Notes: generated from the sequence alone by a model not told the origin. 64,000 nucleotides of DNA from Patescibacteria group bacterium UBA6241 (GCA_002441425.1 DJWB01000001.1:105653-169652); one strand, 5' to 3'. Counted from the stretch's first letter, positions 1 through 64,000 are shown. A program made the numbers and translations.

Positions 1-313
1 GGTACGCTGTAGCAGAAGTGGAGCCCGGCTTCGTCTGAGCCGATGGCGAGCGTGCCGGCCTTGCCGAAGGCACAGGTGTTGTGCGTCCGGCTGAACATGG
101 GGCAGGAAGTGGCCTCCGAAGAGAACTGCCTGGCCGCTTGTCCGGGTCTCGGAGTTGGACGTGCGCCCGGGATGTTGTTGTCGGCGAAGAGCATGAACCC
201 CATCAGGAGCCACACCGCGAACCCTCCGACAAGAACTCCGAGCACGATCCACACCCAAGGGGCGTGTCCGTGATGGTGTTTGTCACCACCTTTTTTAGCA
301 TCTCCGCTCATGG
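1..313 (-). CDS. Partial hypothetical membrane protein (N-terminal part; runs off the window start); high-GC segment
   Basis: ATG is the reverse complement of CAT at 311-313. The minus-strand translation MSGDAKKGGDKHHHGHAPWVWIVLGVLVGGFAVWLLMGF... has one predicted TM helix and a His-rich N-terminus. This 300 bp is about 62% GC, against about 46% for its neighbours. Confidence 0.4.
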
Positions 314-379
314 CGAAATACCCTCACAGTTAAAAGGAACGTGAGGATATTTTATAACTTAATCAAACAAAGTCAAGTG

Positions 380-461
380 TGCTGGGAAGAGGACTTGAAC
401 CTCCACTCCCGAGGGAACCTGCTCCTAAGGCAGGCGCGTCTACCAATTTCGCCATCCCAGC
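380..461 (-). tRNA. tRNA-Leu(TAG), class II with long variable arm
   Basis: Reverse complement GCTGGGATGGCGAAATTGGTAGACGCGCCTGCCTTAGGAGCAGG...GGTTCAAGTCCTCTTCCCAGCA. Acceptor stem 7 bp, anticodon loop CTTAGGA, T-loop GGTTCAAGTCC. Confidence 0.85.
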
Positions 462-502
462 ATTATGGAAACACACGAGCCTGTGCTCGCATGAAATCCG
501 TG

Positions 503-575
503 TCCACCCACCAGGGCTCGAACCTGGGACCCACTGCTTAAGAGGCAGTTGCTCTACCAACTGAGCTATAGGTGG
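503..575 (-). tRNA. tRNA-Lys(CTT)
   Basis: Reverse complement CCACCTATAGCTCAGTTGGTAGAGCAACTGCCTCTTAAGCAGTGGGTCCCAGGTTCGAGCCCTGGTGGGTGGA. The cloverleaf folds; anticodon loop is CTCTTAA. Confidence 0.85.
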
Positions 576-613
576 AATATGCCAATACTATAAGAGAAGT
601 GCTTGGAATTCAA

Positions 614-1768
614 CTATTCCACAATGCGGAGAATGTGTGCGGGTAGATGTGCAAAGAGTACATAGGGAGTTGTGCCAATTTTCTTTGCCATACCCTTCAT
701 TGAATTGGGTGCGCTTGGGTTGTTACTTATAACAGTAACCATGTCTCCTCGCGCCACACCTCTGCAATCAGTTACATCAACTGATGCCATGTTCATAGAC
801 ACTCTACCTGCAAGAGGACACGCAGTGTCTTCAATACAAACAACACCAGTATTTGAAAGGGCACGGTCTAGACCCTCTGCATACCCAACAGGGATCGTTG
901 CAATAACGCTCGGGCGGGTTGCAGTGAACGTAGCGCCGTATCCTACAGATTCTCCGTGCTGAATAGTCCGCAGGGAAGTTATAGTAGTGCGCATAGAAAG
1001 TACTGGCAGCAAGGGAAGTTCGCTCTCAGGAGCTGTGTCGTAGCCAAATAGCCCCATACCTATGCGTACAGCATTCATGGGCGCGTGTGTGCTAAATCTC
1101 GCACCCTTGGTGGCTGAGATATGGGTGTAGGTAAGAGAGGGGAATGCACTATGGAGTTTTGATAAGCCGCGCTCCCAAATACCGAGCTGCGCTACAGAAA
1201 ACCTCGTGTCCGTATTGTCTGCGTCAGCTAAGTGCGAGCAGACTCCGTCTACATGAAGATTCTGGTTCCTTTGGAGTAGTTCAATACATTCTTCTAGATC
1301 AGTCTCCAGAATCCCGTTCCTGTGCATGCCGGTGTCCAGCTTTATATGCAAAAGACTTTCCTTGTCTGCAATTCTTGAAAGCGTACGGAGCTGTTCTAGG
1401 TCTGTAATAGCAAAGGAAACCCTGGATAGGTGATTATGTGCAATGTCTTCGGGTCGCACATATCCCATAACTACAATAGGAGAGCGAACTCCCCCTTCAC
1501 GAAGCTTTCTAGCTTCGTACAAAGAGTCTACGCAAAAGAAGGCAACGCCCTCCTTATCAAGCAGTCTTCCAATTACACAAAGCCCGTGCCCGTATGCATC
1601 GCTCTTAAGCATAGGGGCAATAGCGAGATGCGGGTATGCCTTTTTATATGTTGCAAGGTTATGCAGCAGGCGCTCCTTAGAAATGGAGATGGTTATGAGG
1701 GGTTCGTATCCGTACAGATGCGAATACACCTTAGAAAGTATTCTTCGTAGGTATCGCATGACGATCAT
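614..1768 (-). CDS. alr: Alanine racemase
   Basis: 384-aa ORF with the PLP-lysine region (AIAPMLKSDAYGHGL) and the conserved HIKLDTGMHRNGI motif; the length is typical for Alr. Confidence 0.85.
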   Translation of the reverse strand: MIVMRYLRRILSKVYSHLYGYEPLITISISKERLLHNLATYKKAYPHLAIAPMLKSDAYGHGLCVIGRLLDKEGVAFFCVDSLYEARKLREGGVRSPIVVMGYVRPEDIAHNHLSRVSFAITDLEQLRTLSRIADKESLLHIKLDTGMHRNGILETDLEECIELLQRNQNLHVDGVCSHLADADNTDTRFSVAQLGIWERGLSKLHSAFPSLTYTHISATKGARFSTHAPMNAVRIGMGLFGYDTAPESELPLLPVLSMRTTITSLRTIQHGESVGYGATFTATRPSVIATIPVGYAEGLDRALSNTGVVCIEDTACPLAGRVSMNMASVDVTDCRGVARGDMVTVISNNPSAPNSMKGMAKKIGTTPYVLFAHLPAHILRIVE

Positions 1769-1770
1769 AG

Positions 1771-1853
1771 TACCGGGGGCGGGACTCGAACCCGCACGGC
1801 ATTTCTGCCAGGGGATTTTAAGTCCCCGCTGTCTACCATTCCATCACCCCGGC
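1771..1853 (-). tRNA. tRNA-Leu(TAA), class II
   Basis: Reverse complement GCCGGGGTGATGGAATGGTAGACAGCGGGGACTTAAAATCCCC...GGTTCGAGTCCCGCCCCCGGTA. Anticodon loop is CTTAAAA and a long variable arm is present. Confidence 0.85.
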
Positions 1854-1870
1854 ATGGTTGTACGCACAGG

Positions 1871-1942
1871 AGGCCTGAGTGGGAATCGAACCCACGCATA
1901 ACGGTTTTGCAGACCGTCGTGTTACCACTTCACCATCAGGCC
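1871..1942 (-). tRNA. tRNA-Cys(GCA)
   Basis: Reverse complement GGCCTGATGGTGAAGTGGTAACACGACGGTCTGCAAAACCGTTATGCGTGGGTTCGATTCCCACTCAGGCCT. Anticodon loop is CTGCAAA. Confidence 0.85.
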
Positions 1943-1976
1943 GTATAGGGATAATACCGTGGAGGGCGTCCTGAGG

Positions 1977-2300
1977 CTACACGTCCTTTGAGATATCGTC
2001 TAGGTGCTGACGACTCTTCTCGCCCTGGTCTATTTCAAAGCGAATGAAGGGAAGTCGAGAGAAACGGGTTGTCTTCTTAAGCTCATTACGGAAAATATCC
2101 TTGTGGCGCATAAGGAAGTTAATCGCATGTCCTTCTTCAGCGTCTGGAAATACAGATACAAAAATAGTTGCGTTCTTGCGGTCCTTGGAGAAGTTCGCGC
2201 GTGTAGGGGTGATAAGGGTATCGCGGCCCGCTTCGCGAGAAATATAGCGCCCAGCGCTTTCCAAAAGTATTGATACTGCTCGTTCGTCTCGTGCGCTCAT
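1977..2300 (-). CDS. rbfA: Ribosome-binding factor A
   Basis: 107-aa ORF immediately downstream of infB on the same strand (the classic infB-rbfA order), with a KH-like RbfA sequence pattern. Confidence 0.75.
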   Translation of the reverse strand: MSARDERAVSILLESAGRYISREAGRDTLITPTRANFSKDRKNATIFVSVFPDAEEGHAINFLMRHKDIFRNELKKTTRFSRLPFIRFEIDQGEKSRQHLDDISKDV

Positions 2301-2301
2301 A

Positions 2302-3783
2302 TTATTTTGTTTCCGTCATCTTAAAGGCGATGAGCGTGTCTCCTCCAGCAGCCTCATACCGTCCCTCAATCTGCATACCAAACTCTCCTTCCATTTTAAT
2401 TTCAGATACGTCTGCACGAGCCACCTGAAGGTTTATGAGTTTTGCATTTCCCACATGAATACCACGGCGGTCTATCTTTACGGTGTCTCCTACAGAGAGA
2501 ATTCCAGAGATCCAGCGGCCTCCAAGCACCTGCTTGTTGCCTGATGTGTTAAAAGCCTTAAGCACTTTAGCTTCTCCGAGGATCTCCTCAACGGTTACGC
2601 GAGGAGCGCGTGCCGCAACAAGTCTCTCTACATGTTCCTTAAGCTCATAGATAATTGAGAAAGTACCAATTTCAATTCCTGTGCGCTCTGCGAAGTCTCT
2701 TGCAGCACTGTCTGTGCCCACATTGAAGGCAATAACAGTTCCTCCTGCAGCCTGAGCTGTTTTCATGTCATTCTCTGAAACAGCACCGATACCTTCTTGG
2801 ATGATGCGGACAACTACACGCTCGTGCGTTATCTTCGCGAGCTCATGCTTAATAGCGAGTACACTTCCTGTTACATCTGTTTTAACTATGAGGGGGAGAA
2901 CAACAACGCCATTCTCTGTAGCTTCAACCTGTGCACGGATAGGAGCCTTTCCAGTTTCAGCAGCAAGCTTCTCTGCATCCTTCTTGTTCTTTGCAACACA
3001 GAAGGGAGTTCCTGCAGGAGGGAGTTCGCTCCATCCTGAAATACGGATTGGCTGCGAAGGAGTTGCCGTATCAATACGGCCTCCCGTGAAGTCCTCAATA
3101 AAGCGTACTGGTGCTATAGCATTGCCTGCAACAGCAAATGTGCCAGTAGCAAGACTTCCGTCCTTAACAATGAGTGTTGCAGACATACCCCGCTTTGGGT
3201 CCTGAGAAGACTCAAGAACGTAGCCTGTTGCAAGCTGTGAAGCATCAGCTGAAAGCTCTGCAAGGTCTGCAGTAAGGAGTACGAGATCAAGAAGCTCTGG
3301 AACACCCTCTCCAGATTTTGAAGAAACTCCTGTGTATGAAATAGAACCTCCGAGACCCTCAAGATAAATACCGTGCTCAAGTGCGGACACCTTTGCCTTT
3401 TCAACATCTGCTCCAGCCTTGTCTATCTTGGTGAAGGCAACAACAAACGGAGTACCAGCTTCAGTAATCGCCTCAAACGCCTCAAGCGTCTGTGGCTTCA
3501 CGCCTTCTTCAGCCGCAATAACAAGAATCGCAATATCAGCAGCCTGTGCACCGCGTGCACGAAGTGCTCTGAATGCCTCGTGTCCTGGAGTGTCTAGAAA
3601 GGTGATACGACGGGTCTCTCCCTCGTATTCATGTGCTGCTTCGTACGCAGATACGTGTTGCGTAATACCTCCCGCTTCGTCAGCAGTGACATTGGTTTTG
3701 CGGATATAATCAAGCAGGGAAGACTTTCCATGGTCGATGTGGCCCATAACGGCCACGATTGGTGGTCGGGTAGTTCGCTCCAT
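2302..3783 (-). CDS. infB: Translation initiation factor IF-2 (short form: G domain plus C-terminal domains, lacking the long N-terminal region)
   Basis: G1 motif [28 protein letters not shown]; ends with the IF-2 C-terminal beta-barrel. Only 493 aa. Confidence 0.9.
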
Positions 3784-3843
3784 AACTGGCCTCAGTAGAC
3801 CATTTTACTTGCATAAATGCAATGAAGACTGCACGCTGTACCT

Positions 3844-5004
3844 ATGTTTTCTAAAAGACGCACCTATTTAGACTGGGCAGCTAGTGCTCCCGTCTTGCCA
3901 GATGCACTCCGTGCGTTTAACGCAGCAGTGGTGCTTCCAGGCAATCCCTCTTCTCCTCATGAAGAGGGTCTCAAGGCGCATGAACTTCTGGAAGATGCAC
4001 GCACTCGCATCGCACGGCTCGCCTCAGTTAAAAGCACTGCCGTTATCTTTACGGCTGGTGCTACAGAGGCAAACGCTATTGCCATAGGAGGGTTTGTAGA
4101 GAAAAAGATTCAAGAAGGAGCAGATCCTTCTTCCTTGCACGTGTTGTATTTGCCAACAGCACACGCTTCAACGAGAGGCGCAATTGAATTGCTTCGCGTT
4201 CGCGGAGTTATGTGTGAGGCACTGCCCGTACAAGACTTCGCTCTAGATTTGAACGCAACTAAGAAACTCCTTAAGCCAGAGACAGTACTTATTGCAGTTG
4301 AGCTCGTGTGTGGAGAGACCGGAGTGCGGTTTCCGGTGCGCGATCTGAAGCGTCTCATTGATGCAGCAGGATTAAAGACGCAACTACATGTAGACGCAAG
4401 CCAAGCACCCTTGGAGGAATCAATAGAGCTAACTCGTCTGGGAGCGGACACGCTATCTCTAGACGCACAGAAAGTAGGGGGTGTTCGGGGTATTGGTGTA
4501 CTTATTGCTCCAAAGCTTTCTTCCCTTTCTCCGCTTATCCGAGGAGGAGGGCAGGAGCAGGGACTTCGTCCGGGAACTGAGTCCCCTGCGCTTGCGAGTA
4601 GTTTTGCAACAGCACTGGAAGCGTGCAACTGGAAAGAATTTTCAGAGCAGGCAACAAAGCAACGGAAGAATCTTCTTGCACTTATCTCTGCAGGTATTCC
4701 TGATGTTGTTGCTAACGAAGGAAAGGAAAATGCAGCACACATACTAAACATCTCTCTTCCTGGAGAAGATACTGATTATCTTGTTGCACTTATGAACGAA
4801 GCGGGGATTGCGCTCTCAACAAAGAGCGCGTGCGAGACAGACGAATTGGGATCACGTGTTGTTGAGACTTTTACGAAAGATAGTGCAAGAGCACTCGCAA
4901 CACTCCGTATTTCATGGGGCCCCACAACTAAAGAGAGCGAGCTACAGCGGTGCGCGAAGGAGCTTATTCGCGCAGTTAGATTCGTACGGGGGAACGGGGT
5001 ATAA
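3844..5004 (+). CDS. Class V aminotransferase / cysteine desulfurase-like protein
   Basis: 386-aa ORF with an IscS/NifS-like fold-type I pattern (WAASAPVLP... and a C-terminal ACETDE-like region). Confidence 0.65.
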   Translation: MFSKRRTYLDWAASAPVLPDALRAFNAAVVLPGNPSSPHEEGLKAHELLEDARTRIARLASVKSTAVIFTAGATEANAIAIGGFVEKKIQEGADPSSLHVLYLPTAHASTRGAIELLRVRGVMCEALPVQDFALDLNATKKLLKPETVLIAVELVCGETGVRFPVRDLKRLIDAAGLKTQLHVDASQAPLEESIELTRLGADTLSLDAQKVGGVRGIGVLIAPKLSSLSPLIRGGGQEQGLRPGTESPALASSFATALEACNWKEFSEQATKQRKNLLALISAGIPDVVANEGKENAAHILNISLPGEDTDYLVALMNEAGIALSTKSACETDELGSRVVETFTKDSARALATLRISWGPTTKESELQRCAKELIRAVRFVRGNGV

Positions 5005-5013
5005 TTTTCGTAT

Positions 5014-5760
5014 ATGAATATAGAGGATCTCTCAAAAACACAGCTGCTCCTACTTACCATTCTCGTTAACTTCATAACTGCTATTGCAACAGCAGTTATG
5101 ACGGTGTCCCTTTTGGACCAGGCACCTCCGACAGTTACGCAGACGGTTAACCGTATTGTTGAGAGAACGGTTGAGCAAGCAACTCAGGCGGCGCCTCTTC
5201 CGGGAATCGTAACTAAGGAGACTACAGTTGTTATTAAGAACGAGGATCTCCTTTCTGCAGCTATTGGAGCTGATGCAGCCCGCACGGTGTTGATCCGCAA
5301 AGGAGCAACCTCAACTCCTGTGCTTGCAGTTGGAACGTTCCTTCCGAAGTCACGCGCTGTTGTAACGGCAACCGTCGCAGGACTTCCTAAGGAAGCAACC
5401 ATCTCATTCCCAGACGGAACAAGTGTAGAAGCATCGCTCTCAAAGCCGGGAGCCACGCTAACCGTATACGGATTCTCTGATACTGAGGTTCTCCCAAATG
5501 CACCTGTGCCAGATCTCATTGCTGCAGCAGATCTTAAGCAAGGACAGACACTTATCTCTCTTACTCGCGACAACAGCGCAATAACCGGCATCATCTCTAA
5601 GGTAGACGCAGAGGGAATTCACTCAAATGTAACGGGAGTTCCTGCAGGAGCTGCAGCAGTTAACATCTCAGGAGACATTATCGGTATCGCAACCAGTGTT
5701 CCTGGACTCTTTGCACCAGCAGACAAGATCTCTATCTTGCTCACCTCAGAAGATCTGTAA
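5014..5760 (+). CDS. Hypothetical membrane-anchored protein
   Basis: 248-aa ORF with an N-terminal TM helix (LLLLTILVNFITAIATAVMTVSLL); the rest is Thr/Ala/Val-rich. Confidence 0.5.
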   Translation: MNIEDLSKTQLLLLTILVNFITAIATAVMTVSLLDQAPPTVTQTVNRIVERTVEQATQAAPLPGIVTKETTVVIKNEDLLSAAIGADAARTVLIRKGATSTPVLAVGTFLPKSRAVVTATVAGLPKEATISFPDGTSVEASLSKPGATLTVYGFSDTEVLPNAPVPDLIAAADLKQGQTLISLTRDNSAITGIISKVDAEGIHSNVTGVPAGAAAVNISGDIIGIATSVPGLFAPADKISILLTSEDL

Positions 5761-5806
5761 TAAGATCCTCATCTGATCGTCATTATTAGTATCCTATACA
5801 GCACCT

Positions 5807-8482
5807 ATGCCACCATTCAAGAACTTCACCACCAAAGCAAAGGAAGCAATAAAGAAAGCACATGAGCTGGCTATTGAGCGTGGGCAAAACCATGTGAGTC
5901 CACTGCACCTGCTTACGGCACTCATACATCAGGAGGAGAGCCTCGTGTTCTCTGTGCTTGATCGCTTGGATATAGATACGATTCTGCTTGCAGATACGTT
6001 GCTTGAAGCGCTAGAAATGCCTGAGCCCTCTGCAACCCTTTCTCCTTCATACAATCTGTACCTCACTCCAGACTTGGCTCAAGCAATTGAAGCAGCTGCC
6101 AAGGTTGCTGCACGCATGAATGATTCATTTATTGGAACAGAGCACCTCTTTGTTGCAGTACTTGAGCATCCGGGATCTTCAGCTGACTTGCTTTCTCGTT
6201 TTCGCATTGATGCGGAGGTTGTGCTCGCTACGCTTAAAGAACTTAAGAATGCAAAGGATGGAGAAGTACAGGAGCCTAAGAAGTTCCGCGCACTTGCAAA
6301 GTACACGCGCAATCTTACGAAGCTCGCTTCAGACAATGCACTTGATCCAGTTATTGGAAGAGACCAAGAGATTAGCCGCGTTATTCAGATACTCTCTCGC
6401 CGCACCAAGAACAATCCAGTACTTATTGGAGAGCCCGGAACTGGAAAGACCACTATTGCAGAGGGCCTTGCGTGCCGCATTGCTGCCGGAGAAGTGCCGG
6501 AGTCTCTGAAGGGCAAGGAACTCCTCTCTCTTGATCTTGGTCTCATGATTGCAGGCACGAAGTATCGTGGAGAATTTGAGGAGCGTATGAAGGGCGTTAT
6601 GAAAGAAGTAGAGAAGTCTGACGGAAGAGTCATTCTCTTTGTAGACGAGCTGCATACCATCGTAGGAGCGGGAGCTGCTGAGGGTGCTATGGATGCAAGC
6701 AATATGCTGAAGCCAGCTCTGGCTCGTGGAGAGATTCGTATGATTGGTGCGACAACCATCAAGGAGTACCAGCAGCATATTGAGAAGGACGGTGCACTCA
6801 CCCGCCGCTTCCAGCCAGTATTTGTTGAAGAGCCTTCTATTGAAGACGCTGTTGCCATTTTGCGCGGGTTGCGTGACAAGTACGAGCTCTTCCATGGGGT
6901 GCGTATCACAGACGGGGCAGTTGTCTCTGCTGTTGAATTGTCTTCGCGCTACATAACGGATCGCTATCTTCCAGACAAAGCAGTTGATCTTATTGATGAG
7001 GCTGCATCAGGACTACGCATCGCGCTTGAGAACAAGCCGCCGCAGCTTGAAGAGGCAGATCGCAAGATCCGCCGTCTGGAGATTGAAAAGGAGGCGCTAA
7101 AGAAAGATGAGGAGACAGGACACGCCAAAGATGTGCGAGACCGCCTCAAGGCAATTGATTCAGAAATTGCAGACCTTAAGGAGAAGACTTCTGAACTAGA
7201 ACTTAAGTGGAAGAACGAGAAGGAGGTTCTTGAAGCTATCCGCAAGATTAAGAGCGAGCTAGACAAACTGCGCATGCAGGCTGATAGCGCAGAGGCTATG
7301 GCAGACCTCGGAACTGCTGCAGAGATTAGGTACGGACGTATCCCTGTCCTTGAGAAGGATTTGGAAGCTAAGTCTAAGCGCCTCAAGACACTTCAGAAAT
7401 CTCGTCGCATTCTGCACGAGGAAGTAACTGAGCAAGAGATTGCAGGTGTGGTTGCGCGCTGGACGGGCATCCCTGTATCTAAGATGTTGGAAGAGGAAGC
7501 TGCAAAGCTCTCACGTATGGAAGAAGCACTCAAGGGAGCAGTTATTGGGCAAGACAATGCCGTTAAGATTATCTCTGACGCGGTGAAGCGCTCCCGTGTG
7601 GGTATTTCTGATCCACATCGTCCTATTGGCTCATTCCTCTTCCTCGGACCGACTGGAGTTGGAAAGACAGAGCTCTCACGCAAGCTTGCTGAGTTTATGT
7701 TTAACGACAAGGACTCACTCGTGCGTGTTGATATGAGTGAGTTTATGGAGAAGCACTCTATAGCAAAGCTTATTGGAGCGCCTCCAGGATATGTGGGATA
7801 CGAGGAGGCTGGATCACTCACTGAGCGTATTCGTCATCGCCCGTATGCCGTTATTCTCTTTGACGAGATTGAGAAAGCACACCCAGAAGTGTTCAACATC
7901 CTTCTGCAGGTTCTTGATTCAGGACACCTTACTGATGGAAAGGGACGCAAGGTTAACTTCAAGAACACCATCATTGTGCTCACCTCAAACATTGGTGCTG
8001 AGTACATTGATCGCATGGCGAACATTGGATTCAACATTGATGGAGCTGATGATATTGCGCAGTACGCACAGGTTAAGGAGAAGGTTATGGGCGCTCTCAA
8101 GGACCACTTCCGTCCTGAGTTCCTCAACCGTCTTGATGACATTGTGATGTTTGATGTTCTTGGCAAAGACACGCTTGCCCAGATCATTGAGAATCAAGTG
8201 GCTGAGATTGTGGAGCGCCTTTCAACAAAGCGCATCACGCTTAAGATCGCTCCTGAGGTGCGCGCCTGGCTTGCCGAGAAGGGATATAACCCACAATACG
8301 GTGCACGTCCCCTGAAGCGCGCTATTCAGGACCACATTCTTACCCCTATCGCCACGCTTATGGTTGGCAAGGGCATTATGGAGGGTGGAGCAGTCTCTGT
8401 GACGCTTAAGAATGGGGAGCCTTCCTTTGAGGTAGCTAAAGCCCCGAAGCGGGCTAAGGCCAAAGCTAAGGCCGTTGCATAG
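5807..8482 (+). CDS. clpB: ATP-dependent chaperone ClpB
   Basis: 891 aa with two AAA+ modules (GEPGTGKT; [11 protein letters not shown]), a middle coiled-coil, the Clp N-domain and the sensor-2 region GARPLKR. Confidence 0.92.
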
Positions 8483-8669
8483 CAGGACGTCTACTGCTAT
8501 AGTCCTCCTATCTATGTCACAGGATCGCCTCATCATATTGCGCTCAGCGTCAGGACACGTCCGTCGCTCTCGCAAGAACAAGAAGAAAGTAGAGCGCAAG
8601 ATTGAACTTAAGAAGTTTGATCCAAACACTCGCACCCGCGAAATCTACAAGGAAGTTAAGAAATAAAGA

Positions 8670-8694
8670 AAGCCGCCCGTGAGGGCGGTTTTTC
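8670..8694 (+). terminator. Rho-independent terminator after clpB
   Basis: AAGCCGCCCGTGAGGGCGGTTTTTC: a GC-rich hairpin followed by a T-run. Confidence 0.7.
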
Positions 8695-8726
8695 TAATGA
8701 ACAGCACCCATCAGTGACGGGTGCTG

Positions 8727-8930
8727 TTAGCGGGAGAGCTTCTTGATGCTCAGAATCTTTACGCCGCCGTGCATCATGGTTGAGATGCCGAGTTTGCTGC
8801 AGGCTTCAAGTCGAGCCTTTCTCTTGGCAGCAGGCTCGTCCTCGGCATAGACCTCAACGGTACATTTATCTCCGTGTTCCAACATAAACACGTTACCGAA
8901 CTGGCAGCTAACTTCCCAACGAGAAGTCAT
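8727..8930 (-). CDS. Hypothetical small protein (67 aa)
   Basis: ORF followed (on the minus strand) by a hairpin at 8700-8722. No recognisable motif. Confidence 0.35.
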   Translation of the reverse strand: MTSRWEVSCQFGNVFMLEHGDKCTVEVYAEDEPAAKRKARLEACSKLGISTMMHGGVKILSIKKLSR

Positions 8931-9050
8931 AGTCTCCTCCCAGGTGTTCTAAAGGTGCAGATGCACCCTACATTATTTAGGATTGTTTGTCAGCGACTTT
9001 GTGAGCTGGACACACAGTTAGACTTAATTAAGGAACTATTTTGAAGGCGG

Positions 9051-9080
9051 TTGACAGCTGTATAGCATATCCGCTATACT
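9051..9080 (+). promoter_or_regulatory. Sigma-70-like promoter for the toxin-antitoxin operon
   Basis: TTGACA at 9051-9056, an 18-nt spacer, and TATACT at 9075-9080. The first ATG of the downstream ORF is at 9087, so the transcript is probably leaderless. Confidence 0.55.
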
Positions 9081-9086
9081 TTGCTT

Positions 9087-9509
9087 ATGGGTGATTTATC
9101 CGATAGTTCCTTAGGCACAACGCTTCCCGATCTGTGGACCGTAGACTTTGCGTCTGGTCCTGATGGTATTTGTTATGCAGATAAGGAGTTTTTGGATGGT
9201 CTTCACTCACAGGATCACGTTACTTTTGAAAGAGTTTTTGACCGAATAAACAGGGTGACAGCGTGGGATATTGACTCAGTCTTCCGTTCACACTATTTAA
9301 AGCCAATTGATAATGGCCTTGTAGAACTTAGGCTGAGTGTTGGGAGTGAGGTACGGTTCCTGGGCTTTGTATCTTATGATGCTCCATCACCAATCCTCTA
9401 TATTGTTTGTGGCTTCCGAAAGAAGTCGCAAGCCATTCCTGACCGGCACATACGTCACGCACTGGAACGAAAACAATTGATTGAAAGTATTCGCGGCCCT
9501 ACTAAATAA
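9087..9509 (+). CDS. Type II toxin, HigB / Gp49-like (RelE/ParE superfamily)
   Basis: C-terminal region VELRLSVGSEVRFLGFV...ILYIVCGFRKKSQAIPDRHIRHALERKQ matches the Gp49/HigB killer-protein pattern (YELRI..G.RV.F.....IVLL.GF.K..Q..P..EI..A..R). Confidence 0.7.
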   Translation: MGDLSDSSLGTTLPDLWTVDFASGPDGICYADKEFLDGLHSQDHVTFERVFDRINRVTAWDIDSVFRSHYLKPIDNGLVELRLSVGSEVRFLGFVSYDAPSPILYIVCGFRKKSQAIPDRHIRHALERKQLIESIRGPTK

Positions 9510-9512
9510 CTT

Positions 9513-9965
9513 ATGGACTACAAAGACTACCTTCGGAAAAAAAAGATTAGCTTACCAAAATCAGACCTTTCGTTTGAGCTTAGCAGCCTTATTACCGAAG
9601 CACGTCTTTACGCGGGCCTTTCTCAGGCTGAACTTGCGAAAAAGATGGGGACTACACAGTCCAGTATTGCTAGAGCAGAAGGGGGAGAGATGCATCCAAG
9701 CATTGAATTTCTTGATCGGGTTGCAAAAGCAGTTGGCACTCATCTTGTTTACCCCAAGTTTGGTTTTATGATTGAACGAGAACAGAGAGGTACCCAGAAT
9801 ATGTTTGCTGAAGTTAGAAACAGCAGAATTTTCTCAAAACCCAGTATGAACTTGTGTGCAATTGTTGCGCCTCAACCAAGCTCAGCTGTAAAGTTTACTG
9901 CCTATGTTACGTCTACAGCATCAAAAAATCCGTCAGAATGCCTATTACTAGCAACCCAAAGATAA
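9513..9965 (+). CDS. XRE-family HTH antitoxin (HigA-like)
   Basis: HTH motif LSQAELAKKMGTTQSSIARAEGG; it lies 4 nt downstream of the toxin ORF, the usual HigB-HigA order. Confidence 0.7.
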   Translation: MDYKDYLRKKKISLPKSDLSFELSSLITEARLYAGLSQAELAKKMGTTQSSIARAEGGEMHPSIEFLDRVAKAVGTHLVYPKFGFMIEREQRGTQNMFAEVRNSRIFSKPSMNLCAIVAPQPSSAVKFTAYVTSTASKNPSECLLLATQR

Positions 9966-9977
9966 TTTATGTAATTT

Positions 9978-10466
9978 ATGAAAAAGGAAAACCTCGGAGT
10001 TAGAGTAAATTGGGCAATGCTTTGTGAGAATGCATCTGTTGACCAGAATACAAACACAGTAAGTCTTTTTAACGTTCTAGAAGAGCTCACCTTGAGCCAG
10101 GGGCCACTTTCAGTGGATGATGTAAAAGCAGGCGGGGAGCTTATGGACTTCCCCGAAAAAACACAAGTAAACTCAAAACATGTCTTGGTTGTGCAAGTAG
10201 AAAGAGAGACAGGTGCAAACAAAGATTCAAAGATCCAGATGCAACTAGAGGTTGCTGATCCTAGTGGAGAGGTGTTGCTAAAAAACGAATTTCCAATACT
10301 TTTTGGGGTCAGTGATGTTAGTAGGACAAGAGCTATCATTAGCTTTGACGGTATGCTTGTCACCAAGTCTGGTAAATATACCTATACAATTTCTACTAAG
10401 TCAGTAGGAGCTAAGATTTATACAAAGCAATATTCAGTGATCTTGGATGTAAAGATTAGAAAGTAG
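9978..10466 (+). CDS. Hypothetical protein (162 aa)
   Basis: ORF directly after the toxin-antitoxin pair; no recognisable motif. Confidence 0.4.
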   Translation: MKKENLGVRVNWAMLCENASVDQNTNTVSLFNVLEELTLSQGPLSVDDVKAGGELMDFPEKTQVNSKHVLVVQVERETGANKDSKIQMQLEVADPSGEVLLKNEFPILFGVSDVSRTRAIISFDGMLVTKSGKYTYTISTKSVGAKIYTKQYSVILDVKIRK

Positions 10467-10524
10467 AAGAACCTACTTGCTGTCATCTGAAAGTCTTGAT
10501 GATCCAGATAGCGATTGTTTTATG

Positions 10525-10595
10525 CGGGCCCACGAGGAATCGAACCTCGACCGACGGTTTTGGAGACCGACGTTCTACCATTAAACTATAGGCCC
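10525..10595 (-). tRNA. tRNA-Gly(TCC)
   Basis: Reverse complement GGGCCTATAGTTTAATGGTAGAACGTCGGTCTCCAAAACCGTCGGTCGAGGTTCGATTCCTCGTGGGCCCG. Anticodon loop is TCTCCAA. Confidence 0.85.
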
Positions 10596-10671
10596 TTCGT
10601 TTGACACGATACCAGACTATAGGGTGTGGGAAAAGAAGCAGGAGGTACAACCCTTACGCTACAATGTTTCT

Positions 10672-11703
10672 ATGAACAGGCTGTGGGCCCCCGTGCTTCT
10701 CTTTGTACTCCTTTTGAGTTCAGTTCCTTTCTCTGTTGAGGCAGCAAACCTGCCTCTCTTGGATCCTAATTGGCACATAGTTCCAGACGCTTCAGAACTA
10801 GACCCTGCATGTAAAGAAGGAGCACCGCTTGGGTTTGCGGGAGCGTTGCAGCTTATACAGAACGTGATGAACGCAATGGTGTCTTTGGGCATCGTTGTGT
10901 TTGTGCTCGTGATCATGTTCTCTGGAGTACTTTGGATTCTTACCTCAGCTAATCCGGAAAACCATTCAAAGGCAAAACAAATGCTTACGAATGCTGTTAT
11001 TGGATTCCTGATTATGCTTTCTGGTTGGATTATCGTGGACTTCGTTATGAAGACACTCTATGACGGAGACACAGCAGGCTTCGGTCCTTGGAATACTATT
11101 CTCATTGGAGGAAACTACTGCATAACTGCGCCAGACGAAGCTCCTCCAGGTCTTGCAACAGGCATAACGCAAATACCTGGAAGTGGAGGCGGGTATGCAG
11201 GAGGACCAGCAAGCGTTGGATCAGGAAACTGCTCTCCCTCAACCATACTTTCAGCTGCTGCAGCGGGCGGATACCCAATAACGCAGGCACAAGCAAATAC
11301 TCTTTCTTGTATTGCAAAGCCAGAAAGTTCTTGCGGAACTAACATCTCGGGAGCACGTACTGTGGATGGCAGACCAACAACAGCACACGGTATGTTCCAG
11401 ATTGTTATGGGATACAGCGATACCTGTCACAGCCTTAATATTCCAGTCTGTACTGAAGCAGCGAAGCGTGCAGGGTGGACTGGAACAGGAAATCTCAATT
11501 GCTCAACTGCGTTCAGTGGCGGGCGAGTTAAGGCTGGAAAAGAGGATCTTGCACGTGTGTGTAGAGCTGCCGCAGCTAATCTAACCTGTAACGTGGCAGC
11601 TGCTGCGTGTCTTCTTAAAGAGCGTCCAAGCTTTAGCGACTGGACTGCAGACCCACGCAGCTTTGCGCAGAAAGCATGTGTGGCTCGCTTCTCAGGAGGG
11701 TAA
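10672..11703 (+). CDS. Secreted/membrane protein: signal peptide, then a TrbC/VirB2 pilin-like two-helix module, then a C-terminal lytic-transglycosylase (SLT)-like domain
   Basis: Signal peptide MNRLWAPVLLFVLLLSSVPFSVEA. Two hydrophobic helices separated by SANPENHSKAKQM (LQLIQNVMNAM...IVDFVMKTLYDG). The C-terminus carries ...KPESSCGTN...AHGMFQIVMGYSD..., resembling the SLT catalytic ES...GLMQI signature. It has a paralog at 12289. Confidence 0.6.
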   Translation: MNRLWAPVLLFVLLLSSVPFSVEAANLPLLDPNWHIVPDASELDPACKEGAPLGFAGALQLIQNVMNAMVSLGIVVFVLVIMFSGVLWILTSANPENHSKAKQMLTNAVIGFLIMLSGWIIVDFVMKTLYDGDTAGFGPWNTILIGGNYCITAPDEAPPGLATGITQIPGSGGGYAGGPASVGSGNCSPSTILSAAAAGGYPITQAQANTLSCIAKPESSCGTNISGARTVDGRPTTAHGMFQIVMGYSDTCHSLNIPVCTEAAKRAGWTGTGNLNCSTAFSGGRVKAGKEDLARVCRAAAANLTCNVAAAACLLKERPSFSDWTADPRSFAQKACVARFSGG

Positions 11704-11712
11704 TATGACTAT

Positions 11713-12285
11713 ATGAAAAACCGTACGCTCATCATCATCGCCTCAGTACTTCTCGCATTCACCGTGGTTATTGTGCTTGTGGTCTCTTTTGTACTTCTCA
11801 CTGGCTCTTCAAGCACAGAGTCTCCGGGAGACGATCAGCTCATTCCAACAACAGGACTCTTTCCCTCAGGCTTTGATACTACAGAGACTAGTACGCTCTC
11901 AACTGCAGAGGGGGAGTTGGTTGTTAATGATTTTGTCCATAATGGAGAGACTGTTGCAGACCCAGTGAATCCTGGAAATTATGTACTTGCGGGAGATGTT
12001 GGGTACTGTCTTGCAGACGGAACTTGCCCGCATGGAGCAGATAGTGAGCGGTACTCAATATCCTATGACGATCAGAAGCAGTTCTTCACCGTGATTCTAC
12101 TCAAAGAACCACTTAACGAGTCTAGGCTTGCTGCAGAGACTTTCCTTATTGAACGCCTTGGAATCTCAAGAGAGGAACTCTGTCTTCTTAATTCTTATGT
12201 TGGGATTCCGTACTGGGTGAATGATCGCTTTGCAGACGGAACAGTTGGCTTCAGTGCTTGCCCGCAATCAGTTAGACTTCCTTAA
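11713..12285 (+). CDS. Hypothetical membrane-anchored protein (190 aa)
   Basis: N-terminal TM helix IIIASVLLAFTVVIVLVVSFVLL; it sits between the two pilin-like paralogs. Confidence 0.45.
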   Translation: MKNRTLIIIASVLLAFTVVIVLVVSFVLLTGSSSTESPGDDQLIPTTGLFPSGFDTTETSTLSTAEGELVVNDFVHNGETVADPVNPGNYVLAGDVGYCLADGTCPHGADSERYSISYDDQKQFFTVILLKEPLNESRLAAETFLIERLGISREELCLLNSYVGIPYWVNDRFADGTVGFSACPQSVRLP

Positions 12286-12288
12286 TAC

Positions 12289-13197
12289 ATGAAATACTTC
12301 TTCCTTCCGCTTCTCGTACTCGCTTTCATAACCACGCCGCTCTCAGCATTTGCAGCACAAGCATCTTTCTTTGGCCCTATTGTTCCTGAGATTTGTAACG
12401 CGTGTCCCTGCGGATTCGGCGGAGTGATGCAGCTCATACAGAACGTGATGAATATCATGATCTCGTTCTCCATTATCTTCGCAACCATCATAATTGCGTG
12501 GGGTGGCGCATTGTACATCTTCTCCTCAGCAAACCCAGAGAGCAGAAGTACTGCAAACAAAATGCTCATAAATGCGGCCGTGGGCATCATGATTGTGCTC
12601 TCTGCATGGCTTATCGTGGACTTCGTTATGAAAACGCTCTACGGAGGTCAATTTGGGCCTTGGAACACTATCCTTACGGGCACCGGAGAGGACTGTATAA
12701 CCAAAAAGGAAACTCAACCTTTATTCGGAGGATCTATAACAACAGTTCCTGGAACAGGTGGCGGTGGAGGAGGCTCAGGAACTCCTGGAACTATGACACA
12801 CGCTGCCGCTGCAGCAATACTCCAAGCTGCAGGGATTAGTGTCTCTTCTTCAGGAAACTGTTCAGACAAAACTAATTCCAGTTGTACCTCGCTAGATGGA
12901 ATGCATGAGAGCACAATACGGCAGGTTGTTGCCGTTAAGGAGAATTGCAACTGTTCAGTTGTGGTAACCGGAGGAACTGAGACTGGACACTCCTCAGGAC
13001 ACTCAAATGGATACAAGATTGATATCCGCACCGGAAGCGACATAAATACTTTCCTTCAAGGATTGCGGTCTTTAGGTGCCTCAAGTCAGGGCTATCCTAG
13101 ATATGCGGACAAATGTGGAAACGTATATATGCACGAAAGCAACCCAGACCACTGGGACATCAATGTAACGCAGGGATTGTGTAGCCCGCTTAGGTAG
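12289..13197 (+). CDS. Paralogous pilin-like membrane protein with a C-terminal Cys-rich, peptidase M15 (VanY)-like domain
   Basis: Shares the module GGVMQLIQNVMNIM...SANPESRSTANKMLINA...IVDFVMKTLYGG with the 10672 gene. C-terminal ...TGHSSGHSNGYKIDIRTG... and ...NPDHWDINV resemble the SxHxxGxAxD and EPWHW zinc-ligand motifs of M15 D,D-carboxypeptidases (tentative). Confidence 0.5.
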   Translation: MKYFFLPLLVLAFITTPLSAFAAQASFFGPIVPEICNACPCGFGGVMQLIQNVMNIMISFSIIFATIIIAWGGALYIFSSANPESRSTANKMLINAAVGIMIVLSAWLIVDFVMKTLYGGQFGPWNTILTGTGEDCITKKETQPLFGGSITTVPGTGGGGGGSGTPGTMTHAAAAAILQAAGISVSSSGNCSDKTNSSCTSLDGMHESTIRQVVAVKENCNCSVVVTGGTETGHSSGHSNGYKIDIRTGSDINTFLQGLRSLGASSQGYPRYADKCGNVYMHESNPDHWDINVTQGLCSPLR

Positions 13198-14092
13198 CAA
13201 GTGTACGTAGCCAGTTTCTTTGGTGTCTTGCGTAGTGCCAAAGTTTTGAAGAGAGGCTTGGGAGGAGCGAAGTTTCGCTGCGCTCGTCTCGCAAGTATTC
13301 TCCTATAATCTTGTATTCAAGACCAAGCTCATTCAGTCGCTCGTCTCCAACGTGCGCACGCACGGTCCGTACCTCTTCAATGAGTCCACGATCAAATGCA
13401 GACTGGAGCCGTGCAACAATTCTCTCGCGCAATACATCACGTTCAGGATTGCAGATCTCCCATATAATCTCATGCTTAGGTTCCGTACGCTCTCGCTCAG
13501 GAACTGATCCTTTGTCATAAATAATCTCAAGTGCACGTACTATTCTTCTTTTGTTTTGTGGATCTAGACGACTCGCGCGACGAGGATCTAGACGTTCTAC
13601 TTCTTCCATAAGCTCAGGAAGGGAACGTGCTTCCAAATCCTTCCGAAGCTCTTCGTTTCGCGGAGTTCCTTCAGGGAGTCCATACAAAAGTGCATCAAAA
13701 TAAAAGTGTGTGCCACCTGCGAGTATGGGACGCTTTCCTCGCGCACGTATGTCTGCAATAAGCTTTTCCGCGTCACGCACTAAATCTCCTGCGCTGTATA
13801 CCTCGCGAGGATCCAGTACGTCTATAAGATGATGCGGGACACCCAGCATCTCTTCTTTTGAGATCTTCTCAGTCCCAATATCAAGCCCAATATATACTTG
13901 TCTGGAATCAACAGAGATAACCTCTCCATCAAGTTCCAGCGCAAGTTCTATTGCCTTGGTAGACTTTCCTGAGGCAGTTGGGCCTATAACACCTATGAGG
14001 GGCAGAGGGTCAGTGGTCACGGTACGTAGGCGGATGGTATCATTACTGAAACGTAACGAAAAGATAAGTATGGCTAAAGAACAAAAGAGCAA
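13190..14092 (-). CDS. miaA: tRNA dimethylallyltransferase
   Basis: P-loop GPTASGKST, DSRQVYIGLDIGTEK and the HHLID motif. Confidence 0.85.
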   Translation of the reverse strand: MLFCSLAILIFSLRFSNDTIRLRTVTTDPLPLIGVIGPTASGKSTKAIELALELDGEVISVDSRQVYIGLDIGTEKISKEEMLGVPHHLIDVLDPREVYSAGDLVRDAEKLIADIRARGKRPILAGGTHFYFDALLYGLPEGTPRNEELRKDLEARSLPELMEEVERLDPRRASRLDPQNKRRIVRALEIIYDKGSVPERERTEPKHEIIWEICNPERDVLRERIVARLQSAFDRGLIEEVRTVRAHVGDERLNELGLEYKIIGEYLRDERSETSLLPSLSSKLWHYARHQRNWLRTLAT

Positions 14093-14732
14093 CTATTGCG
14101 AATATTGTGGAGACTTTCATGATCCATTCCGGGAATATCATTCAAGTGTCCGTGTAGGCGAGACGGTCCCAGACTACGAGTTTGAGACATTCTACAGAAA
14201 CGATACACAGACCATGAAGTTCTCAGACTTCAGAGGGAAGTGGCTTGTGGTTATGTTTTACCCAGCAGACTTCACCTTTGTCTGTCCTACAGAGCTTGAG
14301 GAGATGGCACTCTTGTATCCAAAGCTTCAGAAGATTAATGCTGAGGTAGTCTCGTTCTCAACAGACACCGTATTCGTGCACAAGGCGTGGCACGACACCT
14401 CTGAAGCAATTAAGAAGATTGAGTTTCCTATGGGTGCTGATCCGTCAGGAAAGATTGCTGATGCGTTTGGTGTACTCGTTGAGGGAGGAGATCTTCCGTT
14501 TGTACCAGACGAGGGACTCGCCCTTCGCGGTACTTTCATCATTGATCCCTCTGGAACCCTGCGCTCAATGGAGGTTAATGACAACAGCATCGGCCGCGCT
14601 GCAAAGGAAACATTCCGCAAGCTTCAGGCAGCTCAGTTTGTTGAGAGCAACCATGGCCAAGTGTGTCCTGCTTCATGGGAACCGGGAGATGATACCTTGG
14701 AACCAGGCATGGATCTGGTCGGAAAGATTTAA
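14070..14732 (+). CDS. Peroxiredoxin (AhpC/TSA family)
   Basis: ATG at 14070 (MAKEQK...). Peroxidatic Cys context FTFVCPTE and resolving Cys GQVCPASW near the C-terminus. Confidence 0.85.
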   Translation: MAKEQKSNYCEYCGDFHDPFREYHSSVRVGETVPDYEFETFYRNDTQTMKFSDFRGKWLVVMFYPADFTFVCPTELEEMALLYPKLQKINAEVVSFSTDTVFVHKAWHDTSEAIKKIEFPMGADPSGKIADAFGVLVEGGDLPFVPDEGLALRGTFIIDPSGTLRSMEVNDNSIGRAAKETFRKLQAAQFVESNHGQVCPASWEPGDDTLEPGMDLVGKI

Positions 14733-14742
14733 TGACAAAATA

Positions 14743-14776
14743 AAACAGACCGGAATACATTTCGGTCTGTTTTATT
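14743..14776. terminator. Bidirectional rho-independent terminator
   Basis: AAACAGACCGGAATACATTTCGGTCTGTTTTATT: a perfect 10-bp stem with A-runs and T-runs on both sides, between convergent genes. Confidence 0.7.
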
Positions 14777-14791
14777 ATTTCCACCCTAAAC

Positions 14792-15367
14792 TTAGCTCTT
14801 ATGAAGTCCGATTGTCTGCAGCAGGCGAGCTACTTCAACCGTTCGGGATACTTTTACCGTGTATTTAATTTTCCCAGATGATAGTTTAAGCAAGTTAAAC
14901 TTTGGACGGTAACCTAATTCACTAAGCATGTCTCGTGTGTCTTCAGCAAGAAGACGGGAATTATTTACAAAATTAACCATTTGGTACCCACGATCCTTGT
15001 ATATACATCCGTCAGTCTGAATAAGACCGCGCAAACATTCTTCCGTGTATAACTGATTCTTGCGTATCCATACTGGAACTCTAGCCTCCTGCTTTGCCTT
15101 TGACCCTTGTCCTACTTTCCAAGGCATCCATTCGTCTAAAGCTTTTGAATAAACACTTATATCAAAACAATTTTGGTGCTTTCGCCTAACAATTGAAACT
15201 TTATTATGAGGTAAGAGTTGCTTAAGAGCTGTAATAATTTCCTCGGCAATTGCTGGATAGCGCTCATCGCAAGAAATGCGTAAGCGGGTTACCCGCTTAT
15301 TAGGACTAGACAGGTTTCCATCTCCAAGAGCTATGCCAACAATGTAAGCAAGTACTTTCTTATCAAT
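14792..15367 (-). CDS. LAGLIDADG-family homing endonuclease (two-motif, single-chain type); start codon uncertain
   Basis: Two dodecapeptide motifs, LAYIVGIALGDGNLS and LRGLIQTDGCIY, about 100 aa apart. There is no canonical start between the tRNA 3' end and the first motif. The ORF frame continues without a stop through the upstream tRNA-Leu, with an in-frame ATG at 15452-15454. Confidence 0.65.
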   Translation of the reverse strand: MDKKVLAYIVGIALGDGNLSSPNKRVTRLRISCDERYPAIAEEIITALKQLLPHNKVSIVRRKHQNCFDISVYSKALDEWMPWKVGQGSKAKQEARVPVWIRKNQLYTEECLRGLIQTDGCIYKDRGYQMVNFVNNSRLLAEDTRDMLSELGYRPKFNLLKLSSGKIKYTVKVSRTVEVARLLQTIGLHKS

Positions 15368-15368
15368 A

Positions 15369-15452
15369 GCTTTTATTTGTGCCGCAGGCGGGACTTGAAC
15401 CCGCACGCCGTTTCCGACAGGGGATTTTGAGACCCCTATGTCTACCAATTCC
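15369..15452 (-). tRNA. tRNA-Leu(CAA), class II
   Basis: Reverse complement GCCGCGGTGATGGAATTGGTAGACATAGGGGTCTCAAAATCCCCTGTCGGAAACGGCGTGCGGGTTCAAGTCCCGCCTGCGGCA. The cloverleaf is contiguous; anticodon loop CTCAAAA. Confidence 0.8.
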
Positions 15453-15565
15453 ATCACCGCGGCATTGACGTTACTATATTTCACTAGGTAAATAATAACA
15501 AATATGAAGATACTGCACAGGCAATACTCTCGTAAAGGAGGGACGCGATGCTACAATAGCGTGTA

Positions 15566-16600
15566 ATGAGCATGTTTGGAAATGATTCAAAGGAGCCAGC
15601 AAAGTTTGCTGAGCCTACAAAGTACGACTCAGTATTCTGGGTTGAGGTTGATCGCATTCAACCAAACCCCTATCAGCCACGTCTTGAATTTGACGAAGAC
15701 AGACTCAAGGCACTCGCTGAGTCCATTCGCCAGTATGGCGTTCTGCAGCCGCTTGTTGTTACGAGAAGCGAAGTAGAGAAGGCAGGAGGAGGAATACAAG
15801 CCGCCTATGAACTTATCGCTGGAGAGCGTCGTTTGCGCGCATCTAAACTCATTGGTCTTAAAGAGATTCCCGTTGTTATTCGTGCGGGCGAGCAGTCCGA
15901 CAAAATGAAGTTGGAGCTCGCTATTATTGAAAACCTGCAACGAGAAGATTTAAATGCTATAGATCGTGCAAAGGCACTCGCGCAACTTGCTGAGACGTTC
16001 TCTCTTTCAATGGTTGAAATTGGTGCGAAGATCGGACGCAGTCGCGAGTACGTATCAAACTCAATACGTCTTCTGCAACTTCCTGAAGCAATTCAGCAAG
16101 CAGTGGTAAACAAAGAGCTTTCGGAAGGACACGCGCGTGCACTTCTCATGCTTAACGATAGACCTGACGAGCGAGACACGCTCTTTAAGGAGATTGTTTT
16201 AAAGAAGACCTCAGTGCGCATGGTTGAACAAATGGCGCGCAGACTCGCCCAAGACAAGATTCGCAAGCATGACAAAACTCCAGAGATTATGGCGCTTGAG
16301 AAGTCTCTCACCGAGACACTCGGTACCCGTGTGCTTATTGAGAACCGTCCGCAAGGAGGCAGACTCCTCATTGAATTCTTCTCTCCAGAAGATCTCTCAC
16401 ACATAACGGCAATGCTCGCGCTCCGCGAAGAAGGCCAGGAGCATGAGTTTACGCCAGTACCAGAGACTCCAGTTGCAGCTGAACCAACTCTGTATCCAAA
16501 CACAACCCAACTAGACGAACTTCCAAAGGTTGAAAAAAGAGAAGAACCAAAGCCGGAACCAGAAGAAAATCTCTATTCAATCAGCAACTTTACGGTTTAG
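15566..16600 (+). CDS. parB: Chromosome partitioning protein ParB/Spo0J
   Basis: ParB box GERRLRASKL, an HTH region, and N-terminal V.VD.I.PNP.QPR. Confidence 0.85.
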   Translation: MSMFGNDSKEPAKFAEPTKYDSVFWVEVDRIQPNPYQPRLEFDEDRLKALAESIRQYGVLQPLVVTRSEVEKAGGGIQAAYELIAGERRLRASKLIGLKEIPVVIRAGEQSDKMKLELAIIENLQREDLNAIDRAKALAQLAETFSLSMVEIGAKIGRSREYVSNSIRLLQLPEAIQQAVVNKELSEGHARALLMLNDRPDERDTLFKEIVLKKTSVRMVEQMARRLAQDKIRKHDKTPEIMALEKSLTETLGTRVLIENRPQGGRLLIEFFSPEDLSHITAMLALREEGQEHEFTPVPETPVAAEPTLYPNTTQLDELPKVEKREEPKPEPEENLYSISNFTV

Positions 16601-18185
16601 TTTTCTTTGCTTTCTTTTTAGCCTTTAAGTCTTGGGTACGCATTGATTTCTCTCTCGCTTCAAGCGCATTTCTAATGTGCCTGCGTGCCATTGAAGTACG
16701 TGCATACTCAATCCAACGAGCTGTTGGATGTGCAGATTTTGATTTAAGGATTTCTATAATGTCTCCGTTCCCAAGCTTTGAATCAAAAGAAACAAGCTTG
16801 CCGTTTACTTTTGCTCCTTGCATATGATTTCCAAGGTCAGAATGTATGGCGTACGCAAAATCAACGGGTGTTGATTGTGTAGGCAGGTCTATAACGTCTC
16901 CAATAGGAGTGAACACAAAGATTCTGTGAGAGAAGAAGTCGCTCTTAAGTCCCTCTACAAACTCGTCTGCACCAACTTCAATGTGTGCTTCTTTGAGCTC
17001 TGTGAGCCATAGCGGCACATCAGGAGAATTTGTTGCGCCCTTGAGGGGAACATGTACAGGAGCCTTCTTAAGATTAAGGAGGGCAGGCACAAGATCGCGA
17101 ATCCAGGGGAATGAAATTCTTTGGAATGCATTCTTTCCTGCAGTCTTTGCGAGTGCCTTGTATGACATGTGTGAAGCAATACCGAACTGTGCACGCTGGT
17201 GCATGTCTTTGGTGCGCACCTGCATCTCAACAATGCCTGCCTCCGCCGTTACAACCGTAGTGTGTAGAGACTGGTATCCGTTAGGCTTTGGAAACGATAT
17301 GTAGTCCTTAAACTCTCCCGGGAGCGGTTTCCAGAGCGCATGAATAACTCCGAGTGCGGTATAACAATCATCAACTGTAGGAACAACAACACGCAGTGCA
17401 GCAATGTCATGAATGCGCGTAATATCGTCTCCTTTGCGCTTTAGCTTTTGATGCAAACTCCAAAGACCCTTCATACGAATGGATGTAGAGAAGTCTTTCA
17501 CACCCTTGCGAACGAGGGCATGCTGCAATTCCTTTTGCACGCGTGCGAGACCAACCTCAGTCTCTTTGTTCTTTAATTTGCGAACTTCAATGGCATGCTG
17601 GTACGCGTCTGGATCAATAGCAGGGAACGCCAAGTCTTCCAGTTCCTTCTTCAGACTTCCCATACCAAGCCGGTCTGCAATAGGTGCAAAGATTTCAAGT
17701 GTCTCAAGTGCAATACGCTTTCGCTTTGCTTCAGGCACATGCTCAAGCGTAGTCATGTTGTGGTACCGATCTGCCAACTTGATGATAAGCACTCTAATAT
17801 CGGCAGACGTTGCAACCAGAAGGCGTCTCAGACTCTCTGCGTGGCGCTCTCCGCCCTGATATTTGTGCTTGCCGAGCTTCGTAACCCCTTCGACTAAAAA
17901 CAGCACCTCAGAGCCAAATAGAGTCTCAACCTCTTCAGGAGTTGCCATCGCATCTTCAATTGCGTCATGCAAAAGGGCAGCCGCAATAGTGCGTGAGTCC
18001 ATGCCAAGTTCTGCAAGATGCTTTGCAACTGCAGAGGGGTGTATGAAATAAGGCTCGCCCGAATATCGCGTATGTCCCTCGTGTGCCTTTTTAGCAAACT
18101 CGTATGCTTTCTCAATTAGGGCCGTATCTTCAGGAGACGGGTTCTGAACCTGAGCTAAAATTTCCTTAACCGTCGTCATAGGCAA
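16590..18185 (-). CDS. rel: Bifunctional (p)ppGpp synthetase/hydrolase Rel (HD, synthetase and TGS domains; no ACT)
   Basis: HD motif HDAIED, a RelA/SpoT synthetase region, and TGS (FTPIGDVIDLP...GAKVNGKLVS). 531 aa. Confidence 0.85.
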   Translation of the reverse strand: MPMTTVKEILAQVQNPSPEDTALIEKAYEFAKKAHEGHTRYSGEPYFIHPSAVAKHLAELGMDSRTIAAALLHDAIEDAMATPEEVETLFGSEVLFLVEGVTKLGKHKYQGGERHAESLRRLLVATSADIRVLIIKLADRYHNMTTLEHVPEAKRKRIALETLEIFAPIADRLGMGSLKKELEDLAFPAIDPDAYQHAIEVRKLKNKETEVGLARVQKELQHALVRKGVKDFSTSIRMKGLWSLHQKLKRKGDDITRIHDIAALRVVVPTVDDCYTALGVIHALWKPLPGEFKDYISFPKPNGYQSLHTTVVTAEAGIVEMQVRTKDMHQRAQFGIASHMSYKALAKTAGKNAFQRISFPWIRDLVPALLNLKKAPVHVPLKGATNSPDVPLWLTELKEAHIEVGADEFVEGLKSDFFSHRIFVFTPIGDVIDLPTQSTPVDFAYAIHSDLGNHMQGAKVNGKLVSFDSKLGNGDIIEILKSKSAHPTARWIEYARTSMARRHIRNALEAREKSMRTQDLKAKKKAKKTKP

Positions 18186-18217
18186 AGGATACTCGCTCGC
18201 AGGCTGCGTGGCAAAGC

Positions 18218-20593
18218 CTATTTCAGATACTCAGCAGCTTCAAGCGGAGTAAGCTCATCTGCCTTTTGGCTTTCAGGCAGGTATATACGACGCAATCCTT
18301 TCTTAAGGAAGAGTCCAGCTTTAGACTTGTACAACACTATTTGCTTCCCAGTCTTTGGGTGTTTGCCAACTTCGCGCACGATATCAACGCCCTTAGGAGG
18401 ACGCTTAGGTTCTGCGAGCACCTCAACTGCTCGGTCTAGCGTTACAGTGTATGGATCGTCAGCACCTTTAAGTGAACGGAACTCTCCATCATGTCCAACA
18501 TAGGGACCAAAGCGTCCGATATTAGCAACAACAGGCTTTCCAGTGCCTGGATGCATGCCGAGTTCACGTGGAAGAGAAAGATAATGTAGAGCATCAGCCA
18601 GAGAAACTGCTGAGAGGTCAGTACCTGCAGGAATGCTTGCACGCTTTAGTGCTTTCTTTGGGCGACCCTTCGCCTTCTTTGGTTTTCCAGCTTTCGTGAG
18701 TTCAACAGGTGCTTCAACTTCAGGAAGTTCCATCTCAACATATGGACCGTATCTCCCAGTCTTAACAAATATAGGAGCACCTGTTGCAGGGTCTGTTCCA
18801 ATGGGTTCGTCGCTTTTAAGTTCTGTCCCGTCTTCCTGGCGTGCTCCTTCACATTCAGGATAGCGAGTACAGCTCATAAAGATGCCGCCACGTCCAAGCT
18901 TAAACTCCATAACTGCTCCACAAAGAGGACAGACAAACTCTTCTGGTACAGGACCAAGAGATGTTGCTTTCGGAAGATCTTCCTTTGACAGCACTGCCTT
19001 TGAGAATGGTTTATAAAACTCTGAAAGAGTAGCCTCGTATCCACGCTCTCCGCGCGCAATCTCGTCTAGCTCGTCTTCCATCTCTGCCGTAAAGGAATCA
19101 GATACGTAGTGCGCAAAATGCTCTTCAAGCCATCCAGATACAACCATACCTGTTGCAGTTGGCATGAGGGTGCGTCCAGTCTTTTCAACATACCCACGAT
19201 CCTGAATGGTCTTCATGGTGCTTGCGTACGTAGATGGGCGTCCAATACCTCGCTTCTCAAGCTCTTTAATGAGGCCTGCTTCTGTGTAGCGGTTGGGCGG
19301 CTCTGTCTGCTTTTCTAGGGAACCGAGTGAAAGCAGGGTAAGGGACTCTCCTTCAGAAAGTTTTGGAAGTTCAACATCCTCTCCCCGCGCTTTCGTGTCG
19401 CAGGCGAGCCAGCCTGGGAAAATAAGACGGGAACCATTTGCAGAGAACAAAGGAATCTCTGCAGATGCCTTTGCTTTAACACTGGTACGCAGCATCTTTG
19501 CTGCTGACATCTGAGAAGAAAGTGTGCGGTTGCGTATGAGTTCGTACACTGCAGTCTCGTCTCCTGTTGCACCCGCTGTTTTTTTTGCCGGGTCTGTTGG
19601 ACGCACAGCCTCGTGTGCTTCCTGTGCATTCTTGCTCGTTGTCTTATAGGCACGTACTTCTACGTACTCCTTTCCGTATTCTTTCTCGGCAACAGCAGCA
19701 AGCTTTTCAACAGCCTCTTTTCCAAGGGATACGGAGTCCGTACGCATATAGGTTATGTGCCCAGCTTCATACAGTTTCTGTGCAGCACGCATCGTGCGTG
19801 AAGGAGAGAATCCAAGACGTGTAGACGCTGCCTGCTGCAACGTTGAAGTTGTAAACGGTGGTTTAGGATTTCTTTCCTCAGCGCGCTCTTTAACTTCTGC
19901 AACGGTCCATGATGCAACACGACCTTCTTCAACAATGCGAGAAGCTTCCTTTGGATCATTCGGCTCCTCAGTACACTTGGCAGGGAATTCGCCTCCAGTT
20001 GCTTTGAATTGAGCGTCTAGAGTGTAATAGGTTTCCGGAACAAACGCCTTAATCTCTCGCTCTCGTTCAGCAAGAATACGAAGCGCAGGGGATTGTACGC
20101 GTCCTGCAGAAAGTCCGTACCGTACCTTCTTCCAGATAAGTCCGGATAGGTCGTACCCAACAATGCGATCAAGTACACGCCTCGCTTCTTGTGCCTGGCG
20201 CAAGTTCTCATCAATAGCTCGCGGATGCTGGAGTGCTTCCTCTACGGCAGTCTTTGTAATCTCATGAAATACAACACGCTGAGGCTTCTTAAGCCCAACT
20301 GCCTCCTTTACGTGCCAGGCAATAGCCTCTCCTTCGCGGTCGGGGTCAGTTGCAAGGAAGACCTCCTCAGCTTTTGCAGCTGCAGTCTTAATTTTCTCAA
20401 TAACCTCTCGCTTATCTGGAGAAACTACATAACGAGGCACAAAGCCATCTTCAATATCAACAGCGTCCTTATTGGACTTAGGGAGGTCACGCACATGACC
20501 AACAGAGGCAAGCACCTCGTACTCTTTTCCGAGGTACTGCTGTATGGTGCGCGCCTTTGCAGGGGACTCAACAATTAAAAGTCTCTTTGCCAT
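18218..20593 (-). CDS. topA: DNA topoisomerase I
   Basis: N-terminal Toprim region MAKRLLIVESPAKA..., the catalytic Tyr region, and C-terminal zinc-ribbon/KR-rich tail. The ATG at 20593 is preferred over the ORF-track start. Confidence 0.9.
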   Translation of the reverse strand: MAKRLLIVESPAKARTIQQYLGKEYEVLASVGHVRDLPKSNKDAVDIEDGFVPRYVVSPDKREVIEKIKTAAAKAEEVFLATDPDREGEAIAWHVKEAVGLKKPQRVVFHEITKTAVEEALQHPRAIDENLRQAQEARRVLDRIVGYDLSGLIWKKVRYGLSAGRVQSPALRILAEREREIKAFVPETYYTLDAQFKATGGEFPAKCTEEPNDPKEASRIVEEGRVASWTVAEVKERAEERNPKPPFTTSTLQQAASTRLGFSPSRTMRAAQKLYEAGHITYMRTDSVSLGKEAVEKLAAVAEKEYGKEYVEVRAYKTTSKNAQEAHEAVRPTDPAKKTAGATGDETAVYELIRNRTLSSQMSAAKMLRTSVKAKASAEIPLFSANGSRLIFPGWLACDTKARGEDVELPKLSEGESLTLLSLGSLEKQTEPPNRYTEAGLIKELEKRGIGRPSTYASTMKTIQDRGYVEKTGRTLMPTATGMVVSGWLEEHFAHYVSDSFTAEMEDELDEIARGERGYEATLSEFYKPFSKAVLSKEDLPKATSLGPVPEEFVCPLCGAVMEFKLGRGGIFMSCTRYPECEGARQEDGTELKSDEPIGTDPATGAPIFVKTGRYGPYVEMELPEVEAPVELTKAGKPKKAKGRPKKALKRASIPAGTDLSAVSLADALHYLSLPRELGMHPGTGKPVVANIGRFGPYVGHDGEFRSLKGADDPYTVTLDRAVEVLAEPKRPPKGVDIVREVGKHPKTGKQIVLYKSKAGLFLKKGLRRIYLPESQKADELTPLEAAEYLK

Positions 20594-20703
20594 GTGTGCT
20601 AACACATACCGCGCATACCTATATATGGTCAAGTTTTGAAAGTGCGCGGGAAATGAAAAAGCCTACGAAAAACGCAGGCTTTGCCTGGAAGAAGGACGCG
20701 CCG

Positions 20704-20997
20704 CTAGGCGTGTCTCTCGTGATACCAGACGAAGAAAAGGGTGATGAGGCCGAACGTCGCGTAGAAGATGCAGGCGACGATGAGCGGCAGGGCATTGATC
20801 CAGTGCCACTTGAATTGGTCCATGGGATCAACCAGGAACCACGCACTGGCAATGACAGCCGCCTTGATCGCCGCCGCTAAAACGCCGACGAAAACCCCAG
20901 GCCAGATGATTCTGATCGCTGGCCAACACCCCGGGTGGACCCAGAAGTAATATGGCCACGCCAGCCACTTTAAGAAAAGACCAGAAGTCCCAGACAT
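20704..20997 (-). CDS. Hypothetical small membrane protein (97 aa), high-GC segment
   Basis: 2-3 TM helices and Trp-rich. About 57% GC across 20650-20990, against about 46% for the flanks. Confidence 0.4.
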   Translation of the reverse strand: MSGTSGLFLKWLAWPYYFWVHPGCWPAIRIIWPGVFVGVLAAAIKAAVIASAWFLVDPMDQFKWHWINALPLIVACIFYATFGLITLFFVWYHERHA

Positions 20998-21053
20998 GTG
21001 TTCTCTCCAGTTGCTACACAGTCAAAAGAACCCTACACCTATATTATAAAAAC

Positions 21054-21713
21054 TCAATCAAGCCCAAGTGCTTCAAGTATATGAAGGGGTTCAGTTACGA
21101 GTTCAGCGCCAAGCCGAATAAACTGATTCGCGCCAACACCATTAGGGTCTCCAATGCGGTGCGGGACACATAAAAGGTCTCTATCATATTCAGCAGTGAG
21201 TCTTGCTGTTATAAGTGTGCCTGAGCGCTCTCCCGCCTCAATAACAAGAACGGCATCAGACATGCCAACCATAAGACGATTGCGTGAAGGGAAGTCTGAG
21301 GGAAATGGAGTATGAAGAGGCTCTTGTTCTGAAAGAAGTCCCCCGCCCTGTGCAAGAATTTCTTGAGCGAGTCCTAGATTTGTTCTGGGAGCAATAACAG
21401 AATCATCAAGCCCTGACCCGGGTACGGCAAGTGTGTGAAGTCCTACGTTTAGTGCGGCCTCATGCGCACACGCGTCAGCACCAAGAGCAAGTCCGGAAAC
21501 TATGCTTATAGGGTACCCAGAAAGACCTTGTATAAGCATCTCGCAGATCTGCTTTCCATAGGGTGTGAGAGAGCGTGAACCTACTACTGCAAGAAGCTTG
21601 TGACCCTCTGGTGGCAGTGTTCCGCGAAGCCACAAGTGCTTTGGGGGATTGGGTATTTCGTTCAGAGACTTAGGGTAGTCCCGGGGAGTGAGTTGTCTCA
21701 TGTCCGTCGTCAT
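21054..21713 (-). CDS. dprA: DNA processing protein DprA/Smf
   Basis: Rossmann-like region VVGSRSLTPYGK...VSGLALGADACAH...LVIEAGERSGTLITA. Confidence 0.85.
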   Translation of the reverse strand: MTTDMRQLTPRDYPKSLNEIPNPPKHLWLRGTLPPEGHKLLAVVGSRSLTPYGKQICEMLIQGLSGYPISIVSGLALGADACAHEAALNVGLHTLAVPGSGLDDSVIAPRTNLGLAQEILAQGGGLLSEQEPLHTPFPSDFPSRNRLMVGMSDAVLVIEAGERSGTLITARLTAEYDRDLLCVPHRIGDPNGVGANQFIRLGAELVTEPLHILEALGLD

Positions 21714-21738
21714 ACTATGCTTTCCTTATTATAGTCCT

Positions 21739-23010
21739 ATGTTAGACATACATTTCATTCGCGAGAACGCAGACCTGGTGAAAGCCGGAGCGGCAAAGAA
21801 GAATATCCAAGTAGATATTGATCGTCTGCTTGCGGTTGATGACGAGCGCAAACAACTGCGTCAGCAGCTAGACGATAAGAAAGCTGAGCAGAACCGCGCA
21901 AGCAAAACTATTGCACTCGCTAAAGATGAAGAGCGAGATCGTCTGCTTGAAGCAATGCGGTTCCTGAAGGAAGGAATGGGAGAGCTTGAGGAGAAGTACA
22001 AGGCTGCATTTGAAGAGTGGCAGAAGCTGATGCTGCTTGTGCCTAACTTGCCTGACATGACTGTGCCTGAAGGTGCAAGTGATGCAGATAACGTTGAGAC
22101 ACGTGTGTGGGGAGAGAAACCGTCTTTCCTATTTACACCAAAGACACACGTGGAGCTTATGGTGAATGCAGGGATGGCAGACTTTGAGCGGGGCGCTAAA
22201 GTTGCGGGATTCCGCGGATACTTCCTTAAGGGAGATGGTGCACTTCTTTCATACGCTATTTGGAGATTCCTTTCAGATCACTTTATACAAAAGGGAGGCT
22301 TCACTCCTATGATTGTGCCGTCTTTGGTGCGTCGTGAAGGATTCCTCGGTACGGGATATCTTCCACAAAGCGAAGAGGATCTATACAAAACACAAGATGG
22401 GGAATATCTCTCAGGAACTGCAGAGGTTGCAACCATGGCGTACCACCTGGACGAAGTGCTTGAGCGAAGTGCCTTCCCTATTAAGTATTTCTCTTTCTCC
22501 CCATGTTTTAGACGAGAAGTTGGTGCGCATGGAAAAGATACGAAAGGCCTCGTACGTGTGCATGAGTTTTATAAGTTTGAGCAAGTAGTACTCTGTGAAG
22601 CTTCACACGAGGAATCAGTGCGTCTGCATGAGGAACTTACCAAGAATGCAGAAGAAGCAATCCAGCTTCTCGGAATTCCATACCATGTCGTTATTAACTG
22701 CGGAGGAGACTTGGGTCTTGGACAGGTTAAGAAATACGATATTGAGTGCTGGATGCCTGGAGAGAATCAGTACCGCGAAACACATTCCTCTTCATACTTC
22801 CATGACTTCCAAACACGCAGACTAAACATTCGGTATCGTGACGAGGAAGGGAACATGCGTTTTGCACACTCTCTAAACAACACTGCGCTTGCAACTCCTC
22901 GCTTCCTTGCAGTTCTCGTAGAGAATTATCAGCAAGCTGATGGAACTATTCGTGTTCCAGAAGTACTCGTCCCGTATGTCGGCAAAGAAATCCTGGGACA
23001 TAGCGCCTAG
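21739..23010 (+). CDS. serS: Seryl-tRNA synthetase
   Basis: N-terminal coiled-coil MLDIHFIREN..., class II motifs and the C-terminal core. ATG at 21739. Confidence 0.88.
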   Translation: MLDIHFIRENADLVKAGAAKKNIQVDIDRLLAVDDERKQLRQQLDDKKAEQNRASKTIALAKDEERDRLLEAMRFLKEGMGELEEKYKAAFEEWQKLMLLVPNLPDMTVPEGASDADNVETRVWGEKPSFLFTPKTHVELMVNAGMADFERGAKVAGFRGYFLKGDGALLSYAIWRFLSDHFIQKGGFTPMIVPSLVRREGFLGTGYLPQSEEDLYKTQDGEYLSGTAEVATMAYHLDEVLERSAFPIKYFSFSPCFRREVGAHGKDTKGLVRVHEFYKFEQVVLCEASHEESVRLHEELTKNAEEAIQLLGIPYHVVINCGGDLGLGQVKKYDIECWMPGENQYRETHSSSYFHDFQTRRLNIRYRDEEGNMRFAHSLNNTALATPRFLAVLVENYQQADGTIRVPEVLVPYVGKEILGHSA

Positions 23011-23941
23011 AGCACGTTCTGCGGCTGCAAAGCCTGCAGCTCGCTCTATGCACGATATTCAAGCGAAGCCTAAGGCTGCAACTATAGTTCCTGCCAGTAC
23101 ACGCAATGTAACTATCGCGCGTGGGAAGCAAGCAAAGAAAGAAAAGAGAACACCTTTAAAGAAGCAACGCAGCAAGAAGCGAAAGTTCTTTCTGATTGCG
23201 CTAGGGGTGCTGCTTGTTGTATTGCTTACCGTTGCTCTGTATGTCTTGTGGCTTCCTGTATTCCGCATGCATGAAGTGCGTGTAACTGGAGCACATCAGG
23301 AGGAGATTAAAGCAATCGCAGAACAGCAACTTGCAGGGAGTCACCTATTTATAGTGCCTCGCAACTCTCTATTCTTTATTCCTGAAAGCGAGATACGAAA
23401 TGCAGTTCTTAATGCGTATCCAGATATTGAAGCACTTTCTATTTCAGCAGACGGTCTCACCACACTTACCCTAAATGCAGTGAGTCGTGCGGAAGCATTT
23501 CTCTGGTGCGGAGAAACGCCAGACACGCCGAGCGATCCTTGCTACGAGGCAAATGCTGAGGGACTCATATTTGCAGCATCTGAAGCTCAAGCCTCAACCA
23601 CTCCTATACTTAAGGTATACGCAGCTCTTGAAGGAGTACAAGGAGAAACACCGCTCCGTGCACATGTTAGCTATGCTTCCCGAATTCCCGATGCGCTTAA
23701 GTTTGTAAAAGCCATGCAGCAGCTTCAGGCGAGTGTAGTTTCTGTTGCTATACGTAATGATGAAGCTGATTTGTACACTGCTTCAGGAACTCGCATAACG
23801 TATGTGCTTGGACATGAACAAGAAGCAGCTATAACTGCTGCAAGTATCTTCCCTCAACTAAATCTCAATGATGGAAGTGTTGAATACGTAGACCTTAGGT
23901 TCCCAGGGAAGGGATACTTTAAGAGAAGAGGAGACATATAA
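22976..23941 (+). CDS. FtsQ/DivIB-like cell-division protein (basic N-terminus, one TM, POTRA-like region); start uncertain (22976 or 23048)
   Basis: A Lys/Arg-rich cytoplasmic tail, then a TM helix FFLIALGVLLVVLLTVALYVLW, then EVRVTG (POTRA-like). It overlaps the serS 3' end. Confidence 0.5.
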   Translation: MSAKKSWDIAPRARSAAAKPAARSMHDIQAKPKAATIVPASTRNVTIARGKQAKKEKRTPLKKQRSKKRKFFLIALGVLLVVLLTVALYVLWLPVFRMHEVRVTGAHQEEIKAIAEQQLAGSHLFIVPRNSLFFIPESEIRNAVLNAYPDIEALSISADGLTTLTLNAVSRAEAFLWCGETPDTPSDPCYEANAEGLIFAASEAQASTTPILKVYAALEGVQGETPLRAHVSYASRIPDALKFVKAMQQLQASVVSVAIRNDEADLYTASGTRITYVLGHEQEAAITAASIFPQLNLNDGSVEYVDLRFPGKGYFKRRGDI

Positions 23942-23958
23942 ATGAAAACACGCGGGGG

Positions 23959-24399
23959 TTAGACCGCGTGTCGTGCTGACTTGTAGAGATCAAGATCAAT
24001 GAGAGTCAGCATATCGTTTGTGTTGAAATCAATGCCTGTCATGTCGTCAAACCACACTTCCTTGAGCCTGCCCACCGCCTGAAGAGGCGGAGAAAGGTTC
24101 CCAACGATGTGTGTGTCTGAAAGACAAACGCGCGCCAAGACACTCAGTCTCTTTGGCTTGCGCTTTTTGTTGACGGACTTGCTTCTGACGACCTTGAGAT
24201 TGATGTGGTGTCCCGGGCGTGATGGAATGCCCGTGAACTTCTCTAGGCCCTCAGTAGCAATGTTCTTCCAGTCGCTTTCAGAAACTCCAGTCCCAGTGAA
24301 GTGCAAAAACCCCCAGAGACCATCATGTTCCTGAGCGAGGATTCCTCGCTGTGTGCCTACGATGAGGCGAACAGAAATCTTCATCAGACGCCCCTCCAA
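23959..24399 (-). CDS. Hypothetical protein (146 aa)
   Basis: ORF with coding-like composition; no recognisable motif. Confidence 0.4.
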   Translation of the reverse strand: MEGRLMKISVRLIVGTQRGILAQEHDGLWGFLHFTGTGVSESDWKNIATEGLEKFTGIPSRPGHHINLKVVRSKSVNKKRKPKRLSVLARVCLSDTHIVGNLSPPLQAVGRLKEVWFDDMTGIDFNTNDMLTLIDLDLYKSARHAV

Positions 24400-24493
24400 T
24401 GCCTTGTCACAGGATTGTGACTAAAGCTCTGCAGGCACTCTACGTGAGCTCACCTGGATTGTCTAATTCAGAGGCTCCCAGTAGGATGGCCAC

Positions 24494-25465
24494 ATGGAAT
24501 CATTCTGGCAAAAGCTGAATAAACCCTTACTTGTACTCGCTCCCATGGCGGACGTAACTGATCCTGCGTACCGCAGGCTTATCGCTGAACACGCGGCCCC
24601 TTCAGTTATGTGGACAGAGTTTGTGTCAGCAGATGGTCTGTACCACACACGAGAGAAGGCAGGCATGAAAGACGAGGAGAATCCGCTTATGCGAGACTTG
24701 CAGTTTGGGGAGCGCGAGCGACCTATTGTTGCGCAGTTGTTTTCGTCCAAGCCCGAGATGATGTCATACGCTGCAAAGCTCTGTGTTGAACTTGGCTTTG
24801 ACGGAATTGATATCAATATGGGATGCCCAGATCGCTCCATTGAAAAGCAGGGATGTGGTGCGGCGATGATTAAGGACCCTGAGAATGCAAAGGCAATTAT
24901 TCGTGCAGCTCGTGAGTCAGGTCTCCCGGTTTCAGTGAAGACACGTATTGGCTACAATCAGGAGAGTATTGATACCTGGATTCCTGAATTACTCTCAGAA
25001 GCACCCGAAGCGCTTACGGTTCATTTGCGTACACGCAAAGAGATGTCAGCAGTCCCTGCGCACTGGGAGTTCATGGAGCGAGTTGTAGCGCTTAGGGATA
25101 CTCATAGTCCCGAAACACTGGTGCTTGGTAATGGAGATGTTAAGTCTCTGGAAGAAGCAAAGCAGAAGGTTAAGGAGACCGGATGCGACGGTGTTATGTT
25201 GGGACGTGCCATCTTCGGAAACCCCTGGCTTTTTACCGGCAGAGACTTCGCTGAAATTTCTCCCGAGGAACGCATTCAGGCACTTCGCACGCTGGCTGAA
25301 TACTTTAGCGAGCTAACGCCTGCAAAGCATTTTCATATTCTTAAAAAGCACTTTAAGGCTTTTATACAGGGCTGGCCTGGTGCTGCAGAGTTACGTTCTG
25401 AACTTATGCAAACAGGAAGCAGGGAAGAGTTGGAGGCAGTGTTGGAGCAACACGGCCTGGTATAA
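24494..25465 (+). CDS. dus: tRNA-dihydrouridine synthase
   Basis: LAPMADVTDPAYR, NMGCP and a TIM-barrel Dus pattern. Confidence 0.88.
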   Translation: MESFWQKLNKPLLVLAPMADVTDPAYRRLIAEHAAPSVMWTEFVSADGLYHTREKAGMKDEENPLMRDLQFGERERPIVAQLFSSKPEMMSYAAKLCVELGFDGIDINMGCPDRSIEKQGCGAAMIKDPENAKAIIRAARESGLPVSVKTRIGYNQESIDTWIPELLSEAPEALTVHLRTRKEMSAVPAHWEFMERVVALRDTHSPETLVLGNGDVKSLEEAKQKVKETGCDGVMLGRAIFGNPWLFTGRDFAEISPEERIQALRTLAEYFSELTPAKHFHILKKHFKAFIQGWPGAAELRSELMQTGSREELEAVLEQHGLV

Positions 25466-25473
25466 TCTTTGGC

Positions 25474-26508
25474 ATGAGACATCAATCTTTGTATAGAGCG
25501 TATAGGCCACAGGCCTTTAAGGAGGTGGTGGGACAGGACGAAGTCGTGCAGCCGCTCCTTACACAGATTGCAGGAAAGAAAGTAGGGCATGCCTATTTGT
25601 TTGCAGGATCACGAGGTCTTGGAAAGACATCTATCGCACGCATCTTTGCAAAGGAGCTTAACGTGCATGAACGAGATGTATATGAGCTTGATGCAGCTTC
25701 GCATAACGGAGTGGATGAGGTGCGTAGTTTGAATGACAGCATTTACACGCTGCCCTTTGCATCCGAATACAAGGTATACATTCTGGACGAGGCACACATG
25801 CTCTCTAAGGGTGCATGGAATGCGCTCCTAAAGACTCTTGAAGAGCCTCCCCAGCACGTCATTATTATTCTTGCTACTACGGAGCTAGAGAAAGTGCCTG
25901 AGACGGTACGTTCTCGCTGCCAGGTCTTTACGTTTAAGAAGCCTTCACGCTCTGGACTCGCAAAGCTCGTACAGGATGTTGCAAAGAAGGAGGGAGTTAA
26001 AATTGAACCTGCTGCAGCAGAGCTCATAGCACTTCTTGGAGACGGCTCATACAGAGACGCGCTTTCAGTGCTTGAGAAGGCACTGTCTGCAGGAGACGGA
26101 AAGGTGCTTTCAAGAGAGCAGACGGAGCAGGCAACAGGAGCTCCGCGACATGCGCTCGTACACGGACTTGCAGAAGCTGTCTCAACAGGAGATACAGGTA
26201 CTGCACTTAAGACTATTCATGCTGCGCAAGAGGGAAATATTGATATGCAGTTGTATCTAATGCTAGTGCTTGAATACTTCAGACAAATTCTGCTTATACG
26301 GCACGCACCAGAGCTTCAGAAAGAGATACAGGAGGAGTTGGGAGAAGACGCATACAAGGATGCAAAGGTGCTCTCTGATGCAAAAGATTCTTTACTTACA
26401 CATCAAGCTCTGGGCACTTTCCTAGACGCTGCATCTCGTATCAGGTTCTCCCCAGTACCTAGTCTTCCGCTAGAACTTGCAGTGCTCGCCATTTCCAGGC
26501 AGGATTAG
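25474..26508 (+). CDS. dnaX: DNA polymerase III subunit gamma/tau (short, 344 aa; domains I-III only)
   Basis: YRPQAFKEVVGQ, Walker A GSRGLGKTS, DEAHMLS and the SRC motif VRSRCQ. Confidence 0.88.
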   Translation: MRHQSLYRAYRPQAFKEVVGQDEVVQPLLTQIAGKKVGHAYLFAGSRGLGKTSIARIFAKELNVHERDVYELDAASHNGVDEVRSLNDSIYTLPFASEYKVYILDEAHMLSKGAWNALLKTLEEPPQHVIIILATTELEKVPETVRSRCQVFTFKKPSRSGLAKLVQDVAKKEGVKIEPAAAELIALLGDGSYRDALSVLEKALSAGDGKVLSREQTEQATGAPRHALVHGLAEAVSTGDTGTALKTIHAAQEGNIDMQLYLMLVLEYFRQILLIRHAPELQKEIQEELGEDAYKDAKVLSDAKDSLLTHQALGTFLDAASRIRFSPVPSLPLELAVLAISRQD

Positions 26509-26513
26509 GGAAT

Positions 26514-26584
26514 TGGGAGATCGTCTAATGGTAGGACAGCGGCCTTTGAAGCCGTGAATCTAGGTTCGATCCCTAGTCTCCCAG
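26514..26584 (+). tRNA. tRNA-Gln(TTG)
   Basis: TGGGAGATCGTCTAATGGTAGGACAGCGGCCTTTGAAGCCGTGAATCTAGGTTCGATCCCTAGTCTCCCAG. Anticodon loop CTTTGAA. Confidence 0.85.
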
Positions 26585-26683
26585 CAATAAGAAAGCTCAA
26601 ATAACAAAGCCCCACAACCGCATGATTGGGGGCTCCCGTGACGAAATCGGGCTACGTCTGCTTTTCTTACAGGGATTGAGGAC

Positions 26684-27169
26684 TCAGATGATCCCGTTGA
26701 GAATCTTTACGAGCTGGTCGATCGCTTCTCGCTGTTGGGCATCGTGAGTAACTTCGCAGAGGTCCAGCAAACTATCACAGCCTTCATCACATTGATGTGC
26801 TGAAAGGAACGCCTGACCGATGGCCTGCTTGCCACCGCTAATGCAAATCATGAAGTCACGAATCGGTTCGGAAACGTGGCTCATGACGTGAAGGCTGTAT
26901 CCGAAGGAATCCAGCAACTCTTCTGTGTTGATCGTGACCTCCGTGCCCATTTGCCTGCCAGCATTCTTAGCGGCTGCACCGATTGCATTCTTTACTCTGC
27001 CGACCACGTTCTGAATCAGTCTGGCTTGCTTATGTGCCAAACGTTCTTCATGTGACATCGAAAAAACCATTTCGAGATGAATATCAAGCAACATCGTAAC
27101 GTCCTTGGGAATGAGTTCAGCATCCCTACTGACTGCAGAAGTTGAACACTGCAGTTTGTCCGTGTGCAA
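26684..27169 (-). CDS. Hypothetical protein (161 aa), divergent from the cassette array
   Basis: ORF between tRNA-Gln and the first array repeat. No tyrosine-recombinase motifs are recognisable. Somewhat elevated GC. Confidence 0.4.
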   Translation of the reverse strand: MHTDKLQCSTSAVSRDAELIPKDVTMLLDIHLEMVFSMSHEERLAHKQARLIQNVVGRVKNAIGAAAKNAGRQMGTEVTINTEELLDSFGYSLHVMSHVSEPIRDFMICISGGKQAIGQAFLSAHQCDEGCDSLLDLCEVTHDAQQREAIDQLVKILNGII

Positions 27170-27233
27170 TATGCTTTATTTATATAGATATGTCAAGTAT
27201 AAAAGTTCCAACATCGTCCCATACCCCCAGCCA

Positions 27234-27578
27234 ATGTATACTCGTGGTATGCCAACAGCTAACATCTATTTCAGTGGTCAGGATAATGTTGAGGCACTTC
27301 AGGCTCTTATTCCTGACCTTAAGACGTATCTCGCACAGGAACTTTCTTGCAGCGACATTTCCCTCACATCAGAAGAGATTAGCATTCGATTTATTACAAA
27401 TACCGGCCCCAATATGATTGGCGATGTAGAGGTTCAGATATCGGCCCATTCATTCCCAGAACGCATTCAAAAGCAGGATCAAGTATGTCTCGACGTAATG
27501 AAATGGCTCCAAGATCGAACTGAGGTAAAGAACATTAAGGTCTGGCTTCAGCTCTCTAAGCTAGGACATAGTTGGTAG
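27234..27578 (+). CDS. Cassette ORF, hypothetical (about 114 aa)
   Basis: ATG 2 nt after repeat copy 1 (27204-27232); coding-like composition. Confidence 0.45.
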   Translation: MYTRGMPTANIYFSGQDNVEALQALIPDLKTYLAQELSCSDISLTSEEISIRFITNTGPNMIGDVEVQISAHSFPERIQKQDQVCLDVMKWLQDRTEVKNIKVWLQLSKLGHSW

Positions 27579-27654
27579 GTTCGTTAATCTTAAGCAGTTT
27601 CGTGCAGATTTGACATAGTAAGTTTTAGTGATAAAAATCATTCGGAGGTGCGAA

Positions 27655-28020
27655 ATGGCAACAATCCTTATTGTCGAAGATACGCCGCTATACCAGCGAG
27701 GGTATCAAAGGGAGCTCGCAGAGCATACCTTGATCATCGCAGGGACTTCGGCTGTCGCCCGGGCTGAATTCGCCCGAATGCAGCATACGATCGATATCAT
27801 CATCCTCGATGGTGAGCTCGCTTCGATGGACCCCGAACGGGACACTGTCGATATGGCGAGCGACTTCCGTGCCGCAGGCTTTACGGGTCCGATGATCGCT
27901 GCGAGCAGCAACCCGTACATCATGAACCAGCTCATGGAGAAGAATCGGTGCTCGCACCGAGCCAGCCCCAAGTCTGATGTCCAAGACCTGGTCAACCAGA
28001 TCCTCGAGAACCGCCCTTAA
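27655..28020 (+). CDS. Cassette ORF, CheY-like receiver-domain protein (stand-alone), high GC
   Basis: SD GGAGG 5 nt upstream of the ATG at 27655. MATILIVEDTPL...IIILDGEL shows the receiver-domain beta1/beta3 pattern. About 58% GC. Confidence 0.5.
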   Translation: MATILIVEDTPLYQRGYQRELAEHTLIIAGTSAVARAEFARMQHTIDIIILDGELASMDPERDTVDMASDFRAAGFTGPMIAASSNPYIMNQLMEKNRCSHRASPKSDVQDLVNQILENRP

Positions 28021-28104
28021 CCGAGCGGTTTTTCATTTACCGAAAGACTCAGAAGGGTTCCAACATCGTCCCAGACTGCCAGCAACTTTGGTACACTTAT
28101 TTGT

Positions 28105-28521
28105 ATGGAGAAAATAGACGAGCAAATTCTACTCACAGAGAGCTTTGATGTGCATCAGGATTGGGAAACCCCAATACCAGGATTTTATATAGTCGCATCG
28201 AGAGATCTCTCCAAAAAGTCTGTCGCAGATTTTACTGACGCTGAATCAGTTGAACTAGCGCTCCTTCTTAAGCGAGTAAGAAAAGCGATGAGTGAAGCTC
28301 TGGGTATAGAGGTTGTGTACTTTTTTGAGAACGAAGATACGGAGCATAGTTTTCATTTCTGGATGTTTCCACGACATGCATGGATGAATCAGTTTGGACC
28401 AAAGGTTCAGTCAATACGGCCAATTATTGAATTCGCTCGACAAACTATGGCAACTCAAGAAACTCTGGCTGAGGTTAAGGAGGCGGCAGAAAAGATGCGA
28501 CTTGTCCTAAAGGAGGGATAA
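28105..28521 (+). CDS. Cassette ORF, hypothetical (138 aa)
   Basis: Starts 22 nt after repeat copy 2; the stop codon abuts repeat copy 3. Confidence 0.45.
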   Translation: MEKIDEQILLTESFDVHQDWETPIPGFYIVASRDLSKKSVADFTDAESVELALLLKRVRKAMSEALGIEVVYFFENEDTEHSFHFWMFPRHAWMNQFGPKVQSIRPIIEFARQTMATQETLAEVKEAAEKMRLVLKEG

Positions 28522-28706
28522 AATAGGTTCCAACATCGTCCCACACAGCCAGCATTATTGACAAGCATGTTTATTGTTTGTATTGTACAAACTTAGTTCT
28601 TTGAACACGTTCGCCACAACGCAGGGCACCCTATTTTTAGGATTCTGTGCGCTGTGGCGAATCTGAGATCAGGTTTGTTTGAACGGCGCTGTAAAACCAC
28701 TCAGCA

Positions 28707-29165
28707 ATGGAGTTTCCTATGAGTGAACAACAGTCCTTCCGCGGTCAGGTGGATCGCATGCTGGGACAAATCGTCACCCACGGTCGCCATCTCGAAGGAT
28801 GGACGTCTGAGGATCGGCAGTGGGTGATCGAATATCCGGTTCCGGCCCTCATACTCTTCGCGAAGGCGGTCAGAGAGCGGGATTCAATTCGGGAACCAAA
28901 GCCCGGTGCGGTCGACCTCCTGATCAAGGACGTCTTCACTGTTGAGAAGGCGGGACAGATTGGATCCACGAGTAATGCCAACGCTCGGGTTCTCAATCTG
29001 ACGGAAGAACGTCCGCTCGGTGCCCTTGGGCCGATCAAGACACTCGGCGAGCTAGCCGGGTACCGAGAGAACGTTTTGAGACACGAGCCTAATATGGGAG
29101 ACCAGACCATCTCCTACATCAAGGCCGTCTTGGCAGAGCATGGTCTCAGTTTAAGTTCGCAATAA
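28707..29165 (+). CDS. Cassette ORF, hypothetical (152 aa), high GC
   Basis: About 57% GC; preceded by a long imperfect inverted repeat at about 28610-28662. Confidence 0.45.
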   Translation: MEFPMSEQQSFRGQVDRMLGQIVTHGRHLEGWTSEDRQWVIEYPVPALILFAKAVRERDSIREPKPGAVDLLIKDVFTVEKAGQIGSTSNANARVLNLTEERPLGALGPIKTLGELAGYRENVLRHEPNMGDQTISYIKAVLAEHGLSLSSQ

Positions 29166-29284
29166 GATCATCATGGGCTGTCTGTTTCCGAAAGGGAATG
29201 GCGGCCCTTTTACTTAATAAAAGTTCCAACATCGTCCCACACACCCAGCTATAAAAAAACCGCCCACGGCTCTTGAGGCGGTTG

Positions 29285-29626
29285 TTACGGCTTGGTCAGT
29301 TCTTCAAGAACGATATCGAGGACCGTTGTTCTCAGCCATTTCTCGAAAGTGGCTGGGTTAAAAAGGTAAGTCGGTTCTATATTGCCGGGCTCGATCTTCC
29401 TTGAAATGGTTGTTCGTGTCCAGATACCCATCATGCCGTTGGCAGGGAAGTAAACCAGAGATAAACAGAACCAAGGATGTCCTTCCCTTGTTCCCTCTAT
29501 GTCATACCGGAGGTAGTACTTTTCCTTTTCGTTACCGGACTCTATCTCAACATCGCAACATAGAGGCTCTGCGAAGTGAGACAAAATAGTCAGAAGCGAG
29601 TCAGGACCTTCAAGATCTGTCGTCAT
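29285..29626 (-). CDS. Inverted cassette ORF, hypothetical (about 113 aa from MTTDLEG), with its own terminator
   Basis: Minus-strand ORF between repeat copies 4 and 5. Perfect minus-strand terminator AACCGCCTCAAGAGCCGTGGGCGGTTTTTTTA at 29253-29284. Confidence 0.45.
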   Translation of the reverse strand: MTTDLEGPDSLLTILSHFAEPLCCDVEIESGNEKEKYYLRYDIEGTREGHPWFCLSLVYFPANGMMGIWTRTTISRKIEPGNIEPTYLFNPATFEKWLRTTVLDIVLEELTKP

Positions 29627-29724
29627 GTGCGACTCCTGTAGCGAATCTAGACAGAACCTACCACATGCTGAAGAAAGGTTCCAACATCGTCCCACACAGC
29701 CAGCAGAGGTTGTATAATAGTTGC

Positions 29725-30120
29725 ATGAAGAATTCTTTTGGAATGAGGCCTCCTGCTAGGAACGAGCGCCCAGTTTCTGAAGCAAGAGAAATAACCCCAG
29801 CCCAGGTTCCTGATTTCGTTAAATCAGAGTTTAAGAGACTGAGAGATCAAATACTCCAAGAATCCGATGGCGCAGAACTGAAGGATAAGAAAGGATTGGT
29901 GGAGAATCTAGAAGATGGGGTCGAGCGTTATATTTTAGTTAATGAATTGCGAGACTCAGATACCCGGGCACATACTCAAGCCAGCCCATTTATGAATTTG
30001 ACTCCAAGCGGAACGTATAAGGAAATACACATGATTGTGGACGTAAAGAACGGAACTATAACTAAGTCCGAAATGAATAGAAACCCCGATCCCTCATGGT
30101 TCTCTATGAGGTATAGCTAA
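29725..30120 (+). CDS. Cassette ORF, hypothetical (131 aa)
   Basis: ATG at 29725, 21 nt after repeat copy 5; the stop abuts copy 6. Confidence 0.45.
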   Translation: MKNSFGMRPPARNERPVSEAREITPAQVPDFVKSEFKRLRDQILQESDGAELKDKKGLVENLEDGVERYILVNELRDSDTRAHTQASPFMNLTPSGTYKEIHMIVDVKNGTITKSEMNRNPDPSWFSMRYS

Positions 30121-30172
30121 GAAGGTTCCAACATCGTCCCACACAGCCAGCAACGAATGCTACACTTTTGTC

Positions 30173-30631
30173 ATGCGAACTGTTGAACGAGAGATCGCCT
30201 CTGCGCTCATCTTCTCAAAAGACGGGAAGCTCCTGCAGGTTAAGAATGCTGAACCTGTGCACGGAGTGTATGGAGAATGTTGGGTTATACCTGGCGGCGG
30301 TCTCGAAGAGGGAGAGACAGTGGAAGAGGCCGTGGTACGCGAAGTGATGGAGGAAGTCGGTCTAGATATCTCTTCTTCTCCGAAGGAATTAGTATGGACA
30401 GGCAACGGGGAATCGACCCGGATCCTCAAAGATACGGGCGAGGAGGTGCTCGTAAAGATGCGCTTCAACAACTTTAAAGTTCAGCTTGAAGAGAACGCAG
30501 AAGATATCCAGCTTACGTTTGGTGACGAACACCATGTGCATATATGGACCGATGTATCTGAGCTGAAGAACATGAGCCTCTCTCGACCATCTATAGAATG
30601 CCTGACTGAGCTTGGTTATTTACCGAGCTGA
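30173..30631 (+). CDS. Cassette ORF, NUDIX hydrolase
   Basis: NUDIX box GGGLEEGETVEEAVVREVMEEVGL (G-x5-E-x7-REUxEExGU). Confidence 0.8.
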   Translation: MRTVEREIASALIFSKDGKLLQVKNAEPVHGVYGECWVIPGGGLEEGETVEEAVVREVMEEVGLDISSSPKELVWTGNGESTRILKDTGEEVLVKMRFNNFKVQLEENAEDIQLTFGDEHHVHIWTDVSELKNMSLSRPSIECLTELGYLPS

Positions 30632-30685
30632 TTCTGGTTCCAACATCGTCCCAGACTGCCAGCCATCTATGTTAGGATTGGTTGA

Positions 30686-31018
30686 ATGAATAAGAATGGA
30701 TCGACTCGAGCTTGGTTCGTCATGTTTAGTCTGACAGCTATTGCTCTTGCAATCCCTCTCACAAATCTCAGCCTCTTACTTTCTGGAATATATAACGAGC
30801 CCGGGTATTCAGATGGAACTGTTTCGAGCCCAACCGAGATAGCATTCCTAACTGTTGCCATACTCGTGCCAATTGGAGTGACGGTTAGTGTGATTATGAC
30901 TCAGTGGAAGCGCTCTGTGGCATGGGGTGTGCTTGGTGTAATGATCTCATTTGCTCCTGTGCTTCTAGCAGCAATTATTGCGGCCGCTGCTATCATCTCT
31001 CGGGCTCTGTTCTCTTGA
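30686..31018 (+). CDS. Cassette ORF, small membrane protein (110 aa)
   Basis: Three predicted TM helices; terminates with TGA at 31016-31018, directly before repeat copy 8. Confidence 0.5.
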   Translation: MNKNGSTRAWFVMFSLTAIALAIPLTNLSLLLSGIYNEPGYSDGTVSSPTEIAFLTVAILVPIGVTVSVIMTQWKRSVAWGVLGVMISFAPVLLAAIIAAAAIISRALFS

Positions 31019-31119
31019 GTGTAAGGGTTTCAACATCGTCCCACACCCCCAGCCTGTAAGAGAAAACCCGCCAACAACTAAGAGACGGGAATCTCATTGT
31101 TGCAGCGGGTCGCGTTTGT

Positions 31120-31503
31120 TTAGTAGATATGAGGTGCGACGAAATAGCGGATGGACACGCGGCCTTGCTCGCCCGGTTCGTCGATCGTGATGATGACGTT
31201 GTCTTTCCAGACAGAGCGCAGCACCTCAACTGCTGCCGCAACCTGTTTGTAGTTGCGGAGGCCAGGGAGGTTGTAGCCGTAGCGGTCTGAGTACTTTCCG
31301 TACATCAAAAGCACCTCGATGACCTGCTGCTCCCTGACGAATCGGCGCAGGCTGGTGTTCTCTGGAGGAATGGCCTCCAGAAGGGCAGTTGCGAGTCTCG
31401 CTTCAGCCTCAGCCTGATCTTGTCGTTGTCGCTCGAACTCAGAGAGAGTGCGGATTCGATCGCTCAGCGCTGACGCTAAACGAAAAGGATCGAGATTGTT
31501 CAC
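31120..31503 (-). CDS. Inverted cassette ORF, hypothetical (127 aa), elevated GC
   Basis: Minus-strand ORF between repeat copies 8 and 9. Confidence 0.4.
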   Translation of the reverse strand: MNNLDPFRLASALSDRIRTLSEFERQRQDQAEAEARLATALLEAIPPENTSLRRFVREQQVIEVLLMYGKYSDRYGYNLPGLRNYKQVAAAVEVLRSVWKDNVIITIDEPGEQGRVSIRYFVAPHIY

Positions 31504-31627
31504 GGTTCTTCTCCCAATAACCTAGTGAGGAATATACTATTTAAATTCTATTTAGTCAACAGATCCTGCAGAAAGGTTCCAACATCGTCCCAGACAGCAA
31601 ACACTAAAGAATGCCATAATCAGTAAT

Positions 31628-32077
31628 ATGTATTACATATACAAAGAAATGCAGCCAGGCGAACAAGAAATAGTTCGTGGGATGATACATAGTTTTTACG
31701 CAACCGATCCAGATATGGGCGCAATAACAGACGAGAAGATTAATCGTACTTTTAGTGAGTTTTCAAAGCATCCAGAGAAAGGTTTTGTATATGTAATAAA
31801 GGACGACCAACAGATTGTTGGCTACAGCATACTTGTGAACTTTTGGAGCAATGAGGCGGGAGGAAATATCATTGATATTGACGAGTTGTTCGTAGAAGAG
31901 AGCGAGCGAGGAAAGGGAGTGGGAACAAATTTCATTAAGCACATTATAGAAAGTCGTCTGAACGAATGTGTCGCTGTTGAACTAGGGGTCATAGCAGGGA
32001 ATGACAGAGCACAAAGACTTTATGAGCGAATAGGGTTTAGGCTCTCCACTAACCGTCGCCTAATATATGATTTCTAA
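31628..32077 (+). CDS. Cassette ORF, GNAT family N-acetyltransferase
   Basis: Acetyl-CoA binding motif ...ELFVEESERGKGVGTNFIKHII...; 149 aa. Confidence 0.75.
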   Translation: MYYIYKEMQPGEQEIVRGMIHSFYATDPDMGAITDEKINRTFSEFSKHPEKGFVYVIKDDQQIVGYSILVNFWSNEAGGNIIDIDELFVEESERGKGVGTNFIKHIIESRLNECVAVELGVIAGNDRAQRLYERIGFRLSTNRRLIYDF

Positions 32078-32135
32078 CCTGACTAGGTTTCTAACAACGT
32101 CTCAGACTGCCAGCTAATTTTGATACACTTCTTGC

Positions 32136-32810
32136 ATGAATTCTGTACTTATAACTGGAGCAGGCAGAGGAATAGGCAAAGAACTGTCTCTGAGATTTCT
32201 CGGTGCTGGGTATCGGGTGTGGGGAACTACAACATCGGGAGATGCTGATTTCTCGCACGAGAATCTTCAAATGCTACAGCTCGATCTCCGTTCACCAGAG
32301 AGCATAAAGACATGCGTGCAGGAATTAATTAGTTCCGGCGAACGATTCGATATTGCAGTTAACAATGCAGGGGCGCTCCTTGATGAGAACGAAAAGACCC
32401 TCAAGACAGATCTCCTACGCCAAACACTAGAGATAAACCTTATTGGAACTTCGGATTTTACAGAGCAAGTTTTACCTCTTGTGAATAAAGGAGGGCACAT
32501 TGTTATGGTGTCGTCTTCTGCTGGATCAGTTGGAAGGACTGGCAATGTAGTAAGCCGATATCCATCACAGTATCCCGCGTACAAGATCTCAAAGGCTGCA
32601 CTTAACATGTATATGCGTACACTTGCCGTTCGATTGAAGGATAAGGACATTACGGTGTCTTCTGTCCATCCTGGATGGGCCAGGACTGATATGGGAGGTG
32701 AAGAGGCATCAATCTCAGCGGAGGAAGCTGCCGACACTGTTTACAAGGTAGCCATATCTAGACCAGAGACTGGTCACTTCTGGTATTCAGAAGGAGAATT
32801 GCCTTGGTAG
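32136..32810 (+). CDS. Cassette ORF, short-chain dehydrogenase/reductase (SDR)
   Basis: ITGAGRGIGKEL (TGxxxGxG) and the catalytic YPAYKISKAAL (YxxxK). Confidence 0.8.
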   Translation: MNSVLITGAGRGIGKELSLRFLGAGYRVWGTTTSGDADFSHENLQMLQLDLRSPESIKTCVQELISSGERFDIAVNNAGALLDENEKTLKTDLLRQTLEINLIGTSDFTEQVLPLVNKGGHIVMVSSSAGSVGRTGNVVSRYPSQYPAYKISKAALNMYMRTLAVRLKDKDITVSSVHPGWARTDMGGEEASISAEEAADTVYKVAISRPETGHFWYSEGELPW

Positions 32811-32867
32811 AAAGTTCCAACGTCGTTCTAGGCCGTCAGCTCATAAAATTCATGCTAAATTTCTCTC

Positions 32868-33413
32868 ATGATTAAAATCACTTACTTTGTCCACGGAACA
32901 ACTGTAGACAATCAGAATGAGATCTCCTCCGGCTGGTCTGACGCCCCTCTATCCGAGTTAGGTATTCAGCAGTCAAAAGATCTTAAGGAGCAAACTAAGG
33001 ATAAGCATTTTGATGTAGTGTTTTGTTCTGACCTGCAACGCGCTCGCATGTCTGCAGAACTTGCTTGGGGCAGTATGTACGAGATTATTCCCGATGCTCG
33101 TCTTCGTGAATGTAACTATGGCGAGCTGAATGGAAGAGCATCTGAAATTGTAGAGCCGCTGCAAGAGAAGGAAATGCATTTCAAGGCATTTCCGGGTGGG
33201 GAGAGTTATGAGGATGTGAAGAATCGTGTTGCTGACTTCCTTGATTTCCTCAAAGAAAATTATGATGGCAAGCACGTAGCGCTAGTGGGTCATAAGGCAC
33301 CCCAGCTTGCACTTGATGTCCTTATCAAAGGAGTAACCTGGGACGAGGCTCTCGCGAATGATTGGCGTAAGACTAAGTCTTGGAAACCAGGCTGGGAATA
33401 CCAACTAATCTAG
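32868..33413 (+). CDS. Cassette ORF, histidine phosphatase superfamily (PGM-like) protein
   Basis: N-terminal ITYFVHGTT... and an internal VALVGHKAP region; tentative. Confidence 0.5.
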   Translation: MIKITYFVHGTTVDNQNEISSGWSDAPLSELGIQQSKDLKEQTKDKHFDVVFCSDLQRARMSAELAWGSMYEIIPDARLRECNYGELNGRASEIVEPLQEKEMHFKAFPGGESYEDVKNRVADFLDFLKENYDGKHVALVGHKAPQLALDVLIKGVTWDEALANDWRKTKSWKPGWEYQLI

Positions 33414-33472
33414 TTAAACAGGTTCCAACATCGTCCCACACCCCCAGCCAATAAAATTGTTATAGTTTATGT

Positions 33473-34042
33473 ATGACTTATATTCTTCATGGAGGATTTG
33501 AACGGGAAGATAACGAGTTAAATAGAAGCTTCTATCAAGAAGTTCTGAAAGGCGTTTCTGATAATGGAACACTTCTTCTTGTTCACTTTGCTTCAACTCA
33601 CTCTCCAGAAGAGGTGAAAGAAACACACGAACTCCAGGAGAAAAGGATGCAAAGCCTTACGAACAAACATATAAATGTTGAGTTCGCGACCGAAGAAGAT
33701 TTCTTAAATCAAGTGGAGCACGCGGATGCAATTCACATGCGAGGAGGACATACACCGAAATTGCTTTCAGTCCTGAAAAACTATCCGGAACTTGCAGCTA
33801 TGTTCTCAAACAAAACTATTTCTGGATCTTCAGCCGGAGCTTATGCATTGGCAAAATATGGACCCGGGCATTCAGAAGAGGGAATACGTGAAGGTTTGGG
33901 TCTTGTTCCTATTAGATTGGCCTGTCATTACGAAAGTCTAGAGTTACCTCCTGATTCTGAGTCACTTACTGAACTTAAAGCTATGGCGACAGAACTGGAA
34001 CTTGTAACATTGAGAGATTTTGAGTGGCGCGTATTCAATTAA
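33473..34042 (+). CDS. Cassette ORF, peptidase S51 (dipeptidase E)-like protein
   Basis: Nucleophile motif ISGSSAGAYAL (GxSAG) and a flavodoxin-like fold pattern. Confidence 0.5.
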   Translation: MTYILHGGFEREDNELNRSFYQEVLKGVSDNGTLLLVHFASTHSPEEVKETHELQEKRMQSLTNKHINVEFATEEDFLNQVEHADAIHMRGGHTPKLLSVLKNYPELAAMFSNKTISGSSAGAYALAKYGPGHSEEGIREGLGLVPIRLACHYESLELPPDSESLTELKAMATELELVTLRDFEWRVFN

Positions 34043-34093
34043 GGTTCCAACGTCATCTCACACCGCCAACAACTTCATGCTACGGTACTGAGT

Positions 34094-34546
34094 ATGAGAA
34101 GAGTTTCAGTAAGAGGTATCGCCCTACACGAAGGGAAACTTCTGTGCGTTAAATTGAAGCCGTATAACAAGATGGCTGCATCAGGAGGTGATTGGCGATG
34201 TCTTCCGGGAGGAACAGTTGAAGAAGGAGAATCATTGAATGTAGCTCTTATGCGGGAGATGTACGAGGAGACTGGCGTAAGTCCGGAAATAGGGAAACTA
34301 TTGTATGTTCATCAGTTTCTATTTGAGGAAAGTGACCAGCTTGAATTTTTCTTTCATATTGCTAATCCGGGTGACTATCTAGAAATAGACCTAGAGAACA
34401 CAACGCACGGATTACATGAGATCGAGAGTATTGATTTCGTAGACCCAAAAGAAACATTTATTCTCCCTATATTTCTTTCTCAGGAGACTTTAAAGAACCA
34501 AATCGAATCAAATGCACCGGTTAAAATATTTTCCTTTGCAAAGTAG
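34094..34546 (+). CDS. Cassette ORF, NUDIX hydrolase
   Basis: NUDIX box GGTVEEGESLNVALMREMYEETGV. Confidence 0.8.
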   Translation: MRRVSVRGIALHEGKLLCVKLKPYNKMAASGGDWRCLPGGTVEEGESLNVALMREMYEETGVSPEIGKLLYVHQFLFEESDQLEFFFHIANPGDYLEIDLENTTHGLHEIESIDFVDPKETFILPIFLSQETLKNQIESNAPVKIFSFAK

Positions 34547-34589
34547 GTCAGAGGATGGTTAATAAAAAGTTCCAACATCGTCCCAGACT

Positions 34590-34628
34590 GGCAACAAATA
34601 AAAACTGCCTAAAACCTTTCGGTCTTCG
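34590..34628 (+). terminator. Hairpin terminator-like element at the end of the array
   Basis: AAACTGCCTAAAACCTTTCGGTCTTCGGCAGTTTGAG immediately after the last repeat copy. Confidence 0.45.
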
Positions 34629-34958
34629 GCAGTTTGAGAGTTCATTCAGAATTGGCTGCGTCAGCTCTGCGTCGCTCGTCAGTCAATTCATCAAAATTTT
34701 TTGAGCTGAGTCGCCGATAGAGCGCATGCCGCTCATGTGGGTCTCTGTCTACATTGTTGGGGTGATCCAGAATTTCTTCAAGAGTTCTGAATCCTGAAGA
34801 TTGCTCGTGCATGAGATAGGTCTCCCTTCTGGACAGAACCTAACACGGACTGCATATACGTTCGAGCGTCGCCCAATACTACTAGACATGAAAATGGACA
34901 AGGAGCTATTTTATTGTATGGTGCTAGCAGAGAGACAATTAGCCAGGAGGGCTAGCAG

Positions 34959-35708
34959 ATGTACCAACCAACACAGCCGCTACTGTTCTCCTGGATTCAT
35001 GAAGGTGAATACCCGGGAGGAGACTACACCTTTTTACACAGTAATGGCTCATATGTACGAATTGAGGACTGGAAGAAACGGTATAAGGACACAAAGGAGA
35101 AACCGGCTATCCCATTCAGATTCACCGTGCGTGACCGCACATTCATTGGCCACATAACCGACGAATGTCTGGTATCGCGCATAACTGAGTATCTGCAGGA
35201 TTACTACGGTAAGCGTTACACCAACTGCTCCGCGTTCGCTCACTTCCTGACTACCGGCACGTTTATAGAGTGCGACGAAGAACAGAGCCTCGTTGTGCTT
35301 ACGCAGGACATGGCTCAGTACCGAGGCGAGACTATTCGTGTCGGGGATATGCTTTGCGTAATCTATGCGAATGATCGCCTTTGGCGGTCTCGCAAGGTGT
35401 CGCACCGCAAAAGTTACTTGCGTGCCAAGAAGAAACGGAGAGGTACGCACGAGTTCACTCACGGGTTACCTCCAAGAAAGAGGATTCTCTCCGCGAAGGG
35501 TATCCGGGAACTCTGCGCGAGTGTTCTCGCTGATGATTATCACTTTCTTGTCTGCGTCGCTAAAGACGCCGCCGGGCCGGTATGGCTTGCTCAAGGTGGA
35601 CGCTACGCACCGGGTGACGAACCTAGTCCGCTGGTGTTCACGGTGGGGAACAATGATGGATACGATAATGTAGTACCTCTCCTTGCGCTCCTTAAAAGAC
35701 GTAGATGA
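34959..35708 (+). CDS. Hypothetical protein (249 aa) with a basic KKKRRG stretch
   Basis: Coding-like ORF. The overlapping 34801-35157 ORF looks spurious. Confidence 0.4.
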   Translation: MYQPTQPLLFSWIHEGEYPGGDYTFLHSNGSYVRIEDWKKRYKDTKEKPAIPFRFTVRDRTFIGHITDECLVSRITEYLQDYYGKRYTNCSAFAHFLTTGTFIECDEEQSLVVLTQDMAQYRGETIRVGDMLCVIYANDRLWRSRKVSHRKSYLRAKKKRRGTHEFTHGLPPRKRILSAKGIRELCASVLADDYHFLVCVAKDAAGPVWLAQGGRYAPGDEPSPLVFTVGNNDGYDNVVPLLALLKRRR

Positions 35709-35811
35709 TCCCGGCTCTACACTTCAACGCCCGCGGCATTTATGTCGTGGGTGTTTCATTTTAAGTTCAGCATCGCTCCAGGCGGTCAGTTTATGGGTAT
35801 ATACTCTGCAT

Positions 35812-36816
35812 ATGTCAGCAATAGAACTTGTAAGAGTCTCTACTCCGGAAGATTGGGAGCAATATCACAGCATTAGAGAAAAAGTTTTATTTGAGAACAA
35901 GAACCGGTCTTATGATCGGACTCATGCTGATGAACACCGGCCTAACAATGTGCCATTTCTGCTAAAGAAGGACGGACTAGGTATAGCGACCACAAGACTA
36001 GATCTTCGTCCTGACACCCAAGCGGCTATTATCCGTCTAGTTGCTGTAGTTGAGTCTGAGCAACGAAAAGGGTATGGACGTGCTCTACAAGCAAAAATAG
36101 ATGAATATGCACGTTCTCAAGGCGTAAAAAGGCTTCTCGTTAATGCTGCCCCCGATGCTATTGGTTTCTATAAAAAGATCGGTTTTGTGCCGGAATCGTG
36201 GGACCCAGAAGAACTCACAGGAATATCTAAGGATTCCGTTCAGTTGTCTAAAGCATTGTTACCCATGACTGAAAAGGAAATACTTGAGCTAATCAAGAAC
36301 GACGAGTGGATGATGTCTATTCTTAGGGTAGCTCGTAGCCTTAATCTGCCGGATTGGATAATTGGTGCAGGATTCGTAAGAAACAAAGTTTGGGATCATC
36401 TACACGGGTATACGGAACGCACCCCTTTAGCTGATATAGATTTGATTTACTTTGATCCAGCTCATATAGATGAGTCACAAGAAAAAGAGTATGACCAAAG
36501 GCTACATCAATTAGTTGATGTTCAATGGTCTACAAAGAATCAAGCACGCATGCATGTAATAAATGGAAACGCACCATTTACCTCTGCAGAAGACGGATTG
36601 GCGCATTGGATTGAAACTCCAACATGTACTGGAGTAACGTTGCTAGACAACGACACTCTGCAATTAATTGCACCCTACGGGATAGAGGACCTTGTGCACT
36701 TGCGAGTGAGACCAGTTAACCCAGAGAAAGATATTACGCTTTATAGAGAGCGGGTAACAAAAAAGAAATGGAAGGAAACTTGGCCAAGACTAGAAATCTT
36801 AGAGACCAGAGCATAA
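35812..36816 (+). CDS. GNAT acetyltransferase fused to a nucleotidyltransferase-family (NTP_transf_6/DUF925-like) domain
   Basis: N-terminal GNAT (VESEQRKGYGRALQ...GFYKKIGF); C-terminal WIIGAGFVRNKVWDHLHG...DIDLIYFD. ATG at 35812. Confidence 0.55.
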   Translation: MSAIELVRVSTPEDWEQYHSIREKVLFENKNRSYDRTHADEHRPNNVPFLLKKDGLGIATTRLDLRPDTQAAIIRLVAVVESEQRKGYGRALQAKIDEYARSQGVKRLLVNAAPDAIGFYKKIGFVPESWDPEELTGISKDSVQLSKALLPMTEKEILELIKNDEWMMSILRVARSLNLPDWIIGAGFVRNKVWDHLHGYTERTPLADIDLIYFDPAHIDESQEKEYDQRLHQLVDVQWSTKNQARMHVINGNAPFTSAEDGLAHWIETPTCTGVTLLDNDTLQLIAPYGIEDLVHLRVRPVNPEKDITLYRERVTKKKWKETWPRLEILETRA

Positions 36817-36832
36817 TCAGCGAGAACAAACT

Positions 36833-37132
36833 CTACTGCATACTTACTAGTATGAGCATGCTGATTGTTAGCACAGCAAATACCCCTAGTGTCTTTAAAA
36901 AGTAGGACACGGCTTCAGCTCTCCTATTTTCTATAAGCAGTGCAACTGGTTGATAGAAAAACAGGAAGGCCATAACAGCTACAGAGAGCACCAGCAGAGA
37001 AATTACTCCCACGCCGTCTAGAAATGTGTCTGGTGTGTCGTGACGAAGTGATTCAATAAACTGCATAAACAGCGCTATGGCGCTTATATACAGGGCTGCT
37101 GCTACTGCATTCAATACGGGATTCCATTTCAT
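36833..37132 (-). CDS. Small membrane protein (99 aa)
   Basis: Three TM helices. Confidence 0.45.
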   Translation of the reverse strand: MKWNPVLNAVAAALYISAIALFMQFIESLRHDTPDTFLDGVGVISLLVLSVAVMAFLFFYQPVALLIENRRAEAVSYFLKTLGVFAVLTISMLILVSMQ

Positions 37133-37198
37133 ATAACTAGTATAACGGCGCAGCGCCTACCTTAGTTGCTTGCTGCTTGGCCGCGATATACTACACGC

Positions 37199-37630
37199 AT
37201 GAAAAAGGGAGAGGATTATGTGGGCGTTACCCTAAGCTTCTTCTGCCATGATGGAAAAGGAAACTTTATACTATCTAAACGCAGTGCAAATTGTCGTGAC
37301 GAGCACGGACGATGGGATTTCGGAGGAGGGGGATTAGATCTGCACGAGACAGTAGAAAATCAGCTACGCAGGGAAATAAAGGAGGAACTCTGTACGGATG
37401 TACTTGAATACGAGTTTCTCGGATATCGGGATGTGCACCGAGAGCATGAAGGAAAGAAGACACACTGGGTATCTTTGGACTTTAAAGTACTGATAGATCC
37501 TTCTCAGGTTAAGAATGGAGAGCCACACAAGTTTGATGAAATAGCATGGTTTAGACTGGACGCTCTTCCTGAGCCACTACATTCTCAGGCTCCTTTGGAG
37601 GTCGCCCTGTATAAGGCACAGCTTTCATAA
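37199..37630 (+). CDS. NUDIX hydrolase
   Basis: NUDIX box GGGGLDLHETVENQLRREIKEELC. ATG at 37199. Confidence 0.75.
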   Translation: MKKGEDYVGVTLSFFCHDGKGNFILSKRSANCRDEHGRWDFGGGGLDLHETVENQLRREIKEELCTDVLEYEFLGYRDVHREHEGKKTHWVSLDFKVLIDPSQVKNGEPHKFDEIAWFRLDALPEPLHSQAPLEVALYKAQLS

Positions 37631-37706
37631 GAGAATCTTGCAGAAATTGACTTTAATTTCTGCATCTATATAGTCAAAAAACCTAAAACACCGAGTCGGA
37701 GGGTTA

Positions 37707-38030
37707 ATGGTAGATGCTCTTTTAGTACTGGTGTATCTGGGCTTTGCGACCTCTGCGATATCAGTAACGCTTACGAGATCGGATATTACTCGCGAGCCGC
37801 GTCAGTGGCTCAAAGAGAAAGTCCCGTCTCTCGCAGGCCTTATTCATTGCCCATACTGCACTAGCCACTGGGTCGCCATGGTGCTTGTCCTGTTCTACAA
37901 GCCCGTTGTGGTTGACCTGTTTCTCCCCATTGATCTCGCCGTCTCCGTTATGGGCGTCGTAGGGATTGCCGGGGTCGTCTCAGGGATCTTGATTACAAAG
38001 ATCCCCTCGCTTGGAAGGAAGGAAGACTGA
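37707..38030 (+). CDS. Small membrane protein (107 aa)
   Basis: Three TM helices and a CPYC motif. Confidence 0.45.
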   Translation: MVDALLVLVYLGFATSAISVTLTRSDITREPRQWLKEKVPSLAGLIHCPYCTSHWVAMVLVLFYKPVVVDLFLPIDLAVSVMGVVGIAGVVSGILITKIPSLGRKED

Positions 38031-38150
38031 AATGCCGAAATGGGTTCCGAGATGCCCGATCTTTTGGATGCTGGTCATCATCATCGCCGTGAGCATCGGC
38101 GTGTGGCGGTGTAGTTCCGGATAAGGGATAACTTCCCACGAATACTTTTT

Positions 38151-38178
38151 AAGCCGCCGGAAGAATTGGCGGCTTTTT
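38151..38178 (+). terminator. Rho-independent terminator
   Basis: AAGCCGCCGGAAGAATTGGCGGCTTTTT. Confidence 0.6.
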
Positions 38179-38232
38179 ACTTTGTGAACACAAATAAATC
38201 TTGCCGTTTAGTATGCGATATACTTTATTCAT

Positions 38233-38571
38233 ATGAAATTCTTTGTAACCTACCAAATGCCCCATACGGGAATGGACGAGTGGATGAAAATCCCAGAAGA
38301 AGAGCGAAAAGTACAAGAACAGCAAATGCAGTCTGAATGGAATGCGTGGATGGGAGACCACAAGGACTCGCTAACTGAAAGTGCTGGTGTTGGAAAACCA
38401 AAGCGAATCACCGCAAAGGGAACTGAAGACGCTCGCAACGACATTATGATGTACTCATTTGTTGAGGCCACTACGCTTGAAGAGGCAGCAGAGATATTTA
38501 AAGATCATCCACACTTTGGCATTCCAGGTGCGTGGATAGAAGTGATGTCCGTAAATAAGAATATCGGCTAA
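38233..38571 (+). CDS. Hypothetical protein (112 aa)
   Basis: Coding-like ORF; no motif recognised. Confidence 0.4.
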   Translation: MKFFVTYQMPHTGMDEWMKIPEEERKVQEQQMQSEWNAWMGDHKDSLTESAGVGKPKRITAKGTEDARNDIMMYSFVEATTLEEAAEIFKDHPHFGIPGAWIEVMSVNKNIG

Positions 38572-38587
38572 GTAGTAGCAGATACGC

Positions 38588-38935
38588 ATGTCCTACAAGT
38601 TAACGAAGTCTGCGGATCTTCCAAAGAAGGAGAAGTACGAAATGGAGATCCGTATCTTGCCTGAGATTGGGAATTGCAATGTCATTACCGCTGAAACAGA
38701 AACCGGACACAATCAGGAGTTTTATGACACTGAATCAACCTTCCACTACATCATAGTGAGCGGGTCCGGAAGCTTTTTCCTTGATGATAAGGAAGTCCCT
38801 GTTTCTGAAGGCGACTATCTTTCGATAGAACCAAAGACAAGAATCTATTACAAAGGCCGTATGCGTCTTGTGCTAATAACAAATCCTCCCTGGCGGCAGG
38901 AGAATGAGGTTGAGACAAGATCCAAGATTTGGTAA
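38588..38935 (+). CDS. Cupin-domain protein
   Basis: Double-stranded beta-helix pattern around HNQEF...HYIIVSGSGSF...GDYLSIEP. Confidence 0.5.
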   Translation: MSYKLTKSADLPKKEKYEMEIRILPEIGNCNVITAETETGHNQEFYDTESTFHYIIVSGSGSFFLDDKEVPVSEGDYLSIEPKTRIYYKGRMRLVLITNPPWRQENEVETRSKIW

Positions 38936-38942
38936 ACGGCGT

Positions 38943-39347
38943 ATGCAAAAACTACCCACAGAACTCGCTGCTCTACTAAGAAAGAATAAAGAGACTCAAG
39001 CAAGCTGGAGTTCACTTACTCCTATTGCCCAAAGAGATTTCATTACATGGATTAATTCTGCAAAGCAGGAGACAACTAGGATAAAGAGAGCTGAACGAGT
39101 TCCTGATATGTTGCGCTCAGGAAAGCGCCGCCCCTGCTGCTACGCAGTGGTGCCCATGGATCTTTATAGAGAACTAGGAGCAAATCCCAAGGCGAAAGCT
39201 ACATGGAAGACTCTCTCAGCCACAGAACGCAGAGACTTTAGCGATTGGGTAAGTACAGCTAGCAGTAAAGAGGATACCGAGCAAAGAGTTGAAAAAGTGA
39301 AGAAGCTTCTTATGCAAGGCAAAAAGAGCCTTGGAAGCAAGAAGTAG
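38943..39347 (+). CDS. YdeI/OmpD-associated family protein
   Basis: LPTELAALLRKN...WSSLTPIAQRDFITWINSAKQETTRIKR pattern. ATG at 38943. Confidence 0.55.
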   Translation: MQKLPTELAALLRKNKETQASWSSLTPIAQRDFITWINSAKQETTRIKRAERVPDMLRSGKRRPCCYAVVPMDLYRELGANPKAKATWKTLSATERRDFSDWVSTASSKEDTEQRVEKVKKLLMQGKKSLGSKK

Positions 39348-39398
39348 CGCCTCTCAACAGACTCCTCATACCCACTTCACAAGGCGCATGAGATAGTT

Positions 39399-40061
39399 AT
39401 GAGACGTATGCAAACAAACCAAAGAAACATCCTGATTATAGGCGCTGTAGTTGCTGCTCTCATCCTTATCGGAGGGGGATGGTATCTAATTTCTAATGTA
39501 AACCCTCCTCCTTCAACAGATACCTCAACATTTAAGAGTAAGGCATTCTGGTTTGACTACCCAAGAATATTTGATGTACGTGAGTTTGAAACAGGTGCAG
39601 TACTCGTAGGCTCTCAAGAACGAAAGGAATTTGTCCCGTTGGTTCAAGTTATGGAGTACAAGAGTGATCCTGATTCACCACTACCCGCAAGCTACGAGGA
39701 GTTTGTAACGCAGCAAGCACTTGAACTTTGTGGGTCAGACAACTCGGAAGAGAGTGTTGAGTGTAGTACTCCTGTAGTTGAGCCGTTCACAAGCCTTAAT
39801 GCATTTGAGGGACTTAAAGTTACGCTTACTCTCACACGGACTAATCTAGAGACACAGGAATCTGTCGCATCAACCTTTGGTCCAATCTATGCATTTGATG
39901 TAACGAAGCCTGCAACAGCAGAGGATCCATTAAGATACACATCAATATTTGTGAACCCAACTCTTCAGGCAACTCTCTCAGGCACTGAAGTAACAGAGTT
40001 GCTTGATGCTGTTGTTGCAAGACTTGTTATAAGTAATGAAGACTCACAACTTCCACTCTAA
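39399..40061 (+). CDS. Hypothetical membrane-anchored protein (220 aa)
   Basis: N-terminal TM helix ILIIGAVVAALILIGGGWYLI. Confidence 0.45.
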   Translation: MRRMQTNQRNILIIGAVVAALILIGGGWYLISNVNPPPSTDTSTFKSKAFWFDYPRIFDVREFETGAVLVGSQERKEFVPLVQVMEYKSDPDSPLPASYEEFVTQQALELCGSDNSEESVECSTPVVEPFTSLNAFEGLKVTLTLTRTNLETQESVASTFGPIYAFDVTKPATAEDPLRYTSIFVNPTLQATLSGTEVTELLDAVVARLVISNEDSQLPL

Positions 40062-40063
40062 CT

Positions 40064-40474
40064 ATGAAAGGATTCGTAACTAATATTGAGCACGAGACAG
40101 AGGAGAATAATAACTTTAGAAAGGTGCTCTACACTGCGCAGCATTGCCAGCTCGTTGTGATGTCAATTCCAGTATCAGAAGATATTGGAGCAGAAATACA
40201 CGATGTAGATCAGTTCATTCGTATTGAAGAAGGGGAAGGTACGAGCATACTAGACGGTGTTGAACGATCTCTCACCAAGGGCTCTGCGGTAGTTATTCCT
40301 GCAGGTGTACAGCACAACATCATAAATACTTCAGACACCAATGCACTCAAGCTATATAGCGTATATGCTCCCGCACATCATGAAGATGGAGTGATCCACA
40401 AAACAAAAGCTGAGGCACTTAAAGATGATGAACACTTTGACGGACACACTACTGATGCGCTAGAACAAGAGTAA
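40064..40474 (+). CDS. Cupin-domain protein
   Basis: [17 protein letters not shown]...[11 protein letters not shown] is a cupin motif pair. Confidence 0.5.
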
Positions 40475-40959
40475 TGACATCTAAAGCCATTCTTGCTGGA
40501 GGCTGTTTCTGGGGCCTTGAGGAGCTGTTTAGGAGCCGTACAGGGGTGCTTGCTACCGAAGCCGGCTATACCGGAGGAGAGAATGAGAACCCTACATATG
40601 AGAACCACCCAGGCCATGCAGAGGCTCTGGAAATTACGTATGACCCTGAGCAGACCTCTTTCATAGAACTTTTGGATTTCTTTTTCTGCGTACACAATCC
40701 AACGACACTAAATCAACAAGGAAATGACATGGGAACCTCATACCGGTCTGCTATTTTCTATCAGAACGAAAAGGAGAAGAGAGAGGCAGCTGAGTTTATA
40801 CAAAGAGTAGATAACTCAGGAAGATGGGAGGATCCTGTAGTTACTACATTGGAACCATTCACCAAGTTCTATCCTGCAGAAGAGCCTCACCAGGACTACC
40901 TACAAAAGAATCCAGGAGGCTATACCTGCCATGCAGTGTATTTTGATTCATACCTGTAA
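40474..40959 (+). CDS. msrA: Peptide methionine sulfoxide reductase MsrA
   Basis: Active-site GGCFWG at the N-terminus, and a C-terminal EPHQDY. Confidence 0.88.
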
Positions 40960-40962
40960 CGT

Positions 40963-42198
40963 ATGGCTATGTACGATGTAATTGTTATAGGAGGTGGAGC
41001 CTCAGGAATGATGGCTGCTGGACGCGCTGCTGAGCGCGGGAGGAAAGTACTTCTTATAGAGAAGCAGAGAAAGCTTGGAGAGAAGCTCCGTATAACAGGA
41101 GGAACCAGATGCAATATAACGAATGCTGAGGAGGACACAGGTGTACTTCTCAAAAAGTATGGAAGTGCTGCTGACTTCCTACACTCTCCTTTCTCCAAGT
41201 TCGGAGTGCAGGACACATTTAAATTCTTTGAAGAAAGAGGGCTTCCTTTAAAAGTAGAAGCGAACAAGCGTGCATTTCCAAAGACAGAGAAGGCAGAGGA
41301 TGTGTGTGCAGTACTGGAGAAATACTTGAAGGACACCTCCGTAGAAGTTAAGAGGGGTCTACCAGTTACCGCAATAGAAAAAACAAAGGAGGGAATCACG
41401 GGAGTTATTCTTGGAGGCACTACCTATACTGCTGAGTCATACATACTAGCAACGGGAGGAGTGTCTCATCCTGAAACTGGGTCAACGGGAGATGGGTTCG
41501 GGTGGTTAAAGCAGCTTGGACATACTGTGCAAGATCCAACACCAACTATTGTTCCTCTTCGCACAAAGGAGAAATGGTCCAAGCAACTCTCCGGAGTTTC
41601 TTTAAAGAACATAAAGATAACGTTCTTTGCTGGAGGGAAAAAAGGTTTCTCTAAAAAAGGAAACGTATTGCTTACGCACTTTGGAATTTCAGGACCACTC
41701 ATACTGAACAGTGCACACCAAGTAGCAGATTTGCTCCACGAGGAGCAAGTAACTGCAACGATTGATACGTATCCTGAAATGGACTTGGGAATTTTGGACA
41801 AACATATAAGTACTGTATTTGATGCACACAAAAACAAGCTCCTTAAGAACGTATTTAAGGAACTAGCACCAGAGGGAACTACAGACGTACTCCTCTCATT
41901 AGTGCCCTCCATTAGTCCTGAAACAAAAATTCATAGCGTTACGAAGGCAGAGCGAAGACAGCTCGCAGAACTATTAAAGGCTCTCCCTTTAACTATTACA
42001 GGTCTTATGGGGCTAGACCGAGCGGTTATTGCAGACGGCGGAGTTGATCTTGTTGAGATAGATACACGGACCATGAGATCACGCAGATGCAGTAATTTAT
42101 TTGTTACGGGGGACCTTCTCCATATCGTGCGCCCCTCAGGAGGATACTCACTGCAATTGTGCTGGACTACAGGGTATCTCGCAGGAAGCAGCGCGTAA
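40963..42198 (+). CDS. HI0933/BaiN-like FAD-dependent oxidoreductase
   Basis: Dinucleotide-binding YDVIVIGGGASGMMAA; 411 aa, typical of the YhiN/HI0933 family. Confidence 0.7.
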   Translation: MAMYDVIVIGGGASGMMAAGRAAERGRKVLLIEKQRKLGEKLRITGGTRCNITNAEEDTGVLLKKYGSAADFLHSPFSKFGVQDTFKFFEERGLPLKVEANKRAFPKTEKAEDVCAVLEKYLKDTSVEVKRGLPVTAIEKTKEGITGVILGGTTYTAESYILATGGVSHPETGSTGDGFGWLKQLGHTVQDPTPTIVPLRTKEKWSKQLSGVSLKNIKITFFAGGKKGFSKKGNVLLTHFGISGPLILNSAHQVADLLHEEQVTATIDTYPEMDLGILDKHISTVFDAHKNKLLKNVFKELAPEGTTDVLLSLVPSISPETKIHSVTKAERRQLAELLKALPLTITGLMGLDRAVIADGGVDLVEIDTRTMRSRRCSNLFVTGDLLHIVRPSGGYSLQLCWTTGYLAGSSA

Positions 42199-42230
42199 CT
42201 CTTATCAAGATGCCCTAAATGCGTTAGGGT

Positions 42231-43724
42231 ATGAGTGTGGCAAAGAACACCCCATCAGGAGGAGCCCCTCAAGGACCGCAGAATGCGGTTTTACGCTTTG
42301 AGGACCTCTCCTTTAATTACGGACATAATCACCCGATTCTGGACTCGGTAGACTTCTCTATACGCAGAGGAATGAAGATGACTCTCATGGGTCAAAACGG
42401 AGCGGGCAAAAGTACACTCTTTAAACTCATAACTGGAGCACTACAACCAGAGTCAGGAAAGATAGTAGCAGCACCAAAGCTAACCATCGCGCTTTCACAT
42501 CAAGTTGTTACCCCTGAAGAGAGGGAACTAACCGTGCGTGCTTTCTTTGAAAAGCGTTTTGCTGAAAAGGTGTACGACATAGATCCGCGCATTGAATCTA
42601 TTCTGGAGGTTGTAAATTTACATGCACCATTAGATCGCATCGTTAAATCTTTCTCAGGAGGACAGCAAGCTCGCTTGCTCCTTGCTTCAGCCCTCATTCA
42701 AGACCCAGACCTCCTGCTTTTAGACGAGCCAACCAACAACCTAGACACTGCTGGAATTGAACACCTTACGGAATTTCTCAAAGACTACAAAAAGACCTGT
42801 ATCGTTATTTCCCACGATGCAGAATTCCTGAACTCATTCACACAGGGAGTGTTGTACTTAGATGTACACACAAGAAAGCTTGAGCAGTACACAGGAAACT
42901 ACTTTGATCTCCTCAAGGAAATATCTGCTCGTATTGAGCGAGAGAATCGCAAGAATGCACAGCTTGCTAAGAAGATTCAGGACAACAAAGACAAAGCTAA
43001 CTTCTTTGCGCAAAAGGGAGGGAAAATGCGTGTAGTTGCAAAGAAGATGCGTACGGAAATTGAGGAGATGGAGGAAGAGAAAGTTGATGTGCGTAAGGAA
43101 GACAAAACAATTCGTCCGTTCGTTATCCCAGTACAAGATATTGGGGGAGAAATTCTCACGATCTCTTCGGTTTCAACAATGGATCCAAAGAAGCACACCC
43201 CAAAGATTAAGAAGGTGTCCATTGTTCTTAAGAAGAGAATGCATCTTCAGCTAAAGGGTCCAAACGGAATTGGCAAAACAACTCTTCTGGAGTCTCTCGC
43301 AAATGGCACTACTGAAGGAGCACAGATTGCAGCTGGAGTTCGTGTTGGATATTACCGACAGGACTTCTCAACACTTAACTTTGAACACACGGTACGCCAG
43401 TCTCTTATGGCCATCATGGATAAGCCAAATGAGGAGAAGATGCGTGCTACTGCCGCAAGCTTCCTTCTTACCTCCGAGCACATAGATAAGAAGATTGGAG
43501 GATTGTCTGAAGGGCAAAAAGGATTGGTTGCGTTTGCACGACTCGTTCTTATGCAGCCTGGTCTTCTTATTCTAGACGAGCCTACAAACCACATTAACTT
43601 CAGACACATCCCAGTTATTGCAAAAGCACTAGATAGTTATGAGGGAGCAATGGTGCTGGTGAGTCACGTGCCAGAGTTTGTTGAGCAGATACGCATTGAT
43701 GAGGTCTTAGACCTAGAGAAGTAG
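42231..43724 (+). CDS. ABC-F family ATPase (tandem ABC domains, no TM domain)
   Basis: Two Walker A motifs (GQNGAGKST; GPNGIGKTT), two signature motifs (SGGQQARL; SEGQKGLV) and an inter-domain linker. Confidence 0.82.
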   Translation: MSVAKNTPSGGAPQGPQNAVLRFEDLSFNYGHNHPILDSVDFSIRRGMKMTLMGQNGAGKSTLFKLITGALQPESGKIVAAPKLTIALSHQVVTPEERELTVRAFFEKRFAEKVYDIDPRIESILEVVNLHAPLDRIVKSFSGGQQARLLLASALIQDPDLLLLDEPTNNLDTAGIEHLTEFLKDYKKTCIVISHDAEFLNSFTQGVLYLDVHTRKLEQYTGNYFDLLKEISARIERENRKNAQLAKKIQDNKDKANFFAQKGGKMRVVAKKMRTEIEEMEEEKVDVRKEDKTIRPFVIPVQDIGGEILTISSVSTMDPKKHTPKIKKVSIVLKKRMHLQLKGPNGIGKTTLLESLANGTTEGAQIAAGVRVGYYRQDFSTLNFEHTVRQSLMAIMDKPNEEKMRATAASFLLTSEHIDKKIGGLSEGQKGLVAFARLVLMQPGLLILDEPTNHINFRHIPVIAKALDSYEGAMVLVSHVPEFVEQIRIDEVLDLEK

Positions 43725-43730
43725 TCTCAT

Positions 43731-43973
43731 ATGAAATGGCACGTATACATGCTTACGTGCGCTGACGGGACTTTGTATACAGGTATCACTACTGATACAG
43801 ATCGCAGAATCAAAGAGCATAATCAGAGTCAAAAGGGAGCAAAGTATACGCATGCAAGGCGACCTGTTACGCTCACATACTCCGAATCATACGAAACTAG
43901 GAGCGAAGCATCCAAAAGGGAGGCTGCACTAAAAAAGCTGTCACGAGAGGAAAAACTGAAGCTTGCTGGTTAG
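43731..43973 (+). CDS. GIY-YIG domain protein (UPF0213-like, 80 aa)
   Basis: WHVYMLTCADGTLYTGITTDTDRRIKEHN matches the GIY-x10-YIG core. Confidence 0.7.
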   Translation: MKWHVYMLTCADGTLYTGITTDTDRRIKEHNQSQKGAKYTHARRPVTLTYSESYETRSEASKREAALKKLSREEKLKLAG

Positions 43974-44053
43974 TATTGTGCACTGTACCCAGTTGTCAGC
44001 TTCATGAAGCGGGCTACTATTATCTATACGTTATTCATCACAAACGATTATCT

Positions 44054-44476
44054 ATGCGTTCATTCTTAATTGGTACATATCCTGCGCAGCTCCAGAGCTT
44101 CGCTCCTCTTGTACTGCGTGTTGTTGTTGGACTTGTGTTCGCGCTTCACGGGTACCAGAAGTTAGAGATGGGGATTCCTGGTGTTGCAGGATTCCTTACG
44201 GGTCTTGGCTTCCCAATGCCTGAGCTGTTCGCAGTACTCTTGATTGCAGCTGAACTGCTCGGAGGTATCTTGCTTATTCTTGGTCTGTTCACGTACTGGA
44301 ACACCCGTATCCTCGGTATCGTTGCAGTTGTAGCACTCCTAACCGTGCATGTAACAAAGGGATTCTTTCTTGCGAGCGGAGGGTATGAATATATTCTGCT
44401 CATCCTTGCCGCAACGATCTCTCTTATGATCACTGGTCCAGGAAAATGGTCTCTGGATAAAATGATGTGGAAGTAA
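44054..44476 (+). CDS. DoxX-family membrane protein
   Basis: LVLRVVVGLVFALHGYQKL plus four TM helices. It is followed by a hairpin at 44491-44526. Confidence 0.6.
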   Translation: MRSFLIGTYPAQLQSFAPLVLRVVVGLVFALHGYQKLEMGIPGVAGFLTGLGFPMPELFAVLLIAAELLGGILLILGLFTYWNTRILGIVAVVALLTVHVTKGFFLASGGYEYILLILAATISLMITGPGKWSLDKMMWK

Positions 44477-44606
44477 CACCATCATGACTTCATGAAGAAA
44501 GGACCGCACGGGTCCTTTCTTCATGTAAGAGCGAACACACTCCATCGTCTACTTTTGTAACTGCCTGCTCAATTACATACGGCAGCACTCACACAAAACT
44601 ACACAC

Positions 44607-45308
44607 ATGAGTACATTCACACACCCGGCACGGGCGCTGGTTTTTCTAGCGCTCATTATGCTGCCACTTATACCGCTTCAAGCTGATGCGGCTACAAGAA
44701 CATATAGATTTAACAGAGAAGTTTCCTCACAAGAAGGAAGTACTTATTCACAGAGATATTCTTCAAGGGATCGTTATTCAAGTGCCATACAAAGAGAAAT
44801 TAAAAAACTTGATGACGATATAGTTGAGGATCTTCCGATTCCTATTGTGCTCGGGCTTTCACGAAACCAGATTAGTTCTGACTTTGGAGATGCTCGGGAC
44901 GGCGGAGCACGCTCACATGAAGGACAAGACCTTATTGCACCTCGTGGAGCATTTATCGCTTCGCCTACAGATGCTGTTGTAACTAAGACCGGAGAAGGAG
45001 GAAGTGCGGGTGTATACGTCTACACTGCAAATCCAGGCGGAGAAACCTTCGTATATATGCACCTGGATAGCATTGCAGACGGAGTTAAGGCAGGAACTGT
45101 GCTTGAGGCCGGAGACCTTATTGGATATGTAGGCGACTCAGGAAATGCAAAAGGGGGAGTCCCGCACCTTCACTTTGAGATTCGTGAAGGAAGAGAGGCA
45201 ATAGACCCGTATCCTCGTCTCACAGAAGAGTTCACGCTTGAACAAAAGATCAGCGTACTTAAGAAAATACTTGCAGAGCTACTAGATAGGCAAAAGAAAC
45301 TTAGTTAA
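44607..45308 (+). CDS. M23-family metallopeptidase
   Basis: HEGQDLIAP and GDSGNAKGGVPHLHFEI (HxxxD ... HxH zinc ligands); N-terminal signal peptide. Confidence 0.8.
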   Translation: MSTFTHPARALVFLALIMLPLIPLQADAATRTYRFNREVSSQEGSTYSQRYSSRDRYSSAIQREIKKLDDDIVEDLPIPIVLGLSRNQISSDFGDARDGGARSHEGQDLIAPRGAFIASPTDAVVTKTGEGGSAGVYVYTANPGGETFVYMHLDSIADGVKAGTVLEAGDLIGYVGDSGNAKGGVPHLHFEIREGREAIDPYPRLTEEFTLEQKISVLKKILAELLDRQKKLS

Positions 45309-45735
45309 CTTTCTGAACCCGCCATGTCCCGGCGGGTTCTTTGATATAGAGCATATGCACAGGCTCATCCCACGTGTTACGCACGAGGGGTGTGCTTGTA
45401 TAGTTTTCTTCTTTGCACACACCTATACGCACCCACTCATCAGGGAGGACAGAGAGGAACCGATCGTACCACCCATGTCCGCGTCCATGTCTGGTTCCAA
45501 AAGCATCAAATGCTTGACCAGGCACAAGTACGCCTAACTTCTTTCCCTGAAATTTCTTTGCAAGGTCATGAGCGAAAGAAAAGGGATCAGTATTCTTATC
45601 CTTAGAAACAGTATCTAGTATAGAAAGAGCACGTAGCTCTGAAATCTCCTTCCAGTCTGCCTCAGAAGGGTATGGTTCGTATGCAACAAGTCCATCCAAG
45701 ATACTAAGCATGTTCCATGTGCATAAGTACTTCAC
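45301..45735 (-). CDS. 5-formyltetrahydrofolate cyclo-ligase family protein (short)
   Basis: GTRHGRGHGWYDR matches the G-x-G-x-G-YYDR motif. Confidence 0.6.
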   Translation of the reverse strand: MKYLCTWNMLSILDGLVAYEPYPSEADWKEISELRALSILDTVSKDKNTDPFSFAHDLAKKFQGKKLGVLVPGQAFDAFGTRHGRGHGWYDRFLSVLPDEWVRIGVCKEENYTSTPLVRNTWDEPVHMLYIKEPAGTWRVQKVN

Positions 45736-46708
45736 GGTATAGCGCTTCTACAATCTTCTCCTGAGCAGCTCCGCTCTTAACGTAGTGATCAAGACCAGGA
45801 GCTGAGTTAATCTCAAGCACCCAGTACTTTTTAGGCTCCTCTGAGATATTCCCTTCAATCATAAAATCTACTCCGCACAGACGCAGGCCCATATAGGAAG
45901 TGATGGTGCGCGCAATATCCTTGAATGCAGGATGCATTGAGTCAGTCACGTCCACTGAATCTCCTCCTGTTGAGAGATTTGCGTTATCACGCAGGAATAC
46001 CTGTTCGCCTTTAGCGAGGATAGATTCAAAATCGTACCCCTTCTTCTTAAGAGCACGTAGAAGCGCAGCATCTTCAAAATTAATACGCGTATCTCTTCCT
46101 GCGCGTATAAATAACTTTTGCTTTCTTGTGAGCAGAGTATGTATAGTGCTTCGTCCGTCCCCAGTAACATTTAGAGGAATACGTTCATACGCGGATATAA
46201 CGTTTCCGTCCAAAACAACAACACGATAATCCTTTCCAACGATTCTTTTCTGAACAAGCGCAACACGATCTACTTTGTAGATTTCTCGCATCGCTGCGTA
46301 AAACTCTTTCTTGGTATGCACTAGGGTAACGAGCATTCCCTGACTCCCTGAGTTTGGCTTAACAATTACAGGGAAGCCTAGAGAACACGCATATGCATAT
46401 GCCGCATCAATATTCTGTGTTGAACTAATCGCTTCGCTCCAAGAATTTGAAAAGAATGGCTTGCCTGCAGGAATAGGAAATCCTCCTTGCTTCAGGAAGA
46501 AAGCCGCAAAGTCTTTATCCTTAGAGATCTCTGAAGCTCCCAAGGTATTGATATCAAGCGTGTTGTATCTAAAATATCTCCGTCTGCCATTTTTGAAGGT
46601 TATCTGGCCTGCAAATCCCCATTTAGGTTCAAGAAGCACAGATGCTCCAATTTCAGGGGCAAGACGCAGCAGTAGCTGGCCAAGATACGGCTTTGGATGC
46701 TTCTTCAT
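45704..46708 (-). CDS. ATP-grasp domain protein (RimK/cyanophycin-synthetase-like ligase)
   Basis: C-terminal ...CGVDFMIEG...YWVLEINSAPGL ATP-grasp signature; 334 aa. Confidence 0.5.
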   Translation of the reverse strand: MKKHPKPYLGQLLLRLAPEIGASVLLEPKWGFAGQITFKNGRRRYFRYNTLDINTLGASEISKDKDFAAFFLKQGGFPIPAGKPFFSNSWSEAISSTQNIDAAYAYACSLGFPVIVKPNSGSQGMLVTLVHTKKEFYAAMREIYKVDRVALVQKRIVGKDYRVVVLDGNVISAYERIPLNVTGDGRSTIHTLLTRKQKLFIRAGRDTRINFEDAALLRALKKKGYDFESILAKGEQVFLRDNANLSTGGDSVDVTDSMHPAFKDIARTITSYMGLRLCGVDFMIEGNISEEPKKYWVLEINSAPGLDHYVKSGAAQEKIVEALYREVLMHMEHA

Positions 46709-46763
46709 GGGTGCATAGTATCTGGCTTTTACCCCTCAGGAAAGCAGGGTATCCTAAAGGTAT

Positions 46764-47072
46764 ATGGCGTCACCCTTCACAGAAACTGTATACAAAGCAA
46801 CGAGACAAATTCCAAAGGGTAAGGTTGCAACGTATGCGCAGCTTGCGCGCATGTGTGGGAACCCAAAGGCAGCAAGAGCTGTAGGTGCTGCAATGCGCAC
46901 TAATCCTGATATTCCTAAAACGCCCTGTCACAGAGTTGTTGCCTCGGATGGGTCGCTAACTGGGTACAGTGCAGGATTTGGAATTAAGACAAAGCGAGAG
47001 ATGCTGCTCGCTGAAGGAGTCTCCTTTAAGGGAACTAAGGTTAATTTGGCTGTATCTCAGTGGCAGAAGTAG
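46764..47072 (+). CDS. ogt: Methylated-DNA-protein-cysteine methyltransferase, DNA-binding domain (Ogt/MGMT family)
   Basis: Active-site PCHRVV and an HTH TYAQLARMCGNPKAARAVG. Confidence 0.82.
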   Translation: MASPFTETVYKATRQIPKGKVATYAQLARMCGNPKAARAVGAAMRTNPDIPKTPCHRVVASDGSLTGYSAGFGIKTKREMLLAEGVSFKGTKVNLAVSQWQK

Positions 47073-47865
47073 TATCCGCTCCAAGTCCAAGCAATCGTAA
47101 GAAGGTAGTCAGCTCTTTTCCTTCAATCTGACGGTATCCGCCAGATTTAACCGGCCCCATCTTAATGTTCATAATGCCAATACGCTTTAGGTCTGTAACT
47201 TCGTTAAAGAGGGCAACAACCATTCGTCTAATCTGGTGCGTCTTTCCTTCAGTGAGTGTTATGCGGAAGCGATTCTCTCCCAGAACCTCAACGTTCGCAG
47301 GCTTAGTAACGTAGCCTTCAATTGAAACTCCTGCTTCCATTTTCTCCTTAAAGCTCGTGCGTAGAGGAAGCTTTGTGCGAACCTCATAGGTTTTTTCGTG
47401 CGCGTGTTTTGGGTTTAGGAGTCGGTCTGTAATTCTCCCATCATTCGTTATGAGGAGAAGTCCGTGCGAAGCCTTATCCAGTCTGCCAACAGGAAAAGGA
47501 GAGAGTCTCTTTAGGTCTGCAGGAAGACTGTCTAGAACATTCTTTTCTCCCGTTGCCTCGCGGTGTGTATCCATTCCCGCAGGTTTGTTAAAGGCCAAAT
47601 ATATATATGCCTTAGGTCTTCCGTGTCCGCGAACCTCAACGGTGTCCATCTCGCGCACTTTGTCTCCTAGCTGCGCTACCGTGCCGTTCACATACACTTT
47701 CTTCTTCTCAATAAGAAGATCTGCATCCCGCCTCGTTGCGTGCCCCTTGAGCGCGAGATACTTGTTCAGACGCATAGGGTACAGAGATCCTGTTGGTGCA
47801 GGAGTTGGAACTGGACGTGCACGCTTCTTTGGAGATGGTCTTTTCATGCGTATACGATAGCGCAC
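47041..47865 (-). CDS. Pseudouridine synthase (RsuA/RluB family); likely true start at MRLNKYL (47775)
   Basis: S4 domain MRLNKYLALKGHATRRDA and the catalytic GRLDKASHGLLLITNDG. Confidence 0.82.
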   Translation of the reverse strand: MRYRIRMKRPSPKKRARPVPTPAPTGSLYPMRLNKYLALKGHATRRDADLLIEKKKVYVNGTVAQLGDKVREMDTVEVRGHGRPKAYIYLAFNKPAGMDTHREATGEKNVLDSLPADLKRLSPFPVGRLDKASHGLLLITNDGRITDRLLNPKHAHEKTYEVRTKLPLRTSFKEKMEAGVSIEGYVTKPANVEVLGENRFRITLTEGKTHQIRRMVVALFNEVTDLKRIGIMNIKMGPVKSGGYRQIEGKELTTFLRLLGLGADTTSATEIQPN

Positions 47866-47890
47866 ATGAGAGAGTTGGTATACTTACCGT

Positions 47891-48130
47891 ATGGAACACA
47901 AGTCCTTAAAGGGAATCTACACACACTTCAAAGACTCCGCTAAAGAGTATGAAGTGCTCGGCACTGCACTTCATACAGAGACTGAGGAAATCATGGTGGT
48001 GTACAGGCCGCTCTATGAAGGAGCAATTGCGGAGCTATTTGTGCGACCAGTGTCCATGTTCCTGGAACAGGTTGAGAAACCCGAGCTCGGGTACTCTGGC
48101 CCTCGCTTCATACGCGTTCGTGACGCGTAA
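47891..48130 (+). CDS. Small DUF1653-like protein (79 aa)
   Basis: GIYTHFK...YEVLG...VVYRPLY pattern. Confidence 0.45.
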   Translation: MEHKSLKGIYTHFKDSAKEYEVLGTALHTETEEIMVVYRPLYEGAIAELFVRPVSMFLEQVEKPELGYSGPRFIRVRDA

Positions 48131-48144
48131 ATCCCCATCCACAG

Positions 48145-48474
48145 GTGGCGCTTTTTGAGGGGCAGGCTACCATACACATACGGATGGATGACTTCCTCAA
48201 GATGGATATCTTTTTTGTCGTAGCGACTGCTGCGGCTATTATTCTGTCTGTCCTCTTGGTGCTAGTGCTCATCCGGGTGTTGCGCGTTCTTAAGAACATA
48301 GAGGAAGTCACCGACATTGTTGTTGAGGAAAGCGAGCAAATCCGAGATGATATCCGGGAAGTGCGTGAGCGGGTTAAGAAAGAAGGTCATCGGTTTGGAC
48401 AGCTTCTGTCTCTTATTGGTGGCTTCGCAAAGCCTAAGCGTCGTACGAGAAAGGCAACATCTAACAAAGAGTAA
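48145..48474 (+). CDS. Small membrane-anchored protein (109 aa)
   Basis: One TM helix (FFVVATAAAIILSVLLVLVLI) followed by a charged tail. Confidence 0.45.
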   Translation: MALFEGQATIHIRMDDFLKMDIFFVVATAAAIILSVLLVLVLIRVLRVLKNIEEVTDIVVEESEQIRDDIREVRERVKKEGHRFGQLLSLIGGFAKPKRRTRKATSNKE

Positions 48475-48483
48475 TTTCACATC

Positions 48484-48930
48484 ATGGCAACGAAAAAAGC
48501 GGGAGCAAAGAAGGCAACAGGAAAAAAGAAGATGACACGGCTTGAGGCTGTAGAAATTGGAGCAGGAGTACTTGCTGCAGTAGCCGCAGCTGGTGCAGCA
48601 GGATATTACTTCTACGGAACTAAGAATGCCAAGAAGCATCGTCAGGCAACAGCAAAATGGGCAACAGGTCTAAAGAAAGATGTAATTAAGGAAGCAAAGA
48701 AAATTAAGAAGCTAGACGAGGCTGCGCTTGCATCAATCGTTGATAATGCAGCAAAGGCATACAAAGGAATGCAAGAGGTAACTCCTGCAGAGCTTAAAGC
48801 AGCAGTAGCTGAACTTAAGGGCAACTGGACAAAGCTTAAGAAAGAGATGGCGCCAAGTCCTGCAGCTAAAAAAGCTGTGAAGAAAGTGGTAAAGAAGACT
48901 GTTAAGAAGGCAACAAAGAAGTCTAAGTAA
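48484..48930 (+). CDS. Lys/Ala-rich histone H1-like protein with an N-terminal hydrophobic segment
   Basis: KKAGAKKATGKKK..., one hydrophobic helix, then a KKAVKKVVKKTVKKATKKSK tail. A clean terminator follows. Confidence 0.55.
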   Translation: MATKKAGAKKATGKKKMTRLEAVEIGAGVLAAVAAAGAAGYYFYGTKNAKKHRQATAKWATGLKKDVIKEAKKIKKLDEAALASIVDNAAKAYKGMQEVTPAELKAAVAELKGNWTKLKKEMAPSPAAKKAVKKVVKKTVKKATKKSK

Positions 48931-48943
48931 TAGACGAAATGCT

Positions 48944-48969
48944 AAAACCGCACGATCTTCGTGCGGTTT
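48944..48969 (+). terminator. Rho-independent terminator
   Basis: AAAACCGCACGATCTTCGTGCGGTTTT followed by AGTATTT. Confidence 0.7.
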
Positions 48970-49061
48970 TAGTATTTCTGCGTAGCTTCATGTCTACTTC
49001 CATGACATTATCTATGAACATGTGTGCTGATAAGAGTTAGCGCTCCAGTACGTCATTATCT

Positions 49062-49577
49062 ATGGACCAAGAAGATAGTAAGGCATATTTCCTGCAAATA
49101 TATGATGCATACGCTGACGATATATATCGTTTCTGCTTTTTGAAAGTAAGCTCTCGCGAACTTGCTGAAGATCTCACGCAGGAAGTGTTCACACGATTCT
49201 GGCAAGCAGTACGTGAAGGAACGCATATGCGAAGCGAGCGAGCGCTCCTCTATACCATTGCGCGGAATCTCGTTATTGATTGGTATCGCAAGAAGAAGGA
49301 ACAGTCTCTGGATGTACTCACCGAAAAAGGGATTGAATTCAAAGGAGAGGATCATCACGAAGTTGAACACACTGCGCAGATGCAAGAAACACTCTCAGTT
49401 ATCAACCAACTAGACGATGTCTCCAAGGAAGCTCTCCTTATGCGCTATGTTGAAGGACTTTCTCCTAGGGATATCGCAGGCATAACGGGAGACACAGCAA
49501 ATGCAGTATCAGTTAGAATAAACAGAGCACTCAAGAAAGTTCGTGCAATTATGCACACAGATGAAGTCCATGAATAA
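49062..49577 (+). CDS. ECF-type RNA polymerase sigma-70 factor
   Basis: Region 2 (DIYRFCFLKV...EDLTQEVF) and region 4 (LSPRDIAGITGDTANAVSVRINRAL); 171 aa. Confidence 0.82.
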   Translation: MDQEDSKAYFLQIYDAYADDIYRFCFLKVSSRELAEDLTQEVFTRFWQAVREGTHMRSERALLYTIARNLVIDWYRKKKEQSLDVLTEKGIEFKGEDHHEVEHTAQMQETLSVINQLDDVSKEALLMRYVEGLSPRDIAGITGDTANAVSVRINRALKKVRAIMHTDEVHE

Positions 49578-50478
49578 GCAAAAAAACATAAAAGAATACT
49601 TGCATACACTTTCCCGCATTACGCTCGGCGAGGGAGCTCGTACACGAATGCGTGTTGCTTTGTCTGAGTATGCAGAGCTCCATGAAGTGCGCGCAGACCA
49701 GAAAGCATCTTCAACCCCATTCCTTTCCTTTTTCTCATACTTCCGTACACGTACGGCAGCAATTTCTGCATTTGCATTTGTACTCGTTGTTGCAACAGGA
49801 ACTCAGGCAACGCTTGCATCAGAGAAGGCACTTCCTGGAGATTTGCTCTATCCAGTTAAAGTCTCCGTGCGCGAGCCTATTGAGCTTGCACTTGCAGCTG
49901 ATGGGGAAGAAAAGGCACAGGTAGCAACCAAGCTTGCGTCAAAACGTGTAGAAGAAATGTCTACGCTTGCAGCAAAAGGAACACTTGATCAGAAAACTGC
50001 CAAATCCCTTGCAAGTCGCTTTGATTCTCATGTGGCCGTTATTGATACAGAAGCAGATTCAATTGAAGCTACCGGAAAGGTGTCTACAGCACTCGCAGTA
50101 CGCACTCTTGCAGAGGCTGATCTAACAGTACGCACTGAAGAGCTTCTGGAAACCGAAGACGAAGAGTTTCGTGCACATGTAGTTGAAAAGACTCGTACGT
50201 TTGGCGCTGAACGCGCGCGTCTTGCGTCTGCGCTCTCAGTGTCTATTGCCTCAACTACAGACCTGAATGAGGTTGCTGATTCAGAGGAAGAGATTGATAT
50301 AGCTATGAGCTTGTCAGCTCACTCAAAGGAGCAGGCAACTACTTCAACGTCAACAGCAACAACGTCCAGTCCAAAGGATTCTGCAGGACAACGAATATTC
50401 AAGGCCTTCTTCTTTAAGGAAAGAGCAGGAACAGAGGATTCAACACAATTCATAAAGAACACAGAGGTCGGGTGGTAA
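49561..50478 (+). CDS. Putative anti-sigma factor / membrane protein, translationally coupled to the ECF sigma gene
   Basis: Start codons at 49561 and 49570 overlap the sigma gene stop at 49575-49577. One TM helix (AAISAFAFVLVVATG) and a long coiled-coil-like Ala/Glu-rich periplasmic part. Confidence 0.5.
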   Translation: MKSMNKQKNIKEYLHTLSRITLGEGARTRMRVALSEYAELHEVRADQKASSTPFLSFFSYFRTRTAAISAFAFVLVVATGTQATLASEKALPGDLLYPVKVSVREPIELALAADGEEKAQVATKLASKRVEEMSTLAAKGTLDQKTAKSLASRFDSHVAVIDTEADSIEATGKVSTALAVRTLAEADLTVRTEELLETEDEEFRAHVVEKTRTFGAERARLASALSVSIASTTDLNEVADSEEEIDIAMSLSAHSKEQATTSTSTATTSSPKDSAGQRIFKAFFFKERAGTEDSTQFIKNTEVGW

Positions 50479-50491
50479 GGTCCAAGTTCAT

Positions 50492-50932
50492 ATGGGAATT
50501 CTAATTAAACTGATTTCAGTAGTGCTTGTATTGGCTGCGGGCTATGTATGGATCACCGGACGAATTACAGAAAATCCTGCACCCGTAGTGGTTATACCGA
50601 GCTCCTCTCTTTCTGCGGGCGCCATGCTTTCGCTTGAGCCTGACACAGGTGTGTTTGATGAGCAGGGCACCGTGCTCATAGACACAAGTCAGGGGCTTCC
50701 TGGGAGACCCTTTCTTCTCTACACCACATACACTGAGGGAGGAAAGCCACAGGTTAAAACTAAGCGGCTTGTGTTTGAGAACCAAGACTCATGTGCACAA
50801 GAGAATCTCCCATGTTCAACTCAGCAACCAGCAGCCCCTGTTGTAGCTGAGGAAGAAATACGCGTAGTAGGTATTCGGGATGGAGATACCGTAAAGGTAG
50901 AGCGTATATATAGAAATCCCTCTTCTCAATAG
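50492..50932 (+). CDS. Hypothetical membrane-anchored protein (146 aa)
   Basis: N-terminal TM helix. Confidence 0.45.
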   Translation: MGILIKLISVVLVLAAGYVWITGRITENPAPVVVIPSSSLSAGAMLSLEPDTGVFDEQGTVLIDTSQGLPGRPFLLYTTYTEGGKPQVKTKRLVFENQDSCAQENLPCSTQQPAAPVVAEEEIRVVGIRDGDTVKVERIYRNPSSQ

Positions 50933-50964
50933 AACCTTGAATCAGTATCGCGTATACTAGGCGT

Positions 50965-51645
50965 ATGAATAAGACGTCCTTCATAGTTTTTCTCATTCTC
51001 ATCTTGGGTATTGCAGGAGGAGTTGTATGGTATCTCGTTGATACAAGTTCAAAGTCTTTGGGCACCGAGAACACAGTAGTAGTCTCTGTACCAACTCTGA
51101 ATGAAAGTAAAGCCATTTATACAAATGGTATTTATGGATTTACACTCTTGTATCCAGAAGATTCTGTAGTTAACTACGAGTTTAGTACTTCCTATCACTT
51201 GCCTGCACAGTGGCGCGCAAACGCTGATCCTGCAGTTTCAGGAAAGCATATTGTTGAAGTAGTTCCCTATAGCACTGAAAGTGATCACTCATACCCGCGA
51301 CACTACACTGCATTAGTGCGCATTGGTGCAAGCAATGATCCTGAGACTGTAAAGACATGTCTCCAAGCTTCAAAGGATCAGGGAGAAGTTGAGCTCGCTG
51401 ATGTGGAGCTCAATGGAACTACCTTTAAAGCATTTTCATTCCAGAATGCTGGCATGATGCAGTATGTGGAGGGAGTTTCCTACAGAACAGTGCACGAAGA
51501 TCAGTGTATTGCTCTTGAGAAGATTCGTACGGGATCAAGCTATCGTGACGACGCAGAAAGTCCTGATGATGTACCACAGGAGACGCTAGATGCTATGTAT
51601 GCAAGCCTTGATGAGATAGTGCAGAGCTTCAGGTTTGCGCGGTAG
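50965..51645 (+). CDS. Hypothetical membrane-anchored protein (226 aa)
   Basis: N-terminal TM helix. Confidence 0.45.
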   Translation: MNKTSFIVFLILILGIAGGVVWYLVDTSSKSLGTENTVVVSVPTLNESKAIYTNGIYGFTLLYPEDSVVNYEFSTSYHLPAQWRANADPAVSGKHIVEVVPYSTESDHSYPRHYTALVRIGASNDPETVKTCLQASKDQGEVELADVELNGTTFKAFSFQNAGMMQYVEGVSYRTVHEDQCIALEKIRTGSSYRDDAESPDDVPQETLDAMYASLDEIVQSFRFAR

Positions 51646-51687
51646 GAGCCCCTTGACTTTTCCTGCATATAGTTATATTATATATAG

Positions 51688-52632
51688 GTGGAACGGATTC
51701 ATACAATTGTTCTGCCAACAAGACCGCAGCCAGACACATTGGTGGCGATTTTCCTGTTGCGTACCTTTGGAAAGGCTCAGTTTGAGGGTATTGAGACTGC
51801 AGCGCTTAAGATAGACCCTACGCCGCAAGCGCAGAGTTTTGAGGAGGCGCGCAACTCAGGACTTCTCCTTATTGATATCGGGGGAGGCCCTCTAGACCAT
51901 CACGGGTCTGATACGTGTGCTTCAGAGCTCGTTGCCAAGTTGCTTGCCATTGAAACAGATCCTTCTATCAAGAAGCTTCTTGCGTACGCAAAGCGAGATG
52001 ATTCAGAAGGAAAGGGAACTCTCTCAACTGATCCTCTAGATAGGGCTTTCGGCTTGTCTGGACTTATCTCTTCACTTAACAAGCAGTATCCAAAGGATGC
52101 TCAGAAGATTAGTGAAATAGTTATGCCACTCCTTGAGGCACACTATGTTGCTGCTCGTGAGCACCATGTTGAACTTCCACAGGATGTTGAGGAGAAAAAG
52201 AAGAAGGGAGAGTATACAGAGGAAACAATTCGCCAGGGAACAAAAAAGTTGAAGATTGTATTCGTTGTTTCAGATAAGCCTTCAATGCCAACATACCTGC
52301 GCTCATGGAATGGAGCTCGCGCTGACGTAGTTGTGCAGAAGGCAGAGAATTCGTCTCGCACCTGTGTCATTACAAAGCAGGATACTCATGTAGATCTGAC
52401 TGCTGTTGCTGCACTCGTGCGCATGCGTGAAGCAGAACTTCGTGGAATTACACTCACTGCTTCAGAGAATGATCTCTTCTCTACAGGAAGAGTAGATGAA
52501 CTTTCCAACTGGTATTTGGATCCTGCCACAAACTCACTCCTAAATACTGGGAATGAGCAGGACAATACCCACATTCAGTGGGGAGAGTTTATGCAGATTG
52601 TGCGCAAGGGTCTCGGACTACAGTTCTCGTAG
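51688..52632 (+). CDS. Hypothetical protein (314 aa)
   Basis: Coding-like ORF; the LLIDIGGGPLDHHG motif is of unknown significance. Confidence 0.45.
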   Translation: MERIHTIVLPTRPQPDTLVAIFLLRTFGKAQFEGIETAALKIDPTPQAQSFEEARNSGLLLIDIGGGPLDHHGSDTCASELVAKLLAIETDPSIKKLLAYAKRDDSEGKGTLSTDPLDRAFGLSGLISSLNKQYPKDAQKISEIVMPLLEAHYVAAREHHVELPQDVEEKKKKGEYTEETIRQGTKKLKIVFVVSDKPSMPTYLRSWNGARADVVVQKAENSSRTCVITKQDTHVDLTAVAALVRMREAELRGITLTASENDLFSTGRVDELSNWYLDPATNSLLNTGNEQDNTHIQWGEFMQIVRKGLGLQFS

Positions 52633-52745
52633 TGATTCGCCTATTGAACTTAACTTCGGTTGAGTTTGATAATTCGGACCACTGCTCTTTTCAGCAGCAT
52701 AGTTTAACTTAGGTGGGCCAAAAGCGCCCAAGAAGGAGACTGAAG

Positions 52746-53897
52746 ATGCGTGCTCAACAAAAAGTTGCCCTGTCGGACAACACCTATTCGCGTGTTTTCC
52801 CGACCAACTGCGGACTGGACCTGTGTTTTTCGGTTCAGATTCGCATCGGCGAGGAAGATGACGGCAGGAACTGGAAATCCTGCTCCATCAACAACGAGAC
52901 CGGCCTGATCAACATTCCCGCTGAACACCTCTGGGGTTCGGTGGAGAGCGTCGGCCAGGCCCATCGCCGAAAGGATCGTCTGGTGACTGCGCTGCGGGCG
53001 AGCGTTCGTTTCAAGCGTACGCCCGGCCGCCAGGTGCTCGTCACCCAACGACCCGGGAACAAGGAGTACAAGGTGATCCGCTACGAATCGTCGCGAGACG
53101 AATCGTTCCGCATCTGCAAGCTCCCTGCGACTGACGTTCGCTTCACGTCGCGGGGCAAGGGCATGCAGATCGCAGAACAGCGCGGACCCGTGGCGGTCAT
53201 GACGGCGAATAACCGTCATGAAGGCCTCGGAACCAACCGCACTGACATCTGGATCGCCGACAAGCACGGCAAACTGCAGCTGGTGCAACTGATCATCCTC
53301 ACTGATGACGACGGCAAGAGCTTCCGGCTCGTCGCTCTGAATCGGTGGGCCGGCCAGGTGCACCGCCTGCAAGAAGCTGCGCCGTACGAAGCGCAGATGT
53401 ACGAGGAAGTGTTCAAGCTTCCCGAAGTCATGGAGCTGGCGGAAAGGGTGACCTTTGTGCCGGCGGATAACCATCCGGGTTTTGACGTCAGAGCGCAAGC
53501 TCTGGAGCTCAGCACCCTCCGCAACTACCTGCGGGCCAATCTGGAGGAATTTCCTTCGGCCGACGGCAAGAAGCGCAACTATCCGGTTCGCCGGAATGTG
53601 GGCTTCGGCATGACGGGCGGCGGCGGCATCGTGGCTTTCTATGCTCCCGACATCGGGTGCGGAGGCTGGGGTCTCGTTGAACAACCGCAGGACGACGGAA
53701 CGGCGAAGAAGTTCCAGATTCGGCAGAGCTGCATTTCCAAGTTCGGAATCATCGACGGCCAGGAGAGCAGTCTCCTCACCGACGATGGAATCCTGGACAT
53801 CCAGATGGGTGACATCGTCACCTGGACGGACGTCAAGGATATGGGACCGGATCATCCGCCTCTCATTCTGGACGCCAAGATCGCCTACGCTGCCTAA
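52746..53897 (+). CDS. High-GC hypothetical protein (about 383 aa), probably horizontally acquired
   Basis: SD AAGGAG at 52733-52738, 7 nt before the ATG at 52746. About 60% GC, against about 46% in the flanks. Own terminator at 53917-53960. The plus-strand protein has a balanced composition; the 441-aa minus-strand ORF looks like an antisense shadow. Confidence 0.55.
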   Translation: MRAQQKVALSDNTYSRVFPTNCGLDLCFSVQIRIGEEDDGRNWKSCSINNETGLINIPAEHLWGSVESVGQAHRRKDRLVTALRASVRFKRTPGRQVLVTQRPGNKEYKVIRYESSRDESFRICKLPATDVRFTSRGKGMQIAEQRGPVAVMTANNRHEGLGTNRTDIWIADKHGKLQLVQLIILTDDDGKSFRLVALNRWAGQVHRLQEAAPYEAQMYEEVFKLPEVMELAERVTFVPADNHPGFDVRAQALELSTLRNYLRANLEEFPSADGKKRNYPVRRNVGFGMTGGGGIVAFYAPDIGCGGWGLVEQPQDDGTAKKFQIRQSCISKFGIIDGQESSLLTDDGILDIQMGDIVTWTDVKDMGPDHPPLILDAKIAYAA

Positions 53898-53916
53898 GAA
53901 ACTATGCTCAAACTTG

Positions 53917-53960
53917 CCCCGCGTGACCTGTAACAAGGTTCCGCGGGGTATTTTTTTATG
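53917..53960 (+). terminator. Rho-independent terminator after the high-GC gene
   Basis: CCCCGCGTGACCTGTAACAAGGTTCCGCGGGGTATTTTTTT. Confidence 0.65.
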
Positions 53961-53970
53961 CACTGTATTC

Positions 53971-54360
53971 ATGAACAGTTCATATAAAAGAGGTATGCTT
54001 AGAGTGTTACAGATAAGACCAAACCTCATGACACTATTTCACTGGCTTATAACCGCACTTGCTATAGGAATTGCCGCCTACCTTATTCCTGGTATTCAGG
54101 TAACACCTATCGGTGCTCTCGTTCTCGCTATTGTGCTTGCAGTTATTAACATCTTCTTTAAGCCGATTATTGGTCTGCTTACGCTTCCAATTAACATCGT
54201 TACACTCGGTCTCTTCTCCCTTGTTGTAAACGCACTTCTCATCATGCTCGCAGGAGTAATTGTTCCTGGTTTTGTAGTCTCAGGATTCTGGGCTGCGTTC
54301 TTCTTCTCCATTGTTGTTTCGCTTGTCACCGCACTCTTTGGTTCATTAAAGAAAGATTAG
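53971..54360 (+). CDS. Phage-holin-family (PF04020-like) small membrane protein
   Basis: Four TM helices with the LIPGIQV...FKPIIGLLTLP pattern; 129 aa from the ATG at 53971. Confidence 0.5.
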   Translation: MNSSYKRGMLRVLQIRPNLMTLFHWLITALAIGIAAYLIPGIQVTPIGALVLAIVLAVINIFFKPIIGLLTLPINIVTLGLFSLVVNALLIMLAGVIVPGFVVSGFWAAFFFSIVVSLVTALFGSLKKD

Positions 54361-54421
54361 TTCTTTCTTTATCCTCTATAAAATCAACAACACGTAGTGT
54401 AGTGCCGTATACTACTAAGTA

Positions 54422-57160
54422 ATGGAGGGTCCAATACGTCACGTAGCAAGTCCCGAGGACGAGCTGGAATATCTGCGTGCGCAAATCGCCGCAAAGGAGG
54501 CTGAACTGGAGTCTCTTAAAAAAGATCGTCCCCGAGAAGAAATTGCACATGAGCGAATCTTGCACCATCGCATGAGCGATGGTGAGCAGGTGCTTGCCCC
54601 GCACTACAAACTTAGTGAGAGCGAAGCACAAAAGCATGCGGAGGCTTTGGTGCTCAATCTAGATCCAGAAGAAAATGACGCAACTATTAGTGAGTTGCGA
54701 GGCGTAATGGAGGAAAAGGGAATCCATAATGCCTTTACAATCCTTTCAAAGCTCAACAATCCGCACCTGGACGACGATTTCCATAGATTCTTAGTGCAAT
54801 ACCTTGTTGCAGGCATGCAACCAAAAGGGCTCTCAGATAAGCAACCTGAGTGGAAAGCACTCAGAATGACACTGTATGAGGTAGCACTTCCAGAACCTGA
54901 GAAAGATACTGATTCTCGTGCTCGTTCACTCAAAGAGCTTATCTCCTCAATGGAGCAGTTTTATTCGGGAATGCTTGGCGTTGAACACGCGGGCATGGGA
55001 GAGCCTGCATACTTTACCGTTGAGCTTGCAGTCCCTGTTGATGCCTCGCACCTCATGTTTTATGCAGCAGTGCCAAACACACGCAAAGACCTGTTTGAAA
55101 AACAGCTCCTCGCTATTTTCCCTGATGCAGTTATCGCGACTCAGCCTAATGACTACAATGTCTTTACAGAAGGAGGCTCAGCTCTTGCAAGTGTCGCTAC
55201 CTTTAAAGATAAAGCGATGCTCCCACTCAAGGACTATCAGGACTTTGATTACGATCCATTGAATTCAATTTTGAATGCCTTTGCAAAGATTGCCCCAGAA
55301 GATGAAGGAGCAGCGATTCAGATAATCTTTAAACCAGAAGGAAACAAGTACGTTGAGCACTACAAGCGAATATTGCATGCTCTCAGACAAGGAGAACACC
55401 GCTCTCGCGCATTTACGCTTCCTGAAACATTTGTAGGGGATTTGGCACGCGAGGCTGCGGGACTCTTTATAACTCCAAAGAAGCAAGGAAAAACTGAACC
55501 TGTAGATCAGACTGCAGTTGAGATGGTTGAGAAGAAGATCAGTGCTTCTATAGTTGCTACCAATATACGAATTGCAGCATCTTCTCAAAGCGAAGCCAGA
55601 ACACAGCAGATATTGAGTGAGCTTGAAGCTGCATTTAATCAGTTTGACTTGCCTACAGGAAATAGGCTTGAGTTCTTGCGACCAAACCGAGCAGGACAAA
55701 AGCAGCTTTTGAGAGACTACTCTTTCAGGCTGTACAGAACGGCAACAACACTTCCTCTCTCTTTGCGAGAGCTAACTTCCCTGTATCACTTCCCGCCTCA
55801 AGGCATAGAATCTTCTCCGCACCTCAAGCAGTCTCGCTTTGCATCTGCTGCAGCGCCTGTGGGACTTCCTAAAGAGGGTATTTCTCTTGGTACTAATTCA
55901 TACAGAGGACAAGCAACAGACGTCCGCCTTTCAGACGAGGATAGATTGAGACACTTGTACGTTATTGGACAGACAGGAACAGGAAAGACTGGCTTCCTAA
56001 AGACCCTTATTGAGCAAGACATTCGTGATGGAAAGGGTGTGTGCTTTATTGATCCTCACGGAAACGACATTCTGGATGTACTCGCTATGATTCCTCCAGA
56101 GCGATACGAGGATGTTATTTACTTTGACCCGGCGTACATAGATCGTCCGGTTGGACTCAATCTTCTTGAGTACGATCCCGCACATCCTGAGCAAAAGACA
56201 TTTATCGTAAATGAGATTCTCGCTATCTTTAGACGTCTGTATGGAGATGTACCGGAGTCCATGGGCCCTGCCTTTGAGCAGTACTTTAGAAATGCAACGC
56301 TCCTTATTATGGAAGACCCTGCATCAGGCTCAACATTGCTTGATATTGCACGCGTGCTTTCTAACCAGGAGTTTAGAAACTTGAAGCTTGCGAGAAGCAA
56401 CAATCCTGTGGTGAATCAATTCTGGCAGGAGATTGCGACTAAGGCAGAGGGTGAAGCAAGTCTTCAGAATATTGTTCCGTATATCACTAACAAGTTTGAT
56501 GACTTCAGTGCAAATGACTTTATGCGCCCTATTGTAGGACAGCAGCATAGCTCCTTTAACTTTAGGGAGATCATGGATAATAAGAAGATCTTGCTTGTGA
56601 ATCTCTCAAAGGGACGACTTGGCGAGCGCAATGCAAACCTGCTTGGACTCATTATTATCGGGAAGCTCTTCATGGCAGCGCTTTCTCGTGCAGATGATCC
56701 GCGCGGAAACTTCCCTCCGTTCTATCTATATGTTGATGAGTTCCAGAACATCACCACCGATTCAATTCCAGGCATTCTCTCTGAAGCTCGCAAGTACAAA
56801 CTGTCTATGACTATGGCGCACCAGTTCCTCGCGCAGGTTGATGACAAGATACGAGATGCAGTGTTTGGAAACGTTGGATCTATGGCAGTATTCCGTGTTG
56901 GACAGGAAGATGGGGAATTCTTTGAGAAGTTATTTGACCCAACCTTCACAGCTCTTGATTTCACCAATATAGAAAACAGAAATGCGTATCTGAAACTCCT
57001 TGCGAATGGAGTCCCACAAAAGCCATTCAATATAAAAACTAGGAATCTTGAGGAGGGCAACCTCGCCCAGGTAGATGACTTACGAGAACTCTCGTATCTT
57101 ACCTATGGACGAGAGCGTGCTACAGTTGAAGATACTATTAGAGCCCGATACCTGTCATAA
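54422..57160 (+). CDS. Large P-loop ATPase with a C-terminal VirB4/TraG/HerA-like (DUF87-type) NTPase domain
   Basis: Walker A VIGQTGTGKTG and Walker B LYVDEFQNI in the C-terminal half of a 912-aa protein; the N-terminal about 500 aa are of unknown function. Confidence 0.6.
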   Translation: MEGPIRHVASPEDELEYLRAQIAAKEAELESLKKDRPREEIAHERILHHRMSDGEQVLAPHYKLSESEAQKHAEALVLNLDPEENDATISELRGVMEEKGIHNAFTILSKLNNPHLDDDFHRFLVQYLVAGMQPKGLSDKQPEWKALRMTLYEVALPEPEKDTDSRARSLKELISSMEQFYSGMLGVEHAGMGEPAYFTVELAVPVDASHLMFYAAVPNTRKDLFEKQLLAIFPDAVIATQPNDYNVFTEGGSALASVATFKDKAMLPLKDYQDFDYDPLNSILNAFAKIAPEDEGAAIQIIFKPEGNKYVEHYKRILHALRQGEHRSRAFTLPETFVGDLAREAAGLFITPKKQGKTEPVDQTAVEMVEKKISASIVATNIRIAASSQSEARTQQILSELEAAFNQFDLPTGNRLEFLRPNRAGQKQLLRDYSFRLYRTATTLPLSLRELTSLYHFPPQGIESSPHLKQSRFASAAAPVGLPKEGISLGTNSYRGQATDVRLSDEDRLRHLYVIGQTGTGKTGFLKTLIEQDIRDGKGVCFIDPHGNDILDVLAMIPPERYEDVIYFDPAYIDRPVGLNLLEYDPAHPEQKTFIVNEILAIFRRLYGDVPESMGPAFEQYFRNATLLIMEDPASGSTLLDIARVLSNQEFRNLKLARSNNPVVNQFWQEIATKAEGEASLQNIVPYITNKFDDFSANDFMRPIVGQQHSSFNFREIMDNKKILLVNLSKGRLGERNANLLGLIIIGKLFMAALSRADDPRGNFPPFYLYVDEFQNITTDSIPGILSEARKYKLSMTMAHQFLAQVDDKIRDAVFGNVGSMAVFRVGQEDGEFFEKLFDPTFTALDFTNIENRNAYLKLLANGVPQKPFNIKTRNLEEGNLAQVDDLRELSYLTYGRERATVEDTIRARYLS

Positions 57161-57171
57161 CTAACCTTTAT

Positions 57172-59760
57172 ATGACCGCTGAAAAACCGCCACGTTCAAG
57201 TGCTTCAAGTGAGGATAGAGAGAAGGAGCTTCGCTCTAAGCTGGATCGTCTTGAGGACGAAGGTCAGCGCTCTTCAGAGGGCTCATATCGCGGCGCAAGC
57301 AGAGAGCGAGGCGGCTTGGAGAATGAGGCGGTAGAGGCAGAACAAGAGCTCAGAGCACTTGAGACAACAAGGCATACAGAAGGAAGGAAACAAGAGATTA
57401 GGGCAAAGCTTGCACGTCTTGAAAACGAAGGGCAAAGATCTTCTGACTCTAAGTACCGTGGCGCAAGCAGAGAGCGTTCAGGTCTTGAAGGAGAAGTTCT
57501 GGAACTTGAGGATGAACTACGTACCCTTGAGGGAGGAAAGCCTCGTGCAGACAAAACTGCAGCTGAGCTCCGCGAAGAGCTAAAGGCTGGAGTTGAAGAG
57601 TTGAGTGCCATAAGCAGCGAGACGCCAGAGAAGACTGAAACTCCTAAGGAAGTTGAAAAGGCTCCAGAAGCTGCAGCTGCTCCGCAACCTGAAGCAACTA
57701 AATCTTCAATTGAAGATCAGCAGGCGCGTATTCGCGCTCTCGCGCTTGGAAACCGTGGTCCTGAGGCTATGGATAGAATGGAGAAAGAGCTTGGTGTAGG
57801 ACTTCGTACCAGCAAAGAATTTTATAAGCACAGTGCTCCTTTGGCTGAGAAGATGCTTACGAGCGAGAAGGCTTTCCTTGATGCGCTCCGCGCACAGCAA
57901 AAATCAAGAAATACGCTTGGCGTCATGGGAGATAATATTCTTGGACAAAGAAACCATCCTCCTGAGATTCAAGCACTTCGTGATGCATGGGTTAAGGATC
58001 GCGCAGATTACGCGAGATATCTAAATGCTTCAGCAGAAGTTCGTCACCACGATCGCGGCATTGATAACCCAAAGAGAAAGAAGTTTGATCGCGACGAGGT
58101 ACTCGCTCGCTATCAGCGACGCTTCACTGCACGAGAAGTTGTACTCGGTGCTGAAGAGGCAGAGGTACGCGCACGAAAAGAAGGATTGGATAGTAGGGAA
58201 AAGGGTTGGCTCGGCAAAGCATTTGATGGATACAAGAGTAAGGCACAGTGGGTTCGTGTACTTACTTCATCAGCGCTCCTTACAGGAAGCATCATTGCAG
58301 TTGCGGGAGGCGCAACAATAGGGCTTCCTCTTGTACTCGGTGCAGCATCAGTACTTACCGCAGCAGCAGCACTTAGAGCAAAGAGCGGCAGTAAGAGTGA
58401 AGCGTTCTTTGCAGGAGCTTCAATTGCCGGAGTATTCGGACTTGTTGGAGACAAGGCTGTTCGTGGAGCACACTGGCTCTTTGGTACGCAGAAGAAAGCA
58501 GACGCAAAGATTGCGCAAAGAGCAGGTCTCGGCAACCTTGGAGATGTCTCCAATCTTGGAGCTGTATCAGTAGGCCGAAGACATGCGCTAAACACACAGT
58601 CCCGCATTGATTTGCAGGCTCGCTATGCTCGTCTTGGTGCAGCAATAGTTGGAGGAATGGAGGCAGGACACATGCTCGCAGAGCATGGCCCGCAGCTTGG
58701 AGGACATGAGAATGCAGCTGTATCTGGAGTGGCACCTACTCCAGAAGTTAAGGATGTAACTCTTGCTGTAGGCGGAGACATCAATAATGCAGACCAGCTT
58801 GTTGGTCACTTTGGAAGGGATCTCTTGCAGGAGTATCCGGACGCTGATACTGCTCCTCCTGCAGTACAAACTTTATATCGCATGCTCGGAGAGAAAGACG
58901 GACACATTAATCTTATGACCGGAGAGGATCCTGCTACTCTTGAGTTTGGGTTCCAAGATCCTGATCAGTACAGCACGATTATGCATAATGGAAACGAGAT
59001 TAGATTTCATGATGGATTAATTCAATACAAAGAGTTCAATGAAAGTGAGTGGAGAACGCTAGTTCGTGAAGACGGTGAATTAAATGTAGGAGCGGTTGAT
59101 GATTTGGACAAGATGAATTTGCAAGGAGAAATCAGGGACGGTTCTCCGGTTGAGTCTGAACCTATTGTAAACGAGGAACCAGTACCTGCTCAGCCAACAG
59201 AAACAGTTAGAGCTGAAACTGAAACCGCGACCCAGGAACCACGTGCTGAGGTCCGCGCTGAGACACCACCTGCGGAATCTACACCAACAGAAAATGCTTC
59301 AACTCCTGAGCAGACTAACGTAAGAACTGTTGAGGAAGAGAATGAGATCACAAGGAATGCAAATCTCGCTCAAGCTGAGAGTGCTGCACAAGCAAATGCT
59401 GCAATTGCACATGAGCAGGCACTACGAGAAGCAGCTAACTCAACTCCTGCTGCGTCTGCTGTTGAAGCCTCTGCTTCAGCCCCAGACCTAGTTGAGGCCC
59501 ATGTATATGGAGTGCCAAATGAAAACTTCTATCAGGCATATGGAGGAACATTTGAGGAGTTACAGAAGACTGCACAGGATCTTGCTTTGGATTCAGGAAG
59601 AACCGTATTCATTGATGCGTCATACCAAGATTCACTTGGGGAGACAGTTGTGCGTTCTCTTGGCTTTGAACCAGATGGCACGGGAGGTGTACGTATGATT
59701 GTTACTGAAGACCCGAGGTTCGCAGTGCGTCCTGACAACTTTACAAGCGTCATTCGCTAA
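57172..59760 (+). CDS. Large hypothetical membrane protein with N-terminal tandem ~57-aa repeats
   Basis: Repeats KLDRLEDEGQRSSEGSYRGASRERGGLENE... and KLARLENEGQRSSDSKYRGASRERSGLEGE..., nucleotide period about 172 bp (57232-57362 and 57404-57534). Central TM helices; Glu/Thr/Ala-rich C-terminus. Confidence 0.5.
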   Translation: MTAEKPPRSSASSEDREKELRSKLDRLEDEGQRSSEGSYRGASRERGGLENEAVEAEQELRALETTRHTEGRKQEIRAKLARLENEGQRSSDSKYRGASRERSGLEGEVLELEDELRTLEGGKPRADKTAAELREELKAGVEELSAISSETPEKTETPKEVEKAPEAAAAPQPEATKSSIEDQQARIRALALGNRGPEAMDRMEKELGVGLRTSKEFYKHSAPLAEKMLTSEKAFLDALRAQQKSRNTLGVMGDNILGQRNHPPEIQALRDAWVKDRADYARYLNASAEVRHHDRGIDNPKRKKFDRDEVLARYQRRFTAREVVLGAEEAEVRARKEGLDSREKGWLGKAFDGYKSKAQWVRVLTSSALLTGSIIAVAGGATIGLPLVLGAASVLTAAAALRAKSGSKSEAFFAGASIAGVFGLVGDKAVRGAHWLFGTQKKADAKIAQRAGLGNLGDVSNLGAVSVGRRHALNTQSRIDLQARYARLGAAIVGGMEAGHMLAEHGPQLGGHENAAVSGVAPTPEVKDVTLAVGGDINNADQLVGHFGRDLLQEYPDADTAPPAVQTLYRMLGEKDGHINLMTGEDPATLEFGFQDPDQYSTIMHNGNEIRFHDGLIQYKEFNESEWRTLVREDGELNVGAVDDLDKMNLQGEIRDGSPVESEPIVNEEPVPAQPTETVRAETETATQEPRAEVRAETPPAESTPTENASTPEQTNVRTVEEENEITRNANLAQAESAAQANAAIAHEQALREAANSTPAASAVEASASAPDLVEAHVYGVPNENFYQAYGGTFEELQKTAQDLALDSGRTVFIDASYQDSLGETVVRSLGFEPDGTGGVRMIVTEDPRFAVRPDNFTSVIR

Positions 59761-59769
59761 TCAGACTAT

Positions 59770-60084
59770 ATGGACACTACAATGACACCACTAGAAAAGA
59801 TTATTGACGCGCTTGAGCTAGATCAGCTTCCGGCTGCAGAACAAGAAGAGATCATGAGCGATGTTGGATCTATTATCTTTCAGTCGTACATGATTAAGCT
59901 TATGCAGGTAATGGATCCTGCAACGAAGGAGCAATTTGGAAAGCTTGTTGAGGGAGACGCTTCTGAGGAGGAAGTAAGCGAGTTTGTATCAAAGAATGTT
60001 CCAGAATCTGGTGCACTCATTCAATCCACAATTGATGAAATGGTGGATGATATACTGGCTGTAACTGGCTCAGCGGCTGCATAA
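59770..60084 (+). CDS. Small acidic hypothetical protein (104 aa)
   Basis: ORF with coding-like composition. Confidence 0.4.
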   Translation: MDTTMTPLEKIIDALELDQLPAAEQEEIMSDVGSIIFQSYMIKLMQVMDPATKEQFGKLVEGDASEEEVSEFVSKNVPESGALIQSTIDEMVDDILAVTGSAAA

Positions 60085-60086
60085 AT

Positions 60087-60581
60087 ATGAACATAACTGG
60101 AACTGGAGTAGCGATTGCATTAGCGGTAGCGCTTGCGCTCGCATTTCTGCTTTATGGATCACAGATATACCAACCATTTACGCAGAATGTGCCAGAAGGA
60201 GCTATGTTAGACGTTAATGCAGAAAATATAAATACTATGAATCCAGAAGAATTGCCGACCGAACTTACCGTTGCTGACCTTGTTGAAGGAACAGGACCCG
60301 AAGCAAAAGCAGGAGATACAGTCTCAGTTAACTACGTAGGAGCACTTCCTGACGGAACTGTTTTTGATGCTTCAGCAAACCACGGAGGACCCTTTAGCTT
60401 TACGCTTGGAGGAGGACAAGTTATTTCCGGATGGGACCAAGGACTTGTTGGTATGAAAGTAGGAGGAAAGCGAAGTCTTATTATCCCGCCAGATATGGCA
60501 TATGGAAATCAGGCAGTTGGAGATGTTATTCCAGCGAACGCAACTCTTATATTTGAGGTTGAGCTTGTAGGAATTCAGTAA
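60087..60581 (+). CDS. FKBP-type peptidyl-prolyl cis-trans isomerase (membrane-anchored)
   Basis: FKBP core VNYVGALPDGTVFD...FSFTLGGGQVISGWDQGLVGMKVGGKR with an N-terminal TM helix. Confidence 0.85.
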   Translation: MNITGTGVAIALAVALALAFLLYGSQIYQPFTQNVPEGAMLDVNAENINTMNPEELPTELTVADLVEGTGPEAKAGDTVSVNYVGALPDGTVFDASANHGGPFSFTLGGGQVISGWDQGLVGMKVGGKRSLIIPPDMAYGNQAVGDVIPANATLIFEVELVGIQ

Positions 60582-60604
60582 ACCAAACTTGTAAGTAAAT
60601 GAAA

Positions 60605-60640
60605 TCCCCCGGAGCCTTTCGGTCCCGGGGGTTTTCAATC
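60605..60640 (+). terminator. Rho-independent terminator
   Basis: CCCCCGGAGCCTTTCGGTCCCGGGGGTTTTC. Confidence 0.65.
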
Positions 60641-60658
60641 TATTGGCGGCTGTAGTAT

Positions 60659-61300
60659 TTAGCCGCCGGGCATCATGGGCGTCGGACGACGCGATCCATC
60701 CGTGTTGGGGTTCGCGCCCCGCGACATCGGATCGGTCGGCGAACTGGTCGGACTCGGGAGCGTGGTGCGCCCGGAGCCCGTCCACGGGATGATGGCGATG
60801 CCTTGCAGCGCGCCGTCCCGTTCGCTCGCCATCCACGCGAAGGTGGCCGTGCAGTACGCCTGGGCGTACCGTTCGGCGGTGCGGTGCCGATCGTTGCCGT
60901 AGAAGGCTCCGGACCCGGCGCCCGATCCGGCTCCGTAGGCGAGGTAGTCGAGGACTTCCACACCCGCGAAGCCGAGTTCGGCGCCGGTGGCGACACCGAT
61001 CGCGGTGAAGATGGCGTTCTCGCCGCCGTTCTGCAGGATGCTCTGCAGACGGCCGGGAAGTTGGCCCTTCAGCTGCGTGCGGCACGCCTGGTCCAGCTCC
61101 AGAACCTGGTTGATCTCGGTCTGCGAGAAGCGCGCGGGAGTGGATCCCACGACGTCAGACAGGCCGGGATAGTGGACGAGAGCGTAAGCTCCGGAGAATC
61201 CGGTGTCCGCCGCTTGGTTGCCGCCGCAGGCCGCGAGGCTCATGGCGATGGCGGAAGCGAGGGCGATTCCCCCGATCCGCCGCTTGATCATGGTCTTCAT
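60659..61300 (-). CDS. High-GC lipoprotein with a glycine-zipper segment (213 aa), probably horizontally acquired
   Basis: Signal peptide plus lipobox LAAC, then GVATGAELGFAGVEVLDYLAYGAGSGAGSGAF; about 66% GC. Confidence 0.55.
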   Translation of the reverse strand: MKTMIKRRIGGIALASAIAMSLAACGGNQAADTGFSGAYALVHYPGLSDVVGSTPARFSQTEINQVLELDQACRTQLKGQLPGRLQSILQNGGENAIFTAIGVATGAELGFAGVEVLDYLAYGAGSGAGSGAFYGNDRHRTAERYAQAYCTATFAWMASERDGALQGIAIIPWTGSGRTTLPSPTSSPTDPMSRGANPNTDGSRRPTPMMPGG

Positions 61301-61458
61301 AGGGGTTTCCCCTCCAGAGAGATTGATGGGCAGCCCTTGCCGTATAGATTGGAAAGAACTGTATTTATAGTATATACCTTAAGATTGTCTGTTGTCAAGG
61401 GCTATCTAAGCCCATATTGCTTGCTCAAATAGCCTCTGGCCCGTACCGTAAGAGGTAC

Positions 61459-62682
61459 ATGCGGCCAATTAGTTTCAAGAAGGATTCAAATGAAGGCTCG
61501 GCAAGAGCCGGTATTCTTTCAACACCTCACGGAGATATTCAAACTCCGGCTTTTGTACCTGTGGGAACTAAGGCTGGAGTAAAAGGAATACTCCCCGAGC
61601 AGCTACATACGGTAGGAGCGCAAGTAGTTCTTGCGAATACGTACCACCTATATCTGCAGCCAGGAGAAGAGACAGTGAAGCAGGGTGGTGGCCTTGGAAA
61701 ATTCATGGGCTGGGAGGGACCAACCATGACAGACTCTGGAGGGTTCCAGGTCTTCTCTCTGGGTGCAGCATTCGGCAGAACTATAACTAAAATAGCCAAG
61801 GGAGAAGAGAACACGGAAATACAGGGAGTGTCTGTGTATGACGAAGATGTGCAGAGCCAGCATGGACAACTTGCAGTTATAGACGATCAGGGAGTTACCT
61901 TCACATCTCATCTTGATGGTTCGCTTCACCGGTTTACGCCTGAGCGATCAATAGAGATCCAGCATGCACTGGGTGCAGATATGTTCTTTGCATTTGATGA
62001 ATGCACATCGCCCACAGAGCCGTATGAGTATCAAAAGGAAGCAATGGATAGGACGCATCGGTGGGCAGAGCGATCTCTGAGAGCTCACAGACAGAACTTG
62101 TCTGCCAATAAGGCACAAGGAATTTTTGGAATAGTGCAGGGCGGAAGATATGAGGACCTAAGAACAGAAAGTGCGAAAGAGATTGCATCAATGGACTTTG
62201 ATGGGTTTGGCATTGGCGGGTCCTTTAGCAAAGAGGACATGATGGGTGCTTTGCAGGCAGCGGTAAGACATCTCCCTGAGGACAAGCCGAGGCACTTTTT
62301 AGGTATTGGAGAGCCAGGAGACCTTTTGCTTGGAATTGCTGAGGGTATGGATACCTTTGATTGCGTTGCGGCAACACGTCTTGGAAGACACGGAACTATA
62401 TATACAAAACGGGGCCCCGTACATTTGAAATCCGAGAAGCACAGAAGCGAACACGAGCCACTAGATTCAGAAACTGTTGTGTCAGGAACTGAGCTATTTA
62501 CACGTGCGTATGTTTCTCATCTCCTTCGCTCTGGAGAGATGTTGGGACAGATAATTGCCTCACAGCATAACCTTGGCTTCATTATTCAATTGGTAGACCA
62601 GGCAAGAGAGGCTATACGGGCTGGTAATTTTGACGAGTATCGGAGAAACTTCATATACACCTACTATGGCAAGTCCATTTAA
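61459..62682 (+). CDS. tgt: Queuine tRNA-ribosyltransferase
   Basis: TPAFVPVGT, LANTYHLYL and DSGGFQV motifs. ATG at 61459. Confidence 0.88.
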   Translation: MRPISFKKDSNEGSARAGILSTPHGDIQTPAFVPVGTKAGVKGILPEQLHTVGAQVVLANTYHLYLQPGEETVKQGGGLGKFMGWEGPTMTDSGGFQVFSLGAAFGRTITKIAKGEENTEIQGVSVYDEDVQSQHGQLAVIDDQGVTFTSHLDGSLHRFTPERSIEIQHALGADMFFAFDECTSPTEPYEYQKEAMDRTHRWAERSLRAHRQNLSANKAQGIFGIVQGGRYEDLRTESAKEIASMDFDGFGIGGSFSKEDMMGALQAAVRHLPEDKPRHFLGIGEPGDLLLGIAEGMDTFDCVAATRLGRHGTIYTKRGPVHLKSEKHRSEHEPLDSETVVSGTELFTRAYVSHLLRSGEMLGQIIASQHNLGFIIQLVDQAREAIRAGNFDEYRRNFIYTYYGKSI

Positions 62683-64000
62683 GATGCACAGTCCATTTCC
62701 TCCGGCAGGCGATCAGCCGAAGGCTATTGCCATGCTTACTGAAGGAATTGAGAAGGGATTGCATCACCAAACTCTGCTTGGTGTTACAGGTTCAGGAAAG
62801 ACGTATAGCATCGCGAACGTTATTCAGAACGTAGGGAAGCCAACACTCGTGCTCGCACATAACAAAACACTTGCTGCGCAGCTCGCTCAAGAGTACAAAG
62901 AATTCTTTCCTGAAAATGCAGTTCACTATTTTGTTTCGTACTACGATTACTATCAGCCAGAAGCGTATATTGCACATTCTGATACGTACATTGAGAAGGA
63001 GGCCCAGATCAACGCAGAGATAGATAGACTGCGACACGCAGCTACTCAAGCACTCCTTACAAGGAAAGATGTAATTATTGTTGCGTCTGTTTCAGCTATT
63101 TATGGTCTTGGTTCCCCTGCTGAATATGAAAAGAAACATGTGAAGCTTCTCGTTGGTGGAGAGGAGAATCGTGCTGCACTCATTCGCAAATTCATAGGTA
63201 TATATTTTGAGCGAACCAATGCGGATCTGGAACCTGGAAAGTTACGAGCCGTAGGAAATACAGTTGAACTCATGCCTGTAAATGAGCGAGTTATTTATCG
63301 CATTCTTTTTGATGACAACGTGATTTCCAAGATTGAGTGTCTTGATCCTGTATCTCGCGCGAAGACTGGAGAGCCAGACTCTCTCTTCGTATTCCCTGCA
63401 AAGCACTTTGTAACGAGCGAAGATGATCGCGCACGAGCTATAGAGGACATACAGAGAGAGTTGGATGAGCGCCTTGCGCAGTTAAAGAGAGAAGAAAAGA
63501 TTCTGGAGCATGAGCGCTTAAAGCGCCGTACTCAGCATGATCTCGCACTTATCAGAGAGATTGGATATACCACTGGTATTGAGAACTATTCTCGGCACTT
63601 TGATGGACGAGCTCCGGGGGAAGCGCCACATACGCTCCTTTCCTATTTCCCAAAGAAGAAGGATGGAACTCCAGATTTTCTTACGGTTATTGATGAGTCA
63701 CACGTAACAGTGACGCAAATCGGAGGAATGTATGCAGGGGATCGCTCTCGCAAGGATGTACTTGTAGAGCATGGATTCCGTCTGCCTTCTGCAAGGGATA
63801 ACCGTCCATTGCAGTTCGCTGAATTTGAAGAGCGAGTTGGACAAGTAATCTACACATCAGCGACTCCAGGAAAGTACGAAAAGGAGAAATCTGTTCCTCC
63901 AGACGGACAAGTAGCTGAACAGATTATTCGTCCAACTGGTCTTATTGATCCAGAGCTTGTTATTAAGCCAATTGTTGAGACAGCCACTAACAAAGGACAA
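62666..64000 (+). CDS. uvrB: Excinuclease ABC subunit B (N-terminal about 445 aa; continues beyond the window)
   Basis: ATG at 62666 overlaps the tgt stop. PAGDQPKAI, Walker A GVTGSGKT, a helicase-like domain and the YYDYYQPEAY motif. The open frame has no stop before 64000, so it is absent from the ORF track. Confidence 0.88.
   Translation, partial: MASPFKMHSPFPPAGDQPKAIAMLTEGIEKGLHHQTLLGVTGSGKTYSIANVIQNVGKPTLVLAHNKTLAAQLAQEYKEFFPENAVHYFVSYYDYYQPEAYIAHSDTYIEKEAQINAEIDRLRHAATQALLTRKDVIIVASVSAIYGLGSPAEYEKKHVKLLVGGEENRAALIRKFIGIYFERTNADLEPGKLRAVGNTVELMPVNERVIYRILFDDNVISKIECLDPVSRAKTGEPDSLFVFPAKHFVTSEDDRARAIEDIQRELDERLAQLKREEKILEHERLKRRTQHDLALIREIGYTTGIENYSRHFDGRAPGEAPHTLLSYFPKKKDGTPDFLTVIDESHVTVTQIGGMYAGDRSRKDVLVEHGFRLPSARDNRPLQFAEFEERVGQVIYTSATPGKYEKEKSVPPDGQVAEQIIRPTGLIDPELVIKPIVETATNKGQ

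Follow-up and report, generated by a model that had tools for sequence, protein, structure and literature searches.

Repeat-bounded gene array behind a tRNA-Gln gene

The window, meaning the whole 64-kb stretch of DNA analysed here, carries a cassette array spanning positions 26586-34891, the first base of which lies directly after the end of a tRNA-Gln(ttg) gene (26514-26585, + strand; detected by ARAGORN and scoring 63.8 bits in Rfam). Behind this gene follow about 15 mostly single-gene cassettes, each closed by the same 29-base repeat (R), and most array units contain one ORF with its own promoter. The last 23-24 nt of the tRNA gene (GGTTCGATCCCTAGTCTCCCAGC, 26563-26585, + strand) make up the array head, a putative attI-like site.

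The direct repeat has the consensus GGTTCCAACATCGTCCCAsACnsCCAGCA in the window, with 14 clear copies and one decayed copy, and this 29-nt stretch at the cassette 3' end (GGTTCCAACATCGTCCCAGACTGCCAGCA) is considered a candidate recombination site. All copies are on the + strand, limited to 27.2-34.9 kb and found nowhere else in the window. Profile search with nhmmer returned 14 significant copies: R1 (27204-27232, 35.1 bits), R2 (28056-28084, 43.0), R3 (28526-28554, 39.0), R4 (29222-29250, 35.3), R5 (29677-29705, 39.2), R6 (30124-30152, 37.8), R7 (30636-30664, 36.8), R8 (31026-31054, 29.9), R9 (31575-31603, 35.7), R12 (33421-33449, 34.7) and R14 (34568-34596, 35.2), together with the degenerate R10 (32086-32114, 20.2 bits, E = 3e-5), R11 (32813-32841, 21.0) and R13 (34043-34071, 22.5). 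A 20-mer of R gave 12 matches at up to three mismatches against 0.01 expected. The right boundary of the variable region is a strongly decayed terminal repeat (34852-34891, + strand), which alone is not significant (5.2 bits, E = 1.9); it resembles the R5 surroundings (71%) and coincides with the return of homology to the closest relative, L002 (window 34890 = L002 7435).

R sits 3-30 nt downstream of the stop codon of the preceding ORF, and reversed cassettes are bounded by it as well. The -10 box that follows varies in its spacing (R positions 33-43), and R is therefore no fixed part of a promoter. No Rfam match and no terminal inverted repeats were found for R, and the bottom strands of 12 repeats with their flanks folded no better than shuffled sequences (z = -0.9 to +1.4); because R forms no hairpin, it is not an attC site. 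Inverted R''/R' boxes are absent, the conservation being a linear stretch of about 35 nt. Dyad symmetry is also absent, and 3' of the proposed crossover nothing is conserved except an A-rich stretch, which is unusual for the core site of a tyrosine recombinase.

The unit between the tRNA gene and R1 (26586-27203, - strand), in place of which L002 has unrelated sequence, holds an ORF of up to 161 aa without Pfam family (26684-27169, - strand) behind a promoter-like site, TTGACA-17-CATATT (27196-27168). The next unit (27249-28020, + strand) has two ORFs, the first of 109 aa, without family and with 43.6% GC (27249-27578), and the second of 121 aa with 56.3% GC (27655-28020), which matches a response-regulator receiver domain weakly and below the cut-off (23.4 bits). 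Between them lie a possible decayed repeat (27579-27607; 14/29 matches, identified by eye) and a promoter-like site, TTGACA-17-AAAAAT (27610-27638). The following cassettes encode proteins of 138 aa (28105-28521, + strand; no family above cut-off, 42.9% GC), with an extended -10 element 7 nt upstream of its ATG and found as an identical protein with the same neighbours in assemblies of several sequencing projects; of 152 aa (28707-29165, + strand; no family, 55.6% GC, GC3 0.627), behind a 150-nt hairpin-rich leader (28556-28706); of 113 aa (29285-29626, - strand; 46.5% GC), with a terminator-like hairpin read from the sequence adjoining R4 (29253-29283); and of 131 aa (29725-30120, + strand; no family, 42.9% GC), with TATAAT 6 nt upstream of its ATG.

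Further on are a NUDIX hydrolase (30173-30631, + strand; PF00293, E = 2.7e-15; 49.7% GC), a hydrophobic 110-aa protein without family (30686-31018, + strand; 47.1% GC), a reversed ORF of 127 aa without family (31120-31503, - strand; 55.7% GC, GC3 0.648) and, all on the + strand, a GNAT acetyltransferase (31628-32077; PF00583, E = 1.9e-15; 40.7% GC), a short-chain dehydrogenase (32136-32810; PF00106, E = 4.9e-32; 46.5% GC), a histidine phosphatase (32868-33413; PF00300, E = 4.2e-32; 46.0% GC), a peptidase S51-like protein (33473-34042; PF03575; 41.2% GC, GC3 0.316) and a second NUDIX hydrolase (34094-34546; PF00293, E = 3.7e-14; 40.4% GC). The last unit contains a terminator-like hairpin (34598-34640) and a reversed small ORF of 56 aa (34642-34812, - strand), a gene also called in L119 and L161. 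A regular-expression search placed a -10 or extended -10 element 6-7 nt upstream of the ATG in 9 of the 12 forward cassette ORFs, and a tenth, at 31628 (TGCCATAAT), was recognized by eye; extended -10 elements occur in 7/12 cassette ORFs versus 3/56 other ORFs. Between the array and a conserved HI0933-like gene (40963-42198) lie cassette-like accessory genes (34892-40962, + strand) with the products GNAT-NTP_transf_6, NUDIX, DUF1360, two cupins, YdeI/OmdA and MsrA; this interval is devoid of detectable repeats, and its genes may be fossil cassettes.

Base composition of the cassettes

The first-pass annotation had described cassettes of sharply different GC content with repeats precisely at the transitions. 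The difference is real, but moderate rather than sharp, because all values fall inside the raw range of 400-bp segments of the window (0.39-0.70). Four of the six GC figures given there were reproduced: 27640-28020 (0.562), 28707-29165 (0.556) and 31120-31503 (0.557) lie within the claimed 55-60%, and the GNAT cassette at 31628-32077 (0.407) within the claimed 38-45%. The other two were wrong, as 29285-29695, listed at 55-60%, has 0.472, and 30686-31018, listed at 38-45%, has 0.471.

The 15 curated cassette ORFs range from 0.404 to 0.563 in GC (SD 0.054) and from 0.316 to 0.689 in GC3 (SD 0.113), compared with SDs of 0.026 and 0.058 for size-matched in-frame segments of backbone genes. Against such segments, the high-GC ORFs (27655-28020, 28707-29165 and 31120-31503; 55.6-56.3%) reach z = +3.0 to +3.2 and the low-GC ORFs (31628-32077, 33473-34042 and 34094-34546; 40-41%) z = -2.9 to -3.0. 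The observed cassette SD was attained in 0/5000 backbone resamples when three odd high-GC backbone ORFs were left out, and with these included the p values were 0.10 for GC and 0.023 for GC3; the GC excess is significant mainly with the three atypical ORFs set aside. The strongest deviation is in GC3, which is not dictated by amino-acid content. Whole units including spacers span only 0.40-0.52 GC.

Repeats and GC transitions coincide only loosely. The mean GC jump is 0.064 across a repeat and 0.045 between the halves of a unit (one-sided Mann-Whitney p = 0.06), and the largest single jump, 0.14, falls within a unit, from ORF 27249-27578 to ORF 27655-28020, where only the very decayed repeat-like stretch at 27579-27607 is found. 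Excess unit-to-unit GC variance is nevertheless a general feature of the arrays, with an SD of 0.042 over 38 arrays versus 0.022 for flank segments and p<0.05 in 19/38 arrays. Moreover, the high-GC cassette family lies above host GC and the S51 family below host GC in every genome examined, and the GC offset can in part be ascribed to the gene family and not to a traceable donor.

Distribution, turnover and origin of the cassettes

Arrays of this type occur in many bacteria of the candidate phyla radiation. A 20-mer of R occurs at more than 118 loci across species-representative genomes, and at least 75 loci, every one of them from a Patescibacteria MAG, hold 2-7 copies in a common orientation; the cross-genome consensus of R was built on 264 copies, and the unit length has a median of 568 bp (IQR 434-704, n = 189). 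Several arrays may be present in one genome, as in LFCR01000004 and LFCR01000002, which together hold at least three. In about 18 loci the array directly follows tRNA-Gln, with conserved serS-dus-dnaX-tRNA-Gln synteny, and L037 and L065 show tRNA-Gln, one cassette and one repeat with the HI0933 gene adjacent. At other loci the final 24 nt of tRNA-Gln are present as a free-standing copy (H), which precedes the first R by 160-900 nt and has its orientation, and H was found at up to five mismatches in about 45 loci against about 0.002 expected per locus. Where the upstream side of an array is visible, the head motif precedes the first R by one cassette in most cases. Arrays behind tRNA-Gln, behind tRNA-Pro plus H and behind protein genes all use one and the same R, and free-standing H directly adjoins the stop codons of housekeeping genes, with no base in between. 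The last 15 nt of R are shared with H (13/15 identical), and the divergent R variants of L157 look closer to a T-loop (GGTTCGAATATCG...). Repeats score lower the further they rank from the head (Spearman -0.46, p = 0.004; 38 repeats from five arrays, as non-independent points).

Comparison of relatives revealed conserved flanks around replaced content. L002 has the same flanks (77-85% identity) and no cassette in common with the window, the two being identical through ...CCCAGC of tRNA-Gln and unrelated directly after. The sister genomes L010 and L087 have flanks 80% identical and hold five and three cassettes, of which only the start of one, 44 nt, is common, distal-most in L010 and head-proximal in L087. 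Four cassettes are common to different genomes at 78-88% identity, with homology stopping at the repeats; one follows R in L038 and H in L081, and another follows R in L010 and L052 and H in L087. The site upstream of the latter reads ...GCCA(C/T)CCCT, and not ...GCCAGCAA, in all three genomes, and therefore the bases after CCA travel with the downstream cassette, while an unusual variant on the downstream side, GTTCTAxCGTCG, moves together with the upstream cassette. The window array is identical across independent sequencing projects (JGI 3300001592, ENA ERZ27315056, SRR5323224 and SRR9433xx), and no ongoing rearrangement within this population is visible in the assemblies of several projects.

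These observations bear out the earlier proposal of independently acquired cassettes rather than a duplicated operon, as the genes are mutually unrelated, cassettes differ between the same flanks in L002 and shared cassettes are bounded exactly by repeats. Its extension to donors from different phyla, Actinobacteria versus low-GC lineages, fails for the three cassettes searched for homologues (two high-GC and one low-GC), the best hits being in the backbone lineage; the placed or named homologues of a high-GC and of the low-GC cassette are restricted to these arrays in related Parcubacteria and absent from other phyla. A search of 5.8 billion proteins gave the two high-GC cassettes no more than 2-4 homologues, and those that could be placed lie in the dnaX-to-HI0933 interval of relatives with about 53% GC or in repeat-flanked cassettes: ORF 28707-29165 has two, one at 74% in a repeat-flanked cassette (L157-L159), and ORF 31120-31503 has four, those of about 60% identity being in the dnaX-HI0933 interval of two such relatives, L120 and L123. 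The S51 cassette (33473-34042) has about 100 homologues, all those with an organism name being Parcubacteria (Kaiserbacteria, Adlerbacteria or Paceibacterota), and the ones examined sit in repeat arrays (L169-L172).

Proposed cassette exchange and relation to known systems

The anatomy, distribution, turnover between relatives, boundaries of shared cassettes, lack of a hairpin and GC statistics are established here, and in our judgement they make it reasonably probable that the region is an integron-like, tRNA-anchored chromosomal cassette platform with cassettes circulating within the clade; we found no published description of such an integron-like gene-capture system. The array would work like a sedentary integron built from different parts, with the 3' end of tRNA-Gln as head and cassettes as compact units of a promoter, usually one ORF and a 3' R site, gained and lost when R recombines site-specifically with the head or with another R. 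Judging from three cassette families, the crossover would fall within CCA|GCA, a motif that R and the head have in common and that in the tRNA marks the acceptor-stem end. Because of this position, insertion at the head would leave the tRNA intact and place the new cassette beside it, and older cassettes with their repeats would decay distally. Circulation is presumed to be horizontal, among related Patescibacteria (Parcubacteria) with genomes of about 34% to 59% GC, and cassettes whose transfer outpaces the adjustment of their composition to the host would yield the unit-by-unit GC mosaic. A dedicated recombinase encoded elsewhere probably does the work. No tyrosine, serine, DDE or HUH recombinase is present among the 65 ORFs of the window, and none was found beside about 90 arrays except for one XerC/D-like gene in L020, which may be ordinary flank; likewise, intI is absent from the surroundings of the array and from the window as a whole, and the units carry no integrase remnants.

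This lack of an array-linked recombinase would also suit an exchange without any dedicated enzyme, in which the repeats are portable homology for RecA-dependent swaps after natural transformation from related cells. Natural transformability has been reported for Patescibacteria, DprA is encoded 5 kb upstream of the array (21054-21713), and repeats of 29-35 nt, nearly identical across genomes, are close to the minimal length for homologous exchange. However, such swaps leave unexplained the origin of the repeats, the constant start at a tRNA-Gln end that has only 13/15 nt in common with R, and the single junction point CCA|GCA in three cassette families. In addition, the core of R (17-20 nt) is extremely conserved across genomes with housekeeping genes only about 65% identical, which suggests recognition by a protein, and we regard the RecA-based explanation as unlikely.

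Somewhat more doubtful is the possibility that the array consists of decayed tRNA-targeting integrative elements, each once with an integrase, which accumulated in tandem in the manner of tycheposons or CIMEs, R being a diverged tRNA-derived att repeat. Tandem accretion is known for CIME/ICE elements. Islands of elements flanked by partial tRNAs, the tycheposons of Prochlorococcus, have been described (10.1101/2020.12.28.424599), a tRNA 3' end opens the array, and R has similarity to the tRNA-Gln end (GGTTC...CC-AG-CTGCCAGCA), its L157 variants looking even more T-loop-like. Against this, the 189 units lie tightly around 570 bp with one ORF each and no integrase remnant, and R, found behind different tRNAs and protein genes, is distinct from the host tRNA 3' end and conserved in its own right.

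We give little credence to the reading of the repeats as regulatory or RNA-level elements (3'-end signals or protein-binding sites) or as MITE/REP-like sequences, with gene-intrinsic GC differences of normal variance. The position of R close behind stop codons and of H directly at housekeeping stop codons, the GC offset that cassette families keep in every host, the p value of 0.10 with all backbone ORFs in the null and the stability of the array across samples are in line with it. It is disfavoured by the restriction of R to co-oriented arrays in the window, by reversed cassettes bounded by R where it cannot be in the mRNA, by the lack of structure, terminal inverted repeats or Rfam match, by content replaced between conserved flanks with shared cassettes stopping at R, and by the GC3 deviation. 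Finally, a classical integron or CALIN (a cluster of attC sites lacking the integrase), in which IntI acts on folded single strands of attC, is highly improbable despite cassettes that are co-oriented, mostly hold a single ORF and match integron cassettes in size (median 568 bp), a gene content as in chromosomal integrons (GNAT, NUDIX, SDR and many unknowns) and a crossover at the 3' edge of a site at the cassette 3' end, since the fold test contradicts it, R is linear without R''/R' boxes, the head is a tRNA 3' end and most cassettes have their own promoters; the missing attC hairpin, together with the lack of an adjacent integrase, rules the classical integron out.

The proposed cassette platform has features in common with three known systems. 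Xer-dependent modules, such as the pdif modules of Acinetobacter plasmids and IMEX elements, are also small gene modules with short (about 28 bp) conserved sites and a recombinase encoded elsewhere, as we infer here. Dif-like sites consist of a 6-bp spacer flanked by two inverted arms of 11 bp each, and in pdif modules they alternate in orientation, whereas R has no dyad symmetry and no likeness to dif consensus sequences, and all its copies are direct. With tRNA-targeting elements such as tycheposons, the array shares integration at a tRNA 3' end with the tRNA preserved, tandem units with att-type direct repeats related to the tRNA end, and variable islands at conserved positions, but its units are single genes of about 0.4-0.7 kb with no integrase or replication module, and its repeat has a distinct conserved sequence and does not copy the local tRNA end. 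Sedentary chromosomal integrons (IntI, attI and attC; e.g., the Vibrio superintegron) and CALINs likewise form long co-oriented arrays of compact, mostly single-ORF cassettes, unrelated and often of unknown function, with a site at the 3' end, one fixed proximal head, content turnover between conserved flanks, mosaic composition and some reversed cassettes bearing their own terminators. In integrons, however, attC is a structured hairpin of variable sequence, while R is a linear, unstructured stretch of 29-35 nt conserved across genera, and the integron head is attI beside intI, whereas the arrays described here begin at the tRNA-Gln 3' end or at its free-standing copy, with no linked integrase. 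Moreover, unlike in integrons, most cassettes bring their own promoter and a leaderless start, so that no Pc-type promoter is needed.

Architecture and expression signals of the array

Between 26586 and 34891, single-gene cassettes are stacked behind a tRNA-Gln(ttg) gene (26514-26585), at the last base of which the first unit starts, and each cassette ends in a 29-nt direct repeat, GGTTCCAACATCGTCCCAsACnsCCAGCA. Twelve copies of this repeat lie within three mismatches of the 20-mer core used as search probe against 0.01 expected, and a profile search recovered 14 significant copies, all on the + strand and all within 27.2-34.6 kb, with a fifteenth, strongly decayed copy at 34852-34891. The repeats of the window are spaced 390-1850 bp apart with a gene in each interval (one ORF per interval in most of the array), and the repeat sits a few bases 3' of the preceding stop codon. 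The cassette products with a family are two NUDIX hydrolases, a GNAT acetyltransferase, a short-chain dehydrogenase, a histidine phosphatase and an S51-type peptidase, to which a weak receiver-domain protein can be added; eight cassette ORFs matched no Pfam family.

The array stands directly after tRNA-Gln in about 18 loci. Elsewhere a free-standing head, [G/A]GTTCGAT[A/C]CCTAGTCT[G/C]CCAGCA, copies the last 24 nt of tRNA-Gln; it is used behind tRNA-Pro in L010 and L087, two sister genomes, as well as at many sites devoid of a tRNA, precedes the first repeat by one cassette length, and occurs at no more than five mismatches in about 45 loci. The last 15 nt of head and repeat are identical at 13 positions (CCTAGTCTGCCAGCA vs CCCAGACTGCCAGCA), and both sequences begin with GGTTC. 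The free-standing heads start exactly at the stop codon (TAG/TAA) of same-orientation housekeeping genes, including those for YchF, AlaRS, an HI0933 flavoprotein, UDG-like and LexA-like proteins and others, and nearly all stand in a single reading frame in which the head supplies or overlaps the stop. Such stop-abutting heads are found, among the related loci from other genomes and metagenomes, at L081 5267, L061 3251, L088 3861, L038 1685, L065 3999, L083 3607 and L084 2074, as well as in L111, L046, L113, L019, L021, L094, L110, L012 and L089. In a further locus, L004, three tandem tRNA-Gln 3' ends (1457, 1541 and 1694 in reverse coordinates) lie within 240 nt upstream of one array, with only one intact tRNA-Gln predicted, and these ends may be footprints of recombination at the head.

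Promoters borne by the cassettes themselves are predicted for most of them, from consensus matches only. A -10 or extended -10 box lies 6-7 nt before the ATG in nine of the 12 forward cassette ORFs as matched by regular expression, and in a tenth by eye; extended -10 elements precede 7/12 cassette ORFs vs 3/56 other ORFs of the window, and the other cassettes have TTGACA-17-TAxxxT sites. A generic scan for sigma-70 promoters and terminators returned no enrichment over shuffles, and the repeat was rejected as a promoter element since the -10 box lies at a variable distance (33 to 43) from it. Four ORFs run in reverse (26684-27169, 29285-29626, 31120-31503 and 34642-34812, all on the - strand), and at the last three a terminator-like hairpin adjoins the repeat. 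Taking the longest ORF of each unit gave 102 forward and 72 reverse, a tally regarded as unreliable owing to spurious antisense ORFs. Additionally, Shine-Dalgarno motifs are few in the window (8/56 ORFs), and a -10 box stands 6-8 nt ahead of the start codon ATG in many first genes, dnaX, parB and several cassettes among them; judging from these motifs, leaderless expression seems to be the norm in UBA6241.

The cassette ORF 28707-29165 is preceded by a leader of some 150 nt (28556-28706) that contains strong hairpins (ttcgccacaacgcag...ctgtgcgctgtggcgaa). This leader is conserved with that of a 74% homologue from another metagenome (L157 2330-2477); it matches no Rfam family and may be a cis-regulatory RNA. 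ORF-less cassettes were also observed (L020 3500-3780, L010 1872-2289, L052 3643-4059 and L087 after 5294, reverse coordinates); they carry promoter-like and terminator-like signals, are 86% conserved between genomes, have no Rfam match and may be non-coding RNA cassettes.

Composition and probable circulation of the cassettes

The first-pass annotation had described cassettes differing sharply in GC content, with the repeats exactly at the transitions, and had read this as consistent with capture from different donors. When recomputed per interval, four of its six GC figures held: the cassettes placed at about 55-60% GC include 27640-28020 (56.2%), 28707-29165 (55.6%) and 31120-31503 (55.7%), and the GNAT cassette 31628-32077, placed at about 38-45%, has 40.7%. 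The remaining two were wrong, as 29285-29695 has 47.2% instead of 55-60% and 30686-31018 has 47.1% instead of 38-45%, the mean of the window being 47.5%. Among 15 cassette ORFs with curated start codons, GC ranged from 0.404 to 0.563 (SD 0.054) and GC3 from 0.316 to 0.689 (SD 0.113), compared to null SDs of 0.026 and 0.058 obtained from size-matched in-frame segments of backbone genes. This spread was reached in 0 of 5000 resamples when three atypical high-GC backbone ORFs were left out of the null, and gave p = 0.10 for GC and 0.023 for GC3 when they were included. The most deviant ORFs are 27655-28020, 28707-29165 and 31120-31503, at about +3 SD, and 31628-32077, 33473-34042 and 34094-34546, at about -2.9 SD. 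Whole-unit GC spans only 0.40-0.52 and every cassette value falls within the raw range of the window's 400-bp windows; the heterogeneity of cassette GC is real but moderate. The coincidence of repeats and transitions was weakly borne out, with a mean GC jump of 0.064 across repeats vs 0.045 within units (p = 0.06), and the largest jump is found within unit 1, where two ORFs are parted only by a stretch that, by its sequence, is a very decayed repeat-like one. In 38 other arrays the unit-to-unit SD of GC was 0.042 vs 0.022 for flank segments, and therefore the mosaic is a general property of such arrays; mean cassette GC in these 38 arrays follows host GC only in part (r = 0.70; hosts of 34-59% GC), regressing toward 0.47.

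Three patches of 56-60% GC also interrupt the 47.5% GC backbone (52704-54029, 60372-61432 and 20704-20997). They contain long ORFs on both strands without a Pfam family, widen the GC variance measured for the backbone and may represent genes that are foreign or unusual; one of them adjoins a holin-like gene (53641-54360). Elsewhere in the window, a LAGLIDADG-type ORF (14792-15484, - strand; PF14528, E = 6e-11) lies directly downstream of tRNA-Leu(caa) (15379-15463, - strand), the gene of which is overlapped by the longest form of this ORF, and two paralogous ORFs (10624-11703 and 12289-13197) encode a type IV secretion pilin domain (PF18895).

The origin of the odd-GC cassettes was addressed by homologue searches for three of them, two of high and one of low GC. 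Among 5.8 billion proteins, the high-GC pair had only two homologues for 28707-29165, of which the 74% one resides in a repeat-flanked cassette, and only four for 31120-31503, those of about 60% identity lying in the same dnaX-to-flavoprotein interval of relatives of about 53% GC. The low-GC S51 cassette (33473-34042) has about 100 homologues, the named ones all from Parcubacteria and those examined in repeat arrays. Donors in different phyla found no support from the three cassettes searched, the named or placed homologues lying in relatives or in repeat arrays. In every host examined the high-GC family of 31120-31503 exceeds the host GC3 (0.65-0.75 compared to 0.44-0.58 for housekeeping genes) and the S51 family falls below it (0.32-0.42 compared to 0.44-0.67). 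The mosaic fits a cassette pool circulating within the clade faster than composition adjusts and, for the three cassettes searched, reflects such circulation and not capture from distant phyla; the donor of a given cassette is not nameable from GC alone. The closest longer-contig homologue of the S51 cassette (73%; 2186-3133 of locus L173) adjoins an rve-type (DDE) transposase and has no detectable repeat array around it, and therefore cassette genes also occur outside arrays.

Comparison of related loci showed that cassette content changes between stable flanks. The closest relative, L002, matches the window through the tRNA (...CCCAGC) and again from 34890 onwards at 77-85% identity, and between these flanks nothing matches the window's cassettes (6 repeats in L002 vs 15 in the window). 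The flanks of the sister genomes L010 and L087 are 80% identical, with only the start of one cassette in common; comparing them as a test of head-proximal insertion was uninformative, as they have almost no common cassettes. Four cassettes are common to otherwise different arrays at 78-88% identity, and homology stops at the repeats. One of them follows a repeat in L038 and a tRNA-like head in L081, and another follows a repeat in L010 and L052 and a head in L087; the upstream site of the latter ends ...GCCA(C/T)CCCT and not ...GCCAGCAA in all three loci, and its L010 and L052 copies have in common an unusual downstream repeat variant, GTTCTAxCGTCG. These junction variants imply that each cassette carries its repeat at its 3' end and that the junction is at CCA|GCA, which in the tRNA is the end of the acceptor stem. 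Repeats ranked farther from the head are of lower quality (rho = -0.46, p = 0.004, in a small sample of 38 repeats from 5 arrays), which fits entry at the head and distal decay. Exact-protein look-ups recovered the same array order in assemblies from several independent sequencing projects, the organism being contained in the samples JGI 3300001592, ERZ27315056 and SRR5323224, and no population-level variant of the window array in any assembly so found; the array is sedentary on the time scale sampled.

Distribution and possible mechanism

The 20-mer matched more than 118 loci in species-representative genomes; apart from 17 coincidental matches, all of them belong to metagenome-assembled genomes of Patescibacteria, and 75 loci have 2-7 co-oriented copies, with a median unit spacing of 568 bp (IQR 434-704, n = 189). 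NCBI titles of the carriers run from Saccharibacteria to Kaiser-, Adler-, Wolfe- and Nomurabacteria. Their housekeeping flanks have 65-70% nucleotide identity and one of the genera, C7867-001, is placed in Parcubacteria by PMC11188291, and therefore individual taxon labels were not trusted. Like the named homologues of the S51 cassette protein, all from Parcubacteria, the carriers are regarded, judging from their sequences, as probably one broad Parcubacteria-type clade. The gene order serS, dus, dnaX, tRNA-Gln, array, HI0933-like flavoprotein, ABC-F ATPase is conserved, and several arrays per genome are possible, contigs LFCR01000004 and LFCR01000002 together having at least three. In loci L037 and L065 the tRNA and the flavoprotein gene lie just one cassette and one repeat apart, and in this light the repeat-free NUDIX, cupin, YdeI, MsrA and GNAT-NTP_transf_6 genes at 34.9-41.0 kb of the window look like fossil cassettes.

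Seventeen high-GC loci and all 33 IMG/VR matches to the 20-mer trace to one C5-methylase gene of alphaproteobacterial prophages and were taken as coincidence. In these high-GC prophages, the antisense strand of a conserved C5-methylase-like gene (...VWDDVGT...) contains a 24-nt stretch equal to the repeat core (AAGGTTCCAACATCGTCCCAGACA), as seen in L005, L017, L031, L032, L045, L056, L059, L070, L072, L073, L077, L090-L092 and L102 and in the viral loci L124-L156. Phages and plasmids as carriers of the repeat were accordingly rejected, the coincidental methylase gene being the only match in IMG/VR.

Site-specific recombination of a repeat with the head, or with another repeat, is the most likely mechanism; the enzyme would be encoded at another place in the genome. 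The crossover would fall at CCA|GCA, at the end of the acceptor stem, and insertion at a real tRNA-Gln would restore base 73, which would explain the cassettes beginning GCA(A). Against this model stand the want of a candidate enzyme, the lack of dyad symmetry in the site and the constant order across independent sequencing projects. Pfam identified no recombinase of any kind, and no Phage_integrase domain, among the 65 ORFs of the window, nor any recombinase in the large ORFs that big units of other arrays contain; clustering 3461 ORFs from 118 loci all against all, and inspecting ORFs upstream of free-standing heads, yielded housekeeping genes and no recombinase. A tyrosine-recombinase motif scan of all locus ORFs returned one XerC/D-like protein, in L020 only, beside the last repeat, and its gene may be ordinary flank. 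RecA-mediated exchange between repeats after natural transformation is an alternative, in favour of which DprA is encoded near the array.

Comparison with known systems and implications

Candidate-phyla-radiation bacteria, most of them uncultured, have very small genomes and are considered poor in mobile elements, and the arrays bear on how they acquire and swap accessory genes. Full-text searches of the literature, with the repeat sequence among the queries, found no description of these arrays, which is not proof, as most subscription journals lay outside the coverage. We tentatively propose, at slightly less than an even chance, a new class of gene-capture platform in Parcubacteria-type Patescibacteria: several arrays per genome, each with a 24-nt tRNA-Gln head (real or as a stop-abutting copy), in which self-expressed single-gene cassettes ending in an unstructured 29-nt site would be stacked by a recombinase encoded elsewhere, perhaps of an unexpected type. 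Such a platform would be an integron analogue evolved independently from tRNA-targeted integration, with a cassette pool spread across genomes of 34-59% GC. If true, an array system found in many such genomes would rank among the main routes by which genes move in a large part of the bacterial tree. Besides, the recombination site can be found with a 20-mer and is therefore usable as a handle: the repeat for PCR or read mining of the clade's cassette metagenome, as attC primers have served to recover integron cassettes, and the pair of head and repeat as a candidate site at which genetic tools could be docked in Patescibacteria.

Several classes of repeat are set apart by simple properties. 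CRISPR repeats of 24-48 nt enclose non-coding spacers of 25-70 nt, whereas here the repeats are spaced at 390-1850 bp with a gene in each interval; MITE and REP elements have terminal inverted repeats or hairpins and are dispersed in both orientations, whereas the array repeat is unstructured and, in the 64-kb window, confined to the array and to one strand; and a Xer/dif site of about 28 bp has two inverted arms around a 6-8 bp spacer, whereas the repeat consensus has no inverted symmetry and all copies are direct.

A further alternative is that tRNA-targeting elements, each autonomous at one time, have accreted here as they have in the tycheposon islands of Prochlorococcus (10.1101/2020.12.28.424599). 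With such islands the array shares a site at the 3' part of a tRNA that stays intact, here as in about 18 further loci. Nevertheless, tRNA-targeting elements each bring their own integrase and a replication or excision module, whereas array units have a median of 568 bp and a recombinase in 0/189. Such elements are also flanked by direct repeats that copy the tRNA 3' segment, a trait that the array displays in part: the heads are true copies of the tRNA-Gln end, and what the internal repeats share with it is limited to GGTTC and 13 of the final 15 nt.

With integrons and CALINs the array shares co-oriented, compact cassettes, usually with one ORF and the site at its 3' side, and a content that varies between relatives; the geometry of the repeat-to-head junction is that of attI x attC recombination. 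Their attC sites are imperfect inverted repeats (R''-L''...L'-R') that fold into a single-stranded hairpin, whereas the array repeats have neither: conservation over 264 copies from 75 loci covers a linear run of about 35 bases (A-n-A-A-A-G-GTTCCAACATCGTCCCAGACnGCCAGCAA) that has no inverted counterpart, 12 bottom strands of 81 nt folded in attC-like fashion no better than 200 shuffles each (z = -0.94 to +1.43), and Rfam, applied to the array, to the window in full and to ten related loci, returned tRNAs and nothing else. A complete integron has a divergent, adjacent intI tyrosine recombinase together with attI and Pc, whereas the array has no intI, and the divergent ORF 26684-27169, at the would-be intI position, matched no Pfam family. 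Finally, integron and CALIN cassettes are generally promoterless and expressed from Pc, whereas most forward cassettes of the array have, on consensus evidence, a -10 or extended -10 box of their own. The array is not a classical integron, and with no attC structure, no intI and integrase-free units it fails the defining tests of integron and tRNA island alike, yet it works like a sedentary integron and like tRNA-island accretion. If the proposed platform is real, the integron design of one head site and stacked single-gene cassettes arose more than once, and from different parts.
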